In this document: in pieces, positions 1 to 64,000 of the stretch | How the letters are laid out: every line of letters starts with the position of its first letter | How positions within the stretch are numbered: the stretch's first letter is position 1 | Made by a program: the position numbers and the translations under genes | Assembly (NCBI RefSeq): GCF_050290165.1 | Contig: NZ_JBNKHD010000003.1 | Span: forward strand, 85,752 to 149,751 | Direction of reading: 5' to 3' | DNA from: Tenacibaculum sp. | Lineage (GTDB): Bacteria; Bacteroidota; Bacteroidia; Flavobacteriales; Flavobacteriaceae | Length of the DNA: 64,000 nt | The notes under the pieces: model-generated | What the model saw: only the letters and a program-made list of their open reading frames with translations | The model's database searches: none | What the model was told of the DNA's origin: nothing

Positions 1-2126
1 CCATTAAAGTGAGCATAATCGATAAACGGAATGTCTTTTTGTTCTAAAAATAGTCCTCCTTTAGCTTTGTATGCAAATTCTCCCCAGTTACTCAAATTGA
101 TTTTTTGGCGTAATTCAGAAAATACAAGGTCAGAATTCCATTCTGTATTTCCGGAACCAAAATTCTTTTTATATCCAATAAATAATGATGGATACTTACG
201 ACTTGAGATATTGTATTTCCCGTTAGGATATGATAAATACTTTTGTCCAAAATTTATGTTTGTTCCAAGAGAAAAAGTCCACATATGGTGTGGTGTAAAT
301 CCAGTGGTAAAGTTGGAAGGTTCTTGTGGATTGTTAGAAGTATAACTTACATCATCTTTAGGAAACATCACATAATCAGTAGTGTTAAATAATGGTTTTC
401 TATCTGCAAATTCTAAAGAAGAGAACATACGTATTCCATTAGTTACTTCTTGTGAAAATGAAACTTTAGCAAAAGTTTTTTCATAATTTTTTAGGTAATT
501 CCTTTCAAAAAATACTGAGCTTATCGTATTCCAAAATTTAGAAATAGGTTGTTTTTCGTTGAATTGCGGTGTAGCGACTCCTCCAGACATAGTTAAAACA
601 GGTTTGGTAGTATTGTTCCATTGGTAACTAAAATTAGCAGTAGGGCGTACTTTCTTTTCAGAAAAGCCATAGTTTACATCTGCTCCAATACTTAATCGTT
701 TTCCTTTTTTGTTTAGTAGTTTACGATAGTCAATCCCTATAGTAGAATTCCAACCTTGTACGGTATTAAAGTTGAGGTTTTCAATAGGGGAAGAAGTGCT
801 TAATGACCATTTATTGAAAGAATCTTCGTAGGTGTATCCAAAAAGAATATCTAACGGTTTAAATTTATTGTTTTTACCATCAATTGAATCCAAATACTTT
901 TCAGATGTTCGAATGGTTTTAATGCTATCTTTTAGCTTATAATCTGATATCTCTTCAGAAGTTAAAGCAACGGGACGAATGGTTTTCCAGTATACAGAAT
1001 CTTTTTCGGTAGCATGTTCAGCAAATGAAAGTATTTCATTACTAAAAGTCTGCTCAGTAAAGTTAGGAGTGAAATTATAATTAGAATATGCGGCAGAAAA
1101 TCGTCCGTTAAAATTAAAGCCAAACATTCCTGCTTTAAAGTCGATGGTTTGAGTTACAGGTACCCAAGCTTTATTATTGGTAGAGAAATTATAATTCTGT
1201 TTAATATGTAAAGTATCCACTATAGGTAAGCTTATTTGTGTCCCAGTAACAATAACATCAGCACCATAAATAGCCCAATCATCTTCAACTATGTAAATAA
1301 AACCACTAAAAACACGATCGTTCTTTCGTTTTGGAAGTAATTGGATTTTGTTGATCAACTTTCCGTTTTTATCATAAAAAACACCTGTTAGTTTGTAGTT
1401 GTAATAGCCAAAAGCACCATTAGCGATAGGGGAAATTACTTTAACATCAGCCAAATCAAAGGAGTTTTCGTAAAAGTTAAAATTTACATCTTCAGCCTGA
1501 TTAAAACTAATTCCGTTGTCTTGTCCACTAACTTTTGAAGCGATAATATGCTCTTTAAAATTTTTAGGTCTTTTTTGAAATGCAATTTTAGAGACTGTTT
1601 CAGATAGATACACAATTCCACTTCTGGTTGAATCCAGTCCACCTCCCATATCACCAATATCTTGTCCTAAAAACTTTTTCGGTAGGTCTTTAACTTTGAA
1701 TAAACCTCGAGAGTAAAAATCAGCAGTGAATTTTGCGAACTTATCAGTATTCTTTGCTTTATTAGCAATAGCATTTCTAATGATTTTATTGGCAGGATTT
1801 TCTTCTGAATTAACAACAACTTCATCCAAGGTAACTTCTTCTTCCTCTAAAATTATGTTTAAAGTATGAGGAAAAGAGTTTACATCTATAATTTTCTTGA
1901 CCGTTTTATATCCCAACATTTGAAAAATTATAGTGTATGTACCTGTTTTGGCAATGGGTAAACTATAGTCACCATTATTGTTGGTAGTGGTACCGGTAAT
2001 AGTATTTTCTAAATATACACTTGCTAAAGAGATAGGGTGGTCTTTAACGTCAGTAACTTTTCCTTTAATTTGAGAAAAGGTAATTGAAGAATATATTAAA
2101 AGTATAAGTGTAGCTATATTTTTCAT
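1..2126 (-). CDS. Carboxypeptidase-regulatory-like domain + DUF5686 outer-membrane protein (3' end truncated by window edge)
   Basis: Not in the ORF track. Manual translation from ATG at 2126 gives MKNIATLILLIYSSITFSQIKGKVTDVKDHPISLASVYLENTITGTTTNNNGDY..., i.e. a signal peptide plus CarboxypepD_reg-like fold. It continues with NPANKIIRNAI / FYSRG / YLSETVS, typical of DUF5686 proteins. The same frame is open at the left edge (...IPFIDYAHFN). Confidence 0.8.
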   Translation of the reverse strand, partial: MKNIATLILLIYSSITFSQIKGKVTDVKDHPISLASVYLENTITGTTTNNNGDYSLPIAKTGTYTIIFQMLGYKTVKKIIDVNSFPHTLNIILEEEEVTLDEVVVNSEENPANKIIRNAIANKAKNTDKFAKFTADFYSRGLFKVKDLPKKFLGQDIGDMGGGLDSTRSGIVYLSETVSKIAFQKRPKNFKEHIIASKVSGQDNGISFNQAEDVNFNFYENSFDLADVKVISPIANGAFGYYNYKLTGVFYDKNGKLINKIQLLPKRKNDRVFSGFIYIVEDDWAIYGADVIVTGTQISLPIVDTLHIKQNYNFSTNNKAWVPVTQTIDFKAGMFGFNFNGRFSAAYSNYNFTPNFTEQTFSNEILSFAEHATEKDSVYWKTIRPVALTSEEISDYKLKDSIKTIRTSEKYLDSIDGKNNKFKPLDILFGYTYEDSFNKWSLSTSSPIENLNFNTVQGWNSTIGIDYRKLLNKKGKRLSIGADVNYGFSEKKVRPTANFSYQWNNTTKPVLTMSGGVATPQFNEKQPISKFWNTISSVFFERNYLKNYEKTFAKVSFSQEVTNGIRMFSSLEFADRKPLFNTTDYVMFPKDDVSYTSNNPQEPSNFTTGFTPHHMWTFSLGTNINFGQKYLSYPNGKYNISSRKYPSLFIGYKKNFGSGNTEWNSDLVFSELRQKINLSNWGEFAYKAKGGLFLEQKDIPFIDYAHFN

Positions 2127-2146
2127 AGTCAGTTGGTTGATTGTGA

Positions 2147-2154
2147 CAAACATA
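2147..2154 (-). promoter_or_regulatory. Bacteroidota sigma-70 -7 element (TATGTTTG)
   Basis: CAAACATA on + strand = TAnnTTTG consensus, 20 nt upstream of the 2126 start. Confidence 0.6.
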
Positions 2155-2254
2155 AAAGAAGAACTTTGTAAAATGTATTTAATAAGTGTTAAATAACTTA
2201 CAAAGTTCTCTTAATACTATGTAGACTATGAAATAAGAAAAATGTTACTAAAAA

Positions 2255-4855
2255 TTACTTAACAGTATCTTTTTGTTGGCTTTTCTTCTTTTTTCCAAAT
2301 AAACCACCTAAAACGTCTGTTACTTTTTTTACTGTTTCGCCTTTTTTGTTGGTTGTAGAGGTGCTGTCTTTCTTTTTGTCACCTAATAATCCGCCCAAAG
2401 CATTATTTACTAGGTTATCTTTTTGCTGTTGAATCAATTTCTGACTCAATTTAGTAACAGATGAAGATAAATCTGTCGTAACCGACGGATTTGTCATATT
2501 ACCTGTTATGTTAGCAGTAACAGGAACCGTAATATTTTGTTGTTCTTTAGGGCTTAATTTTGAAAGCAGTCCTTGAGCTTCGTTACCTAAATATTTGGCA
2601 GGAACATTAAGAGTAACATTATAACTCATTGTTTTGTCAAAACCATGACTACCACCAACAGTAATTCCAATGTCGTTATATTTTAAATCAAAAGGTTTTA
2701 CCACTACTTTACCATCGCTAAAAGATAGGTGGGTTTTAATGTCTGATAAGTCTAGTTTTGTTAAATCAATAAATGATAATTTATCATTTAATAAACTTAA
2801 AGCTTTTGTTTTTTCAGGATTGATACTAGTAGTTAATAATTCTGCCAATGCTTTACCTGAAACAGAAGCTAAATTTGGAGTAAAATCATCATTTAAACTT
2901 CCTGCTAAATCAATGTCAGAATTTAATTTACCACTCATAGCTCCTGCAATAGGACCTAATGATTGTAATAAATCTAAGCCAGTAAATGATTGTGCAATGT
3001 CGAATGATTTAATTCCTAATTTCATGTCAAAAGTAGGTTGCTTTGGTTGGGTGTTAACTTCTCCGTTTAGTGCAATTTGACCGTTAAAAATATTTGCATC
3101 AACATTTTGAAGTATGGCTTTTTCATCCTTTAAAAGCAATGTTCCTTTAACATTTTGCAGGGTTAGATTGTCATAGTGTACTGTTTTTGCATTAGCCATT
3201 ACAGAACAATCTAAAAATGCAGGAATTTTTAAAGATTCTTTTGGAGCGTTTTCATCAGAAGTTTCCTCTTTCTTTTCAGAGGTTTCGGGATTTTCTTGCA
3301 TAAAATCACTTACATAAAATGCGTTTGAGTTTAATGCGAAGTTTCCTTGTAGTTTTTTGTCAGAAAGTAAAAAACCTAATAAGTTTTTAAGAGTTCCAGT
3401 AGCGTTTAAGTCACTTTTTCCAGTAGTTGCGTCAAACTTAGTTAATGAAACAGTACTTGGAGTGAAATTAACAACGGTATTTTTAATATGAATAGGATTC
3501 ACCAGATCTTCTGAAGAAAAGACAAAATTACTCACCTCCATTTTTCCGCTATTTTTAATACGACTTACAATACTATTTTCAATAGCTTTCATATCAAATT
3601 CAGTATGTAAATCCGCTTTTAAAATTCCACTTAGTTCATTTTCTAAGTTAATAGGGTAAGCTTGGTTTAATTTAGCAAGATTCAATGTTCCTTTTACGGT
3701 AGCATTAACTTTAGGGTTTGTTGTTAAGTTGTATACATTTCCTTTTCCAGAAAAAGTATCTTCATCAATTTTAAAAGATAAGTTATTGATGGAAACAAAG
3801 GTATTTTCAGTTTTACCAGTGGTGTTTTTTATTTGCGCGTCTATATTGATGTTTTGAACACTTTTAGGTAAATCAGGATATTTAAACGAAGCGTTGTTAG
3901 ATTGCATAGTGATGTCTAACTTCGGAATATGATTATCATCAATAATTCCATTTATTTTTCCATTTACACTAAAGTTACCAGTTGTAGAAACATTTGCAAT
4001 ACTTTTGGTATAAGCTTCAGGAATTAACCCTAAAAAGTTTTTAAAATCTGACGAAGGAGTTTTAAAATTAATGTCAACCTCTTGGTTGTTCTCATTCATT
4101 TGAAGATATCCGTCAAAAATTAAAGGCAAGTTATTCAATTTGGCTTCATTTTTTAGGAAAGAAAACTTCTTGTTAGTTAAGTCCATTCCTAAAACAGCAT
4201 CCAATTGTATTTTTTGATTTTTAGCATAGGTGTTTCCATCCATTCCGAATGAAACTAAGGTAGATGTTTGTGTATCTAACTCGGTATTTGATTGTGAAAA
4301 ATCACCACTTCCGCTATGGTTAAATTCTGTTAGCTCAAGAGTTAATTTTCCTTGCTTATCGTTGTACTTTATGGTTGAATTATTAATTGCGTATGAATTA
4401 ATAGACAATCCAAAAGAAGATGGTTCTTCATTTGTAGTTTCTTCTGTTTTTGAAGGCTTTGCAATATCGTAATTTGCATTCCCTTTTTCATCAACTAGTA
4501 CATTTACCAAAGCTTCGTCAATAGTAAATGATTTGATATTTAGCTGTTCAGAAGAAGCTTTAAAAAGATCGGTAAGCCTTAACGCTAAATTTATTTCTTT
4601 AGCATATACTAAAGTATCGCCTTCAAAAGGAGCTTTATTAATAACAGTTAAGTTCGATAACTGTACCGATGCATTTGGGAAATTTCTAAGTAAACTTAAA
4701 CTCGAGTCGCTGAAGTCAACTTGTGCATTTACATTGTCGTTAATGGTGGTTTTCACCAAGTTCATTACTTTATCTTGGAATAACAGGGGAATGCTAATTA
4801 AAAGGATAAAGAAAAAAATAATAACGCCTAATACTATTTTATAAATCTTTTTCAT
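2255..4855 (-). CDS. AsmA family / AsmA-like C-terminal region protein (repeating beta-groove envelope protein)
   Basis: 866 aa with a single N-terminal TM anchor (IVLGVIIFFFILLISIPLLF), beta-rich repeats and a typical AsmA C-terminus (GSHGFDKTMSYNVTLNVP). Confidence 0.8.
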   Translation of the reverse strand: MKKIYKIVLGVIIFFFILLISIPLLFQDKVMNLVKTTINDNVNAQVDFSDSSLSLLRNFPNASVQLSNLTVINKAPFEGDTLVYAKEINLALRLTDLFKASSEQLNIKSFTIDEALVNVLVDEKGNANYDIAKPSKTEETTNEEPSSFGLSINSYAINNSTIKYNDKQGKLTLELTEFNHSGSGDFSQSNTELDTQTSTLVSFGMDGNTYAKNQKIQLDAVLGMDLTNKKFSFLKNEAKLNNLPLIFDGYLQMNENNQEVDINFKTPSSDFKNFLGLIPEAYTKSIANVSTTGNFSVNGKINGIIDDNHIPKLDITMQSNNASFKYPDLPKSVQNINIDAQIKNTTGKTENTFVSINNLSFKIDEDTFSGKGNVYNLTTNPKVNATVKGTLNLAKLNQAYPINLENELSGILKADLHTEFDMKAIENSIVSRIKNSGKMEVSNFVFSSEDLVNPIHIKNTVVNFTPSTVSLTKFDATTGKSDLNATGTLKNLLGFLLSDKKLQGNFALNSNAFYVSDFMQENPETSEKKEETSDENAPKESLKIPAFLDCSVMANAKTVHYDNLTLQNVKGTLLLKDEKAILQNVDANIFNGQIALNGEVNTQPKQPTFDMKLGIKSFDIAQSFTGLDLLQSLGPIAGAMSGKLNSDIDLAGSLNDDFTPNLASVSGKALAELLTTSINPEKTKALSLLNDKLSFIDLTKLDLSDIKTHLSFSDGKVVVKPFDLKYNDIGITVGGSHGFDKTMSYNVTLNVPAKYLGNEAQGLLSKLSPKEQQNITVPVTANITGNMTNPSVTTDLSSSVTKLSQKLIQQQKDNLVNNALGGLLGDKKKDSTSTTNKKGETVKKVTDVLGGLFGKKKKSQQKDTVK

Positions 4856-4946
4856 TGTGAATAAAGTTTGTCATGTAATACTAACGAACAAAGTTCAACA
4901 ATTATTTGTAAAAAGAAAGTCAATGAAATGATAAATTTTCTTTTGG

Positions 4947-4954
4947 TAATTTTG
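4947..4954 (+). promoter_or_regulatory. -7 promoter element (TAATTTTG) for queG
   Basis: Matches TAnnTTTG, 20 nt upstream of the TTG start. Confidence 0.6.
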
Positions 4955-4974
4955 CGCTGATAAAATCACGTATT

Positions 4975-5901
4975 TTGAACCAGAAACAACAATATTCAAA
5001 CTTTATTAAAACACAGGCAAAACGCTTGGGGTTTTTGGGGTGCGGTATTGCAAAAGCTGATTTTTTAGAGGATGAAGCTCCGCGATTAGAAAAATGGTTA
5101 GAAAATGGATATCATGGAGAGATGCATTACATGGAAAACCATTTTGATAAACGCTTAGATCCAAGGTTGTTGGTAGAGGGTTCAAAATCGGTGATTTCTT
5201 TGTCGTATAACTATTTTCCAGCCGAAGTTCAGCAAGAAGGAAGTTATAAGATTTCTAAATATGCTTACGGACAAGATTATCATCATATCATCAAAGATAA
5301 ATTGCGAGAATTATTGCAGTTGATTAATGATGAAATAGGAGAAGTTTCAGGACGTTGTTTTGTTGATTCTGCCCCTGTGTTAGAACGTGCTTGGGCAGCA
5401 AAATCAGGGTTAGGTTGGAATGGGAAACACTCGTTATTAATTCAAAAGCAACAAGGATCCTTTTTCTTTTTAGCTGAATTGATTATTGATTTAGAACTCG
5501 AATACGACACGCCTTTTAAAACAGATCATTGTGGTAGTTGTACTCGTTGTATTGATACGTGTCCAACACAAGCAATTTTACCTAATAATACAGTAGATGG
5601 GAGTAAATGTATCTCATATTTAACGATTGAGTTAAAAGATGCAATTCCATCAGGGTTTGAAGGACAACTGCAAGATTGGATGTTTGGGTGTGATGTGTGT
5701 CAAGATGTATGTCCTTGGAATCGTTTTTCAAAACCACATGAAGAATCTTTGTTTACACCGCAAGAAAGTTTATTGAATATGACAAAACGTGATTGGCAAG
5801 AATTAACTCAAGAAACGTTTAGTAAAGTATTTAAAAAATCGGCAGTAAAGAGAACTAAGTTTTTAGGGCTCTCAAGAAATATTGATTTTTTAAAAAAATA
5901 A
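4975..5901 (+). CDS. queG: tRNA epoxyqueuosine(34) reductase
   Basis: Two 4Fe-4S motifs ([13 protein letters not shown]; [11 protein letters not shown]), plus YAYGQDYH and [12 protein letters not shown] start. Confidence 0.95.
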
Positions 5902-5926
5902 AACAGGCTCTAGAGCCTGTTTTATT
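5897..5926. terminator. Bidirectional intrinsic terminator (perfect 30-bp palindrome)
   Basis: AATAAAACAGGCTC-TA-GAGCCTGTTTTATT between convergent queG and the PAS gene. Confidence 0.85.
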
Positions 5927-5932
5927 TTAGTG

Positions 5933-6571
5933 TTATTTTGGATCAGTTTCTCCGAAGAAAAACCAGTTGATTCCTTTTTTAATAATTCCACTCTCTTTAG
6001 AAGGAGCATTATCATTGTTTTCTTTTGAGTTAGAAGCTTCTTGTTCAAATAAATTTACTACAAAATCTTCATAAGATGAATTTACTTCTTCTTGAAGGTA
6101 AGAGTTAAAATACAATTCACTTGCTTTTTCTCCTTTAACTTTTTCAATTTCTAACAAAGTTTTGTATAAAGGTTCAATTTTTTTCACAACATTTTCAGGT
6201 AAAGCTTTTCTTCTTCCTGTATAACCTGTAATTTTTCCTGTTTCATCTTTTTCTACATCAAAATCAGTAATAACCCAGTAATATCTACCTGTTCTTGTTA
6301 AGTTTTTAACAATAGCGTGAAAGTTGTTTCCCTGTTTTAGATTATCCCATAATACCTTAAATACAACTTTAGGCATATCTGGGTGTCTAATAATATTATG
6401 AGGTTCTCCAATCAGTTCTATTTTATTGTACTCTGAAGCTTCTTCAAAGGTGTCGTTCATGTATAAAATAGTTCCAACAGAATCAGTTTTACTAATAATG
6501 GTTTTTGATTTGTCCCACTTAACCTCCTCATCTATGACTTTGGAAGGTTTAAGAGTGTCATTTGTGTTCAT
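5933..6571 (-). CDS. Stand-alone Aer/CetB-type PAS domain protein (paralog 1)
   Basis: ISKTD..G.I.Y.ND.F, GEPHNIIRHPDMPK, LW, VKN and YYWV match the FAD-binding PAS of Aer. There is no TM, HAMP or kinase domain. Confidence 0.85.
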   Translation of the reverse strand: MNTNDTLKPSKVIDEEVKWDKSKTIISKTDSVGTILYMNDTFEEASEYNKIELIGEPHNIIRHPDMPKVVFKVLWDNLKQGNNFHAIVKNLTRTGRYYWVITDFDVEKDETGKITGYTGRRKALPENVVKKIEPLYKTLLEIEKVKGEKASELYFNSYLQEEVNSSYEDFVVNLFEQEASNSKENNDNAPSKESGIIKKGINWFFFGETDPK

Positions 6572-6615
6572 TTATGTTTTTTTAATAGTTTCGGGTAGCT
6601 TTTTTTAAAGGTCAG

Positions 6616-6623
6616 CAAATGTA
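6616..6623 (-). promoter_or_regulatory. -7 promoter element (TACATTTG) for PAS paralog 1
   Basis: CAAATGTA on + strand, 44 nt upstream of the start. Confidence 0.55.
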
Positions 6624-6765
6624 AAGCTTTTTTACTTCAAGAGTAAACTACTTTTTTTTTAAAAAAGGTTAAAAAAAGTTAAAGTTATAATTAAGAAATA
6701 GAAAAATATTGTGCCAGCACTTTATGTTGAGAATAAGGGAAGAGTACAAAGTGTTTTTAAATAAA

Positions 6766-6797
6766 AAAGGATAGAGTTCTTAAAAACTCTATCCTTT
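6766..6797 (-). terminator. Intrinsic terminator after PAS paralog 2
   Basis: 13-bp stem AAAGGATAGAGTT/AACTCTATCCTTT with a 6-nt loop, followed by a U-tract on the minus strand. Confidence 0.8.
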
Positions 6798-6832
6798 AAT
6801 GTATACTGGTTAAGGGAATTTATAGGGGGTAT

Positions 6833-7450
6833 TTATTTTGGATCAGTTTCTCCGAAAAAGAACCAGTTTAACCCCTTTTTTATAGGACTTGTTTCGTTTT
6901 TAATTTTTTCAGCTTCTTCTTTAGAAAGTTCTTCATTAAATAAATCAACAACAAATTCATTATAGGTTTTACCAACCTCTTCTTTTAAGTAAGCATCAAA
7001 ATACATCTCACTTGCTTTTTCTCCTTTTAATTTTTCAATGTCTAAAAGTGTTTTGTATAGAGGCTCTACTTTTTTAACAACACCACTTGGTACCGCTTTT
7101 CTTCTCGCTGTATACCCAACAATATTACCTTCTTCGTCTTTGTCTATGGTAAAGTCGGTAATTACCCAGTAGTATCTACCAGTTCTCGTTAGGTTTTTAA
7201 CTATAGCATGAAAGTTTTCACCTTTTTTTAAGGCATCCCATAATACTTTAAAAGCTACTTTAGGCATGTCTGGGTGACGAATAATATTATGCGGTTCACC
7301 CACTAACTCAATAGTGCTGTACTCGCAAGTTTTAGAGAAAACATCGTTTGCGTATAATATGGTTCCGTAAATATCTGTTTTACTTACAATGGTTTTTGTT
7401 TTGTCCCATTGTACTTCTTCGTCAATAATGTGTCTTAATGTAGTTTCCAT
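6833..7450 (-). CDS. Stand-alone Aer/CetB-type PAS domain protein (paralog 2)
   Basis: Same PAS motifs as 5933-6571 and the identical C-terminal NWFFFGETDPK. Confidence 0.85.
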   Translation of the reverse strand: METTLRHIIDEEVQWDKTKTIVSKTDIYGTILYANDVFSKTCEYSTIELVGEPHNIIRHPDMPKVAFKVLWDALKKGENFHAIVKNLTRTGRYYWVITDFTIDKDEEGNIVGYTARRKAVPSGVVKKVEPLYKTLLDIEKLKGEKASEMYFDAYLKEEVGKTYNEFVVDLFNEELSKEEAEKIKNETSPIKKGLNWFFFGETDPK

Positions 7451-7552
7451 TTATTCTGTTTGGTTTAAAGTTGTACAAAAGTCAGAAGTATTCAGGAGAT
7501 TAAATATGACTTTTATCAGGTTACAAAATATTTTTACTTCATAAACAAAATG

Positions 7553-7560
7553 TATATTTG
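7553..7560 (+). promoter_or_regulatory. -7 promoter element (TATATTTG) for maeB
   Basis: Consensus TAnnTTTG, 27 nt upstream of ATG. Confidence 0.65.
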
Positions 7561-7587
7561 TAAGTTCAAACAAACAAGAACGAACCT

Positions 7588-9891
7588 ATGAGAGATTCTA
7601 GAAAGAGGCATGAAGCTCTACTTTATCATGCTAAACCGAAGCCAGGAAAAATAGCAGTAGTACCTACTAAAAAATATGCGACACAACACGATTTGTCGTT
7701 GGCATATTCACCAGGAGTAGCAGAGCCTTGTTTAGAAATAGCAAAAGACAAAAACAACGTTTATAAGTATACTTCAAAAGGTAATTTAGTAGCAGTTATA
7801 TCTAATGGAACCGCGGTTTTAGGACTTGGGGATATTGGTCCAGAAGCATCTAAACCTGTAATGGAAGGAAAAGGATTACTGTTTAAAATTTTTGCTGATA
7901 TTGATGTTTTTGACATTGAAGTCGATACGACTGATGTAGATAAATTTGTTGAAACAGTAAAAGCTATTGCTCCTACTTTTGGAGGAATCAATTTAGAAGA
8001 TATCAAAGCTCCAGAAGCTTTTGAAATAGAAAGAAGATTAAAAGAGGAATTAGATATTCCTGTAATGCACGATGATCAACATGGTACAGCTATTATTTCT
8101 GCTGCAGCTTTAAAAAATGCATTGGAAATTAATGAGAAAAACATTGAAGATGTTAAAATAGTTGTAAACGGAGCAGGAGCTGCGGCTATTTCATGTACAC
8201 GTTTGTATTTAGCTCTTGGAGCTAAACGTGAAAATGTAGTAATGTGCGATAGTAAAGGAGTTATTAGAAAAGATAATGAGAATTTAACTTCTCAAAAAGC
8301 AGAGTTTGCTACTAGCCAAGATGTACATACCTTAGAAGAGGCGATGTTAAATGCAGATGTGTTTATTGGACTGTCAAAAGGGAATGTTGTGACTCCTGAA
8401 ATGCTCTTATCGATGGCGAAAAATCCTATCGTTTTTGCTATGGCTAACCCAGAACCAGAAATTGATTACGATTTAGCAATTGCTACAAGAGATGATATTA
8501 TTATGGCTACAGGAAGATCAGATCATCCTAACCAAGTAAATAATGTATTAGGTTTTCCATTCATTTTCCGTGGAGCATTAGATGTTCGAGCAAAGAAAAT
8601 CAATGAAGAAATGAAAATGGCAGCGGTACATGCTTTAGCAGATTTAGCTAAGCAATCAGTACCTGAGCAAGTAAATATAGTATACGACGAAGTAAGTCTT
8701 TCTTTTGGAAAAGAGTATATTATTCCTAAACCATTTGACCCAAGATTGATTTATGAAATTCCACCAGCGATTGCAAAAGCAGCAATGGATTCTGGTGTAG
8801 CTCAAGAACCTATTGATGACTGGGACAAATACCGTGAAGAATTAATGGATCGTTCAGGTACAGGAACTAAAGAAGTACGATTGTTACATAACCGAGCTAA
8901 AAAAGATCCAAAACGTTTGGTGTTTGCAGAAGCAGATCATTTAGATGTATTAAAAGCGGCGCAAAGAGTTTATGAAGAAAAAATAGGGAAACCGATTTTA
9001 TTAGGAAGAAGAGAAATCATTTTAGAGCTAAAAGCAGAGTTAGGTTTTGATGCAGATGTGCCAATTATCGATCCTAAAACAGATGAAGAAGAAGCAAGAA
9101 GAAATCGTTATGCGGAGGCTTTTTGGAAAACAAGACAACGTAAAGGGGTGACGTTCTTAGAAGCGCAGAAATGGATGCGTGAGCGTAACTATTTTGCTGC
9201 AATGATGGTGAATTCTGGTGAAGCAGACGCTTTAATTACAGGGTATTCAAGACCTTATCCGTCAGTAGTAAAACCAATGTTAGAGTTGATTGAAAAAGAT
9301 CAAGGAGTAACGAGGGTGGCGGCTACGAATATGATGTTAACAAAACAAGGACCATTGTTCTTAGCAGATACAACCATCAATATAAACCCAACTGCAAAAG
9401 ATTTAGCTAAAATTACGCAGTTAACCTCAGTATTAGTAAAAATGTTTGGAATGAAACCAAATGTAGCAATGCTAGGTTTTTCAAACTTTGGTTCTTCAAA
9501 ATCTGAAAGCTCAACCAAAATAAGAGAAGCAGTTTCATACATTCATCGTCATTATCCTAATGTGGTAGTTGATGGTGAGTTACAAGCAGATTTTGCTCTA
9601 AATCCTGAATTGTTGGCGAAAGAATTTCCTTTTTCTAAGCTTAATGGAAAAAGAGCGAATGTGTTGATATTTCCTAATTTAGAATCGGCAAATATTACTT
9701 ATAAGTTAATGAAAGAAGTTGATGAAGTAGAAACTATTGGGCCAATTTTATTAGGAATGAGTAAGCCTGTGCACATTTTACAATTAGGGGCTAGTGTGGA
9801 TGAAATGGTAAATATGGCGGCAGTAGCTGTTATTGATGCTCAAAATAAAGAAAAGCAAGCAAAAAATAGTACAAAGGCTATAAATGCATAA
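7588..9891 (+). CDS. maeB: NADP-dependent malic enzyme with C-terminal phosphotransacetylase-like domain
   Basis: [35 protein letters not shown] and [10 protein letters not shown]; PTA-like C-terminal half. Confidence 0.95.
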
Positions 9892-9947
9892 GGCTTTTTT
9901 TTAAAAAATAATTTTGCCTATTTTAGGCAAATAGAAAAAATAGCTGG

Positions 9948-10529
9948 ATGATTACACAAATTAAGGGGAAGCTTGTGGAAAAAAATCCTACATATGCCGT
10001 GGTAGATTGCAACGGAGTAGGATACTTAATGAATATTTCTTTAAACACATTTTCATCACTACCTAGTGATGAAAATGTGTTGTTATATACACACTTATCT
10101 ATAAGAGAAGACGCTCATACGCTATATGGTTTTTCAACAAAAATGGAACGAGAGGTCTTTTTATTATTAACTTCAGTTTCTGGAGTAGGCCCCAGTACAG
10201 CAAGAACCATGTTATCTTCTATGACTTCAGAAGAAGTTCAACAAGCCATCGCTTCTGAGGATGTGAAGCTGATACAATCGGTGAAAGGCATTGGAGCAAA
10301 AACAGCACAGAGAGTAATTGTTGATTTAAAAGATAAGGTTTTAAAGACTTTTGGATTGGACGAAGTTTCTGTGGTACAGAACAATACAAATAAAGAAGAA
10401 GCGTTATCTGCTTTAGAGGTTCTAGGCTTCGTTCGGAAGCAAGCCGATAAAGTAATAGGGGGAATATTAAAAGAAACACCTGATGCAAGTGTTGAAATAC
10501 TTATAAAACAGGCGTTGAAAAAATTATAA
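9948..10529 (+). CDS. ruvA: Holliday junction branch migration protein RuvA
   Basis: N-terminal OB fold, HhH motifs (SVSGVGP; VKGIGAKTAQR) and C-terminal EALSALEVLGF. Confidence 0.97.
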   Translation: MITQIKGKLVEKNPTYAVVDCNGVGYLMNISLNTFSSLPSDENVLLYTHLSIREDAHTLYGFSTKMEREVFLLLTSVSGVGPSTARTMLSSMTSEEVQQAIASEDVKLIQSVKGIGAKTAQRVIVDLKDKVLKTFGLDEVSVVQNNTNKEEALSALEVLGFVRKQADKVIGGILKETPDASVEILIKQALKKL

Positions 10530-10535
10530 AAAAGA

Positions 10536-13500
10536 TTGGAAAAAGCAGTTATGAATAGATTACTTACAGCACTTACTTTTTTAGTGAGTGTTGTTTCGTT
10601 TTCACAAAATACACAAGTCAATAGTACAAAAGCTATTAAAAAAGATACTGTCGTTCCTCTCAAATATAATTTTAAATACAACCAAAACGGAACTCTCTAT
10701 TTAAATAACCCTACTCAAAAAATTGTTACTTACGATAAAGCGTTAAACAAATTTATGGTGGTGGAAAAAATTGGAGACTACTATGTAGGAACTCCTATTT
10801 TTATGACCCCTAGAGAGTATGATGAGTATCGCTTAAAAAATGACTTAAAAGACTATTTCAAAGAAAAGGTAGATGCAACGAATCCAAAGAAAAAAGGAAA
10901 TGATGCAGCTCGTAAAAATTTACTTCCAAAATATTATGTAAACTCTAAATTTTTTGAATCTGTTTTTGGAGGAAATACAGTTGAAGTAAATCCAACAGGA
11001 CAGATAAATATAAAGTTAGGAGGGGTATATCAAAACAACGAAAATCCTCAAATATCTGTTGAGAACCAAAGCAGTTTCACATTTGATTTTGATCAACAAA
11101 TTAGTGCAAGTTTACAAGCAAAGGTAGGTAAACGATTGAAAGTGACAGCTAATTATGATACCCAATCGACTTTCGATTTTCAAAACGTTATTAAGTTAGA
11201 GTACACTCCTACCGAAGATGATATCATTAGAAATATTGAGGCAGGTAATATTAGTATGCCAATTAAGAATTCATTAATCAATGGAGCACAATCATTGTTT
11301 GGGGTGAAAACTGAATTACAGTTTGGTAAAACATACATAACTGCTGCATTTTCACAACAGAACTCACAATCTAAAACTGTGGTAGCTCAAGGAGGTGCTA
11401 CCATAGAACCGTTTGAGTTAAGAGCTTCGGATTATGATAACGACCGACACTTTTTCTTATCTCAATATTTTAGAGAAAATTATTCAAACGCGTTAAAAAA
11501 CTATCCATTAATCAATAGCCCTATTAATATTACAAGAGTTGAAGTTTGGGTAACTAATAGAAATCAAAATGTAAGTGATTATCGTAGTATTGTAGCATTA
11601 GCCGATTTAGGGGAGTCATATGATGCAAATGAGGTAAACCCAACAGAAATAACAACAACCCCAGGAGCAATATCAGTAAACTCTCAATTTATACCGTATA
11701 ATGGAGTGAACAATTTAAGCTCGTTATTAACTGCTACCACAGATGGAATTAGAGATGTGGCAACAATTGATGATGCTATTAATGGGATTGGAGTACCTGC
11801 AAAACAAGGATTCAATTATACATATTTACAAAATGCACGTAAGTTACAACCAAATGAATTTAGGCTACATCCTCAGTTAGGGTTTATATCTTTAAATAGA
11901 AGATTAAATGATGGAGAAGTATTAGCTGTAGCGTATGAATATACGGTGGTTGGAGCTTCAAATGGAGAAACTGTTTTTAAAGTTGGAGAGTTCTCAAACG
12001 ATGGGATTGTTGCCCCTGCTAATATTGCAGTTAAATTACTTCGTAGTGAAATTTTAAACACAATACGTTTAGATGATACAGGTACGCCAATAGTTCCAGC
12101 TGAAGCATTCCCAACTTGGCGTTTAATGATGAAAAACGTGTATGCTTTAGGAGCATTTCCTTTACAACGTGATGGTTTCCGTTTTGAATTATTGTATCGA
12201 GATGATGAAACAGGGACTTTACAAAATACCCTGCAAAATGCGCTAACTCCAGGAATAACAGATAAACCATTATTACGTATTTTAAATTTAGATAAATTAG
12301 ATCAAAGTGAATATGCGGTTCCTAATGGAGATGGTTTTTTTGATTATGTAGAAGGTATTACGGTAAATTCAGAGAGAGGGTATGTGTTGTTTCCAGAACC
12401 AGAACCTTTTGGAGATGATTTAAAAGATGAATTAACCAATGCTACAGATCAAGACAAATATGTCTTTGAGGAATTATACTTGACTACTAAGATTCAGGCA
12501 AAAAATGAATATCAGAATAAAGACAAATTCTTTTTAAAAGGATATTTTAAGTCAGAAACAAGTAGAGGAATTTCTTTGGGGGCTTTTAATGTCCCAAGAG
12601 GTTCTGTAAGAGTTACTGCTGGAGGTAGACAATTGGTTGAAGGGATTGATTATGTGGTCGATTATCAATTAGGACGTGTACAAATTTTAGATCCAGGTTT
12701 AGAAGCCTCGGGGATTCCAATTAATGCTTCTGTAGAAAACAATACTTTTTTTAATCAACAGCGAAAAACATTTATAGGAATAGATGTTGAACATCGTTTC
12801 TCAGACCAATTCATATTAGGTGGAACATTTTTAAATGTAAGCGAAAAACCTATTACTCCTAAGGTAAATTTAGGTGGAGAACCAATTGACAATATAATGT
12901 TTGGTTTGAATTTAGATTATTCTTCTGAAGTACCTTATTTAACAAAATTGGCTAATAAACTACCGTTTGTTGAAACTGAGGCTCCGTCAAATGTTTCGGT
13001 ACGAGCTGATATGGCGTATTTATTACCAGGATCTCCAAGTGGAATTAATGTAGATGGTACCGCTACTTCATATTTAGATGATTTTGAAGCATCTCAAATA
13101 CCAATTAACTTGAACTCACCACAACAGTGGTTTTTAGCAAGTACACCAGAATCACAGGGATATGATGGAGGGTCTTTTGGATTAGAATATAACTATAAAA
13201 GAGGGAAATTAGCATGGTATAATATCGATCAGTTATTTTATGGTAGTGGGAATAGACCAAGCAATATTGATGAAAATGAGTTGTCAAGAGACGAGGTTCG
13301 TCAAATTCGTTACAATGAATTATTTCCCAATACAGATTTAGATATTACCCAACAAAATTTGGTACGTACGCTAGATTTGGCATATTATCCAGCAGAAAGA
13401 GGGCCTTATAACTATAATGAGAATGCAAATACGGTAACTCCAGAAGAACGCTGGGGAGGAATTATGCGATCGCTAACTACCAATAATTTTGAACAAGCGA

Positions 13501-16500
13501 ACGTAGAATACATTCAGTTTTGGTTAATGGATCCTTATGAGAATTATTCGATTACAACTGAAGAAGGATTGCAAGCAGGAATCAACCCACAAGATCCATC
13601 TAATCAAGTAGGGAAATTATTTATCAACTTAGGAAATGTTTCAGAGGATATTTTGAAAGATGGTAGAAAACAATATGAAAATGGGTTGCCTGCAGATGGA
13701 GTAAAAGTAGATGGAGGTAATGTACGTTCATCATTTTGGGGTAATACACCTATAAATCCTTCAATTTTATATGCTTTTGATTCTAGCAATGATGCCAGAA
13801 CCAATCAAGATATTGGTTTAGATGGGTTAAATGATGAGGAAGAAAGAGCAAAATACCCTGCTTTTGCTGGGTTGGATGATCCTGCAGGAGATAACTTCCA
13901 GTTTTTTAGAGGAGGTGCTATTGAAAATACCGATCCTTCGGTATTATCTCGATATAAAAATTACAATGGTACGGAAGGAAACTCGCCAACAGCAAGTCAA
14001 TCAGGAGAATCATATCCAACATCATCAACCACCTATCCAGATACAGAAGATATCAACAAAGATCAAACAATGAACCCTGTAAACAGCTACTTTGAATATG
14101 AGGTTTCATTAAACAAAACAGATTTAGTATTGGGTCAAAATCATATTATTGATGTAAAAACACAAGAAGTTACGCTGTTAAATGGAGCAACAAGAAACTC
14201 TACTTGGTATCAATTTAGAATTCCAGTCAGAAATTCTGATGCTCAAAAAATTAACAATATTACCGACTTTAATAGTATTCGTTTTATACGTATGTTCTTG
14301 TCGCAGTTTAAAATGCCAGTGGTATTGCGTTTTGGTGAGCTAGAGTTGGTAAGAGGAGATTGGAGAAGATATACAAAAAATGTTCCTGATGATGAGCTTA
14401 ATAATTTTGAAGTAGGGGTAGTAAGTATTGAACAAAATCCTAATCGTTATCAATTACCCCCAGGAATTCAAAGAGAACGTTTACAAGGAACCAATAGAGT
14501 TCAACGTCAAAATGAACAATCGGTTACCTTAAAAGTTACAGATTTAGAAGCAGATTCCTTAAGAACAATCTATAAGAATATTAGTATTGATATGCGCAGG
14601 TATAAAAAGCTACGTATGTTTTTACATGCTGAAAAGATAAGTAGCGCAAACGATGCTGGCAATGATGATATGGTAGCGATAATACGTTTAGGTACCGATT
14701 TAAACGATAACTATTACGAAATAGAAAAACCGTTAAAAATATCTACTTCGTATGCATCACCTACAGATGTTTGGCCAACGGATAATGATTTAGATATTCC
14801 ATTGAAAGAATTAGCCAATCTTAAAATTAATAGACCTGCAGGAGATCCTATTTCTAATGTTTTTTCTGGGGTAACTTCTAATGGGTTGAATATATCTGTT
14901 AAAGGTAATCCAACTCTGGCACAAGTAAGAACGGTAATGTTAGGGGTTAAAAATGATACTAGTTCTCCAAAATCGGTAGAAGTATGGTTTAATGAACTGC
15001 GTGCCGTTGGTTTTGATAATAAAGGTGGTTGGGCAGCAGTTGTAAATGCTGATGCGAATATGGCCGATGTATTAGATGTATCCTTAGCTGGACGAATGTC
15101 AACTGTTGGTTTTGGTAATGTAGAAGATCGTGTACAGCAACGAAGCATAGAAGAGGTAAAACAATATAGTGTAGCTACGAATATACAGCTAGGTAAAATG
15201 ATGCCTAAAAAATGGAACATGCAAGTACCTATGAGTTATAGTTATGGTGAAGAGTTTAGAGATCCAAAGTACGATCCGCAGTTTCAGGATGTTGAATTAA
15301 AAGACGCTATTGATAAAAACCCAAATAGTAAGAATGCACAAGATTATACAAGAAGAAAGAGCATTAGTTTTATCAATGTAAAAAAGAACAGAAACCCAGA
15401 AAGTAAGAAAAAACCTAAGTTTTACGATGTAGAGAATTTTTCTGCTTCATATGCGCATAGCGAAGAGTTCCATAAAGATTATAATATTGAAAAATATGAA
15501 AATAAAAATGTAATGGCAGGAGCTAGTTATAATTTTAATTTTGTTCCTTTCGTTATAGAGCCATTTAAAAAGTCAAAAGGATTTAAGAGTCGATATTTAA
15601 AGTTTATTAAAGATTTAAATTTTAATCCGGTACCTAAAACCTTAGCTGTTAATTCTAGGATTAATAGAAATTACAATAGTCAGCAGTCAAGAAACCTAAT
15701 TGATTTACCAGTAGCACAGCCAGAATTAATTCAGCGAAGATTTTTATTTAATTGGGATTACACAATTGGTTTTGACATTACTAAATCGTTACAGTTAAAT
15801 TTTAACGCCGCTAATAATTACATATATGATAGTTTTGGCGAAGAAGAAAACTTAGAGGTATACGACCAATTTTTTAATGTAGGAAGACCAGATAATTATC
15901 ATCAAAAATTAAATGCTACCTATAAATTACCACTAGATAAATTCCCGTTTTTAAACTTCATCAGTTCTGATTATGGTTATACGGCAGATTTTGATTGGAA
16001 AGCAGGATCGCAAAGTAACTTAGTATTACCAAGTGGAGATAATATTAGTTATTTAGATGTTGTGGGTAATATGATTCAAAATGCAAATACTCATAACTTA
16101 AATACCAATATAGATTTTGGACGTTTTTATAAAATTATTGGAGTAGATAAATTGTTGTTAAAAGGAGCTAAAAACCAACCAACACAAAAAGGAACAACCG
16201 CTCTTGGAGGCAAAGAAGTAGTTCAAAAAACAAAACTTAAAAAGAGTGCTTCTTTTGGTCAAAAGTTAGGAAAAGGAGTGTACGATGTATTAACATCAGT
16301 AAAAAGAGCAAAAATTAGTTACTCACAAAATAATGGAACCTTATTACAAGGGTATAAGCCTTCGATAGGGTTCTTAGGAAGAAATAATTTTGACGGAGGA
16401 ATGGCTCCAACGCTTGGTTTTGTCTTTGGTAGTCAAACAGACATCTTAAATAAGGCTATTGAAAATGGATGGCTAGTAACCAGAACAAGTCAAGATGATC

Positions 16501-17654
16501 CTAACCAACCTTATTATAGTAAGACCTATGGAAAAACAAGGTATAAAAAGTTAGATTATAATGTGTCTGTTAAACCACATAAAGATTTAACTATTGATTT
16601 ACGTGGAAATAGAATTCAAACAAGCAATTTATCACAACAACTCGATGTTATTTCTGATGGTAGTGGAGGATTTCAACAAGACCCTAACATCAAGCCTTTT
16701 GAAACAGGAAACTATAGTATAAGCCATGTAATGATAGGTACAGTTTTTACTGATAATGAAGAGTTGTATCAAAAGTTCTTGGATTATAGACAAACGATTT
16801 CAGGAAGAATAGCGAACGAACAAGGAGTAGCTGCTAATGATTCTGATCCGAGTAATAATAACCCAGGATTTAAAACAAATGGGCAACAAGCCATGTTACC
16901 AGCTTTCATTGCTGCATATTCAGGAAGTAGTCCTAATTCTATAAGTACTGGGGTGTTTAGAAATATCCCTATTCCGAACTGGACATTGAACTATAACGGG
17001 TTTATGAAATTTAAATGGTTTAAGAAAAACTTTAGTTCATTTACATTGTCTCATGGGTATAAATCATCTTATACTATAGGAAATTACACCAATAATTTAC
17101 AGTACGATACTACTAGTTCAACAAATACAAATACTTCTGGTAATTATCAACCAGAACTCTTAATTTCGTCCGCAACTTTGATAGATGAGTTTTCTCCATT
17201 AGTAAAAGTAGATTTTAGAATGAAAAATTCTGTTTCTTTTAAAGGTGAAATTCGAAAAGATAGAAGTTTAACGCTAAATTTTAATAACAATACTTTGACA
17301 GATGTTAAAGGAACAGAATATGTTTTAGGATTTGGATATAAGATCAGAGATGTTAAATTTGTGACCAGATTTACAGGAAAGAAAGAAACCTTAAAAGGAG
17401 ATATAAATTTAAGAGCTGATATTTCGTTAAGAGATAATTTGACGTTGATAAGAAGTGTTGATGAAGAGAATAGTCAAATTACAGGAGGGGAAAAATTATT
17501 TGGTTTGAAATTTATTGCCGATTATAATTTAAGCAGCAACCTAACAGCCTCTTTTTATTATAATCATCAAACATTTGAGTATGCGGTTTCTACTACTTTT
17601 CCAAGACAATCTATTAACGCAGGAATTAATTTAGTATACAACTTAGGAAATTAA
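10536..17654 (+). CDS. sprA: Type IX secretion system outer-membrane translocon SprA (Sov)
   Basis: 2372 aa, in the conserved ruvA-sprA-gcvH context, with SprA motifs (NFEQANVEYIQFWLMDP, VWFNELR, YAVSTTFP). The start may be the ATG at 10551. Confidence 0.95.
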   Translation: MEKAVMNRLLTALTFLVSVVSFSQNTQVNSTKAIKKDTVVPLKYNFKYNQNGTLYLNNPTQKIVTYDKALNKFMVVEKIGDYYVGTPIFMTPREYDEYRLKNDLKDYFKEKVDATNPKKKGNDAARKNLLPKYYVNSKFFESVFGGNTVEVNPTGQINIKLGGVYQNNENPQISVENQSSFTFDFDQQISASLQAKVGKRLKVTANYDTQSTFDFQNVIKLEYTPTEDDIIRNIEAGNISMPIKNSLINGAQSLFGVKTELQFGKTYITAAFSQQNSQSKTVVAQGGATIEPFELRASDYDNDRHFFLSQYFRENYSNALKNYPLINSPINITRVEVWVTNRNQNVSDYRSIVALADLGESYDANEVNPTEITTTPGAISVNSQFIPYNGVNNLSSLLTATTDGIRDVATIDDAINGIGVPAKQGFNYTYLQNARKLQPNEFRLHPQLGFISLNRRLNDGEVLAVAYEYTVVGASNGETVFKVGEFSNDGIVAPANIAVKLLRSEILNTIRLDDTGTPIVPAEAFPTWRLMMKNVYALGAFPLQRDGFRFELLYRDDETGTLQNTLQNALTPGITDKPLLRILNLDKLDQSEYAVPNGDGFFDYVEGITVNSERGYVLFPEPEPFGDDLKDELTNATDQDKYVFEELYLTTKIQAKNEYQNKDKFFLKGYFKSETSRGISLGAFNVPRGSVRVTAGGRQLVEGIDYVVDYQLGRVQILDPGLEASGIPINASVENNTFFNQQRKTFIGIDVEHRFSDQFILGGTFLNVSEKPITPKVNLGGEPIDNIMFGLNLDYSSEVPYLTKLANKLPFVETEAPSNVSVRADMAYLLPGSPSGINVDGTATSYLDDFEASQIPINLNSPQQWFLASTPESQGYDGGSFGLEYNYKRGKLAWYNIDQLFYGSGNRPSNIDENELSRDEVRQIRYNELFPNTDLDITQQNLVRTLDLAYYPAERGPYNYNENANTVTPEERWGGIMRSLTTNNFEQANVEYIQFWLMDPYENYSITTEEGLQAGINPQDPSNQVGKLFINLGNVSEDILKDGRKQYENGLPADGVKVDGGNVRSSFWGNTPINPSILYAFDSSNDARTNQDIGLDGLNDEEERAKYPAFAGLDDPAGDNFQFFRGGAIENTDPSVLSRYKNYNGTEGNSPTASQSGESYPTSSTTYPDTEDINKDQTMNPVNSYFEYEVSLNKTDLVLGQNHIIDVKTQEVTLLNGATRNSTWYQFRIPVRNSDAQKINNITDFNSIRFIRMFLSQFKMPVVLRFGELELVRGDWRRYTKNVPDDELNNFEVGVVSIEQNPNRYQLPPGIQRERLQGTNRVQRQNEQSVTLKVTDLEADSLRTIYKNISIDMRRYKKLRMFLHAEKISSANDAGNDDMVAIIRLGTDLNDNYYEIEKPLKISTSYASPTDVWPTDNDLDIPLKELANLKINRPAGDPISNVFSGVTSNGLNISVKGNPTLAQVRTVMLGVKNDTSSPKSVEVWFNELRAVGFDNKGGWAAVVNADANMADVLDVSLAGRMSTVGFGNVEDRVQQRSIEEVKQYSVATNIQLGKMMPKKWNMQVPMSYSYGEEFRDPKYDPQFQDVELKDAIDKNPNSKNAQDYTRRKSISFINVKKNRNPESKKKPKFYDVENFSASYAHSEEFHKDYNIEKYENKNVMAGASYNFNFVPFVIEPFKKSKGFKSRYLKFIKDLNFNPVPKTLAVNSRINRNYNSQQSRNLIDLPVAQPELIQRRFLFNWDYTIGFDITKSLQLNFNAANNYIYDSFGEEENLEVYDQFFNVGRPDNYHQKLNATYKLPLDKFPFLNFISSDYGYTADFDWKAGSQSNLVLPSGDNISYLDVVGNMIQNANTHNLNTNIDFGRFYKIIGVDKLLLKGAKNQPTQKGTTALGGKEVVQKTKLKKSASFGQKLGKGVYDVLTSVKRAKISYSQNNGTLLQGYKPSIGFLGRNNFDGGMAPTLGFVFGSQTDILNKAIENGWLVTRTSQDDPNQPYYSKTYGKTRYKKLDYNVSVKPHKDLTIDLRGNRIQTSNLSQQLDVISDGSGGFQQDPNIKPFETGNYSISHVMIGTVFTDNEELYQKFLDYRQTISGRIANEQGVAANDSDPSNNNPGFKTNGQQAMLPAFIAAYSGSSPNSISTGVFRNIPIPNWTLNYNGFMKFKWFKKNFSSFTLSHGYKSSYTIGNYTNNLQYDTTSSTNTNTSGNYQPELLISSATLIDEFSPLVKVDFRMKNSVSFKGEIRKDRSLTLNFNNNTLTDVKGTEYVLGFGYKIRDVKFVTRFTGKKETLKGDINLRADISLRDNLTLIRSVDEENSQITGGEKLFGLKFIADYNLSSNLTASFYYNHQTFEYAVSTTFPRQSINAGINLVYNLGN

Positions 17655-17681
17655 AAACAAACACAATAAAAAATAATTACA

Positions 17682-18062
17682 ATGAACATTCCATCAGAAT
17701 TAAAATACACTAAAGACCACGAATGGGTTAAGGTAGAAGGTGATGTAGCAACTATTGGTATTACCGATTTTGCACAAGGTGAGTTAGGAGATATCGTATA
17801 TGTAGATGTGGATACTTTAGATGATACTTTAGATGCAGAAGAAGTATTCGGTTCTGTAGAAGCAGTAAAAACTGTTTCAGATCTTTTTATGCCAGTATCA
17901 GGTGAAGTAGTAGAATTTAACGATGCTTTAGAGGACGAACCAGAATTGGTAAACTCTGATCCTTATGGAGAAGGATGGATGATAAAAGTAAAATTATCAG
18001 ACGATTCACAAGTAGCGGATTTATTAAGTGCTGAAGAATATCAAGAACTTATTAAAGGATAA
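17682..18062 (+). CDS. gcvH: Glycine cleavage system H protein
   Basis: [24 protein letters not shown] and lipoyl-lysine motif [10 protein letters not shown]. Confidence 0.97.
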
Positions 18063-18405
18063 ATTAATAATACTAGCAATACTTATCTCGATAAGTATTG
18101 CTATTGTTAGTTTAATAAAGCTAGGTAAAGCCCCTGTAAAAATTAATCATATAGATAAATTAGAACATGCTTTTGCTTATTTTGTATTAACCATCATATG
18201 GTTAAGAGCTTTGATAACAACAAAAATTAATAAATACTTTATAGTTTTTTGTTGTTTTTTTTACGGCATAATTATTGAGGTTTTACAAGTAACTATAACA
18301 ACGTATCGATCAGGAGAGCTTTTAGATGCTGTTGCAAATTCGATGGGTATTTTGGTGGCTTTAATTACTTACAATTCATTTTTTAAGAAAAATAAAGCTA
18401 TTTAA
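18028..18405 (+). CDS. VanZ-like family membrane protein
   Basis: [29 protein letters not shown]; GTG start overlapping the gcvH 3' end by 35 nt. Confidence 0.8.
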
Positions 18406-18468
18406 AGATTAAGCTTGTAAAAGTTGAAATAAATTAATTAAATTAGCGAACTATTAAAAACATTTAGG

Positions 18469-19191
18469 ATGGAAATTAAGAAAAATCCAAAATCAAACTT
18501 AGAAAACTATAGTAAACTGTTTATGCAGATAGGTTTGGTTTTAGCTTTATTTGTAACGTATGTTGCTATTGAGAGTAAAACATATGATAAAGAGTATGGA
18601 GATTTAGGAGTGGCTAATATGGCTTCAGAAATTGAAGAAGAAACTATTGAGCTTCAAGTTGAGCCACCAAAGCCAAAACCAAATACCCCTCCACCACCAG
18701 CTCCTGAAAAAATTGAAGTAGTAGAAGACGAGAAAGAAGTAGAAGAGACAGTTATTGAGTCTACTGAAACAGACGAATCTGAAGCTGTAGAAGTAGAAGA
18801 TATTCAAGAAGTAGAAGAAGTAGAAGAAGTAGTAGAAGATGTACCTTTCGCTATCATTGAAGAGGTTCCTGTATTTCCTGGATGTACAGGTACTAAAGCT
18901 CAAAAGAAAGCTTGTTTAAATGAAAAATTACAAAAACACGTTCAACGTAATTTTAACGCTGAATTAGCTAACGAACTTGGATTATCACCAGGTAAAAAGA
19001 GAATTTACGTTCAATTTAAAATTGACAAAGATGGTTCTATTACTAATGTAGTGGCGAGAGCTCCGCATCCAAGGTTAAAACAAGAAGCAGAAAGAGTAGC
19101 AAAAAAGATACCAAAAATGGAACCAGGTAGACAAAGAGGTAGACCTGTAAGAGTAGGTTATACATTACCAATTACATTCAACGTTGAATAG
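18469..19191 (+). CDS. tonB: Energy transducer TonB (acidic, Pro-rich linker)
   Basis: N-terminal TM helix, PPKPKPNTPPPPAP linker and TonB_C domain (VPVFPGC...PGRQRGRPVRVGYTLPITF). Confidence 0.9.
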   Translation: MEIKKNPKSNLENYSKLFMQIGLVLALFVTYVAIESKTYDKEYGDLGVANMASEIEEETIELQVEPPKPKPNTPPPPAPEKIEVVEDEKEVEETVIESTETDESEAVEVEDIQEVEEVEEVVEDVPFAIIEEVPVFPGCTGTKAQKKACLNEKLQKHVQRNFNAELANELGLSPGKKRIYVQFKIDKDGSITNVVARAPHPRLKQEAERVAKKIPKMEPGRQRGRPVRVGYTLPITFNVE

Positions 19192-19210
19192 TTACTACTT
19201 ATTTAAAAAT

Positions 19211-19243
19211 AAAAAAAGCAACCCATTTTGGGTTGCTTTTTTT
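19211..19243 (+). terminator. Intrinsic terminator after first tonB
   Basis: AAAAAAAGCAACCCA-TTT-TGGGTTGCTTTTTTT. Confidence 0.85.
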
Positions 19244-19295
19244 ATTGGCATGTTTCTTGTTTTCAATAAAAACAATAATTATAAATACAATTACT

Positions 19296-20042
19296 ATGAA
19301 AACAACAAAAAAACATGCACGAAAGCAATTAGAGAGTTTCTCAACTATTTTTATGCAACTGGGTTTGGTGCTTGCCCTGTTTGTAGTTTTTCTTGTTTTA
19401 GAACACAAAACAGTTAAAGAAACAGCAATAGTACAACCGTCAACAGACAGAGTTTATGAACCTATACCTACATTTCAAAAGCCAATTATTGTTAAAAAAC
19501 TAGAACAGACAAAAGAAGTAATAAAAAAGAATGCTGTGCCTAAAGAACTTTTAAACCCTAAAGTTGTAGATAATAAAACAGATAACACAACTGTTGTAGA
19601 TACTCCAAAGAATGATATTCCTTTGATTAATTTGTCGAATTTGCCACAAGCGAAAGAAGAAGAGATTATAGAAACGAGTGATGATCCAGTTTCAATTAAC
19701 AATGTACAGAAATCACCTGTTTTTAAAGGATGTGAAGGTTTATCAGAGTTAGAGAATAGGAAATGCTTTGAAAGAAAAATACAGCAGCATATACAACGTA
19801 ATTTTAATGCAGATTTAGCTCAAGATGTAGGGTTGAGTTCAGGGAAATACAGAATTTCAACTCAGTTCGTTATTGACAAAACAGGAAAAATTACAGATAT
19901 ACAAATTAGAGCACCACATTACAAGTTAGAGAAGGAGGCTAATAGAGTAGTTCACAAAATTCCACAATTTCAACCAGGGAAACAGAATAATAAAGAGGTA
20001 AAAGTAAAGTATACGTTGCCAATTACTTTTAAAGTTGAATAG
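19296..20042 (+). CDS. tonB: Energy transducer TonB paralog
   Basis: Paralogous TM (FMQLGLVLAL) and TonB_C (PVFKGC...PGKQ...YTLPITF). The ATG at 19296 (MKTTKK) is preferred because the ORF-track start at 19233 lies inside the upstream terminator. Confidence 0.85.
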   Translation: MKTTKKHARKQLESFSTIFMQLGLVLALFVVFLVLEHKTVKETAIVQPSTDRVYEPIPTFQKPIIVKKLEQTKEVIKKNAVPKELLNPKVVDNKTDNTTVVDTPKNDIPLINLSNLPQAKEEEIIETSDDPVSINNVQKSPVFKGCEGLSELENRKCFERKIQQHIQRNFNADLAQDVGLSSGKYRISTQFVIDKTGKITDIQIRAPHYKLEKEANRVVHKIPQFQPGKQNNKEVKVKYTLPITFKVE

Positions 20043-20047
20043 AAAAC

Positions 20048-20076
20048 AAAAGCTCAATCAAAATGATTGAGCTTTT
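20048..20076 (+). terminator. Intrinsic terminator after second tonB
   Basis: AAAAGCTCAATCA-AAA-TGATTGAGCTTTT. Confidence 0.85.
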
Positions 20077-20266
20077 ATATGTAAAATATAAATAAACAAA
20101 TAGTTTTAATAAATGAATATGGGTACTGCTAGAATCTTAATAATAATGGCTTTACTATTTGTGTTGAAAGTGGGGACAAATATCAGCTGAAGAAGAATAA
20201 AATAATTAAAGTTTAATTTAATATTTATATAGGGTTAAAAAAACATTAAAATTTTTTAAAAAGTAT

Positions 20267-20297
20267 TTTGTAAAAATAAAATCTTGTCTTATATTTG
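20267..20297 (+). promoter_or_regulatory. Consensus Bacteroidota promoter (-33 TTTG, 19-nt spacer, -7 TATATTTG) with no downstream ORF
   Basis: TTTG at 20267-20270 and TATATTTG at 20290-20297. Confidence 0.7.
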
Positions 20298-20301
20298 AAT
20301 C

Positions 20302-20372
20302 GTGGTTGAAAAACCACTTTCTTTTTCTTTTTCATAGCAATTTTTCCCACTCAATTTTGAGTGGGTTTTTTT
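20302..20372 (+). ncRNA. Candidate ~70-nt small RNA
   Basis: Starts just after the consensus promoter: hairpin GTGGTT-GAAA-AACCAC, single-stranded pyrimidine tract ending in TTTTTCATAGC, then terminator CCCACTCA-ATTT-TGAGTGGG-T7. Confidence 0.6.
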
Positions 20373-20487
20373 ATGGGGTATTTTTAAAGTTAGATTTATT
20401 ACAACAGGATTTTACCCTCTAAAAGAAGAGAGTTTTCTACTAAGATAATCTAATACTTGGTTGTAGTTTTTAATTCTTAAAAAAGGC

Positions 20488-21978
20488 TTATGCTTTTGAG
20501 AATAGTGATTTGTAAAACACATATCCAAAACCAACAAAAAGCATTAAATGAAAAGGAAATAATCCGAAGTCTCCTCCTTGGTCACCTACTATAAAAGCAC
20601 TGTACATACCAAAAGCAAAATAAACAGCTAACAAGCCTTCGATAATTACATGTAATGATGGTTTTTTACGAATATATTTATTGGTTTTCCAACTATCTTT
20701 TAGTGATTTAATATTGAATTTTGGTGTTCTAACAAATTCACTTTTTTTACCTATATGTCCTTCTAATACAGCAATCGTATTATGTAGTGAGAAGCCCATC
20801 GCGATAGAAAAGAAAGCAAAAAAAGCTCCTATATATTTTATAAAGTTTATGAACCCTCCTCCGTAGGTTTTTTTGTACATAAACCAATAACAAATAAAGA
20901 AAATTATCGTGCTAACAATAAAAAAGCTCATCACTAAAAAGTAAATTCTTAAATGTGCATATTCATTTTTGATATACAACATAGGAATGCTTAATATAGC
21001 GACTAAAAAAATACAGGTAAACATAGAACTGTTTAACAAATGTAAAGTTCCATGAATTTTTGTTTTAAGCGAAATAGTATTGCTAGTAATAATTCTTTTT
21101 AGCATTTTTTGAAAGTTCTCAGCCCCTCCTTTGTTCCATCTAAATTGTTGAGAACGTGCAGCACTAATCACAACAGGTAATTCGGCAGGTGTAACTACAT
21201 TTTCTAAATATTTGAACTTCCATTTTTTTAATTGTGCTCGGTAGCTCAAGTCTAAATCTTCCGTTAAGGTGTCTCCTTCCCAGTTTCCTGCATCATAAAT
21301 ACATTCTTTACGCCATATACCAGCGGTACCATTAAAATTGATAAAATGACCTTGGCTATTACGTCCTACTTGCTCTAGTGTAAAATGAGCATCTAAGGCA
21401 AAAGCTTGAATTTTAGTTAAGGTTGAATAATTTCTGTTAATATGTCCCCATCTAGTTTGAACTACTCCAATTTCTGGATTTTTAAAATAAGGAACAGTCT
21501 CTAAAAGCCAGTTTGTTTCAGGTAAAAAATCGGCATCAAAAATAGCTATAAACTCGCCTTTAGCAGTTTTAAGTCCTTCTTTTAAAGCTCCGGCTTTAAA
21601 ACCTTGACGATTTTCGCGTCGAATATGTTGAATGTCTAAACCTGTTTTTTGAAGTTCTTCTATTTGTTTTGCAGTACTTTCAACCGATTCATCTGTAGAA
21701 TCATCTAATACTTGAATTTCTAATTTTTCGCGAGGATATTCTAGTTTAGCAATATTGTTTAGCAAACGTTCCATTACATACAATTCGTTAAAAACGGGTA
21801 ATTGAATAGTTACAAATGGAATTTCATCTGGGTTTGTAAAATCAAATTTAGGTGAGTTGTCATTTTTCTTTCTTGCTCTTAAATAATTAAGAAGTAAGTT
21901 TAATTGCGCTAAAGCGTATAATAAAATAAGAACTAATGATATAGTGTATAGCGTAATTATTGTGTATTCTAAAACCAT
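20488..21978 (-). CDS. Glycosyltransferase family 2, cellulose-synthase-like processive membrane GT
   Basis: D,D,D,QxxRW signature (LDDSTD, IFDADF, TEDLDL, QQFRW), KAGAL and multiple C-terminal TM helices. Confidence 0.9.
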   Translation of the reverse strand: MVLEYTIITLYTISLVLILLYALAQLNLLLNYLRARKKNDNSPKFDFTNPDEIPFVTIQLPVFNELYVMERLLNNIAKLEYPREKLEIQVLDDSTDESVESTAKQIEELQKTGLDIQHIRRENRQGFKAGALKEGLKTAKGEFIAIFDADFLPETNWLLETVPYFKNPEIGVVQTRWGHINRNYSTLTKIQAFALDAHFTLEQVGRNSQGHFINFNGTAGIWRKECIYDAGNWEGDTLTEDLDLSYRAQLKKWKFKYLENVVTPAELPVVISAARSQQFRWNKGGAENFQKMLKRIITSNTISLKTKIHGTLHLLNSSMFTCIFLVAILSIPMLYIKNEYAHLRIYFLVMSFFIVSTIIFFICYWFMYKKTYGGGFINFIKYIGAFFAFFSIAMGFSLHNTIAVLEGHIGKKSEFVRTPKFNIKSLKDSWKTNKYIRKKPSLHVIIEGLLAVYFAFGMYSAFIVGDQGGDFGLFPFHLMLFVGFGYVFYKSLFSKA

Positions 21979-22077
21979 TATTTAAAGTGATATTAAAAAA
22001 AATCTGACTTGTTTTTTTGACGCCGCTAAGATACTATCTTTTATGGTTTTTGAAACTTTTGATATGTTTTAAATGAA

Positions 22078-22111
22078 AAAATCCGACAAATAGGTTTATT
22101 TATCGGATTTT
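22078..22111 (-). terminator. Intrinsic terminator after S46 peptidase
   Basis: 15-bp stem with one G-U pair on the minus strand, 4-nt loop and U-tract. Confidence 0.7.
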
Positions 22112-22131
22112 ATGTTGGTTTTTTGAAAAAA

Positions 22132-24225
22132 TCACTTCTTTTTAGGGTGTACTAATTTCATTTCTTCAATTAAATGTTTTGCTCCAGCATATTTATCAAT
22201 AATAAATAATACGTAGCGAGCATCCACCATAATATTTCTACAAATTTCAGGGTCGTAATTCATATCACTCATGGTTCCTTCCCACACACGATCAAAGTTT
22301 AATCCAATTAAATTCCCATGCGCATCAATAGCAGGACTACCTGAGTTACCTCCTGTTGTATGATTAGTTCCTAAGAAACATACAGGAACTTTTCCGTTTT
22401 TATCTGCATACTGACCAAAATCTTTAGCGTCGTATAAATCACGTAATTTCTGCGGAACATCAAACTCGTAATCACCAGGTACATATTTTTCAATCACACC
22501 ATCTAAGTAACTCACAGGATTGTAATATACTGCGTCTCTTGGAGAGTATCCGTGAACTTGTCCGTAGGTAACACGTAATGTACTGTTAGCATCTGGAAAA
22601 TAGCGAGCATTTGGCAAGGCTTCCATCAAAGCCTTCATGTAGGTTTTTTGTAAAGCAGTAATCGGTTGGTTTTTTTGCTGAAACTCAGGATTGATTTTTT
22701 TGTAAAATTCTTCAATCATAGGTTTTGCATATAGGTAGGCAGCATCTTTGCTTAAATTTTTAACTACTTTTTTAGCATCTCCTTCCAATAATTTTAAAGC
22801 TTTATCTAAATTGGTAAAACTCGTTTTGTTGTAGATAGAAGTATTTACATTGTTAGGGTTGTATAAAGGCATTACATTGTTAAATACACCTTTGTCTACA
22901 TTTACATCAAAGTTTTTGTGAATTCCTTTGATCTGATTAATTAAAGCGGTTCTTGCTTCTTCAAACTTTTCTGGCTTATTTAAAGCAACTTGCTCTAATT
23001 GATAAGCTCTAAAAGTCATTTGCATCAACTCGTTAGTTACTAAAAAAACTTCAATAAAGTTTCTTCTTTTAATATTGATTTTAGCAAAATCAGCGTATAA
23101 TTTATCAAACTCTGGAAGAATATTTCCGTAACTAGCTTCTAACCCTTTTTCTTTTAACGCTTTTTTAAAAGTAGCTTCAAAAGCTAAACGTTCTGCAATA
23201 GCGTTACTCTTTTTGATTCCTAAGTTTTCTCCAATCCACTTTTTCCAAGCATTGGCAATGCGTGCTTGTTTTGATGCATATTTGATACGAACAGCATCGC
23301 TCGCTTTCATTTGTGCATCAATTTCTTTTAACGCAGCTTCTCTTATAGCAATGTTACTTGGGTTAAACTCTTGTGTAATGTGTTTGATAGCAGCAGCTGG
23401 TAAATACTCATTGGTACGACCTGGGAACCCAAAAACCATCGTAAAATCACCTTCTTCAATTCCGTCTAAAGAAACTGGTAAAAAGTGTTTTGGTTTATAA
23501 GGAACGTTGTCTTTGCTGTATTTAGCAGGACGGTTGTTTTTATCAGCGTAAATTCTAAACAACGAAAAATCCCCTGTATGACGAGGAAAAACCCAGTTAT
23601 CTGTATCGCTACCAAATTTTCCGATACTACTAGGAGGAGCACCAACCAAACGAACATCTTCAAATTTCTCAGTAACAAATAAAAAATACTGATTTCCTTG
23701 GAAAAAGGGTTTTACCTTAACATCTTGCCATGTTTCTTTTTGTGTTGTTTTTCTAATTTCATTGATGTTTTTATCAATAGCTGATTGCTTTTCACGCTCT
23801 GTCATTGTATTAGTAACCCCGTTTAAAGTTTGAGAAGTTACATCATCAATACGTACAATAAACTCAACATATAAATTGTCGTTTGGCAATTCTTCATTTT
23901 TGTTCATTGCCCAAAATCCATCTTTTAAATAATCATTTTCTAAAGAAGAATGTGATTGAATTTGTCCAAAGCCACAGTGGTGATTAGTTAATATTAATCC
24001 TTCAGGAGAAATTACTTCACTCGTACACCCTCCATTAAAATGCCCAATAGCATCTTTTAAACTTGAGTTGTTAACGTCGTAAATATCTTTTGCGGTTAAT
24101 TTGCTTCCTAAAGAAGTCATTTCTTGTTCGTTCATTCCTTGTAAAAGAGAAGGAATCCACATGCCACCTTGTTGTGCAGTAACTTGAACGGCAATAAATA
24201 AGAATAGAATTTTTATGTACTTCAT
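22132..24225 (-). CDS. S46 family dipeptidyl peptidase, DPP11-like (Asp/Glu-specific)
   Basis: Signal peptide + GGMW, TNHHC (His), HTGDFS (Asp) and TGGNSGSP (Ser). The FDRVWEG motif carries Arg at the S1 specificity position. Confidence 0.9.
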   Translation of the reverse strand: MKYIKILFLFIAVQVTAQQGGMWIPSLLQGMNEQEMTSLGSKLTAKDIYDVNNSSLKDAIGHFNGGCTSEVISPEGLILTNHHCGFGQIQSHSSLENDYLKDGFWAMNKNEELPNDNLYVEFIVRIDDVTSQTLNGVTNTMTEREKQSAIDKNINEIRKTTQKETWQDVKVKPFFQGNQYFLFVTEKFEDVRLVGAPPSSIGKFGSDTDNWVFPRHTGDFSLFRIYADKNNRPAKYSKDNVPYKPKHFLPVSLDGIEEGDFTMVFGFPGRTNEYLPAAAIKHITQEFNPSNIAIREAALKEIDAQMKASDAVRIKYASKQARIANAWKKWIGENLGIKKSNAIAERLAFEATFKKALKEKGLEASYGNILPEFDKLYADFAKINIKRRNFIEVFLVTNELMQMTFRAYQLEQVALNKPEKFEEARTALINQIKGIHKNFDVNVDKGVFNNVMPLYNPNNVNTSIYNKTSFTNLDKALKLLEGDAKKVVKNLSKDAAYLYAKPMIEEFYKKINPEFQQKNQPITALQKTYMKALMEALPNARYFPDANSTLRVTYGQVHGYSPRDAVYYNPVSYLDGVIEKYVPGDYEFDVPQKLRDLYDAKDFGQYADKNGKVPVCFLGTNHTTGGNSGSPAIDAHGNLIGLNFDRVWEGTMSDMNYDPEICRNIMVDARYVLFIIDKYAGAKHLIEEMKLVHPKKK

Positions 24226-24317
24226 CTGTTAATTTTTAAAACGCTAAAGATACAAATTGACCGTTAACTACTTTGGTTAAACGAAGAAGTATTAAAGTTA
24301 AAAAGAGTTAAAAATGA

Positions 24318-24348
24318 AAAAACCGCTAAGGTTGTCTTAGCGGTTTTT
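24318..24348 (-). terminator. Intrinsic terminator after hemD
   Basis: AAAAACCGCTAAG-GTTGT-CTTAGCGGTTTTT. Confidence 0.8.
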
Positions 24349-24365
24349 ATTTTATTGGTGAAGAA

Positions 24366-25115
24366 TTATTTCTTACCGTTTACTTCTTTAATATACTTTT
24401 CTAAAGCCATAGTCATTGATGGAGTTTCTGGTGTTGGTGCAGCAATATCTACACGCAACCCTCTATCTTCAACAGCTTGGATAGTTGTATTACCAAATAC
24501 AGCTATTCTGGTATTGTTTTGTTTAAAATCAGGGAAGTTTTCAAATAAACTATCAATTCCTGAAGGGCTAAAGAATACTAAAATGTCATAAAAAACATTT
24601 TCTAAATCTGATAAATCGCTTACTACAGTTCGATATAAATCGGCACGTTTCCAGTCAACTCCTAATTGATTTAATTCTTCGGGGATTGACGGTTTTAACT
24701 TGTCTGATGATGGTAGCAAGAATTTTTCGTCTTTATGTTTTTTGATTAACTTAGTTAATTCAGGAAATGTTCTGTTTCCAACATAAATTTTACGTTTACG
24801 GTAAACCACATACTTTTGCAAGTAGTAAGCTACTGCTTCTGATTGACAAAAATATTTCATGTCGTCAGGTACAGTAAAACGCATTTCTTCTGCAATTCTG
24901 AAGAAATGATCAACAGCATTTCTACTAGTTAAAATAATTGCAGTGTAATTTTTTAAATCCACTTTTTGAGCTCTAACTTCCTTTACAGGGATTCCTTCAA
25001 CATGGATGAATGAGCGAAAATCAACCTTCACTTTTTGCTTTTCAGCTAAATCAAAATAAGGTGAAGTTTCTGTCTTTGGTTCAGGTTGAGAGACTAAAAT
25101 AGTTTTCACTTTCAT
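24366..25115 (-). CDS. hemD: Uroporphyrinogen-III synthase
   Basis: MKVKTILVSQP, IILTSRNAVDH, YRTVVSDL, VFFSPSGI: the Bacteroidota HemD pattern. Confidence 0.9.
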   Translation of the reverse strand: MKVKTILVSQPEPKTETSPYFDLAEKQKVKVDFRSFIHVEGIPVKEVRAQKVDLKNYTAIILTSRNAVDHFFRIAEEMRFTVPDDMKYFCQSEAVAYYLQKYVVYRKRKIYVGNRTFPELTKLIKKHKDEKFLLPSSDKLKPSIPEELNQLGVDWKRADLYRTVVSDLSDLENVFYDILVFFSPSGIDSLFENFPDFKQNNTRIAVFGNTTIQAVEDRGLRVDIAAPTPETPSMTMALEKYIKEVNGKK

Positions 25116-25127
25116 AAACTTTCTCTA

Positions 25128-25766
25128 TTACGTAGTTGTTGTTTTATAAAGAATTAATAGCGGTGCTATTTCAAGTGTGCAAAAGTACAAAATAAAATAA
25201 AACATTTTACCAATAACAATTCTTTTATTATTGTTTAAAATTAAAAAGGCTCTGAAAACAAATAAGATACTAAAAGAGCTTATTAAAAAAATCGGACTTT
25301 TAAAAGTGAATTGATATAAGACAACAAAAGGGAGTAGCCATAAACATGATACATATAAATACCCAAGTTTTGTGAGCAAAAAGTATTTGAGAATTTGAGT
25401 AAGTCCTAAAACATTAACTAAGAAATAATCTAATGCTTTTCTAAAAAGGATATAACACAAAAGGCATAAGAATAAAATTGAAAAAGTGTAAAAGTCATGT
25501 TTAAATGATTTCGGTAACAAAACTAAAAACGCAAATAGCGATATAACTATGGCAGTATATGTAAACAAAATCAAATTAAAAGGACTTGTAAAAGAAGGAT
25601 TATCTTCCACACGTTTCTGAAAAAAACCTGGCGTATAAAAAGCGGTAGCATAGCCCAATAATTTGTCTGAGTTTAGTAATTTCATTAATGACAGCAATAT
25701 GATAGCTATTAAAATAACTATAGTAATCCAACTTTCATTATTAATAATCCGTTCTACTGCTTGCAA
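25128..25766 (-). CDS. DUF4271 family membrane protein
   Basis: Multi-TM protein ending in the family-typical FYFILYFCTLEIAP motif; upstream of hemD. TTG start. Confidence 0.8.
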   Translation of the reverse strand: MQAVERIINNESWITIVILIAIILLSLMKLLNSDKLLGYATAFYTPGFFQKRVEDNPSFTSPFNLILFTYTAIVISLFAFLVLLPKSFKHDFYTFSILFLCLLCYILFRKALDYFLVNVLGLTQILKYFLLTKLGYLYVSCLWLLPFVVLYQFTFKSPIFLISSFSILFVFRAFLILNNNKRIVIGKMFYFILYFCTLEIAPLLILYKTTTT

Positions 25767-25791
25767 TTGTTTTTTATGCTTTTTATTAACA

Positions 25792-25821
25792 CAAAATTAG
25801 TAATAAATTAGTGTATCTTTG
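25792..25821. promoter_or_regulatory. Divergent -7 elements (minus TAATTTTG 25792-25799; plus TATCTTTG 25814-25821)
   Basis: Two consensus TAnnTTTG elements back to back between divergent operons. Confidence 0.6.
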
Positions 25822-25843
25822 CCCTAATTCATACGAAAATTAC

Positions 25844-26566
25844 ATGAAGTCAGACGCTTTAGTTATAATCCCTACATATAACGAAAAAGAAAACATCGAA
25901 GCTATTGTTCGAGCAACGTTTGATCAAGAAAAGGTGTTTCATGTATTGGTGGTAGACGATAATTCACCTGATGGAACTGCTGAAATTGTAGAAAACTTAC
26001 AAAACGAATTCCCTGAACGTTTGTTTATTGAAAAGCGAAAAGGAAAAAACGGATTAGGTACGGCCTATATTCATGGATTCAAATGGGCTATAGCAAAAAA
26101 ATACGATTATATTATTGAAATGGATGCAGATTTTTCGCATAATCCTAACGACTTAATTCGATTGTATAATGAGTGTGAGAAAGAAGGAGCAGATGTAGCA
26201 ATAGGTTCAAGATATTCGGTAGGTGTAAATGTAGTAAACTGGCCAATGAGTAGAGTGTTGTTGTCATATTTTGCTTCAAAATATGTGAGATTAATAACAC
26301 GAATGCCAATTCATGATACGACAGCAGGTTTTGTGTGTTATAAAAGAAAAGTATTAGAAACAATCAAACTTGACAAAGTTAAATTTGTAGGATATGCATT
26401 TCAGATTGAGATGAAATATAAAGCATGGAAACACAAATTTAACATCAAAGAAGTTTCGGTAATTTTTACTGATCGAGTTTTAGGAAAATCGAAGCTTAGT
26501 AAAGGAATTATTAAAGAAGCAATCTTTGGTGTAATAAAAATGAGAATTAACGGATTACCAAAATAA
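25844..26566 (+). CDS. Polyprenol monophosphomannose synthase (Dpm1-like GT2)
   Basis: IIPTYNE, VDDNSPDGT, GLGTAY, EMDADFSH, GYAFQIEMK. ATG at 25844 is preferred because the ORF-track GTG at 25811 overlaps the -7 element. Confidence 0.9.
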   Translation: MKSDALVIIPTYNEKENIEAIVRATFDQEKVFHVLVVDDNSPDGTAEIVENLQNEFPERLFIEKRKGKNGLGTAYIHGFKWAIAKKYDYIIEMDADFSHNPNDLIRLYNECEKEGADVAIGSRYSVGVNVVNWPMSRVLLSYFASKYVRLITRMPIHDTTAGFVCYKRKVLETIKLDKVKFVGYAFQIEMKYKAWKHKFNIKEVSVIFTDRVLGKSKLSKGIIKEAIFGVIKMRINGLPK

Positions 26567-26570
26567 GACA

Positions 26571-27032
26571 ATGTTCCAAATAACCACTAGAATAGCAAAG
26601 AAAGAAGATTTAGAAACCTTGTTAGAGTTTGAACAAGGTATTATTGAAGCTGAAAGACCTTTTGATCCATTGTTGAGAGAAGGAAAAATTAGCTACTACA
26701 ATTTAGAGGAGATGATTTTTGCTGAACATGTACATTTAATTGTAGCTGTTGCGGAAGATGAAATTGTGGGGTCAGGTTATCTTAGAATAGAAAAATCGGG
26801 TAGTTATCATAAAAATGAGTTAAACGGTTATATTGGGTTCATGTATGTAAAGCCAAATTTTAGAAGGAAAAGAATAAGTTCTGTAATTTTGGAGTCTTTA
26901 AAAGAATGGGCCAAGAAACAAGGATTGAAAGAACTAAGGTTAGATGTTTATAATGAGAATTTAGGAGCAATTAAGTCTTATGAACGTTTTGGTTTTAACA
27001 AGAGTTTGATTAACATGAAAATGGAAATTTAG
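26571..27032 (+). CDS. GNAT family N-acetyltransferase
   Basis: MYVKPNFRRKRIS (motif A) and NLGAIKSYERFGF. Confidence 0.85.
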   Translation: MFQITTRIAKKEDLETLLEFEQGIIEAERPFDPLLREGKISYYNLEEMIFAEHVHLIVAVAEDEIVGSGYLRIEKSGSYHKNELNGYIGFMYVKPNFRRKRISSVILESLKEWAKKQGLKELRLDVYNENLGAIKSYERFGFNKSLINMKMEI

Positions 27033-27038
27033 CAGACA

Positions 27039-28379
27039 ATGAAACAATCAATTTTAATTAAGAATGCACAAATCGTTAATGAAAACAAGGTTTTTAAAGG
27101 CGATGTTTTATTAGAAGGAGAATTCATTAAGGAGATAGGAGAAAGCATCACTTCTACAGATGATATGCAGGTAATAGATGCTACAGGAAAATACCTAATT
27201 CCTGGTATGATTGATGACCAGGTGCATTTTCGTGAGCCTGGATTAACACATAAAGCTAACATTGCTACAGAAAGTAGGGCGGCTATTGCAGGAGGAATTA
27301 CGTCATTCATTGAAATGCCAAATACAGTTCCACAAGCAACGACTCAAGAATTATTAGAAGACAAGTTTGATATTGCAAGCAAAACATCGTACGCTAACTA
27401 CTCGTTCATGTTTGGTGGTACTAATGATAATTTAGAGGAGTTGTTAAAGACAAATCCTAAAGATGTTGCAGGAATCAAGTTGTTTTTAGGATCTTCAACA
27501 GGAAATATGTTGGTAGATAATGAAGAAGTACTGGAAAAAATATTCTCATCAACTAAGATGCTAATCTCAGTACATTGTGAAGATGAGGCAACTATTAGAA
27601 AAAATACGGAGGAATACAAAGCGAAATATGGTGATGATATTCCTATGAAGTATCACCCATTAATCCGTAGTGAAGAAGCATGCTATTTATCGTCGTCAAA
27701 GGCAATTGAATTAGCAAAGAAAACAGGAGCGCGTTTACATATTTTCCATTTGTCTACAGAAAAGGAAACGCATTTATTCAGAAACGATATTCCACTAGAA
27801 GAAAAACAAATCACAGCAGAGGTTTGTGTACATCACTTGTGGTTTACCGATGCTGATTATGATACAAAAGGAACACATATAAAATGGAATCCTGCGGTAA
27901 AAACACAAAAAGATAAAGACGGTTTATGGAAGGCTTTATTAGATGATAGAATTGATATCATTGCAACCGACCATGCACCTCATACTTTAGAAGAAAAAGA
28001 TAACGTATATACCAAAGCGCCTAGTGGAGGACCCTTAGTACAACATGCGGTTATAGCTGTTTTAGAAAAGGTAAAGGAAGGAGTATTATCAATTGAAAAA
28101 GCGGTGGAAAAAATGAGTCATAACCCTGCTAAAATCTTCAAAATTGAAAAAAGAGGTTTTATCAAAGAAGGGTTTTATGCAGATGTTGTTTTAGTTGATG
28201 CCGATAAGAAATGGACAGTTACCAAAGACAATGTTTTGTATAAGTGTGGATGGTCTCCGTTTGAAGGGGTTGAGTTTTCAAATCAAATAACACATACTTT
28301 CGTTAATGGAAACCTAATGTATAACCAAGGGGAGTTTAACGAAGAAATTAAAGGAAAACGACTATTATTTAATAGATAA
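27039..28379 (+). CDS. pyrC: Dihydroorotase
   Basis: PGMIDDQVHFREPG, EMPNT, KWNP and ATDHAPH. Confidence 0.9.
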   Translation: MKQSILIKNAQIVNENKVFKGDVLLEGEFIKEIGESITSTDDMQVIDATGKYLIPGMIDDQVHFREPGLTHKANIATESRAAIAGGITSFIEMPNTVPQATTQELLEDKFDIASKTSYANYSFMFGGTNDNLEELLKTNPKDVAGIKLFLGSSTGNMLVDNEEVLEKIFSSTKMLISVHCEDEATIRKNTEEYKAKYGDDIPMKYHPLIRSEEACYLSSSKAIELAKKTGARLHIFHLSTEKETHLFRNDIPLEEKQITAEVCVHHLWFTDADYDTKGTHIKWNPAVKTQKDKDGLWKALLDDRIDIIATDHAPHTLEEKDNVYTKAPSGGPLVQHAVIAVLEKVKEGVLSIEKAVEKMSHNPAKIFKIEKRGFIKEGFYADVVLVDADKKWTVTKDNVLYKCGWSPFEGVEFSNQITHTFVNGNLMYNQGEFNEEIKGKRLLFNR

Positions 28380-28876
28380 TGAGAACAGTTTTATATATAC
28401 TTATCGGTTTAGTTTTGGTTTCGTGTACCAGTAACACGATTTATAAAAAACCTAAAAACTTGATTCCAAAAGATTCGATGGTGGCTTTGCTAACCGATAT
28501 GTATATTGCTTCTTCAGCCAAGAACCAAAAGAATAAATTCTTAAAAAGAGAGAACAATTATGTTGTGTTGGTCTACGAAAAATATAAAATAGATAGCACT
28601 CGTTTTGACATAAGCAATACGTATTATACTTCAAAAATTGATGAGTATACAGAGATGCTAAAAAAGGTTAAATCAAACATTGATTCTTTAGAAGTAATGT
28701 ATAGAGAAGAACAATTGGTTCAAGATTCTTTAAAAGGATTAACAGGAAAAGACAAGGTTAAAAAAGATACGTTGTTAAAAAGAAGAATGGAGTTAACAGA
28801 TCTCCCTGAGGAATTGGTTCAAAAGAAAGAAAAAGCGCTTAACAAAAAAGAATTAGAAATAGAGAAGGAAAGGTAG
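28379..28876 (+). CDS. DUF4296 family lipoprotein
   Basis: Lipobox LVSC, KPKNLIPKDSM and YEKYKIDSTRF...YY; start overlaps the pyrC stop (TAATG). Confidence 0.8.
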   Translation: MRTVLYILIGLVLVSCTSNTIYKKPKNLIPKDSMVALLTDMYIASSAKNQKNKFLKRENNYVVLVYEKYKIDSTRFDISNTYYTSKIDEYTEMLKKVKSNIDSLEVMYREEQLVQDSLKGLTGKDKVKKDTLLKRRMELTDLPEELVQKKEKALNKKELEIEKER

Positions 28877-28877
28877 T

Positions 28878-29879
28878 TTATGGTTGGAAATCACTGCAAA
28901 CTTTAGAAATAACTTTATCAATGGGTTCAAATTCAAAGTGGACTTGTTTTTTAATTTTTTCTGAAGAATAATAAGATGTATTATGTGACGATTTTGCGGA
29001 ACTTTTCATTAATAAAGGCTCTTTACCAGTTAGTTTTGTAAGTAACCAATCTATTCTCCAAAAAACACCAGTGATTAACCTCCCTGTTTTAATTGAAGGT
29101 CTTTTTTTATGCAAACCATCGGCAATAGAAAATAAAACATCTTTATACGATTTGTTTTCTGATACCAGGATAAAACGCTCGTTTTTCACAGTTGATTCAG
29201 TGAGTTGTATCATAACTTTTGCTACATCTGTTACTCCAACAAAGCCTGTTATTCCTTCAGTGTAAAAGGAAAAACCAGTATTGATTTTTGAGAATAATTT
29301 TCCAGAACCTTCATTCCAAAATCCACTACCTAAAATAACACCAGGGTTTACAATTACTACATTAAGCCCTTCTTGACTACCTCTCCAAACTTCCATTTCA
29401 GCCCCATATTTGGTTATAGAGTACTCATGATTGTCGGTTGAGTCTGTCCATTCGTTTTCTTCATTAATGGTTTTTCCGTTTATGGAATCACCAACGGCAG
29501 CAATAGAGCTTACAAAGCAAAGTTTTTTTACCCCTTGATCAATAGAAAAGTTTACAATATTGGCTGTTCCTTCAATATTCACCCTACGCATTCTTCTATA
29601 ATCTCTTGGATTAAAAGAAACTAAGGCGGCACAATGATATACTTTAGTTACATTATCAAATACGGGCTCTAAAGATGGTACATCGGTAATATCTGCTTGT
29701 ATCCATTCGATTTTAGAAAAGTACTGTTGAACATCATCTGTGTAAAAAGAAAAGATATTTTTTACATGTTCACGTTTTTTATTTGTTCTAAAAATAGCTC
29801 TAACGGTATCATACTTTTGTGTAAGATGATACAGTAAATGTGAGCCTACTAAACCAGTTCCGCCAGTAACTAAAATCAT
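28878..29879 (-). CDS. NAD-dependent epimerase/dehydratase (extended SDR)
   Basis: VTGGTGLVG, HCAA and YSITK (YxxxK). Confidence 0.9.
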   Translation of the reverse strand: MILVTGGTGLVGSHLLYHLTQKYDTVRAIFRTNKKREHVKNIFSFYTDDVQQYFSKIEWIQADITDVPSLEPVFDNVTKVYHCAALVSFNPRDYRRMRRVNIEGTANIVNFSIDQGVKKLCFVSSIAAVGDSINGKTINEENEWTDSTDNHEYSITKYGAEMEVWRGSQEGLNVVIVNPGVILGSGFWNEGSGKLFSKINTGFSFYTEGITGFVGVTDVAKVMIQLTESTVKNERFILVSENKSYKDVLFSIADGLHKKRPSIKTGRLITGVFWRIDWLLTKLTGKEPLLMKSSAKSSHNTSYYSSEKIKKQVHFEFEPIDKVISKVCSDFQP

Positions 29880-29912
29880 ACAGCGAATTTAGTTTTTTTT
29901 AGTTGATAAAGT

Positions 29913-29920
29913 TATCTTTG
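29913..29920 (+). promoter_or_regulatory. -7 promoter element (TATCTTTG) for tyrS
   Basis: Consensus, 20 nt upstream of ATG. Confidence 0.65.
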
Positions 29921-29940
29921 TGCCTTTAAAATAGAATATA

Positions 29941-31245
29941 ATGACCAAGAATTTAGTAGAAGAATTACGTTGGCGTGGAATGATTCACGATATCATGCCT
30001 GGAACTGAAGAGCAATTACAAAATGAAATGACAACTGCCTATATCGGTTTCGATCCAACATCTGATTCGTTACATATTGGTAGTTTGGTGCCAATTATTT
30101 TATTGGTACATATAGAAAAAGCAGGGCATCAACCTATTGCTTTAGTGGGAGGAGCTACAGGAATGATAGGTGATCCTTCAGGAAAATCTGATGAACGTAA
30201 TCTGTTGAATGAAGAAACATTGGCAAAAAACGTTGCTGGAATAAAAAGAACTCTTGGACGTTTTTTGAATTTTGATAATGGAAAAGAAAACTCTCCAATA
30301 TTGGTAAATAACTACGATTGGATGAAAGACTTTTCTTTCATTGAATTTGCACGTGATGTTGGTAAACGTATCACGGTAAATTATATGATGGCAAAAGATT
30401 CTGTAAAAAAACGTATCACAGGAGAAGCTGGTGGAGGAATGAGTTTTACCGAGTTCACATACCAATTAATACAAGGGTACGACTTCTATCATTTATACAA
30501 AGCATATAATTGTAAATTGCAAATGGGAGGTTCTGACCAATGGGGAAATATCACTACGGGTACAGAACTAGTCCGTAGAATGACTCCGGGTGAAGAAGCT
30601 AAGGCATTTGCGGCTACTTGTCCGTTAATTACGAAAGCTGATGGTTCAAAATTTGGAAAATCAGAAGGAGGAAATGTGTGGTTAGATGCCGATAAGACTT
30701 CAGTTTACAAGTTTTACCAATTTTGGTTAAATACGTCGGATGAAGATGCTGAAAAGTACATTAAAATATTTACGTTCTTAGACAAAGAAACTATTGAAAC
30801 TTTAATTGCTGAACACAGAGAAGCACCACATCAAAGAATTTTACAGAAAAAATTAGCTGAAGAAGTTACAACTTTTGTACATTCAAAAGAAGAGTTAGAT
30901 AAGGCAATAGCTGCATCAAATATTTTATTTGGTAAATCAACAGCAGATGATTTAAAGAGCTTAGATGAGCAAACTTTCTTAGATGTGTTTGACGGTGTTC
31001 CTCAAGCAGAAGTATCTTCTGAAGATATTAAAGAAGGTTTGGATATGATTGCTGCTTTAGCTGCAAAAACAAGCTTCCTAAAGTCGAACGGAGATGCCCG
31101 TAGAGCTTTAAAAGAAAGCTCTATATCTGTAAATAAAGAAAAGGTAGGCGAAGATTTTGTAATTACATCAAAAGATTTAATTGCAGGTAAGTACGTACTG
31201 TTACAAAGAGGTAAGAAGAACTATTTTCTATTAAAAGTACAATAG
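29941..31245 (+). CDS. tyrS: Tyrosine--tRNA ligase
   Basis: [12 protein letters not shown] (HIGH-like), [15 protein letters not shown] and C-terminal S4-like domain. Confidence 0.97.
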
Positions 31246-31268
31246 TTCTGTACTACATATATAAAAAC

Positions 31269-31300
31269 AAAACCTTAAAAGAAGATACTTTTAAGGTTTT
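31269..31300. terminator. Bidirectional intrinsic terminator
   Basis: AAAACCTTAAAAG-AAGATA-CTTTTAAGGTTTT between tyrS and the convergent small ORF. Confidence 0.8.
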
Positions 31301-31340
31301 TTTGTGTTTACATTTAATAATAAACGTGGGGAAAATATTT

Positions 31341-31538
31341 TTAGGAAACAGCTTTAAAATCAAACGTTAAAGGACATCGCTTACAGTTTATCCCTTTCTT
31401 CTGATATTTATTACAACATTTACTTTTTGGTTTGATACAGTTAGAAGTACATACCGAATTGCAAGCTGTTAAATTTTGCGCTTTTTGTATAGGAACCACA
31501 GAGGTAACCTTCTTAGTACTAGTATAAAAAACAATCAT
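31341..31538 (-). CDS. Small Cys-rich protein (7 Cys; CC-x9-C-x2-CP), candidate metal/[2Fe-2S]-binding
   Basis: 65 aa with C26, C30, C34, C41, C42, C52 and C55. It has its own consensus promoter upstream and a terminator downstream. Confidence 0.65.
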   Translation of the reverse strand: MIVFYTSTKKVTSVVPIQKAQNLTACNSVCTSNCIKPKSKCCNKYQKKGINCKRCPLTFDFKAVS

Positions 31539-31555
31539 TCTTCAAAAATTCGATG

Positions 31556-31563
31556 CAAATATA
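31556..31563 (-). promoter_or_regulatory. -7 promoter element (TATATTTG) for the small Cys-rich ORF
   Basis: CAAATATA on + strand, 17 nt upstream of ATG. Confidence 0.65.
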
Positions 31564-31568
31564 AATCT

Positions 31569-31593
31569 TTTATTTAGAATAAATTAAAATAAA
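31569..31593. promoter_or_regulatory. Putative Fur box
   Basis: TTTATTTAGAAT-A-AATTAAAATAAA. The core matches ATTTAGAATTATTCTAAAT (Fur box recalled from Riemerella work) at 15/19 and overlaps the expected -33 region. Confidence 0.55.
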
Positions 31594-31609
31594 AACATAA
31601 TTTTTTCGA

Positions 31610-31640
31610 TTGCGCAGCAAAAAGGATAGCAGTATCTTTG
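31610..31640 (+). promoter_or_regulatory. Promoter (-33 TTG, 20-nt spacer, -7 TATCTTTG) of the leader-TBDT operon
   Basis: TTG at 31610-31612 and TATCTTTG at 31633-31640. Confidence 0.65.
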
Positions 31641-31664
31641 TAATCATAAATAAAACCTCTCTTT

Positions 31665-32033
31665 TTGTTAAAGAAAGTAAGCATATTTTTTCTTGTTGGA
31701 TTGTACATGGTCGCCATGTTACGTCCCATAGCTCCTTTTGTTGAGTATGCAATAAACTATGATTATATATCAAAGGTTTTGTGTATCAATAAAGATAAGC
31801 CGGAGCTTGCCTGTAATGGAAAATGTCAGCTTATGAAAAAACTTGAAAAACAACAAGACGATGATTATAAATCGTTACGAATTTCAATGGAAGAATATCC
31901 AATAGGGTTTGTAACTATTTTAGATATTGAAACTCAAAAGCTTTTTTCATCGATATCGAAAAAGCATTTTAATTATAATAGAAACTATTTCTATTTATCT
32001 AGTGACAAGATATTCCACCCTCCTACAGTTTAA
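31665..32033 (+). CDS. Membrane-anchored Cys-motif leader protein (CINKDKPELACNGKC; C-terminal IFHPP), CruR/CutF(DUF2946)-like candidate uORF
   Basis: N-terminal hydrophobic segment, C40 plus C50xxxC54, and a di-proline motif 2 codons before the stop. It sits directly upstream of a metal TBDT. TTG start. Confidence 0.75.
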   Translation: MLKKVSIFFLVGLYMVAMLRPIAPFVEYAINYDYISKVLCINKDKPELACNGKCQLMKKLEKQQDDDYKSLRISMEEYPIGFVTILDIETQKLFSSISKKHFNYNRNYFYLSSDKIFHPPTV

Positions 32034-32034
32034 A

Positions 32035-32113
32035 TTTTACATACCACTTTTTTTTCAACGCAAACAATTCAAAATTTTTGAATTGATATGTGTTGCTATA
32101 TAATTATGTAAAA
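32035..32113 (+). other. Long intergenic RNA stem-loop between leader ORF and TBDT
   Basis: Outer pairing TTTTACATA(32035-43)/TATGTAAAA(32105-13); middle CAACGC/GTGTTG (32056-61/32090-95); inner CAATTCAAAA/TTTTGAATTG (32065-74/32076-85). Confidence 0.5.
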
Positions 32114-32131
32114 AAAATAAACTCAATTTTA

Positions 32132-34216
32132 ATGAAAAATTTAGGATGGATGCTTTTTAGCATCTTCACTATAAGTGTGTCTGCACAACAAAAAAAAGAC
32201 ACAGTTAAGCAACAAATCATACAGTTAAACGAAGTGATTGTTAATGGAAAAATAAAAACGAATCCTGTTCATGCTACAGTAAAAAATGACTATCAAAAAA
32301 AGGTAATTCAACCTAAAAATGTAGCGGACTTGTTTTCTGAAATCAATGGATTTTCAGTTATAAAAAGGGGAAACTATGCGATGGATCCAACATTTAGAGG
32401 CGCTGCTTACGAACAGCTAAATGTTATGTACGATGGGGGTACTAAAGCAGTGAATGCTTGTCCTAGTAGGATGGATCCAATTACCACCCATATCATACCC
32501 GAAGAAATTTCAAAAATTGAAATTATCAAAGGCCCTTTTACGGTAAGATATGGGGCGACTTTTGGGGGAATTGTAAATATGGTTACCGAAAACCATAGAT
32601 TGTTAGATGACGGATTTCATGGAAAATTTTCATCAGGTTATGAAACGAATGGGAATTCATTTGTAAATATGTTACAGTTACAACATGTTACCAACAAGTT
32701 TGATGTGGTAGGGAACGTTGGATATCGAAATTTTGGAGATTATAAAGATGGAAACAATACAGAAGTTCCTTCTTCATTTACCAGTACCGATTATGGTGTA
32801 AAGTTAGGGTATAATTTAACAGAGAGTCAGCGTTTACAAGCACACTGGCGTCAATCGTTTGGTAGAGACATAAAGCATGCTGCATTACCAATGGATACAG
32901 ATTATGATAACAGCACAATTGTATCGTTAGATTATAAGGCAATAAACATTGGTAACACTTTAAAAACAATTACTACTAAAGGATTTTATAGTTATGTAGA
33001 TCATTTAATGACGAATGAAGACCGCCCCAATTTTAATATGGTATATGCCTTGTCGCCAGTAAAATCTGAAACCACAGGAGGTAAAGTAGAGTTTGAATTA
33101 AATTTACATGATGATTTTAAGTTATTTGTAGGAAGTGATATCAATCATATAAAACGAGAAGGAAATCGTACTCGTACCATTAAAATGATGAATGGTACGA
33201 TGCTACCAATACCAATGGTTAAAGTAGATAAGATTTGGCAAGATGCTTATATAAATGATGTAGGGGTATTTACCGAAGCAAAATTTAATTTAGCTCCTAA
33301 AACCGTTTTAACTACTGGGGCTCGTGTTGATATTGTAAAAGCAAATGCAAAAGATTTAGAAGCTGATTTCGCAGCAATGTATCCAATAGTGAAAACTCAT
33401 GAAACTAATGTAAGTGGTAACATTTCATTAAAGCATGCATTTTCTAAGAAAGCAATTCTTGAAGCTGCTTTTGGTAGAGGAGTTCGAACAGCTAGTATGG
33501 CCGAACGTTATATCAATCATTTTACAATAGGGTCAGATTCTTATGAATATTTGGGGAATCCATTGTTAAAACCAGAGATAAATAATCAGTTTGAATTAGG
33601 CTTAAAAGGAAAAATTGGGTTGAGCAAAAGTTTACAATTACACTATCAAACATCCGTATTTTACTCAATCTTTGAAGATTATATTTCCGCGGTGGTAGAT
33701 CCAACAATTCCAAGAAAGTTTATGCCAACAATGCAACCTCAATATACAAAAGTGTTTACTAATATAGAAAATGCTACCAAAAAAGGGTTTGAAATTGTAG
33801 TAAAGTTAGAATTGTTAAATGATTACTATCTACAGACTGAGACAGCATATGTAAAAACAAAAAATAAAGATTTTAATGAATCACTACCATTAAATCCGCC
33901 TTTTACTTCAAAAATTTCTATAGGGGTAGATAAAGAAAGTTATTGGGCAAAAATGCAGTACAATATTGTATCAAAACAAGAAAATATAGCTCCTTCTTTT
34001 GGAGAAACCGAAACAGCAGGTTATCAAATTCTAGATGTAAAACTAGGAGTAAAACCTATTAAGAGAGTTACTATAGGAGTGGCTTGTTTAAATGTGTTTG
34101 ATAAAACGTACACAAACCACTTAAATTTTGCTTATAAAAACCAATCGGGTTTACCAATGTCAAAAATCAATGAATCTGGAAGGAATTTCACAGCCTTTTT
34201 ACAGTATAAATTTTAA
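32132..34216 (+). CDS. TonB-dependent receptor, OprC/NosA-like copper transporter
   Basis: Plug motif NACPSRMDP (CxxxM), barrel VDHLM (HxM), Met-rich loop KMMNGTMLPIPM and C-terminal Phe. ATG at 32132 is preferred over the ORF-track GTG at 32090. Confidence 0.8.
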   Translation: MKNLGWMLFSIFTISVSAQQKKDTVKQQIIQLNEVIVNGKIKTNPVHATVKNDYQKKVIQPKNVADLFSEINGFSVIKRGNYAMDPTFRGAAYEQLNVMYDGGTKAVNACPSRMDPITTHIIPEEISKIEIIKGPFTVRYGATFGGIVNMVTENHRLLDDGFHGKFSSGYETNGNSFVNMLQLQHVTNKFDVVGNVGYRNFGDYKDGNNTEVPSSFTSTDYGVKLGYNLTESQRLQAHWRQSFGRDIKHAALPMDTDYDNSTIVSLDYKAINIGNTLKTITTKGFYSYVDHLMTNEDRPNFNMVYALSPVKSETTGGKVEFELNLHDDFKLFVGSDINHIKREGNRTRTIKMMNGTMLPIPMVKVDKIWQDAYINDVGVFTEAKFNLAPKTVLTTGARVDIVKANAKDLEADFAAMYPIVKTHETNVSGNISLKHAFSKKAILEAAFGRGVRTASMAERYINHFTIGSDSYEYLGNPLLKPEINNQFELGLKGKIGLSKSLQLHYQTSVFYSIFEDYISAVVDPTIPRKFMPTMQPQYTKVFTNIENATKKGFEIVVKLELLNDYYLQTETAYVKTKNKDFNESLPLNPPFTSKISIGVDKESYWAKMQYNIVSKQENIAPSFGETETAGYQILDVKLGVKPIKRVTIGVACLNVFDKTYTNHLNFAYKNQSGLPMSKINESGRNFTAFLQYKF

Positions 34217-34279
34217 TTTTAATGTAAGGTTGCTTAATTTTGATGACCAATCAGAGAAATTAATCATTAAAATAATAGT

Positions 34280-34822
34280 ATGAAGAAATCAATTTTATCA
34301 GTTATAGTATTTGTTGTAGCACTTGTGTTTTCTAATGAAGTAGCGGCTCAAAAATTTGCAAGTTTAGATAAAAGTCCAATGGATGCCTCAACGTACCCTG
34401 CGATTTATAGAGTTTCTGATAAAAAGGTAAAAGTTATTTATGGACGCCCACAGTTAAAAAAAAGATCATTAGCAAAACTAGCTCCAACTGGAAAAGTATG
34501 GAGAACAGGAGCCAATGAAGCTACTGAAATTACATTCTATAAAGATGTTACTTTTGGAGGAAAAGACGTAAAAGCAGGAACCTATACGTTGTTTACCATT
34601 CCAGGAGAAAAAGAATGGACTGTTATTTTAAATACAGCAGTAAATGTATGGGGTGCCTTTTCTTACAACGAATCGGATGATGTTGTACGTGTAACAGGAA
34701 AAGTTTCCAAAGTAGCAAAACCTATAGAGGTTTTCTCTATTGCTTTTGAAGGAGAAGAGGATATTTTTAATATGTATTTAGGATGGGGTAATGTTGTAGT
34801 TACTGTACCTGTTAAAGGATAA
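34280..34822 (+). CDS. DUF2911 domain periplasmic protein
   Basis: Signal peptide, VIYGRPQLK, KVWRTGANEAT, AGTYTLFTIP and WGAFSY. Confidence 0.85.
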   Translation: MKKSILSVIVFVVALVFSNEVAAQKFASLDKSPMDASTYPAIYRVSDKKVKVIYGRPQLKKRSLAKLAPTGKVWRTGANEATEITFYKDVTFGGKDVKAGTYTLFTIPGEKEWTVILNTAVNVWGAFSYNESDDVVRVTGKVSKVAKPIEVFSIAFEGEEDIFNMYLGWGNVVVTVPVKG

Positions 34823-34844
34823 AAACTTTTATAAATATTTAATG

Positions 34845-34871
34845 AAAGCATAACCAATTTGGTTATGCTTT
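34845..34871. terminator. Bidirectional intrinsic terminator
   Basis: AAAGCATAACCA-ATT-TGGTTATGCTTT. Confidence 0.8.
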
Positions 34872-34888
34872 TTTATTTTAAAGTAATA

Positions 34889-35890
34889 TTATTCTACTAG
34901 TTTGTATTTTAACTCAATACTAGGTTCCATTTGATATGTAAATATTATTGAGCTAAAAAGAAAGGGGTGCTCAATTCCCATTTCTAAAGGTATTGTTAAA
35001 GATGATTCATTTTTTGTTAGCCAAATATCTTCATAAACATGCACTAGGGTGTCAAGTACTAGATAATTGTATTGCTCAATATTTAATGGTTTAATCACTA
35101 CTTCTTTATCAGAAAGTTGACTAGGTACTGAGTTTTTGGCTGTGTTAGAAAGGATAGCTTTTCTAACATCAACAATGGTGTCAATTTCTTTAGATGTATG
35201 TTCAGAGTTAGTAGTTGAATTGGCTGATAGACTCATCTTTACCAGCACATTTTCAGGAATTAAAGTAACTTCTTCTGATAGTTGAGGTAATAAATTGAAT
35301 ACAATGGGAACATAGCATTCTCTGTATAGTAAGGCATCTAATGTTTCACTAAAAAGAATATGATACTTTTCAGCTTCAGGGATTTTGAAAGTAACAGCAT
35401 CAGCAGTATAGTAGTTTGTTATGTAATTGGTAAGCTCCAGTTTTTGAATAAGGTTTTTGGCATACTCTAAAGATTTATCATTAATCTCTAGTAATGAAAA
35501 CTGAACTTCTTCAGGACTAAAAAGAGGCGCAATCAAAGTAACAAATGGAGCATAGGGTCCGCAACCAGCATAAAAAACATGAATAATTTCATTAGGGTGG
35601 CTTTGTAGCTTGTCTTTAATGGCGGTTACTATAGCCTTTAAAAACTTCACAGTTCTTTTATAATCCAGTAAACACTGTGCTGCATGATTCAATCCCAGTG
35701 CTTTTCCTTTTGCTGTTGTTACAGCAGCAAGATGCTCTATATCATTATCAAATCCAGTTAGCTGAGTGAGTTCTTGAAAATAAGAATGTATTTCATTAAT
35801 TAAGCTTTCTACTTCAGTTTGTTGAGTGGTGCTTTCGAGTAGCATTAATACTTTCTCTTTAAGATCTATAGCAGTTGCATTTTTGTTCAT
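34889..35890 (-). CDS. Class I SAM-dependent methyltransferase with PRMT-like motifs
   Basis: CLLDYKRT, motif I YAGCGP, post-I LLEIN, TAD and ILFSETLDALLYRE (E182/E191). Confidence 0.65.
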   Translation of the reverse strand: MNKNATAIDLKEKVLMLLESTTQQTEVESLINEIHSYFQELTQLTGFDNDIEHLAAVTTAKGKALGLNHAAQCLLDYKRTVKFLKAIVTAIKDKLQSHPNEIIHVFYAGCGPYAPFVTLIAPLFSPEEVQFSLLEINDKSLEYAKNLIQKLELTNYITNYYTADAVTFKIPEAEKYHILFSETLDALLYRECYVPIVFNLLPQLSEEVTLIPENVLVKMSLSANSTTNSEHTSKEIDTIVDVRKAILSNTAKNSVPSQLSDKEVVIKPLNIEQYNYLVLDTLVHVYEDIWLTKNESSLTIPLEMGIEHPFLFSSIIFTYQMEPSIELKYKLVE

Positions 35891-36044
35891 AGCTGATTAA
35901 TAGATGGTTTTTAGGTTAGTTTTCGATCTAAAAATAGAATAATCGTAGTTATTAATGAAGTGAAGACTTTCTTATTTTTAAAATTAGGGTGTTCTTGAAC
36001 AGGATAAAAATATATGGATGCTTTCTACTTCCAAACAATAACTG

Positions 36045-36052
36045 TAAATTTG
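36045..36052 (+). promoter_or_regulatory. -7 promoter element (TAAATTTG) for leuS
   Basis: Consensus, 25 nt upstream of ATG. Confidence 0.65.
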
Positions 36053-36077
36053 CGTCCTTTAAAACAAGAAGTTACAA

Positions 36078-38897
36078 ATGCAGTACAATCATCAAGAAAT
36101 AGAACGTAAGTGGCAAGAATTTTGGGCAAATAACCAAACATTTAAAGCCAGTAACAATTCTGATAAACCAAAATATTATGTGTTAGATATGTTTCCTTAT
36201 CCTTCAGGAGCTGGATTGCACGTTGGGCATCCATTAGGATATATCGCATCTGATATTTATGCACGTTACAAGCGTCATAAAGGGTTTAATGTATTGCATC
36301 CACAAGGATATGATTCTTTTGGATTACCTGCTGAACAATATGCGATTCAAACAGGACAGCATCCAGCAATTACGACCGAAACAAATATCAAAACATACCG
36401 TGGTCAGTTAGACAAAATCGGATTTTCATTTGATTGGTCTCGCGAAGTACGTACTTCAAATCCTGAGTACTACAAATGGACACAGTGGATTTTTATCCAA
36501 TTGTTCAACTCTTGGTATAATAAAGATACTGATAAAGCAGAAGATATTGCAACCTTAGTAGCTACCTTTGAAGCAGAAGGAAACGCGAATGTGAATGCGG
36601 TTTCTGATGAAGATGTACAGCAATTTTCTGCGGAAGAGTGGAAGAACTTCTCAGCAACAAAACAACTAGAAATATTATTACAATACCGTTTAACCTTTTT
36701 ATCGGATACCGAAGTAAACTGGTGTCCAGCTTTAGGAACGGTATTAGCAAACGATGAAATTGTAAACGGAGTTTCAGAACGTGGAGGACATCCAGTAATT
36801 CGTAAAAAAATGACCCAGTGGTCTATGCGAATTTCTGCCTACGCACAACGTTTATTAGACGGTTTAGAAACTATCGATTGGCCTCAACCGTTAAAAGATA
36901 GCCAAACCAACTGGATTGGTCGTTCACAAGGGGCGATGGTTTCTTTTGATGTGGATGGACACGATGCTAAAATAGATGTGTTTACTACACGTCCTGATAC
37001 TATTTTCGGAGTGTCTTTTATGACCTTAGCTCCAGAACACGATTTAGTGGCACAAATTACTACTGCTGAACAAAAAGAGGCAGTTGAAGCTTATATAGAT
37101 GCGACGTCAAAACGTTCTGAACGTGATCGTATGGCAGATGTAAAAACTATTTCAGGAGTGTTTACTGGTGCCTATGCATTACATCCATTTACAGGAAAAC
37201 AAGTACCCATTTGGATTGGTGATTATGTATTAGCAAGTTACGGTACAGGGGCTGTTATGGCGGTACCATGTGGTGACCAACGTGATTACGATTTTGCAAA
37301 ACACTTCGGATTAGAGATTCCAAACATTTTTGCAGATGTTGATATTTCTGAAAAAGCAAATGATGCTAAAGAAGGAATCAAATTAGCGAATTCTGATTTC
37401 TTAGATGGTTTAAACTATAACAAAGGAATGAAAACCGTGATTTACGAACTAGAAAAACGCGGTTTTGGTTACGGAAAAATAAACTATCGTTTACGCGATG
37501 CAGTATTCAGTCGTCAACGCTACTGGGGAGAACCATTCCCGGTATACTACAAAGACGAAATGCCGCAAATGATTGATGCAAAGCATTTACCAATTGTATT
37601 ACCTGAAGTTGAAAAATACTTACCTACTGAAGACGGAAAACCACCATTAGGAAACGCTGAGGTTTGGGCATGGGACACAACAACAAATACTGTTGTTGAA
37701 AATACTAAGATTGACAACGAAACTGTTTTCCCACTAGAGTTAAATTCAATGCCAGGGTGGGCAGGAAGTTCTTGGTACTTTAACCGCTATATGGATTCGA
37801 ATAACGAAGGAGAATTTGTAAGTAAGGAAGCGGTTGACTATTGGAAAGAAGTAGATTTATATATCGGAGGTTCTGAACATGCAACAGGACATTTATTATA
37901 TGAACGTTTTTGGCAAAAATTCTTATTTGATAGAGGTTTCTTACCTGTTGATGAATTTGCTAAAAAACTCATCAACCAAGGAATGATTTTAGGAACTTCT
38001 GCTTTTGTATATAGAGTTGAAGGAACAAATACGTTTGTTTCTAAAGGATTGATTGGAGATAAAATAGTGCAACCTATTCATGCTGATGTTTCGTTAGTAA
38101 ATTCTTCTGATGAATTAGATATTGAAGGATTCAAAAATCATCCGTTAAATATTGATTTTAAAGATGCAGAATTCATTTTAGAGGATGGTAAATACATTGT
38201 AGGTCGAGAAGTTGAAAAAATGTCGAAGTCGAAGTACAACGTAGTAAACCCAGATTTGATTTGTGAAGAGTATGGAGCCGATAGTTTACGTTTATTCGAA
38301 ATGTTCTTAGGTCCGTTAGAGCAAACCAAGCCTTGGAAAACTTCAGGGATTTCAGGAGTATATTCTTTCCTAAAGAAATTATGGAAATTATTTGCTGATG
38401 AAAATGGTATCAATGTTTCAGACACAGCACCAACTAAAGAGGAATTAAAAACCTTACATAAAACGATTAAGAAAGTAGAAGAAGATATTGAGAACTTCTC
38501 GTTCAACACGTCAGTTTCTACTTTTATGATTGCGGTGAATGAGTTATCGGCCTTAAAATGTAACAAACGTAGTATTTTAGAACCATTGTTAGTATTGATT
38601 TCTCCGTATGCTCCTCATATTGCAGAAGAATTATGGAGTCAGTTAGGACATGCCGAATCTATTTCAACTGTAGCTTTCCCAAAATTTGAAGAAAAGCATT
38701 TGGTTGAAAGTTCTAAGAACTATCCAGTTTCTTTCAATGGTAAAATGCGATTTACGTTAGAGTTACCGTTAGATATGAGCAAAGATGAAATTGAAAAAAC
38801 GGTAATGGCACACGAAAAAACACAACAACAATTACAAGGAAGAAAACCGAAAAAAGTGATTGTTGTTCCAGGTAAAATTATTAACATTGTCGGCTAA
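36078..38897 (+). CDS. leuS: Leucine--tRNA ligase
   Basis: MFPYPSGAGLHVGH, editing domain and KMSKS. Confidence 0.97.
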   Translation: MQYNHQEIERKWQEFWANNQTFKASNNSDKPKYYVLDMFPYPSGAGLHVGHPLGYIASDIYARYKRHKGFNVLHPQGYDSFGLPAEQYAIQTGQHPAITTETNIKTYRGQLDKIGFSFDWSREVRTSNPEYYKWTQWIFIQLFNSWYNKDTDKAEDIATLVATFEAEGNANVNAVSDEDVQQFSAEEWKNFSATKQLEILLQYRLTFLSDTEVNWCPALGTVLANDEIVNGVSERGGHPVIRKKMTQWSMRISAYAQRLLDGLETIDWPQPLKDSQTNWIGRSQGAMVSFDVDGHDAKIDVFTTRPDTIFGVSFMTLAPEHDLVAQITTAEQKEAVEAYIDATSKRSERDRMADVKTISGVFTGAYALHPFTGKQVPIWIGDYVLASYGTGAVMAVPCGDQRDYDFAKHFGLEIPNIFADVDISEKANDAKEGIKLANSDFLDGLNYNKGMKTVIYELEKRGFGYGKINYRLRDAVFSRQRYWGEPFPVYYKDEMPQMIDAKHLPIVLPEVEKYLPTEDGKPPLGNAEVWAWDTTTNTVVENTKIDNETVFPLELNSMPGWAGSSWYFNRYMDSNNEGEFVSKEAVDYWKEVDLYIGGSEHATGHLLYERFWQKFLFDRGFLPVDEFAKKLINQGMILGTSAFVYRVEGTNTFVSKGLIGDKIVQPIHADVSLVNSSDELDIEGFKNHPLNIDFKDAEFILEDGKYIVGREVEKMSKSKYNVVNPDLICEEYGADSLRLFEMFLGPLEQTKPWKTSGISGVYSFLKKLWKLFADENGINVSDTAPTKEELKTLHKTIKKVEEDIENFSFNTSVSTFMIAVNELSALKCNKRSILEPLLVLISPYAPHIAEELWSQLGHAESISTVAFPKFEEKHLVESSKNYPVSFNGKMRFTLELPLDMSKDEIEKTVMAHEKTQQQLQGRKPKKVIVVPGKIINIVG

Positions 38898-38923
38898 TAA
38901 TAACAATTTAAATATTTAATTAA

Positions 38924-39376
38924 ATGAAAAAGATTTTTAAAATTAGCTATGCAGTTTTAGTATGTTTAACATTAGTAATGAGCAGTTGCTCTGACAGTGA
39001 TAATGATCCGTCAGGAATAGCTGAAACTAACTTGTCAGGGAAAGTATACGGAGTAAGTTTCAGTGCAAAAGGAGGAAAAGCGTTTACATCTGGTGATAAA
39101 ATTTCAGTAAACATTACCAATATTGAAGCTGATTGTACTTCTTCAATATTTGATTATGAAATTGCTATCTCTACATACATACCTGCGGAGGTTGGAGTTT
39201 ACAATGATGTAAATGTAGTATTTGAAAAAGAAGGAGAAACACCTTTAAATTTTTTAGGTGCTAACGTTGAAGTTTTAAGTATTGCAAATGATGAGATTAC
39301 TTTAAAGGTAAAAGCAAATTCAAGTGCTGATAATACTGTAGAAGGACTTTTTAAAGTTGCTTATTGCCAAGAATAA
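38924..39376 (+). CDS. Hypothetical lipoprotein (likely surface-exposed)
   Basis: Lipobox VMSSC followed by acidic SDSDND; second and third Cys (ADC, AYC). Confidence 0.75.
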   Translation: MKKIFKISYAVLVCLTLVMSSCSDSDNDPSGIAETNLSGKVYGVSFSAKGGKAFTSGDKISVNITNIEADCTSSIFDYEIAISTYIPAEVGVYNDVNVVFEKEGETPLNFLGANVEVLSIANDEITLKVKANSSADNTVEGLFKVAYCQE

Positions 39377-39399
39377 TTTAATAAGGCATAAAAAAATAT

Positions 39400-39431
39400 A
39401 AAAAGCTATTGTTATATAACAATAGCTTTTT
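39400..39431 (+). terminator. Intrinsic terminator (perfect 32-bp palindrome)
   Basis: AAAAAGCTATTGTTA-TA-TAACAATAGCTTTTT. Confidence 0.85.
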
Positions 39432-39530
39432 TTTAATGATTAACTTAGTATATAAGCAATATTAGATATATAATTTTATAGTACGATCCAAAAACTTTTC
39501 TCAAATTTGCTTTCCAAAAAAAAAATAAAT

Positions 39531-40487
39531 ATGAAAAAAGTATCCCTTAACAACACTTGGTTCTTTGCAATAATTCCAATTGGAATCTTCATTTTTGTAG
39601 CACTTCCACAGTTACAAAATACTTATGAATCGTTTCATAAAAGAGAAATGGAAATGCAACAGAGTATGCGAGAACTAGATTCATTGCAACAGCTTACAAA
39701 TCCTACAAGAAAAGATTTAAACAACATTAAGCGTCTTGAAATTAGTGTTCCAATTCATCAGTTAAGCATAGAAAAACAGCGATATATTTACTATAAAACA
39801 GGAGGAATGCTAGCTGTATTAGCTTTTATGTTTATCGGTATGTTTGGCTCTAGTTATTGGGCACAAAGAAAGAAAAAATCATCAAGTAATAAACAAATAG
39901 AATTTTCTTTTGGTGACTTTACAACCGATGCCATTGGGCAACATATTTCTTGGAATGCACTTAAAGGTTCAGGGAGCAATTTTTTAAGTGAACGATTACG
40001 AAAAACAGCTTTTGGATACAAAATTACTTCCAGTTCATATATGAAGTTTGTAGCTTGGAGTTTCTTTTTAATGGGTTTAAACTATGTAGCTTGGTCATTT
40101 ATAGAGTTTTTTGAGTTTTCAAAAGAACCCTTAACATTTATGCATGGTGGAAAATTATTTTTTACTTCAGGAGGCTCTTTTTTATTAGTGGGAGGATTTT
40201 TATTGACTTCTTTTGGAGCTACCACCTATATAAACTCACAAAAAAGAAAAGTTTTAGTTGATGGTAAAACAATACCTTTTCAACAATTATACGCCTTACA
40301 AGTATTGTCAAAATTTGTAGAAGGCAATAAGTCTGGAGGTTACTACTGTTATGAGTTAAATGTAGTAACTCAACAAGGAGAACGTTATAACTTATTAAAT
40401 CATGGAGATAAAGAGTATTTGTTGAGTGATATGGTGAAAATAAGTAGGCTTTTAAAGATTCCTGTGTGGAATAGAAATGTGGCGTAA
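39531..40487 (+). CDS. Hypothetical multi-pass membrane protein
   Basis: About 4 TM segments and a C-terminal soluble domain (YELNVVTQQGERYNLLNHGD). ATG at 39531 is preferred over the TTG at 39507. Confidence 0.7.
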   Translation: MKKVSLNNTWFFAIIPIGIFIFVALPQLQNTYESFHKREMEMQQSMRELDSLQQLTNPTRKDLNNIKRLEISVPIHQLSIEKQRYIYYKTGGMLAVLAFMFIGMFGSSYWAQRKKKSSSNKQIEFSFGDFTTDAIGQHISWNALKGSGSNFLSERLRKTAFGYKITSSSYMKFVAWSFFLMGLNYVAWSFIEFFEFSKEPLTFMHGGKLFFTSGGSFLLVGGFLLTSFGATTYINSQKRKVLVDGKTIPFQQLYALQVLSKFVEGNKSGGYYCYELNVVTQQGERYNLLNHGDKEYLLSDMVKISRLLKIPVWNRNVA

Positions 40488-40546
40488 AGAAATTTTAAAG
40501 ATTTAGTAAACTTTTACTAATTTACACTCAAATAATAAAAAGGGGT

Positions 40547-41740
40547 TTGGTAAAAAATTTGTCGTGTAAAAAAAGAGTATCTAATGCGTGCTATTTTTCT
40601 TCGGTTGATGATATTGCTGAAGAAGTTTGGCAAGAACTTCAGTGTGAAGGTAATTTGTACTTTCAGCCAAAATATTTAGCAGCTTTAGAAAAAGGGAATC
40701 CACAAATACAGTTTGCTTATGTTTTACTGTTAGATGATGCTAAGAAAGCAGTAGCATTGGCTACAATTCAAGTAATCGATTTTCATTTAGATAGTGTTCA
40801 AAACAATTTACAATCAGTTGTTGAATGGGTTAGGTGCATGGGAAGAAGATTACACTTGCTATCATCACAAAAACCGTTTAAAATACTTACCTGCGGAAAT
40901 ACTTTTGTAAGTGGAGAGCACGGAATTTTTATCAAGTCTGATCAAGATAAAAAACAAATAGTACAACAACTTGCCAAGGCAATTGTAGCTTTTGAAAAAG
41001 ATATTTCAGAAGAACCTATTGATGCTTTTATGTTGAAAGATTTTGTCAATGAATCGCTTTTTATAACGGATACTTTATACGATGTAAGTTATAATTCGTT
41101 TAATGTAGATCCTAATATGGTATTAACACTAGGAGATGATTGGGATACATTTGATGATTATTTAGCCGTTTTAAAAACAAAATTTAGGGTAAAAGCCAGA
41201 AAAGCGATAAAACAAAGTGCTCATTTGCGAATTGAAGATGTTCAAATTGATGAGATAGCGCAATTATTGCCTAAAATGACGTTATTGTATAAGACAGTAT
41301 CCAACAAAGCGAGTTTTAATTTAGGGGATTTTAATTTAGAGACCTATAAGTTTTTAAAGGAAAACTTGAAAGAAAATTATTTTATTAGAGCGTATTGGTT
41401 GGAGGATAAGTTGGTAGGTTTTCTATCAGGAATCATGAATCAGAACTCATTGGATGCACATTTTGTTGGAATAGATTATCAATATAACAAGACCTATGCA
41501 ATTTATCAGAGAATGTTGTACGATTATATTTCTTTAGCAATAGAGCAAAAGGTAAAGATGATAAACTTTGGTAGAACAGCAAGTGAGATAAAAAGTTCAG
41601 TAGGAGCGGTTCCTCAAGATTTAACTATTTATTTGCGTCATAAAAAGAGCATACCTAATAGAATCTTAAGCTTATTTTTAAAACGAATTCAACCTACAGA
41701 GTTCAGTTTAAAAAAACCTTTTAAACTAGAAGTAGTATAA
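40547..41740 (+). CDS. GNAT/FemAB-like two-lobed acyl- or aminoacyl-transferase
   Basis: 397 aa with FDDYLAVLKTKFRVKARK, HFVGIDY, IYQRMLYD and NFGRTASEIK, typical of Fem-like GNAT proteins. Confidence 0.65.
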   Translation: MVKNLSCKKRVSNACYFSSVDDIAEEVWQELQCEGNLYFQPKYLAALEKGNPQIQFAYVLLLDDAKKAVALATIQVIDFHLDSVQNNLQSVVEWVRCMGRRLHLLSSQKPFKILTCGNTFVSGEHGIFIKSDQDKKQIVQQLAKAIVAFEKDISEEPIDAFMLKDFVNESLFITDTLYDVSYNSFNVDPNMVLTLGDDWDTFDDYLAVLKTKFRVKARKAIKQSAHLRIEDVQIDEIAQLLPKMTLLYKTVSNKASFNLGDFNLETYKFLKENLKENYFIRAYWLEDKLVGFLSGIMNQNSLDAHFVGIDYQYNKTYAIYQRMLYDYISLAIEQKVKMINFGRTASEIKSSVGAVPQDLTIYLRHKKSIPNRILSLFLKRIQPTEFSLKKPFKLEVV

Positions 41741-41771
41741 AGAAATAAAACCTCTTTATTGTAATTAATAC

Positions 41772-42641
41772 ATGAAAAACACACAAGAATTATTAAATAT
41801 ACTTACCCTTGATGATATAGGAAATGGTAATTTTAATGGAGTAAGTAGAGATATAGGAAGCCCGAATGTTTTTGGTGGACAAGTACTGGCACAAGCATTA
41901 AATGCAGCATATAGAACAACCCCAGAAGAACGTATTTTACACTCATTACATTCGTATTTTTTAGAAGCAGGAAACTTAGAGTTGCCAATTACGTATAATG
42001 TACAAACAATTCGTGATGGAGGTAGTTTTTCTACCCGAAGAGTTACTGCACACCAAAAGGATAAAACTATTTTTATTCTGGCTTGTTCTTTTCATAAAAG
42101 GGAAGAAGGATATGAGCATCAAATGCCCATCAAAAAAGACATAAGACAGCCTGAAGAATTGTTGAGTTGGACAGATATGTTAGATAGATTTGGTGATTTT
42201 TTACCAAAAAAGATGAAAGCTTTTTTAAGTATAGAACGCCCAATAGATTTTAAACCGGTACAACCAGGAAATCCGCTTGAAAGAAAAGATTTGCCACCAG
42301 TTGTTGATGTTTGGTTTAAATTAAAAGGAGAAGCGAGGGACTTACCATTATCAATTAAGCAACAAATCTTAACGTACATTTCAGACTATAATATTTTAAC
42401 TGCTTGTTTAAATCCAAATGCAAGTGTAGCTAATTTTGGAAATACACAAATGGCAAGCTTAGACCACTCCATGTGGTTTTACCGTGATTTTGATTTTGAT
42501 GATTGGATGTTGTTCTCGGTTGAAAGCCCCAATACTTATGGCGCTCGAGGTTTTGCTTGTGGAAATATTTATACAAGAAAGGGTGAGCTTATAGCTTCGG
42601 TAGCTCAAGAAGGTTTAATGAGACCGATGAAAAAGAAGTAG
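41772..42641 (+). CDS. tesB: Acyl-CoA thioesterase II
   Basis: VFGGQVLAQAL, HSLHSYFL, RDGGSFSTRRV, YISDY, ASLDHSMWF and QEGLMR. Confidence 0.93.
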   Translation: MKNTQELLNILTLDDIGNGNFNGVSRDIGSPNVFGGQVLAQALNAAYRTTPEERILHSLHSYFLEAGNLELPITYNVQTIRDGGSFSTRRVTAHQKDKTIFILACSFHKREEGYEHQMPIKKDIRQPEELLSWTDMLDRFGDFLPKKMKAFLSIERPIDFKPVQPGNPLERKDLPPVVDVWFKLKGEARDLPLSIKQQILTYISDYNILTACLNPNASVANFGNTQMASLDHSMWFYRDFDFDDWMLFSVESPNTYGARGFACGNIYTRKGELIASVAQEGLMRPMKKK

Positions 42642-42660
42642 AAGTTCGTATATATGAAAT

Positions 42661-42691
42661 AAAAAAGCCGAGTTTAAAACTCGGCTTTTTT
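42661..42691. terminator. Bidirectional intrinsic terminator
   Basis: AAAAAAGCCGAGTTT-A-AAACTCGGCTTTTTT. Confidence 0.85.
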
Positions 42692-42702
42692 ATGTTGTTT
42701 GA

Positions 42703-44964
42703 TTAAGCTTCTATTTCAACAGCTTTTGTGCTTATATGAAATTCTTGGTAAGTTTCTAATAAACTCATCAATCCAGAAACTAAATCTTGTGTTTCAATCA
42801 AAATACTAAAGTATAAAGTAGTATTTTTAGGACTTGTTTCATCTGTTCTAATTCGTTCTACTTGTTTTTCAATAGACTTTGATACATCTTTTAATAATTC
42901 TTTCTTCTCGTTAATGATATGTTCTAAATTATCAAAACTTCTAGCCTCAAAAGTATTACTAATATCATCTAATAATTTAGAAAGGGTGTTGTCAATACTT
43001 TTTAGGTCTTTAATTTGTCCTTTTTTAAGGTTTTTATGATTGTTATTTACGTGCTTGTAGGTAGCTCTAGAAATATAACTAATAGATTGTGCTACGTCTT
43101 GTAAATACCCTAAAATTAAAATATAGAACCTACTTGCTTGTACCGAAGTATCATCTAGAGATTTAATGAAATAGAATACACCATCTTTCAAGCTATCAAT
43201 TTCATCATTTAATTTGGTAACATGCTTATCCGTTTTACGCAATTTTACTAAATCGTGTGTAGCCAAATCATTAACAACACTTGAATATAATTTGTTAACA
43301 CGTTGTGCTACCCCTGCGATATGATCAGAACTTTCTTCAATTACTCCATTAATAGTAATTAACTCAGCTCTTTCCATGTGAATTTGCTTCTTTTCTTCTT
43401 TAGATTTTCTTCTGTGTATTAAGGTGTTTCTTCCAATTAAAAGCGCAACTACTAATAACAACACAGGAATCATTGTTTTATCCCAACTAATTAAATAAGC
43501 TACCACAGCTGAAGCAACGAATGCTACAAAAGCGGTTAAAAACCATCCTCCAATTACATTGATTACACCAGCAACTCTATACACAGCACTTTCACGTCCC
43601 CAAGCTCTATCAGCCAAAGAGGTACCCATTGCTACCATGAAAGTTACATAAGTAGTTGATAAAGGTAACTTCATTGAAGTTGCAATAGATATTAAAATAC
43701 CAGCAACAATTAAGTTAACCGAAGCTCTTACTAAATCGAAAGCAGGCATTTCATAAGTTTTGTCTTTAGGTAGTTCAATTACTGGTTTTTGAAATTTAGA
43801 GTCGATAAAAGCTAAAGTTTTCTTAGGAAAAATAGCATTGATACCTAAATTAATTCCCATTGAAGTTCTAACAACAACTCTTGATAATGGGTTTGGTTGA
43901 AACTTCTCATGTCCATCACCTTGACGTGATAAATCAATTCCTGTTTTAATTACGTTTCTTGCTTTGCTAGAAGTCCATAAAGTAACTACCATAATGGCTC
44001 CTGCTAATAAAAGTAACCATACATTAGAAGGTACTTTTTTAGCTAATATTCCCATTGAAAAGGCGTCAGCAGCTACTCCTGAAACTTCCCAGGCTTGGTA
44101 TGAGTTCCATGCTGCGATTGGTACCCCAATAAAGTTTACTAAGTCATTTCCTGAGAATGCCATTGCCAACGAGAAAGTACCAACTCCAATAATTACTTTT
44201 AAAATATTAACTTTAAAAAATTGGATTAAGACTTGTGATATAGCACTCCAGAAAACAAATCCTCCTGCAATAATAATTAAGGTATTACCTTCAATTAAGT
44301 GCTTTAAATCTTTATAAAAAGGAGTTCCTTTTAATCCTTTTACGAAGATAAAATAGGTAATTGCAGTAATTGCAAAACCACCAAACAAAGCGTTGATATA
44401 AGAAGCCCTTTTTTCGAAATTAAAAGAATAAATTAAACGAGAAAAGAACTGTACAATAGCTCCAACAGAAAAGGCAACTACTACCGAAAGGAGAATACCA
44501 TTTATAATTTGAATGGCTTTTTTATGGTTGATATAATTCCAAATATCTGAAATAGACTGCGAATCATTAGCCGCAATTTTAATAAACGAAATACATACTG
44601 CAGCTCCTAATAATTCAAAAACGATAGATACCGTTGTTGAAGTAGGCATTCCTAATGAGTTAAAGATATCTAGTAATAAAATGTCTGTAATCATTACTGC
44701 CATAAAAATGAACATGATGTCTTGGAACATGAACATGCTCGGGTTAAAAATACCCTTACGAGCAACTTCCATCATACCGCTTGATGTTACAGCTCCCAAG
44801 AAAACTCCAACACTAGCAATTATCATAATATTTCTTACTTTAATTGCTTTAGAACCGATTGCTGAATTTAAAAAGTTAACAGCATCGTTACTAACTCCCA
44901 CAACTAAGTCAACAACAGCTAAAACAGCTAAAGCGACTAACATCAAAATATATGGATCTCCCAT
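42703..44964 (-). CDS. Inorganic phosphate transporter (PiT/PHO4) with C-terminal PhoU-like helical domain
   Basis: Duplicated PiT signature (GVSNDAVN; FSGNDLVN), PTSTT / PLSTT, and a soluble helical C-terminus. Confidence 0.85.
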   Translation of the reverse strand: MGDPYILMLVALAVLAVVDLVVGVSNDAVNFLNSAIGSKAIKVRNIMIIASVGVFLGAVTSSGMMEVARKGIFNPSMFMFQDIMFIFMAVMITDILLLDIFNSLGMPTSTTVSIVFELLGAAVCISFIKIAANDSQSISDIWNYINHKKAIQIINGILLSVVVAFSVGAIVQFFSRLIYSFNFEKRASYINALFGGFAITAITYFIFVKGLKGTPFYKDLKHLIEGNTLIIIAGGFVFWSAISQVLIQFFKVNILKVIIGVGTFSLAMAFSGNDLVNFIGVPIAAWNSYQAWEVSGVAADAFSMGILAKKVPSNVWLLLLAGAIMVVTLWTSSKARNVIKTGIDLSRQGDGHEKFQPNPLSRVVVRTSMGINLGINAIFPKKTLAFIDSKFQKPVIELPKDKTYEMPAFDLVRASVNLIVAGILISIATSMKLPLSTTYVTFMVAMGTSLADRAWGRESAVYRVAGVINVIGGWFLTAFVAFVASAVVAYLISWDKTMIPVLLLVVALLIGRNTLIHRRKSKEEKKQIHMERAELITINGVIEESSDHIAGVAQRVNKLYSSVVNDLATHDLVKLRKTDKHVTKLNDEIDSLKDGVFYFIKSLDDTSVQASRFYILILGYLQDVAQSISYISRATYKHVNNNHKNLKKGQIKDLKSIDNTLSKLLDDISNTFEARSFDNLEHIINEKKELLKDVSKSIEKQVERIRTDETSPKNTTLYFSILIETQDLVSGLMSLLETYQEFHISTKAVEIEA

Positions 44965-44989
44965 TTTTTAGTATTTAATTTAAGTTTTG

Positions 44990-45034
44990 CAAATTTACTT
45001 ACACAAGAATGCTCTTATGTTATGTTTATGTTAT
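44990..45034 (-). promoter_or_regulatory. Promoter (-7 TAAATTTG) with 11-bp-period ATAACA direct repeats (Pho-box-like)
   Basis: CAAATTTA at 44990-97; TGTTAT at 45018 and 45029. Confidence 0.5.
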
Positions 45035-45038
45035 CATT

Positions 45039-46241
45039 TTAGAAATGAATATCTACTTGTAATCGATACATTAATTGGTTTGCAGCCGTTGGTATATCTA
45101 AATAACTAACATCGGTTTGAATCTTTAATTTATGTCCGACAATGTATTTTGATAACCCTAATGTATATTGATTTTCAATGTCTTTTCCTGTAATGTTTTT
45201 GTCCAATGCAATATTGGTATAACGCCCTGTTACTTCCCAGTTTTTAGCAAATAAATATCCCGATTGAAGGTTTAATCCACTTCCTACTTGTACTACATCA
45301 CCCGTTGGAGTTCCATCAGAGTTTTTTGCAATAGGGTCTTTGGCATCTCTATAAGCATATTCCCCCATAAAAGAAAAACCTTTGTATTTAAACATGGCGT
45401 CGGCAAATATAGTAGTTATATTCGTTTCATAGTACCCAATATCATTTACCATGTAGGTACCTTGGTTACTTCTGTTTTTAACAGCATTATTGTTAAAATC
45501 GTAACTAGTACCTATGGCAAGCTTAGGAGTTTGTTCTCTTTTTAAATCACCTCCTTTATAATCTCCACCTCCTTCAAAATTACCAAAGGGTAAAAATTCT
45601 AAACGAGCGGTATATTGGTGTCCGCCAAGGTTTCCTACAGTAACATTTCTTCCTTCACCTTGTGCAAAAGAGAATGCTTCACGAACAATAAACTTATCTG
45701 ATAAATTAAAATGGTGTCTTAATTGTAAGCCCATGTCTCTATCAATATTAAATCTGCTGTTTAGTAAAGATCGGTCAACAAGTTGCATGTTAGCTGAAGA
45801 TATAACGCGTTCGCGGTTACCTGGTAGTTTAGTTTGTCCAAACCACAGTTCAAAATTTTGATGAAAATTCCATTTTACAACGGCATCTAAAATATATCTT
45901 GGAGCATTTCCAGTATGTTCTGAAGCTCCACTAATATCTTTATTAGATAAGCCAAGTTCTAATTTGTATTTTAATTTAGGCGAAAGCACAAACCCGTCAA
46001 ATTTTAAACGGGCTCTTCTTACAAGCATTGATGAGGATGGATTGTATAATCCTTCTTTGTTAGAATCCCATTCAGCAGTAGCTAAAAATTGTACTCTAGC
46101 CCCCATGTTCATAGACCATGTGCTATCTTTTCCTATTAGGTTAAATAAACCTTTACCAAATTTTGGAGAGTTAGTTTGCTGTGCATTTGTATATGAAAAT
46201 ACAAACATACTTACTATGGTAAGTACTGTTTTACAGTTCAT
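45039..46241 (-). CDS. Phosphate-selective porin (OprO/OprP family)
   Basis: Signal peptide, RRARLKFDGF, FGQTKLPGNRERVISS, DRS, DRDMG and C-terminal Phe; upstream of the PiT gene. Confidence 0.8.
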   Translation of the reverse strand: MNCKTVLTIVSMFVFSYTNAQQTNSPKFGKGLFNLIGKDSTWSMNMGARVQFLATAEWDSNKEGLYNPSSSMLVRRARLKFDGFVLSPKLKYKLELGLSNKDISGASEHTGNAPRYILDAVVKWNFHQNFELWFGQTKLPGNRERVISSANMQLVDRSLLNSRFNIDRDMGLQLRHHFNLSDKFIVREAFSFAQGEGRNVTVGNLGGHQYTARLEFLPFGNFEGGGDYKGGDLKREQTPKLAIGTSYDFNNNAVKNRSNQGTYMVNDIGYYETNITTIFADAMFKYKGFSFMGEYAYRDAKDPIAKNSDGTPTGDVVQVGSGLNLQSGYLFAKNWEVTGRYTNIALDKNITGKDIENQYTLGLSKYIVGHKLKIQTDVSYLDIPTAANQLMYRLQVDIHF

Positions 46242-46287
46242 TAGAATATCGTTATTAGTTTTTGTCGCGGCAAATAACTAACACTAA

Positions 46288-46315
46288 TGTTAAGTTAGTG
46301 TTAATTGAATATTAA
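46288..46315 (-). promoter_or_regulatory. Three 11-bp-period TTAACA/TTAATA direct repeats (Pho-box-like)
   Basis: + strand TGTTAA at 46288, TGTTAA at 46299 and TATTAA at 46310, upstream of the porin start. Confidence 0.55.
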
Positions 46316-46342
46316 AAAACTGCCTTAGAAAAAGGCAGTTTT
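46314..46342 (-). terminator. Intrinsic terminator after the metallophosphoesterase gene
   Basis: AAAACTGCCTT-AGAAA-AAGGCAGTTTT with a U-tract on the minus strand. Confidence 0.7.
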
Positions 46343-46502
46343 AGGTAAGTCAAATAAATAGTCGACAAAAACTAATAAATTTATAATGACTGTACATCCT
46401 CTAGTAGAGGGAAGTCAAAATTACTGGCTTTTTCCGATACTAATATTAAGTGTAATTTAACAAACTGTTACCAAGGTAAATTTTAAGTTAACTTGGAGGG
46501 AG

Positions 46503-47390
46503 CTATATATAATCTGCTATTTTTTCTGGTCCTTCTAAAATGGTTCGCACAATTTGCATGGTTCCATTTTTATTTGTGATTAAATGCCACTTAATGAGTG
46601 TTATTTCATTGTTTTCAATTTCGAGACCAGTAATACATCTTGGATGCACGCAACTGCCATCATTAAAATGAGGCAATTCTTCGCATGAAGGAAACCTTGG
46701 ACGATGCGTATGACCAGTAACAATCATTTGACGATTGTTTTTTTGAATCCATTTTTCTAATCGGTGTTCTACTTTTATTAGTCCTTTAAAGTTTTTTGCG
46801 GGGCTCGTAGGATCTTTAATCCCGTATATTTGAAGTGGGCGCCATAAAAAGCGAACTAAAAACCGGCTGAGTTTCCAAAAAGTATAATTAAACCAATCAG
46901 CTTGGTGACCGTGGAGTAGAAAGATTGATTTTCCGTCATGTTGAACTAATCGAATAGCTTCTGAAAAGGAAGCGTTAGGTAACAATTCTTTTTCTTTTCC
47001 ATCGATAGTGTCGAGATAAGTACTTAGGTTTTTTGTTACATTTTTAGGGTTTTTATAATCCATATCATGGTTTCCCCAAATAAAATGTAGTTTGTTTTGC
47101 TGGTAAAATTCTTTAAGTAATAAGTAAATATCTTTATTAGCATTAAAAATGTTTTCAAATTTGTTTTCCCATAGTTCATCACCATCGCCTAATTCTATAT
47201 AGGTAAATTCTTTTTGAAGATATTGAGATAGGGCATAATGGTATATTTTTCTATTATGCACAAAATCATCGGCAAAACTACTATCACCTCGATGACAATC
47301 AGAAAATATAATGTATCTAGACTTTTCGTTAAAAGGTAACTTTTTCGCTTCTCTAAAAGCTTTACTGATTCTACTGTTTGAAGAAAACAT
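46503..47390 (-). CDS. Calcineurin-like metallophosphoesterase (LpxH-like subgroup)
   Basis: FSDCH, LGDGDE, WGNHD, LHGH and GHTH. ATG at 47390 is preferred over the ORF-track start at 47438. Confidence 0.85.
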   Translation of the reverse strand: MFSSNSRISKAFREAKKLPFNEKSRYIIFSDCHRGDSSFADDFVHNRKIYHYALSQYLQKEFTYIELGDGDELWENKFENIFNANKDIYLLLKEFYQQNKLHFIWGNHDMDYKNPKNVTKNLSTYLDTIDGKEKELLPNASFSEAIRLVQHDGKSIFLLHGHQADWFNYTFWKLSRFLVRFLWRPLQIYGIKDPTSPAKNFKGLIKVEHRLEKWIQKNNRQMIVTGHTHRPRFPSCEELPHFNDGSCVHPRCITGLEIENNEITLIKWHLITNKNGTMQIVRTILEGPEKIADYI

Positions 47391-47581
47391 GTATACTAAT
47401 TTTACTAGATAAAGATGCATAAAAAATAAATAAAACACTGAATTTCTATAAACTTACTGAGAATACATTTTGAAATTAAGTTTATGGGTAAGTAAGATGT
47501 TAAAATACTTAAGTGTGTTATAATGTTAATTTTTAATAACTTACGTAAAAATTTAAAAACTAACTTTAATACCCTTCAAAA

Positions 47582-49663
47582 ATGAAAAAAAAGTATTTAT
47601 TACTTTCGTTACTATTGCTGTGCCTTAGTTTTTCTAATGTTTACAGTCAAGAAAAAATGTTTTATGGTACTATTGAAACTAAAGATGCCTTAAAACTACA
47701 AAAAGTTGCTCCCTCTGATATTAAGATTCTTTCCTCCCAAAATGGATTTAGTGCTGTAAAGCTAAGCCATCATGCAGCTGAAAAATTGCATCACATGATT
47801 TTAACTCATGGTCCAGGGTTTATTTATGAACCGTCTGAAAAACAAGCTATACAAACAATTCAGAAACTACAAAGTAAGAAAGCTTATCAGCAGAGAGCAT
47901 CATATACTATTAGTGAAGATCAACTTGTAAGTCAAAGTTTAGGTTTGGTAAACAATACAAATATTGCCAATCATATTGTAGAGCTTGAAAACTATGGTAC
48001 TAGATATCATACTACCCAGAAGGCAACACAGGCAGTACAAGACTTAAAACAAAAATGGGAAACTATGGCCAGTGGTAGATCTGATGTTAGTGTTAGAATA
48101 GTTGACCATAGTAGTACCACTATGCCTTCCGTAGTTATGACAATTCAAGGAAGTGATCTTCCGAATGAATATGTAATTATAGGTGGTCATATCGATTCTG
48201 TTAGTCCAGAAAGAGAAACTAATGCTCCTGGTGCTGATGATAATGCTTCTGGTATTGCTACAATTACCGAAATGGCTAGAGTGCTTTTTCAAATGGATTT
48301 TCAACCTAAAAGAACAATAGAGTTTATGGCATTTGCTGCTGAAGAAGTTGGTTTAAGAGGTTCAAAAGAGATTGCTCAGGATTATAAAAATAGTAGTATC
48401 AATGTTTTGTCGTATGTGCAATTTGATATGACTAATTATAAAGGATCGCCAAAAGATGTTTACATTTCTGATGATAGCTATAATAGCAGTACACTTAATG
48501 CTTTTTTAGCGAGCCTTATGGATCATTATAATGCTTCGGGGAACCATCAATTTACCTACGATTATACACGATGTAATTACGGTTGTTCTGATCATTATAG
48601 TTGGGCGCAACAAGGATATGATGCTGCTTTTCCTTTTGAAGCATCATTTAACGATTCAAGTCCTTATATTCATACTGTTAATGATACTTCAGACCGATTC
48701 CCAACAGCCAATGCAACACATGCAGCAAAATTTGCAAAGCTTGGTTTAGAGTATTTAATTGAAGTAGCAAAAAGTAAAGGAAGTGTTAGTGTACCAGCTT
48801 ACTGCGATTCAAAAGGAAACAATATAAATGATGAATATATTCAAAATGTAAAACTTGGGACTATTAATAATAATTCAGGAGCTACAAATGGTTATCAAGA
48901 TTTTACGAATATTTCTACCAATTTAGAACAAGGTAGTTCCAATACAGTTACTATTATTCCTAAATGGACAGGTACAGTTTATAAAGAAGGATATGCAGTT
49001 TGGATTGATTACAATCAAGATTCTGACTTTGAAGATAGCGGAGAGCAAGTATGGGTTAAAAGTGCATCTACTGATAGCTCTGTGAATGGGACTTTTACTA
49101 TACCTAACACTGTAAAACTAGGAACTACAAGAATGAGAGTTTCTATGCGGTATAATACGATTCCTTCTTCTTGTGGTTCTTTTGATTATGGAGAGGTTGA
49201 AGATTATACTATAAATATTATTGAAGGAGATGGTGATACTAGTACAAATATTTGTGACGGAGTACCGCAATATGATTCTTCTCAAAGCTATCAGGTTGGT
49301 GATAGAGTTGTTTATTTTGATGTTTTGTATGAGAGAACATCAAGTGGATGGAACAGTATTGGAAATTGTAGTAGTGCTAAAGTCACTAAATCAGATACAA
49401 AGGAAATTTTAGTAAATGATAAAAATGTAATTGAATTTTCTCCCAACCCTGTTGAAAAGGGAGTAATCACCTTACAAGTAAATAATGAATTGTGGAAAAA
49501 CAAAGAAGTTGCTATCTATAATGCAAATGGAAGGTTGCTTCAAAAAGTAAAAATGAGTTCAAGAAGCAACAATATAGATGTTTCAAAGTTATCAGCCGGG
49601 ATTTATTTTGTGTCTCTTGACGATACGGGAAAAATGTATACTAAACAATTAGTTAAAAAGTAA
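47582..49663 (+). CDS. Secreted M28 leucyl-aminopeptidase-like metallopeptidase with GEVED, CBM5/12-like module and T9SS type A CTD
   Basis: GGHIDS, GADDNASG, AAEEVGLRGS, SDH and IHT; YGEVEDY; QYDSSQSYQVGDRVVY; FSPNPVEK...GIYFVSL...KQLVKK. Confidence 0.85.
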   Translation: MKKKYLLLSLLLLCLSFSNVYSQEKMFYGTIETKDALKLQKVAPSDIKILSSQNGFSAVKLSHHAAEKLHHMILTHGPGFIYEPSEKQAIQTIQKLQSKKAYQQRASYTISEDQLVSQSLGLVNNTNIANHIVELENYGTRYHTTQKATQAVQDLKQKWETMASGRSDVSVRIVDHSSTTMPSVVMTIQGSDLPNEYVIIGGHIDSVSPERETNAPGADDNASGIATITEMARVLFQMDFQPKRTIEFMAFAAEEVGLRGSKEIAQDYKNSSINVLSYVQFDMTNYKGSPKDVYISDDSYNSSTLNAFLASLMDHYNASGNHQFTYDYTRCNYGCSDHYSWAQQGYDAAFPFEASFNDSSPYIHTVNDTSDRFPTANATHAAKFAKLGLEYLIEVAKSKGSVSVPAYCDSKGNNINDEYIQNVKLGTINNNSGATNGYQDFTNISTNLEQGSSNTVTIIPKWTGTVYKEGYAVWIDYNQDSDFEDSGEQVWVKSASTDSSVNGTFTIPNTVKLGTTRMRVSMRYNTIPSSCGSFDYGEVEDYTINIIEGDGDTSTNICDGVPQYDSSQSYQVGDRVVYFDVLYERTSSGWNSIGNCSSAKVTKSDTKEILVNDKNVIEFSPNPVEKGVITLQVNNELWKNKEVAIYNANGRLLQKVKMSSRSNNIDVSKLSAGIYFVSLDDTGKMYTKQLVKK

Positions 49664-49680
49664 TTGTTTACAGAGTATAA

Positions 49681-49712
49681 AAAAAACCCAAGTTTTAAAA
49701 CTTGGGTTTTTT
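49681..49712. terminator. Bidirectional terminator (perfect 32-bp palindrome)
   Basis: AAAAAACCCAAGTTTT/AAAACTTGGGTTTTTT. Confidence 0.85.
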
Positions 49713-49750
49713 GGGTTATTTATATCTAAATATTGGTTTGTTAAATCACC

Positions 49751-51715
49751 TTATTGTATAGTAAAGTTGTCTAAATAAATATCGAAAGGAGCACTCTTTC
49801 CAACTTTTAAAGCAAAGAAACTTTTGCTTAAATCAGATGTGTTTAAATCAGTAATACCTGTTAAATCTAAGGTGATCTTAACCCATTGTCCAGCAGTGTT
49901 GATAGAACCAGTATAGCTATTGCTACCACTAGCAGAAATAGTAGTGTCTCCAGTAATATCACCTAAATTAAATGGGTAGTATGATGTACCATCTGATTTA
50001 TATAAGTTGATAGAGATACTTTTTCCTGTTGAAGTTCCTTTAACATAAAAAGTAATAGAATTGTAAGTACTTGGTAATCCATTTTGAGCTAAAGAAGTAA
50101 AAACATAATCATTACCACCTGTTGAACTCATATTGATGCTTAAAGCAGTACTACTGTCAACTCCATTTCCTGCACTTTCAGTAGCGTAACTTTTAAGACC
50201 AAAACTGTTTAAACCATTTGTAAATGCTGTGAAATCTTCAAAATCACCTCCAGCAAAAGCTAAAGAACCAGTAGGTACAGGTGTACCACCTCCACCACAA
50301 GTTGTGTAATCTTCAGTAAAGTTTACATCAGCTTCATTTCTTAAATAGATTTGAACTCCATCAAAATTAGACATTACTCCAGTAAGAGTACCTTTTTTAT
50401 TACTTACAGGGTTATTAGCAAAGTTAGCTTGACTACTAACATATGTTGTTAAAGCATCTCCATCACATTCTGAAATTAACTCATTATTCCCACTATAATT
50501 TTTAGCGTTGTCTTTGAATTGTACTCCTTCAATTTGTACTAATTTACCTTGATAGTCTCCAGTTAAAGCTTGTGCTATGGTAATTACTTCAGGTGTTGGT
50601 AAAGTACCTGCAGTTTTACTAAGAATGCTAGATGGAGAAACATTTAATTGTAATAAACCTTTATATTCACTTAATTTAGCTCCACCAACTGCAATTTCTA
50701 CTTCGTCTCCTAAGTTTAAATCGTATGCACCACTAAAACGTAAAGCAATACCAGCTGATGCGTCTTGTGCAAAAGCATTTTGGTTTGATGTATTTCCAGC
50801 AGCTAAATCTGAAGTAATTACAAGTTTTACTTTTAAATTTTCAGTAATGGTAACTTCACTATTAGTATATAAAGACTTAACGTAAGCTAATGTAGCTTCT
50901 GTAGGGTTATTGTTACAACCATATTCTTGAGTAAAGTTAACATCGTTAGTGTCTCTAAGAACTAATTGATAGCTACCTGAAAATTCATCTAAAATAGCAG
51001 TAATACTTCCTTTTTTATCAGGAATTGGATATTCTTTGAAGCTAACGAACTTACTTGTAGAAATATCAATTTTTTCAAAAGTTTCACAAGAAGTCATAGT
51101 TCTTGTAATGTAACTATCGTCTTCAGGGTAAGCATATTGCAATCCTTTTGTTGCTGATTGTAAACCTTCAATTTTCACTAACGTATTGATGTGGTTATCA
51201 GTTAAGTCACCAATTGTTAAAGTAGTTGGTACGATATCTACGATTTCAGAAGATCTATCTATTTTGCTTACATAATCCTCAGCTCCAATTCTGTCAGTAC
51301 GATTACCAGTACCTTTGATACCAATTTCAAAAGCTGAGTAGGGTTTGCTTAAGGCTAAACCTTTTAGTTTAACATATACTTTTCTTCCTACATTATATCT
51401 AGCTCCTAAGTTAGCATCATCAATTTTAATTTCAACTCCTACTGTAGGATTTTCAGGTTTGTCTTGTATAACTAATGTTTTGTAGAAGTTACCTTCTCTG
51501 TCATCAGAAATAACATAACCAGAAATAGTAATATCGTCATTAAACTCTACTACATCACCATTGTACAAAGCAATGATTTCACTTAATGATTTTAAGTTAG
51601 TATATTCTTTGTCTGATCCAATTGTTGGTAATTCAAAATCGTTATTATCAACACATGAGGCTGAAATTGCAATAAAAAGAATTGCAAAAATCTTGTATAA
51701 ATTTATTTTTTTCAT
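49751..51715 (-). CDS. DUF5689 (OB-fold) surface lipoprotein with C-terminal CBM-like beta-sandwich
   Basis: Lipobox ISASC, GYVISDDREGNFYKTLVIQD (DUF5689), an internal repeat, and C-terminal WVKITLDL...IYLDNF. Confidence 0.75.
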   Translation of the reverse strand: MKKINLYKIFAILFIAISASCVDNNDFELPTIGSDKEYTNLKSLSEIIALYNGDVVEFNDDITISGYVISDDREGNFYKTLVIQDKPENPTVGVEIKIDDANLGARYNVGRKVYVKLKGLALSKPYSAFEIGIKGTGNRTDRIGAEDYVSKIDRSSEIVDIVPTTLTIGDLTDNHINTLVKIEGLQSATKGLQYAYPEDDSYITRTMTSCETFEKIDISTSKFVSFKEYPIPDKKGSITAILDEFSGSYQLVLRDTNDVNFTQEYGCNNNPTEATLAYVKSLYTNSEVTITENLKVKLVITSDLAAGNTSNQNAFAQDASAGIALRFSGAYDLNLGDEVEIAVGGAKLSEYKGLLQLNVSPSSILSKTAGTLPTPEVITIAQALTGDYQGKLVQIEGVQFKDNAKNYSGNNELISECDGDALTTYVSSQANFANNPVSNKKGTLTGVMSNFDGVQIYLRNEADVNFTEDYTTCGGGGTPVPTGSLAFAGGDFEDFTAFTNGLNSFGLKSYATESAGNGVDSSTALSINMSSTGGNDYVFTSLAQNGLPSTYNSITFYVKGTSTGKSISINLYKSDGTSYYPFNLGDITGDTTISASGSNSYTGSINTAGQWVKITLDLTGITDLNTSDLSKSFFALKVGKSAPFDIYLDNFTIQ

Positions 51716-51727
51716 CTTGAGTGTTTT

Positions 51728-54487
51728 TTAGAATCTATAATTTACGTTTAAGAAATAAGTGGTACCTCTACCGTACCAGTATTTGTTTCCGAAAGTAGGA
51801 GTTCCGTTTGCGTTATCGTCACGTAACTCACGGTAGTTAGCTCTTCTACCTTGTTCGTATCCTCCTGTTTTATATTCTTCATTGAATATATTATTAATAC
51901 TAGCAAATAAACCGATATATTTGCCATCACCTACTTTCCAAGATTTTCCTCCAATAGCATTTACTACGATATAATCGTTGAATTGTTCTTGCTGTAATAG
52001 TTTTCTAGCTAATATAGGGTCATAATCTGCAAAAGGAGCACCGTCTACATCACTTATAAAGTTACTAGTTCTTCTAATAGGGGAAACATCTACAAAAGAT
52101 TCATCTAAATAATTAATAGTAGCTCCAAACCACCAGTAATCAGGATCTCTGTATTCAAATCCAAAAGAGTATGCTTTTTGTGGTCCTGCAGCAATTCTAT
52201 AATCTTTAAGAGAAGCAGCTCCCATATCTCTTTTACCGTTTATAAATCCAGGAGTGGATGCATTTTCAGTAGTAATAACAAGATTAGGATTGTTATTGTA
52301 TGTATACTGACCAATATTTGCAGCCCCTTTTAATTTAATAGTAGAAGTAACTTGTGCTTCGATACCCAATTCAACACCAAAGTGTCTTTTATCAATGCCT
52401 GTTAGGATTTCCTGAATAAAAGCAGAAGTATCTCCTCCAATACCATCAGCAAAGAAGAAAGAAATCTCAGTAGCATCTTTAATATCTGTAAAATAACCAG
52501 TCACTTTTGAAGTGATTAATGGGCTTCTGAAAATGTAACTAATATCTCCAGATAAAATTTTCTCACTGTTTAATTCTGCTACATCAGCAACAGTAACATT
52601 ATTTGCTCTTGAATTAGCAAAAGAATTACGTAAAGAAGGTGCTTTTGTAATATAACCACCATTTATGTCTAGTAAATGACGACCAGAAATTTTATAAGTT
52701 AAACCTCCTTTAGCTCCGTAGTTAAAGAAGTCTAATTTATCTGACTTTCCATAAGAATTAGTAGGGAAGTATCCGTTTTGGAATAAGCCTTCTCTCTGAT
52801 GAGTAGTATTATTTGCTTGTCCAGCTACATAAAAATCAACTTTGTTGTACTTGAATTGTAATTGTGCAAAACCACCATATACTTCAGATTCAAAATTATA
52901 GTTGTATTTGAAACGATCACCCAAACCAACAGTTCTACTAGGTGTTAATAGATTGCTTTGTTGTTGGTCAAAAGTACTTCCAAAAGTATTAACATCTAAA
53001 TAACCTGTAGCTCCAAGCATATCTATTGGAGTAGCAAAGTTTTCAGATCTTAATTTTCTGTACTCTGCGTTGGCAGTTAATGTAATATTATCATTTAATT
53101 CAGAAGATAGAATCATGTTTGCAGTTAATTGCTTGTCATCGTTTCTGTCTTCATATAAGATAGCACGAGCATTTTCTGGACTACCTTCATTTCCTATGTA
53201 TAACTCATCCCAATCAATTTGTCCGTCATTTTGGAAACTAGTTAATGCTTTATATGCATTTTCGTAGTCAGGTCCATTAGGATCTGATAAATACCAACTA
53301 GGTAGTTTTCTATAATATGTAGGATCAGGATTGTTTGTTCCGTTATAATCTAAACGACTATTTCCAATCTCTCCGAATTGATAACCAATATTGGTGTTTA
53401 ACATGGTGTTATCAGAAAGGTTCCAATAGTGATTTAACATTATGATTGGCTCGTATAATCTCTTAACTCTTGAGTTTCTCATTTTTCCATTTTGATTCCC
53501 CCAGTAAGAGTTATAACGAATACCTCTGATATCAAAAACTTCTTGAGTATTAGGTGACGATTTACCTCTTTCATTTTCAGCAGCAATCACAGTTAAGTTT
53601 AAGCTGTGAACATCGTTAATCTGCTTTTCAAGTGATAAAAAGATAGAGTTAGCATCGTAAAAAGTTCCATCAACATAACCTTCGTTACCTGCTCGTCTAC
53701 TTCCAGAAACTGCTATTGCCCAACCATTAGCTAATAAACCAGAAGTGTAAGTGGCCATTAAACGATGTTTATAACTTCTATTAGAAGAAGCGTAAGAAAT
53801 ACGTGTTCCTTCACTATATTCAGAAGCTCTAGTGTTAATATTTGTAGAACCTAATACACCACCAAAAGCATAATTAGAAGGAGTTAACCCGTTACTAAAT
53901 TCTTGATTACGTAATACGTCGTTCAATCCTCCCCAGTTACTCCATTGAGGTCTTCCGTTGTACAACTTGTTCATTTCAATACCGTTAATCAAAACTTTAC
54001 CGTTCTCAGAATCTAAACCGCGAACTCTGTAGAATGAACCACTCCATTCAAAAGCAGCAGTACGTAAGTATATATCTCTGGTAGCTTGTAATAAACCAGA
54101 AATATTATCTGCAGCACTTGTGTCATCGTTTAATTCATCATCCGTAATGGTGATAGTACTTAAATCTTGGTCTTCAGATATATCTTCATACATAAAGATA
54201 GTTCCTAAGTCTACAGTTTTACCAGATAATTCTACTGGAAAATTTTGGGTTTCATACCCGTTTAATGATACCGTTACAATTTGTCTTCCGTTTGGTAAAC
54301 CATTTAATGTAAAAGTACCGCTAGCATCAGTAATGCTTGAAATGTTGGCGTCTTTTACACTTACAGAAACACCTTGCATAGGATTTTCTGAATCGCTGTT
54401 TATTACGATCCCCTTTACAATGTTCTGCGCATTAAGGCTAAATAAGCCTGAAAGCAACAATAACATTGTTATCGTAAAATTTCTCAT
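51728..54487 (-). CDS. TonB-dependent receptor with N-terminal carboxypeptidase-regulatory-like extension
   Basis: Signal peptide, KGIVINSDSENPMQGVSV (NTE), plug YRVRGLDSE...INGIEMN and terminal YFLNVNYRF. Confidence 0.85.
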   Translation of the reverse strand: MRNFTITMLLLLSGLFSLNAQNIVKGIVINSDSENPMQGVSVSVKDANISSITDASGTFTLNGLPNGRQIVTVSLNGYETQNFPVELSGKTVDLGTIFMYEDISEDQDLSTITITDDELNDDTSAADNISGLLQATRDIYLRTAAFEWSGSFYRVRGLDSENGKVLINGIEMNKLYNGRPQWSNWGGLNDVLRNQEFSNGLTPSNYAFGGVLGSTNINTRASEYSEGTRISYASSNRSYKHRLMATYTSGLLANGWAIAVSGSRRAGNEGYVDGTFYDANSIFLSLEKQINDVHSLNLTVIAAENERGKSSPNTQEVFDIRGIRYNSYWGNQNGKMRNSRVKRLYEPIIMLNHYWNLSDNTMLNTNIGYQFGEIGNSRLDYNGTNNPDPTYYRKLPSWYLSDPNGPDYENAYKALTSFQNDGQIDWDELYIGNEGSPENARAILYEDRNDDKQLTANMILSSELNDNITLTANAEYRKLRSENFATPIDMLGATGYLDVNTFGSTFDQQQSNLLTPSRTVGLGDRFKYNYNFESEVYGGFAQLQFKYNKVDFYVAGQANNTTHQREGLFQNGYFPTNSYGKSDKLDFFNYGAKGGLTYKISGRHLLDINGGYITKAPSLRNSFANSRANNVTVADVAELNSEKILSGDISYIFRSPLITSKVTGYFTDIKDATEISFFFADGIGGDTSAFIQEILTGIDKRHFGVELGIEAQVTSTIKLKGAANIGQYTYNNNPNLVITTENASTPGFINGKRDMGAASLKDYRIAAGPQKAYSFGFEYRDPDYWWFGATINYLDESFVDVSPIRRTSNFISDVDGAPFADYDPILARKLLQQEQFNDYIVVNAIGGKSWKVGDGKYIGLFASINNIFNEEYKTGGYEQGRRANYRELRDDNANGTPTFGNKYWYGRGTTYFLNVNYRF

Positions 54488-54554
54488 AAATAATTGTTTA
54501 TAAAATATTTAAATAAGTTAGTTCCCAGTGCCGAAAATTACAGCAAAAGGGAGG

Positions 54555-54600
54555 CAAAATTAATAAAATTATCATTATGTTAATATTAAGTTAATGTTAT
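54555..54600 (-). promoter_or_regulatory. Promoter of TBDT-DUF5689 operon (-7 TAATTTTG) with 11-bp-spaced TTAACA-like repeats
   Basis: CAAAATTA at 54555-62; TGTTAA 54578/AGTTAA 54589 and TATTAA 54584/TGTTAT 54595. Confidence 0.45.
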
Positions 54601-54647
54601 GAATGAGGGTTTTGTGTAAATTGTAAGTTTTGGCTTGAAAATTGTTT

Positions 54648-54655
54648 TACTTTTG
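54648..54655 (+). promoter_or_regulatory. -7 element (TACTTTTG) for the EEP nuclease
   Basis: Consensus, 18 nt upstream of ATG. Confidence 0.55.
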
Positions 54656-54673
54656 CCGCGTAAAATTTATTAA

Positions 54674-55723
54674 ATGAGAAATATAGCTACACTCTTAGTT
54701 TTAACTCTTGTTGTTTTTTCTTCATATGCGCAGCAAGGACAAAAAAAATATAAAATTAGAACCGTAGGTTTTTATAATTTAGAAAACCTTTTTGATACCA
54801 AAAATGACCCTGAAAAAAACGATGAGGCGAGTCCGATTATGGAAATGAAGGGAAATAAAGAAGAGGTTTATTGGGATAAAATAGATAAGCTTGGTGAAGT
54901 TATTTCTCAATTGGGGGAAGAAAAAGCACATACAAGTCCTGCTATTTTAGGGGTAGCAGAAGTAGAGAATAAAAAGGTGCTTGAAGATTTAGTGAAATCT
55001 GAAAGGTTAAAAAAGAAGCGTTATGATATTATTCATTTTGATTCTCCTGATAAAAGAGGGATTGATGTAGGTTTCTTATATCAACCACGTTATTTTAAAC
55101 CAATTCATTTTGAAGCATTCAATCCGAATATTTACGATCAGAATCATAAAGTCTATACACGTGACATCTTGTTAGTTTCAGGATACCTTGATGATGAACT
55201 TATACATATTATTGTAAATCACTGGCCGTCTCGTAGAGGAGGAGAAGCAAAAAGTAGACCTTTACGTGAAAAAGCAGCATATAAAGTAAAACAGCTTATA
55301 GAAAAAATTAAAGAGAGTGACCCAAATCCAAAAGTTTTAATAATGGGAGACTTTAATGATGATCCCATAAACTCGAGTTTTAAAACTGTTTTGCTAACCA
55401 AGAGCAAAAAGAATAATGTAAAAGAAGGTGATGTTTACAATCCATATGAAGATATGTTCCGTCGTGGATTTAATACACTTGGTTATAGAGATAATATTAA
55501 TTTATTTGACCAAATAATGTTTACTTCTCCATTATTGGATAAAGGAGAGAAAGATTTTTCAACTTATAAAATGTTCAAGTCAGCAATCTTTAATAAGCGT
55601 TTCTTGACACAAAAGAGTGGTCGTTATAAAGGATATCCTTTTAGAAGTTTTTCTTATGGAAAATATACGGGAGGTTATAGTGATCATTACCCGGTATATA
55701 TGTACTTGATTAAAGAGGAATAA
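54674..55723 (+). CDS. Secreted endonuclease/exonuclease/phosphatase (EEP) family protein
   Basis: Signal peptide, FYNLENLFD, GVAEVEN, NHWPSR, MGDFNDDP, LFDQI and YSDHYPV. Confidence 0.9.
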   Translation: MRNIATLLVLTLVVFSSYAQQGQKKYKIRTVGFYNLENLFDTKNDPEKNDEASPIMEMKGNKEEVYWDKIDKLGEVISQLGEEKAHTSPAILGVAEVENKKVLEDLVKSERLKKKRYDIIHFDSPDKRGIDVGFLYQPRYFKPIHFEAFNPNIYDQNHKVYTRDILLVSGYLDDELIHIIVNHWPSRRGGEAKSRPLREKAAYKVKQLIEKIKESDPNPKVLIMGDFNDDPINSSFKTVLLTKSKKNNVKEGDVYNPYEDMFRRGFNTLGYRDNINLFDQIMFTSPLLDKGEKDFSTYKMFKSAIFNKRFLTQKSGRYKGYPFRSFSYGKYTGGYSDHYPVYMYLIKEE

Positions 55724-55761
55724 AATTAAAAGGACTTGCAATTGCAAGTCCTTTTAATTTT
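55722..55761. terminator. Bidirectional terminator (perfect 40-bp palindrome overlapping both stop codons)
   Basis: AAAATTAAAAGGACTTGCAA/TTGCAAGTCCTTTTAATTTT. Confidence 0.85.
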
Positions 55762-56104
55762 TACAAATATCGTTTAAATAGTTGTTCATTCTTAATTGAA
55801 ATAAGGTACCTCTCAACAAATCATCTATTTGTCCCAATTCGACTAATGATACTGCCAAACTAATTTTGTCAGATGGGGTTTGTAGCAAAATAGATTTACA
55901 GTGCTTTCCCTTGATACACGTATCACAGTTTTTTTGTTGTCTTGAATCCATTACTTTTTCTAAGAACTCTTCAATTTCTCGTTCTTTTAAATGAAATCCA
56001 GTGTCTCTAAATATGAGTTGAATTAGGTTAGCCTTGTTTTCTTTCCATTGAAAAGAAATACCTATTTTATTGTCGTATATCTTTGTTATACTTTCCATAA
56101 TCAT
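55754..56104 (-). CDS. Small hypothetical protein with CxxC-x5-C motif and C-terminal Cys
   Basis: 116 aa with C60, C63, C69 and C114; own promoter and Fur-box-like site. Confidence 0.7.
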   Translation of the reverse strand: MIMESITKIYDNKIGISFQWKENKANLIQLIFRDTGFHLKEREIEEFLEKVMDSRQQKNCDTCIKGKHCKSILLQTPSDKISLAVSLVELGQIDDLLRGTLFQLRMNNYLNDICKN

Positions 56105-56118
56105 AGTTAATTATGAAA

Positions 56119-56126
56119 CAAATATA
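56119..56126 (-). promoter_or_regulatory. -7 promoter element (TATATTTG)
   Basis: CAAATATA on + strand, 14 nt upstream of ATG. Confidence 0.65.
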
Positions 56127-56130
56127 AAAG

Positions 56131-56155
56131 TTTATTTGGAATTATTCTAAATAAA
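56131..56155. promoter_or_regulatory. Putative Fur box (12-1-12 palindrome, one mismatch)
   Basis: TTTATTTGGAAT-T-ATTCTAAATAAA. The core ATTTGGAATTATTCTAAAT is 18/19 to the recalled Riemerella Fur box. Confidence 0.7.
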
Positions 56156-56162
56156 AAAAATA

Positions 56163-57848
56163 CTATTTTAAATCTTTTAACATTAGCTGAATAGAAGTGT
56201 ACCCATTCCAAGTATTTTCATCTAAGGTATAGGCAATGTCAAAATCGTTTTGTGTTGAAGTTATTTTGTCTCCCAAACCAAACCCAATTGCATTGTATGT
56301 TTTTTGGTCAGTGCCGTAAATGATATTCAATTTTAAATGACTACTGTCAGTGCCAACTTGTTTTCCGTAACCATTATCTCTCACAGCAGTTGTGGTAAAA
56401 ACAGGTTTCATGTTTTGCGGACCAAACGGGGCCATTTGTTGAATAATGCGGAAAAACTTTGGAGTGATTTCTGATAAGTCAATCTCAGCATCAATAGTGA
56501 TTTCTGGAGTTAACAAGTCTTTATCAATGGTTGCTTTAACTACTTCTTCAAACTTATTTTTAAAGTTTTGATATTGCTCAGGTAACAAGGTTAACCCCGC
56601 TGCATATTTATGTCCACCAAATTGTTCGATAAACTCAGAGCATTCTTCCAAAGCATTGTACACATCAAATCCTTTTACGGAACGAGCTGAGGCAGCTAAT
56701 TTTTCACCACTCTTAGTAAAAACCAACGTAGGTCTGTAGTAAGTTTCTGTTAAACGAGAGGCTACAATACCAATGACTCCTTTGTGCCAATTTTCGTCAA
56801 AAACAACTGTGGTGTAATTTTCTTGTTCGTTATTTTTTTCAATTTGTAATAAAGCTTCTTGGGTAATTGCTCTATCCAGTTCTTTTCTGTCTGAATTAAA
56901 TTTTTCAATAGCTGAAGCAAACTCAACGGCTGAATCAAAATCCATTTCGGTTAACAATTCAACTGCATAGTTTCCATGTTTCATACGACCAGCAGCATTT
57001 ATCCGCGGAGCGATGATAAAAACTACATCGGTAATGGTGAGTTCCTTTTTTTGTAACTGATGAATAATAGCCTTAATACCATTTCTGGGTTGCGAATTGA
57101 TGACTTGTAGTCCGTGATACGCTAATACTCTATTTTCACCAGTCATTGGAACAATGTCTGCGGCGATTGCTGTAGCAACTAAATCTAAATATGGAATTAA
57201 GTCTTCAATCGTTTGATTTCTTTTTGAAGCTAACGCCTGAATCAATTTAAAGCCAACACCACAACCACATAGCTCATCATAAGGATAGTTGCAGTCTATT
57301 TGTTTAGGGTTTAAAACAGCAATAGCTTTTGGAACCTCACTTCCGGGTTTATGGTGATCACAAATAATAAAATCAATTCCTTTTTTAGTAGCATAATCAA
57401 CTTTATCAATAGCTTTAATACCGCAGTCTAAAGCAATGATAAGCGAAAAACCATTGTCCTCAGCAAAATCAATTCCTTGAAAAGAAACTCCATAGCCTTC
57501 TTCGTATCGGTCAGGAATATAGGTTGCAATATTAGGGTGAATTGTTTTTAGGTAAGAAGATAGTAAAGAAACAGCTGTAGTTCCGTCAACATCATAATCA
57601 CCAAAAACTAAGATATTTTCGTTGTTAGTAATAGCGGTTTCTATGCGTTGAACAGCGAGCTCCATATCCTTCATTAAAAAAGGATTGTGTAAATCGCTTA
57701 GTGATGGACGAAAAAATAGTTTGGCTTCATCAAAGGTTTCAATACCGCGTTGCACTAAAATTTTAGCCAAGGTAGTATCCACAGCTAATTCTTTAGCTAA
57801 TTGTTTTACTTTAATGGTGTCTGGTTGCGGTTTTAGTGTCCAACGCAT
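56163..57848 (-). CDS. recJ: Single-stranded DNA-specific exonuclease RecJ
   Basis: GDYDVDG, DCG, CDHH (DHH), PRINAAGR, GGHKYAAG. Confidence 0.97.
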   Translation of the reverse strand: MRWTLKPQPDTIKVKQLAKELAVDTTLAKILVQRGIETFDEAKLFFRPSLSDLHNPFLMKDMELAVQRIETAITNNENILVFGDYDVDGTTAVSLLSSYLKTIHPNIATYIPDRYEEGYGVSFQGIDFAEDNGFSLIIALDCGIKAIDKVDYATKKGIDFIICDHHKPGSEVPKAIAVLNPKQIDCNYPYDELCGCGVGFKLIQALASKRNQTIEDLIPYLDLVATAIAADIVPMTGENRVLAYHGLQVINSQPRNGIKAIIHQLQKKELTITDVVFIIAPRINAAGRMKHGNYAVELLTEMDFDSAVEFASAIEKFNSDRKELDRAITQEALLQIEKNNEQENYTTVVFDENWHKGVIGIVASRLTETYYRPTLVFTKSGEKLAASARSVKGFDVYNALEECSEFIEQFGGHKYAAGLTLLPEQYQNFKNKFEEVVKATIDKDLLTPEITIDAEIDLSEITPKFFRIIQQMAPFGPQNMKPVFTTTAVRDNGYGKQVGTDSSHLKLNIIYGTDQKTYNAIGFGLGDKITSTQNDFDIAYTLDENTWNGYTSIQLMLKDLK

Positions 57849-57869
57849 AGCAATTTAATCGAAAATAAA

Positions 57870-58295
57870 TTAGTTGTTATGTAAATGAATAGCGGTAGTT
57901 ACATCAGCAAATTTTCTAAACATTTCCATAACACCACAGTATTTTTCAATCGATAAATCTACTGCTTTGTTAATTTTTTTCTCGTCTAAATCGCTTCCGT
58001 AAAAATGATAATCAACCAAAACTTTATGGTAATATTTTGGGTGCTCTTCGGTTAATTCACCAGTAACAACAATTTTAAAATCATCAATTTTTACACGCAT
58101 TTTTTCTAACATAGGAACGATATCTAAACCAGAACAACCTGCTAATGAAGAAAGCATCATGGCTTTAGGTCGTAACCCAGTATTATTTCCTCCATGCTCT
58201 TCAGAAGTGTCAATTACTATTGAATGTCCACTTGGGTTATCACTTTCAAATTGCATATTTTCTTTCCAAACGGTTGTAACTGTGTTTGTTGCCAT
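57870..58295 (-). CDS. OsmC/YhfA family protein
   Basis: GLRPKAMMLSSLAGCSG and SIEKYCGV (two conserved Cys). Confidence 0.85.
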   Translation of the reverse strand: MATNTVTTVWKENMQFESDNPSGHSIVIDTSEEHGGNNTGLRPKAMMLSSLAGCSGLDIVPMLEKMRVKIDDFKIVVTGELTEEHPKYYHKVLVDYHFYGSDLDEKKINKAVDLSIEKYCGVMEMFRKFADVTTAIHLHNN

Positions 58296-58414
58296 ATCTT
58301 GATAATTTTTTGTTTATTGCATAAGTAAGTCAATGTGTATTTTGACTTAAGTATTTAAATAGTAACACAAACTTACAGTAAAAAGTTAGTATTAAAAACT
58401 TAAAAAATAAAACT

Positions 58415-59005
58415 ATGCCTTTAGTAACTCCTTTAGATTCGAATCATGATGCAGAAACAAAACAGTTGTCTGATTTTTATAATGAAACCTTAGGTTTTTG
58501 CCCAAATTCGGTGTTAACAATGCAACGCCGACCAGAAATTTCTAAAGCATTTATCAATTTAAATAAAGCGGTAATGGCTAACCATGGTCGTGTGACTTCT
58601 GCTTTAAAACGTATGATTGCTTGGGTAAGCAGCAATGCTACAGGTTGTCGTTACTGTCAAGCACATGCAATTCGTGCTGCTGAACGTTACGGTGCAGAAC
58701 AAGAACAATTAGATAATATTTGGGAATATAAAACACACTCAGCATTTTCTGATGCTGAACGTGCAGCATTAGATTTTTCATTGGCGGCTTCGATGGTTCC
58801 AAATATGGTAGATGAAAAAATAAAAGAGGAGTTGTATAAATATTGGGATGAAGGAGAGATAGTAGAAATGTTAGGAGTGATCTCTCTTTTTGGATATTTA
58901 AATCGTTGGAATGATTCTATGGGAACAAGTATTGAAGATGGTGCCGTTGAAAGTGGAAAACAATATTTAGGAAAACATGGTTGGAACAAAGGAAAGCATG
59001 TATAA
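58415..59005 (+). CDS. Carboxymuconolactone decarboxylase / AhpD-like peroxidase
   Basis: CRYCQAH (CxxC-H), ERAALDF and LFGYLNRWND. Confidence 0.85.
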   Translation: MPLVTPLDSNHDAETKQLSDFYNETLGFCPNSVLTMQRRPEISKAFINLNKAVMANHGRVTSALKRMIAWVSSNATGCRYCQAHAIRAAERYGAEQEQLDNIWEYKTHSAFSDAERAALDFSLAASMVPNMVDEKIKEELYKYWDEGEIVEMLGVISLFGYLNRWNDSMGTSIEDGAVESGKQYLGKHGWNKGKHV

Positions 59006-59010
59006 AAATT

Positions 59011-59034
59011 AAAAGCTCGCATTTGCGAGCTTTT
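59011..59034. terminator. Bidirectional intrinsic terminator
   Basis: AAAAGCTCGCA-TT-TGCGAGCTTTT between the CMD gene and mscL. Confidence 0.8.
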
Positions 59035-59055
59035 TTTATTAAGTATCTAACTGAA

Positions 59056-59463
59056 TTATTTTTTTAATAAATCTCTAATTTCAGTTAATAGTTCTTCTTG
59101 ACTAGGTCCTTTAGGGGCTTCTGGAGCAGCTTCTTCTTTTTTCTTCATAGCATTTACAGCTTTTACGACCATAAACATTACAAAAGCTACAATGATAAAA
59201 TCAATAACATGAGTTAAAAATTCGCCATACATTATAGCAACTTCTCCTGTTACTTTTCCTGCTTCATCTGCAACACCTTCTTTAATTATATATTTTACAT
59301 CTTTAAAGTTGGCTTTGAAAATAAGTCCAATTAAAGGAGAAACAATTCCTCCAGTAAAAGATGTTACTACTTGTTTAAAAGCAGCACCCATTACAAAACC
59401 TACTGCAATGTCTACTAAATTGCCTTTCATGGCAAAGTCTTTAAACTCTTTAAGCATTCCCAT
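59056..59463 (-). CDS. mscL: Large-conductance mechanosensitive channel
   Basis: KEFKDFAMKGNLVDIAVGFVMGAAF and LLTEIRDLLK. Confidence 0.97.
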   Translation of the reverse strand: MGMLKEFKDFAMKGNLVDIAVGFVMGAAFKQVVTSFTGGIVSPLIGLIFKANFKDVKYIIKEGVADEAGKVTGEVAIMYGEFLTHVIDFIIVAFVMFMVVKAVNAMKKKEEAAPEAPKGPSQEELLTEIRDLLKK

Positions 59464-59508
59464 ATTTTTGATTTTTAATAGTTAACTGAATTGAAAAGTA
59501 TAAAAAAA

Positions 59509-60612
59509 TTAGTGTTTTACCAATCTTTTTATGCGTTGAGATAAAGAGGTAAGTATTTCATATGGAATGGTTTCACTCTTATGAGCCATATATTCCACAT
59601 GTTGTTGATGGTTAAAGATAATTACTTCATCTCCTTCGTTACAATCAATTTTTGTAACATCAACCATAATCATATCCATACACACATTTCCAATAATAGG
59701 AGCTGGTTGATTATTGATAAAAACAAAACCATTTTTATTTCCTAGTTTTCTTGAAATACCATCTGCATGTCCAATAGGAATCGTAGCACTTCGAGTAGGT
59801 TGATTTGCAACAAAAGCTCTATTGTAACCAACAGTTTCACCAGGTTGAATTAGGTGAATTTGAGAAATAATAGACTTTAAAGTATGGGTATTTTTTAATT
59901 GAGCAGTTTCTTGATCATCATTTCCAAAACCGTACAATCCTATGCCTAAGCGAACCATATCAAATTGAGCCTGTGGATAATTGATAATTCCAGAAGTGTT
60001 TAAGATATGAAGTGTAGGTTCGTAATCTAGGTGTGAATAAATTTGTTTTACAATATAGGCGAAGTTGTTAATCTGACCTATAGTAAAATCTTGCTCATAA
60101 GGATCTTCACTAGCAGCTAAATGTGAAAAAATTGATTCAACTTTTACATTGTTTGATTTTTTTAACCCTGAAATTAATGCAGGTACATCTGTGTGCCAAA
60201 ACCCTAGTCTGTTTAATCCGGTATTGAATTTTATATGAATAGGATAATTCATCAAAGGAGTCTCATCTGCAAGTTGCATAAATGCATCAAAAATTTTGAA
60301 ACTATATAAACTAGGTTCAAGACGATATTTTACAATCTCTTTTAAGTTTTGAATTTGAGGTTGTAACACTAAAATAGGAGTTGTTATTCCTGCTTCACGT
60401 AACGCAATACCTTCATTAGAGTAGGCAACAGCAAAGTAATCAACCTGATCTTGTACAATTTTAGCAATCTCTACTGATTCACTTCCGTAGCCATATGCCT
60501 TAACTACTGCCAAAATTTTGGTTTGAGGCTGTAATTTTTGTTTAAAATAAGCTAGGTTGTGCAACACAGCTTGCGAATCGATTTCTAAAACAGTAACGTG
60601 ATTGTTATTCAT
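59509..60612 (-). CDS. alr: Alanine racemase
   Basis: AVVKAYGYG (PLP-Lys), [21 protein letters not shown] and VCMDM. Confidence 0.95.
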
Positions 60613-61222
60613 TATCGGTTTCTTCTTCTTTATTATGAGCTTCTTGCTCTTTCATGGCTTTATAATAGGCAGCTCTGCTTAAAGGTTCATATTCTTGGGT
60701 TTCACCCAATAATACTAAATCGTCACTTTGTGCTTTCCTATAACTATAATGTGCTAGGTTGCCAGTACGGGTGCAAACTGCATGTACTTTGGTAACATAC
60801 TCAGCAGTTGCCATTAAAGCAGGCATAGGTCCAAAAGGATTTCCTTTAAAGTCCATATCTAAACCAGCAACTATAACACGAATGCCTCTGTTGGCTAAAT
60901 CGTTACAAACAGCTACAATTTCATCATCAAAAAACTGAGCTTCGTCTATTCCTACTACGTCAACATCATTAGCAAGTAGCCTTATGTTAGAAGATGCTGG
61001 TACTGGCGTAGAGCGAATTCTATTTTCGTTATGCGATACCACTTCTTCATCGTGATAACGAGTATCAACAGCAGGTTTAAATATTTCAACACGTTGCTTA
61101 GCAAACTGAGCACGTTTAAGTCTTCTAATTAATTCTTCGGTTTTACCCGAAAACATTGAGCCACAAATTACCTCAATCCAACCAAATTGTTCTGTGTGAT
61201 TTACCGTATTTTCAAGAAACAT
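60605..61222 (-). CDS. tdk: Thymidine kinase
   Basis: [14 protein letters not shown] and AGLDMDF; overlaps the alr start by 8 nt. Confidence 0.95.
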
Positions 61223-61324
61223 TTTGTAATTTTAAGCTCTAAATTATTGATTTTTGTATTACTTTCGAACGAGGAACAAATTTATTAAAATTTAATAGCA
61301 AAAAATAAAATACAAGGATAACTT

Positions 61325-62257
61325 ATGCACAAAAAACTAGCAGCAGATTTAACCAGTTTAGCACACAGTATCTTACAAATGAAAAATAAAGAGGATGTGT
61401 TTGAGTTAAAGCAAAAGGCATATGAGGTTTACGAAAAACTTTCGGTTTTAGCGTATGTAGAAGAGTACATTAATAATACTCCAAATCCTACTAAAACTAA
61501 AGATGAGTTGTTGCAAGAAGTGTTGTTGGCTGAGCAAAAGAAAGAAGAGGAGCTATTAATTGAGAATTCATTAGTTAAAGAAACAGTTGTTAAAGAGGAA
61601 GTAGAAGAAGTTATTGAGACTACTGAAGTTGTTGAGGTTGAAACTAAAGAGATAGCTCAGGGAGTTTCTACTTTAGAAGTAGTAAAAGAGGAAGAGTCTT
61701 TGGAAGAGGAAAGAATCATACATCATTTAGAAGTAGAAGAAGAGTTGGAGCAAGAGATTGATGAGATTTCCGAAAAAGTTATTGAAGAAGTAGAAGTCAT
61801 TAAAGAAGTACAAGAGAAAACAGTTGTAGAAGAAATCATAGAACAACCTTTTGATGAACTTGAAGAATTGTTACATGGTACTACTGGAGATGTAAAAGAT
61901 GATGTAAAGGATGTTGGAGAAAGAAAAACACTAACATTAGAGGATGAGTTACAAGATACTATTTCAGTAGATGTAATGAAAGACTTGTTTACTAAAGCAG
62001 AGCCAAAAAAATCATTAAATGACCATTTTCAAAGTACAATTCAAATTGATTTAAATGATAGAATTGCTTTTGTAAAGCATTTATTTGATGGAGATCAAAA
62101 TGACTTTAATAGAGTAATTTCTCAGCTTAATACATTTAAAACAGAAAAAGAAGCAAAAAAGTTTATCAATAAAATGATAAAACCAGACTATGATTGGGCT
62201 ACAAAAGAAGAATACGAAAACAGATTGTTAGAAATCATAGAAAGAAGATTTGCTTAG
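61325..62257 (+). CDS. Conserved hypothetical protein with long Glu/Val-rich acidic linker
   Basis: Folded-looking ends (MHKKLAADLTSLAHSILQ; IDLNDRIAFVKHLFDG) flank a low-complexity E/V-rich tract. Confidence 0.8.
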   Translation: MHKKLAADLTSLAHSILQMKNKEDVFELKQKAYEVYEKLSVLAYVEEYINNTPNPTKTKDELLQEVLLAEQKKEEELLIENSLVKETVVKEEVEEVIETTEVVEVETKEIAQGVSTLEVVKEEESLEEERIIHHLEVEEELEQEIDEISEKVIEEVEVIKEVQEKTVVEEIIEQPFDELEELLHGTTGDVKDDVKDVGERKTLTLEDELQDTISVDVMKDLFTKAEPKKSLNDHFQSTIQIDLNDRIAFVKHLFDGDQNDFNRVISQLNTFKTEKEAKKFINKMIKPDYDWATKEEYENRLLEIIERRFA

Positions 62258-63265
62258 ATGAATTCCGACTTCATAGTTATACATACTCATTTTCATAAAA
62301 GAAGAACGGGGGTTACAAGAAGTATTGAAAATGTACTTCCTGATTTAAAACAGTTATGCACAACGTATCTTTATGGGTATGGAATTGAAGGAGAGAAAAT
62401 CACAACTTCTGAATTAAAAAAACTATTATTCTCTAATAAAAATAGTGTTGTTCATTGCCACCGTAACAATGAAATTTTAAAAATGTTATGGTATCGAGTT
62501 TTAGGGGCAAAATTTAAGTTAGTGTCTACAAGACATGCAGAAACTGAGCCTTCAGGATTTACTAGGTTTTTATTAAAAAAATCAGATGAGGTAATAACAT
62601 TGACAAATTCAATGCATAAAAACCTAGGAATACCAAATACAAAAGTGTCACACGGAGTAGATACAAACCTTTTTGTTCCTAATTCAGAAAAGAAATTAAA
62701 TCATATTTCTCACAAAAATATAATTCTTTGTGCAGGCAGGGTAAGAAAAGCGAAAGGACAAGTAGTTTTGTTAGAAGCTGTAGCCCCTGAGTTACAAAAA
62801 AATGAAGATTGGTCACTAGTTATTGTTGGGAAAGTAGATAAGCCTCAGTTTTTAGAAGAATTAAAAGAAATTGCAGAGAAGAATCAAATAGAAAACCAAG
62901 TTTATTTTATTGATGAAACTTCAGAAATTGTTTCTTATTACCAAGCAGCGACCATTGCAGTAGTACCTTCTTTTACAGAAGGCTTTTCTTTGGTATGTGC
63001 AGAAGCTATGGCGTGTGGAAATACTGTTATAGCTACAGAAAATGTTGGAGTACACTCTGAGCTCATAACAAATTTAGAGTCAGGATACTTATTCAAATCA
63101 GGAAATATTGCTGAACTTCAAAAATTAGTTCACAAGTTGATAAATAAAGAGCTTCCGGTTTTGGGTAAGAATGCTCGAAAAGAAATAGAACAAAATTGGA
63201 GTGCTCAAAAAGAAGCGAAAGAACTTGTTAAGGTGTATGAAAAAGTAAGTCAAAAATTACTTTAA
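62258..63265 (+). CDS. Glycosyltransferase family 4 (LpcC-like mannosyltransferase)
   Basis: KRRTGVTRSI, HCHRNNE, GRVRKAKG and EGFSLVCAEAMACG (EX7E). Start abuts the upstream stop (TAGATG). Confidence 0.8.
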   Translation: MNSDFIVIHTHFHKRRTGVTRSIENVLPDLKQLCTTYLYGYGIEGEKITTSELKKLLFSNKNSVVHCHRNNEILKMLWYRVLGAKFKLVSTRHAETEPSGFTRFLLKKSDEVITLTNSMHKNLGIPNTKVSHGVDTNLFVPNSEKKLNHISHKNIILCAGRVRKAKGQVVLLEAVAPELQKNEDWSLVIVGKVDKPQFLEELKEIAEKNQIENQVYFIDETSEIVSYYQAATIAVVPSFTEGFSLVCAEAMACGNTVIATENVGVHSELITNLESGYLFKSGNIAELQKLVHKLINKELPVLGKNARKEIEQNWSAQKEAKELVKVYEKVSQKLL

Positions 63266-63356
63266 CAAAGGGATTTTCCCTGTAAATAGAAACAAGCTTA
63301 GAAAAACAATTACGAGTTTGTCAACTTTTAAATCACTTGCGACGTATTATTTTAAT

Positions 63357-63377
63357 AGAGGGGAAAACCCCTTTTTT
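63357..63377 (+). terminator. Intrinsic terminator after the GT4 operon
   Basis: AGAGGGG-AAAA-CCCCTTT followed by a U-tract. Confidence 0.7.
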
Positions 63378-63460
63378 CTTATTAGGTACCATGGGGAGAT
63401 TTGTTAAATATGCGTTAAATGATTAATTTTACATTCCAATTCGCGCTCCTTAGCGAGTTG

Positions 63461-63673
63461 TAACCTCTTACTACACCCCTTATTTAATTACCTCTCAACA
63501 TTATAATAACCTCTTACTATATCCCTTAATCCCTTTACCTCTCTACATAATAACCTCTCTTGAAGTTAAAAAATGTTGCCCTTAAATTTATTTTATTTAC
63601 CAACCTCTTAATAAAGATATTTTACAACTAACTCCATAAAAACTACAGGAAGTTAGTTTGCTGCGTGACCTCT
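63461..63673 (+). repeat. Array of seven ACCTCT motifs including an imperfect ~45-bp tandem repeat
   Basis: ACCTCT at 63463, 63490, 63509, 63537, 63553, 63603 and 63668; repeat units start at 63461, 63507 and 63551. Confidence 0.8.
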
Positions 63674-63767
63674 CTAATAACTTAAAATTAAAGAATAATA
63701 CTATGTAAAATATTACACTATGTTGCTTAATGACACACAGCCTGCCTGTAAAAGGAAAAGGTTAAAC

Positions 63768-64000
63768 ATGTTAAAAAAATGCTGCATTGAGAGTAATTTA
63801 AAAGGGTACCTAAATTGTATGACGGGTTTTCTTGTCATGCTTTTTTTGTTTTCTATAACTACACTCCATGCACAAAACGTGCCCACTGAGACGACCGTAA
63901 AAGCCAACTTTGGGGTAGACTCAGATGTACATTCAGGATTAGTTTCCTTTCCTAATGGAATGGTTTTCCCATTTGGAACAGACGATTGGTTCTTGGGTGA
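63768..64000 (+). CDS. N-terminus of a secreted protein (truncated by window edge)
   Basis: Manual translation gives MLKKCCIESNLKGYLNCMTGFLVMLFLFSITTLHAQNVPTETTVKANFGVDSDVHSG...DDWFLG, with a signal peptide ending LHA|Q. An in-frame alternative ATG lies at 63720. Confidence 0.65.
   Translation, partial: MLKKCCIESNLKGYLNCMTGFLVMLFLFSITTLHAQNVPTETTVKANFGVDSDVHSGLVSFPNGMVFPFGTDDWFLG

Follow-up and report, generated by a model that had tools for sequence, protein, structure and literature searches.

A probable Tenacibaculum member of the Bacteroidota ddbBCD/Riemerella-type DNA uptake module, encoded beside phosphate-uptake genes

What does a TonB-dependent transporter (TBDT) take up when it is paired with a DUF5689 lipoprotein and a phosphodiesterase, with no SusD protein or glycoside hydrolase alongside? 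This question is raised by a locus at positions 49751-55723 of the window (the whole 64,000-nucleotide stretch of Tenacibaculum sp. DNA analysed here). The preliminary description of this DNA reported a TBDT and a DUF5689 lipoprotein as co-transcribed, with an EEP nuclease divergent from them and carrying a signal peptide. The ORF coordinates (DUF5689 protein 49751-51715, minus strand; TBDT 51728-54487, minus strand; EEP-fold phosphodiesterase 54674-55723, plus strand), the Pfam assignments and the gap of 12 nt between the TBDT stop and the lipoprotein start confirmed this layout of a predicted two-gene operon facing the gene for the 349-aa EEP protein across 186 bp. A bidirectional hairpin terminator (49681-49712; 14-pair stem followed by a T run) would end both the operon and the convergent M28 peptidase gene, and a second one (55722-55761; 18-pair stem) lies 3' of the EEP gene. 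The divergent promoter region (54488-54673) holds one TAnnTTTG-type -7 box per direction, TAATTTTG for the TBDT (54555-54562, minus strand) and TACTTTTG for the EEP gene (54648-54655, plus strand), and a TTAATTTTG box 5' of the TBDT is kept in most relatives. A sigma-70 promoter scan (50 sites against 63 expected) was uninformative in this AT-rich Bacteroidota DNA, and an Rfam search of 42000-58500 returned no riboswitch or sRNA, its single match falling far under threshold. The locus is surrounded by genes for an M28 peptidase, a Metallophos protein, a porin, a PHO4 protein, a 116-aa Cys protein and RecJ; as the preliminary description had stated, Pfam detected neither a SusD-like protein nor a glycoside hydrolase among the neighbours (42703-62257).

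The TBDT (919 aa) was assigned to the DdbC/RA0C_RS04915 type by Pfam, signal and homology. It comprises a Sec signal (...LNA/Q), a CarboxypepD_reg-like N-terminal domain (E=5.8e-15), a plug (26.2 bits; cut-off 23.9), a barrel and a C-terminal Phe (...YRF). Over residues 19-919 it is 34-37% identical to its counterparts at Weeksellaceae loci (E about 1e-169 to 0), one of them in Riemerella sp. MAG L121. At E≤1e-30 the family contains 807 clusters (50% identity); ten distant cluster representatives were only Robiginitalea and metagenome proteins, with no Riemerella and no Bacteroides among them. A sequence search of all three proteins against PDB chains gave a sole match, to the N-terminal domain of the SusC homologue 9hfj.

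The partner of the barrel is a predicted surface lipoprotein of the DdbD/RA0C_RS04920 type (654 aa; Pfam, lipobox and AF2 model), encoded by the only DUF5689 gene in the genome. Its lipobox, ISAS-C21, was read from the translation, and PF18942 (DUF5689, E=6.7e-95) matches it in two stretches. Domain 1 (aa 40-259; 50939-51598, minus strand) is the best Pfam stretch, domain 2 (about aa 270-472; 50300-50908, minus strand; second PF18942 match at G000:C3:136075-136650) is all-beta, and both were modelled with pLDDT >90, the value for the whole model being 86.6. The C-terminal beta-sandwich domain (about aa 506-654; 49754-50200, minus strand), delimited from the AF2 model, belongs to no Pfam family, differs from the lamin-tail domain of most Tenacibaculum orthologues and is 58% identical to L157:12198-12698 of a Weeksellaceae MAG. 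Against NF052645 (M949_1556 family; 457-position model, curated cut-off 475 bits) the lipoprotein scored 163.6 bits, under the cut-off and over model positions 9-323 only; by this sequence comparison it is homologous to the family in its DUF5689 part and forms a different subfamily with a different C-terminus.

The preliminary description had further claimed that the lipoprotein has an OB fold and that such folds bind single-stranded nucleic acids. The fold was borne out by the AF2 model, for which Foldseek returned the p204 HINab-dsDNA complex (5z7d, E=3.1e-9), p202 HIN (4jbm, 6e-5), the HIN domains of MNDA, AIM2 and IFI16, the tandem-OB ssDNA binders Teb1, POT1 and CST, and RPA-like proteins. 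HIN-type OB pairs, however, bind double-stranded DNA and not single strands alone. Judged by its modelled fold, the lipoprotein is of the HIN-like/tandem-OB DNA-binding type and a putative DNA binder. With an overall pI of 4.4 it is acidic, and DNA could be bound only through a local basic patch or divalent cations; conserved basic residues lie mostly in DUF5689 domain 1 (K79, R111, K112, K116, R142, R154, K181, R205 and R254).

The EEP protein, a DdbB-like predicted nuclease by family, signal and AF2 model, is the single PF19580 (Exo_endo_phos_3) copy in the genome (E=7.4e-106). It shares 72-93% identity across genera, 31 homologues keep its hallmark residues (N35, E37, H183, D226, N228, D337 and H338) without change, and the mature protein has a pI of 9.0. 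Its AF2 model (pLDDT 82.8) matches TDP2 (7e-14), CNOT6L, nocturnin and DNase I (8e-12). The ExeM/NucH model NF033681 matches weakly and in the EEP part only (30.5 bits, E=1.7e-7; cut-off 300 bits); ExeM/NucH proteins unite LTD/OB and EEP parts within one secreted polypeptide, whereas the OB module and the EEP enzyme of Tenacibaculum are separate proteins. The enzyme had been called secreted, which is probably wrong: it has a Sec signal (...SYA/Q) with neither a lipobox nor a T9SS C-terminal domain, and so is probably periplasmic, as is DdbB.

These three families occur together in systems that have been studied by experiment. The gut Bacteroides DNA-utilisation locus that the preliminary description correctly mentioned is ddbABCDEF of B. 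thetaiotaomicron (Sharan et al. 2025, PMC12478041; bioRxiv 10.1101/2025.03.18.642099). In this locus DdbC serves as the TBDT; DdbD, a DUF5689 protein, has a model that looks like the p202 HIN domain (4JBM was used) and caps the barrel; and the nuclease DdbB, made with a Sec (SPI) signal peptide, degrades DNA in vitro. Deletion of ddbABCDEF abolished DNA depletion, and B. thetaiotaomicron made poor use of DNA as its sole source of C, N or P (PMC12478041). The same study tied the ddb locus to the natural-transformation genes RA0C_RS04915/04920 of Riemerella (PMC12478041), and deletion of either of these abolished transformation in Riemerella anatipestifer (Huang et al. 2021, PMC8459023). RA0C_RS04915 is the barrel and RA0C_RS04920 a DUF5689+DUF5017 lipoprotein, with a ddbB-like nuclease adjoining (PMC8459023).

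By families and description, the Tenacibaculum locus shares with ddb a core of TBDT, DUF5689 partner and Sec-signal nuclease in a PUL-like setting with no SusD. We infer that DdbB belongs to PF19580, a family that also lies beside the TBDT in Weeksellaceae and Saprospiraceae; PF18942, NF052645 and PF19580 all match in the B. thetaiotaomicron control genome. The Tenacibaculum locus differs from ddb in that DdbE and the lipoprotein nucleases DdbA and DdbF have no counterpart, the nuclease gene is divergent and not within the operon, the lipoprotein has two DUF5689 domains and an extra C-terminal beta-sandwich, and the setting is marine and adjoins phosphate-uptake genes. With the Riemerella pair it has gene order and families in common, and the Weeksellaceae loci with bona fide NF052645 lipoproteins are 34-37% (TBDT) and 37-42% (EEP) identical to it, in agreement with the 35% reported for Polaribacter (PMC8459023). 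The Riemerella lipoprotein, however, is DUF5689+DUF5017 where that of Tenacibaculum has two DUF5689 domains and a C-domain without a Pfam family, and the Riemerella locus lies near comEC and recA where that of Tenacibaculum lies near PHO4 and porin genes. SusCD-type PULs are alike in co-transcribing a CarboxypepD_reg-like TonB barrel with a surface lipoprotein alongside polymer-degrading enzymes, but the Tenacibaculum locus has no SusD-fold (TPR) partner, glycoside hydrolases, or hybrid two-component or ECF regulator. We consider that the locus is probably a Tenacibaculum member of the Bacteroidota ddbBCD/Riemerella-type outer-membrane DNA uptake module. The earlier idea of SusD-less, PUL-like DNA uptake thus gains support through its match to ddbBCD and RA0C_RS04915-04920 and is not new: the module itself is published, and the only unusual feature here is its position directly beside phosphate-uptake genes.

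A synteny survey, which the preliminary description had listed as a check, argues that the three genes belong together. The trio of TBDT, lipoprotein and EEP genes was present in all 20 related loci fetched and recurs in other families and classes, so the arrangement is not chance. It was found in Saprospiraceae, as a duplicated pair in one MAG, and in the Weeksellaceae Epilithonimonas, Chryseobacterium, Kaistella and one Riemerella sp. MAG, where the lipoproteins at trio loci pass the NF052645 cut-off; the scan of genome contigs reached this uncultured Riemerella MAG and not R. anatipestifer. DUF5689 itself occurs in 154 of the 301 Bacteroidota genomes sampled. Three small related genomes (G027, G030 and G037) have lost all three genes together, and one of them keeps a 69-aa EEP relic. 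Were the genes mere neighbours, with the TBDT and lipoprotein importing some other ligand and the EEP an unrelated housekeeping enzyme, the separate, divergent EEP transcription unit would be accounted for, but not this joint loss or the persistence of the divergent arrangement from Saprospiraceae to Flavobacteriaceae and Weeksellaceae; that reading is strongly disfavoured and highly improbable.

The same three proteins might act together on a phosphodiester other than DNA (RNA, short oligonucleotides or nucleotides, or a phosphodiester-linked polymer), with the EEP enzyme a general phosphodiesterase or phosphatase. We judge this improbable. Both homologous modules studied by experiment act on DNA, the best matches of the DUF5689 model are DNA-bound HIN domains, and Pfam revealed no enzyme acting on sugars or lipids at the locus or close to it; these points stand against the presence of the RNA deadenylase CNOT6L and the NADP(H) phosphatase nocturnin besides DNases among the structural neighbours of the EEP, the ability of OB folds to bind RNA and oligosaccharides too, the acidity of the lipoprotein, a very weak match of its C-terminal domain to the glycan-binding family PF18329 (E=0.0046), and the induction by phosphate depletion in F. 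johnsoniae of several orphan TBDTs whose organophosphate substrate is not known (PMC8115612).

Taking DNA as the substrate, we propose the following route. The Cys21-anchored lipoprotein, with four OB folds (two HIN-like DUF5689 domains) over the TonB barrel in the place of SusD, would capture extracellular DNA, as suggested by its fold and the published DdbC-DdbD model. The TonB-energised barrel would let DNA, whole or in fragments, into the periplasm, a step for which Riemerella and Bacteroides genetics provide the precedent, and the basic, Sec-only EEP phosphodiesterase would cut the DNA there, in keeping with the degradation of DNA by DdbB in vitro and with catalytic residues that are intact in the EEP enzyme. 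The first extracellular cutting may be done by a T9SS-secreted endonuclease I from another part of the genome; an Endonuclease_1-fn3-LTD protein on another contig was the only other secreted nuclease found, and it has the same architecture as EndA1/EndA2 of F. johnsoniae, which are induced by Pi starvation (Lidbury et al. 2020, PMC8115612). ComEC-dependent natural transformation could be supplied by this importer as well.

The neighbouring genes bear on the use to which imported DNA would be put. On the minus strand lie genes for a calcineurin-like metallophosphoesterase without a signal peptide (46503-47438), which comes after the lipoprotein gene at 9 of 23 related loci, an OprO/OprP-type phosphate-selective porin (45039-46241) and a PHO4-family phosphate transporter (42703-44964). 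The porin and PHO4 genes each have a conserved direct-repeat box, ATTAACACTAACTTAACATTAG at 46284-46305 and GATAACATAAACATAACATAAG at 45014-45035, respectively; these WTAACAT-N4-WTAACAT repeats are kept in 6-8 species. A candidate operator with a related direct repeat of 11-bp period (TTAACTTAATATTAAC, extended form CATAACATTAACTTAATATTAACATAAT; 54579-54594, minus strand) lies just upstream of the TBDT -7 box; it resembles the PHO4 and porin boxes and in its form is kept only among the closest relatives, in the window and in L041. Terminators separate the TBDT-lipoprotein operon from the Metallophos, porin and PHO4 genes, and the phosphate-gene adjacency is found in 9 of 23 related loci (a Tenacibaculum subset) and in no other family examined. 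In the genome (99.6% complete) no PstS scored above the cut-off and no PhoU was found. A genome-wide scan with a matrix derived from the boxes before PHO4 and the porin disclosed no wider phosphate regulon, its matches outside the cluster preceding a dodecin-like small gene, aquaporin and glutamine synthetase III genes. Of 37 sites with the simpler pattern TTAAC-N6-TTAAC, 32 are intergenic, a strong bias in DNA of which 11% is non-coding, but the genes that follow them have mostly housekeeping roles (dnaE, sucA, rpoD and dapF), so the pattern was rejected as a regulon marker.

Dissolved DNA makes up a major pool of phosphorus in the sea. Because the operon adjoins the only recognisable phosphate-uptake genes of the genome and a phosphoesterase, and because the TBDT promoter has a similar TAAC repeat, phosphorus supply is in our view the most likely use of the module in this lineage, a claim to which we give about even credence; the position of the operon and the absence of PstS/PhoU favour phosphorus scavenging without proving it. 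The phosphate-depletion response of F. johnsoniae likewise includes TBDT-lipoprotein pairs, an OprP porin and secreted nucleases, and its list of induced genes contains no DUF5689 or PF19580 locus (PMC8115612). The Tenacibaculum genome shares the nuclease architecture and has an OprP-like porin gene beside the DNA-uptake operon; F. johnsoniae differs in possessing PhoBR and PstS, whereas PstS and PhoU were not found in Tenacibaculum. Fjoh_3841, a phosphate-induced orphan TBDT with PF13620 as its only Pfam family, was considered as the F. johnsoniae DdbC homologue and set aside on account of its misfitting mass (120 kDa) and neighbours.

Natural transformation, which the preliminary description had not considered, has been tested as a role of the module no less than DNA breakdown, and is the tested one in the closest order-level relatives. 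Were it the primary role, as in R. anatipestifer, the phosphate neighbours would be incidental; the lipoprotein and barrel would import long dsDNA to the periplasm, and a ComEA-like protein, ComEC, ComF and DprA would carry a single strand on to the cytoplasm for recombination. We regard this account, route included, as possible but rather unlikely. Relatives at the level of the order with the same trio include Weeksellaceae and the Riemerella MAG, RA0C_RS04915 and RA0C_RS04920 are essential for transformation (PMC8459023), and the EEP gene has recJ two genes away both here and in several relatives. The genome also encodes ComEC, DprA and a 310-aa tandem HHH_3 protein (ComEA-like, resembling RA0C_RS02645), but ComEC and DprA occur almost everywhere (in 10-11 of 14 control genomes, among them Bacteroides, a group not known to be competent), and no report of competence in Tenacibaculum turned up in the literature searched. 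So strongly conserved a periplasmic nuclease fits degradation better than keeping DNA long, and the phosphate-gene synteny in the Tenacibaculum lineage points away from transformation. Transformation and a role in DNA degradation or phosphorus supply are not mutually exclusive.

Returning to phosphorus supply, we offer a more speculative and rather unlikely proposal: in a PstS/PhoU-less Tenacibaculum lineage the DNA importer may have been drawn into the phosphate-acquisition unit, sharing an (A/T)TAACA(T) operator of 11-bp period with PHO4 and the OprP-like porin, so that DNA import across the outer membrane would serve as a high-affinity phosphorus route, with exchangeable lipoprotein C-domains (LTD, DUF5017 or beta-sandwich) tuning capture. 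The locus mainly confirms the wide spread of the module, DUF5689 being present in about half of the sampled Bacteroidota genomes. With the importer beside its only recognisable phosphate-uptake genes and no PstS/PhoU, Tenacibaculum is convenient for testing phosphorus nutrition against transformation, or both, and its locus is suited to defining an operator that responds to phosphate in Bacteroidota. If the proposal is true, the (A/T)TAACA(T) repeat would be the first described Bacteroidota 'Pho box'.

The locus is real and was read correctly in the preliminary description, whose positions for the three open reading frames proved exact. The gene for the TonB-dependent transporter (TBDT; P0002; 919 aa; 51728-54487, minus strand), whose product contains a CarboxypepD_reg-like domain and a Plug domain (Pfam) and ends in ...YRF, is separated by 12 nt from the downstream gene for the DUF5689 lipoprotein (P0001; 654 aa; 49751-51715, minus strand), which contains two PF18942 stretches (Pfam E=6.7e-95). 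The EEP phosphodiesterase gene (P0003; 349 aa; 54674-55723, plus strand; PF19580 Exo_endo_phos_3, Pfam E=7.4e-106) is divergent from this pair across a 186 bp spacer, and the unit is bordered by hairpin terminators at 49681-49712 and 55722-55761. The reported lack of SusD and glycoside hydrolases was confirmed by Pfam, which returned neither among the neighbour genes. As read from the translations, the DUF5689 protein carries a lipobox (ISAS-C21), and the signal peptides of the TBDT and EEP are of the ordinary Sec type. The EEP had been called secreted; because its signal is Sec only, with no lipobox or T9SS C-terminal domain in the translation, it should be periplasmic and not exported outside the cell, by the reasoning that Sharan et al. 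applied to DdbB, a nuclease of the Bacteroides thetaiotaomicron DNA-utilisation locus.

The lipoprotein was modelled with AlphaFold2 from 61 homologues (mean pLDDT 86.6). In the model, two all-beta modules span about aa 36-262 and about aa 270-472; after them come a Gly-rich linker, which is disordered, and, at about aa 506-654, the C-terminal beta-sandwich. Foldseek searches against the PDB matched it to p204 HINab with dsDNA (E=3.1e-9), to HIN domains of MNDA, AIM2, IFI16 and p202 (including 4JBM, the structure that Sharan et al. used for DdbD, the DUF5689 protein of the B. thetaiotaomicron locus), and to Teb1 AB, RADX, CST and POT1. On the basis of these matches, each DUF5689 is predicted to be a HIN-like pair of OB folds, giving four in the modelled lipoprotein, which bears out its original assignment as an OB-fold protein. 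The mature protein, encoded by the sole DUF5689 gene in the genome, is acidic (pI 4.4), and domain 1 holds most of the conserved basic residues. Its C-terminal domain (window 49754-50200) matches no Pfam family and is swapped relative to the T. mesophilum orthologue: the two proteins share 81% identity across aa 1-477 and are unrelated beyond, where the orthologue has a lamin-tail domain (PF00932). The domain in the window lipoprotein shares 58% identity with an ORF adjoining the DUF5689 gene in a Weeksellaceae MAG (L157:12198-12698) and 41% with an Amniculibacterium counterpart (L115), and one relative (G033) has a DUF5689+DUF5017 form of the lipoprotein. From these sequence comparisons, C-terminal modules appear to have been exchanged among DdbD-type lipoproteins.

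The EEP is the product of the only PF19580 gene in the genome, with a mature pI of 9.0. Its model (pLDDT 82.8) matches TDP2, nocturnin, CNOT6L and DNase I, and the catalytic residues are intact, the hallmark positions N35, E37, H183, D226, N228, D337 and H338 being invariant across 31 homologues.

Two characterized systems contain related proteins. In Riemerella anatipestifer, natural transformation was abolished by markerless deletion of RA0C_RS04915, whose barrel product includes a carboxypeptidase-regulatory-like domain, and likewise by that of RA0C_RS04920, which encodes a DUF5689+DUF5017 protein; adjacent homologues of this pair were reported throughout Flavobacteriaceae, for example in Polaribacter at 35% identity (Huang et al., PMC8459023). 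In B. thetaiotaomicron, DNA depletion requires ddbABCDEF, DdbA, DdbB and DdbF degrade DNA in vitro, DdbD was modelled as a HIN-like cap over the TBDT DdbC, and the Riemerella pair, itself next to a ddbB-like gene, is homologous to DdbC and DdbD (Sharan et al.). The NCBIfam model NF052645 (M949_1556-family lipoprotein, M949 being the locus-tag prefix of Riemerella CH3) matched P0001 with E=6.9e-48, under the family cut-off. All genomes of the order with a lipoprotein above that cut-off (records from Epilithonimonas, Chryseobacterium and Kaistella) have the trio, with 34-36% (TBDT) and 37-39% (EEP) identity to the window proteins. An uncultured Riemerella sp. MAG encodes an EEP (42%) divergent from a TBDT (37%, residues 19-919), and the B. 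thetaiotaomicron control genome was positive for PF18942, NF052645 and PF19580. By every sequence-level criterion, the trio belongs to the ddbBCD/Riemerella-type module. The additional members of the extended ddbABCDEF set (DdbA, DdbE and DdbF) are absent from the Tenacibaculum locus. The module was already known, and this locus adds a further member.

Conservation of the module is deep. A full-length TBDT orthologue was found in 37 of 41 related genomes (a "genus" count that takes in Tenacibaculum plus Polaribacter), the EEP gene was divergent from the TBDT-DUF5689 pair in 20/20 loci compared, and T. mesophilum CP050861 has identical gene order across 22 kb. A gene for a 116-aa four-Cys protein and recJ (55754-57848) adjoin the EEP gene in many relatives, and a thymidine kinase gene (60605-61222), 5 kb off, is in conserved synteny. 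The trio was lost as one unit, since in the related genomes G027, G030 and G037 (complete, 2.1-2.3 Mb) the TBDT is missing together with DUF5689 and an intact EEP; all that is left in G037 is a 69-aa EEP relic matching the final 63 positions of PF19580. The arrangement is present in a Saprospiraceae genome, and a Flavobacteriaceae MAG (L005:1622-12700) carries the TBDT + DUF5689-LTD pair twice in tandem, each protein being about 900 aa long, with a single divergent EEP gene upstream of both pairs. Across the phylum, DUF5689 occurs in 154/301 genomes and 85/143 genera, and the TBDT family forms 807 clusters (50% identity; E<=1e-30).

Natural transformation, as the role of the module or as an additional one, is a live rival to nutrient acquisition. 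Besides ComEC and DprA, the genome encodes an RA0C_RS02645-like protein of 310 aa that has tandem HHH_3 motifs, and recJ is located two genes away from the EEP gene. These genes are too widespread to discriminate; we found no account of Tenacibaculum competence in the literature searched, and the rival therefore keeps its standing.

Judged from genomic context, phosphorus scavenging is the more likely use at this locus, given the adjacency to phosphate genes, the lack of PstS and PhoU, the promoter repeats and an EndA1/2-like nuclease. Directly after the lipoprotein gene, on the opposite strand, lies a LapA-like T9SS M28-GEVED aminopeptidase gene (47582-49663, plus strand), and beyond it are genes for a cytoplasmic metallophosphoesterase, an OprO/P-type porin and a PHO4 transporter (Pfam). 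The M28 gene separates the lipoprotein and metallophosphoesterase genes in the window, L041, L046 and T. mesophilum and is absent at the T. finnmarkense locus. Of 23 related loci, 9 have the metallophosphoesterase, porin and PHO4 set after the TBDT-lipoprotein operon; none of the Polaribacter-like, Flavobacterium-like or Weeksellaceae loci examined has it. Because neither PhoU nor a PstS above cut-off was found in the 99.6%-complete genome, the porin and PHO4 genes are its only recognisable phosphate-uptake genes.

Direct repeats of the form (A/T)TAACAT-N4-(A/T)TAACAT (11-bp period) precede the PHO4 (45014-45035) and porin (46284-46305) genes, just upstream of a TAnnTTTG -7 box; they are kept in 6-8 species while their flanks diverge, and constitute a candidate phosphate-responsive operator. 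Upstream of the terminator hairpin preceding the porin promoter, an invariant block, TTAGTTTTTGTCGACTATTT (window 46263-46282 region), occurs in 6/6 aligned species. A similar repeat, CATAACATTAACTTAATATTAACATAAT (core 54579-54594), occurs at the TBDT promoter of the window and of just one relative. In Polaribacter-like relatives (L042-L049, L058) its place, directly before the conserved TTAATTTTG -7 box of the TBDT gene, is taken by an inverted repeat, TTTTAACA-N8-TGTTAAAA, which has the half-site of the direct repeats in a different geometry. A matrix scan of the genome did not find a wider phosphate regulon. TTAAC-N6-TTAAC occurs at 37 sites, 32 of them intergenic (versus about 11% non-coding DNA), upstream of a mixed set of genes: dnaE, sucA, rpoD, a TBDT, a second metallophosphoesterase and endonuclease I. 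The last is a T9SS nuclease encoded away from the locus (G000:C2:19077-21647, minus strand; 856 aa; Endonuclease_1, 2x fn3, LTD, GEVED, Por_Secre_tail). It has the same architecture as EndA1/2, which F. johnsoniae induces under phosphate starvation (PMC8115612), and is likely the extracellular partner of the uptake module.

By analogy with the homologues, the lipoprotein would capture DNA at the cell surface, the barrel would pass it inward, driven by TonB, and the EEP would cut it within the periplasm; the genomic context suggests that the T9SS endonuclease I may pre-cut DNA outside the cell and that the module may be linked to phosphate supply. The testable twist is a coupling of DNA uptake with phosphate uptake, physical and possibly also regulatory, in a genome that has neither Pst nor PhoU.
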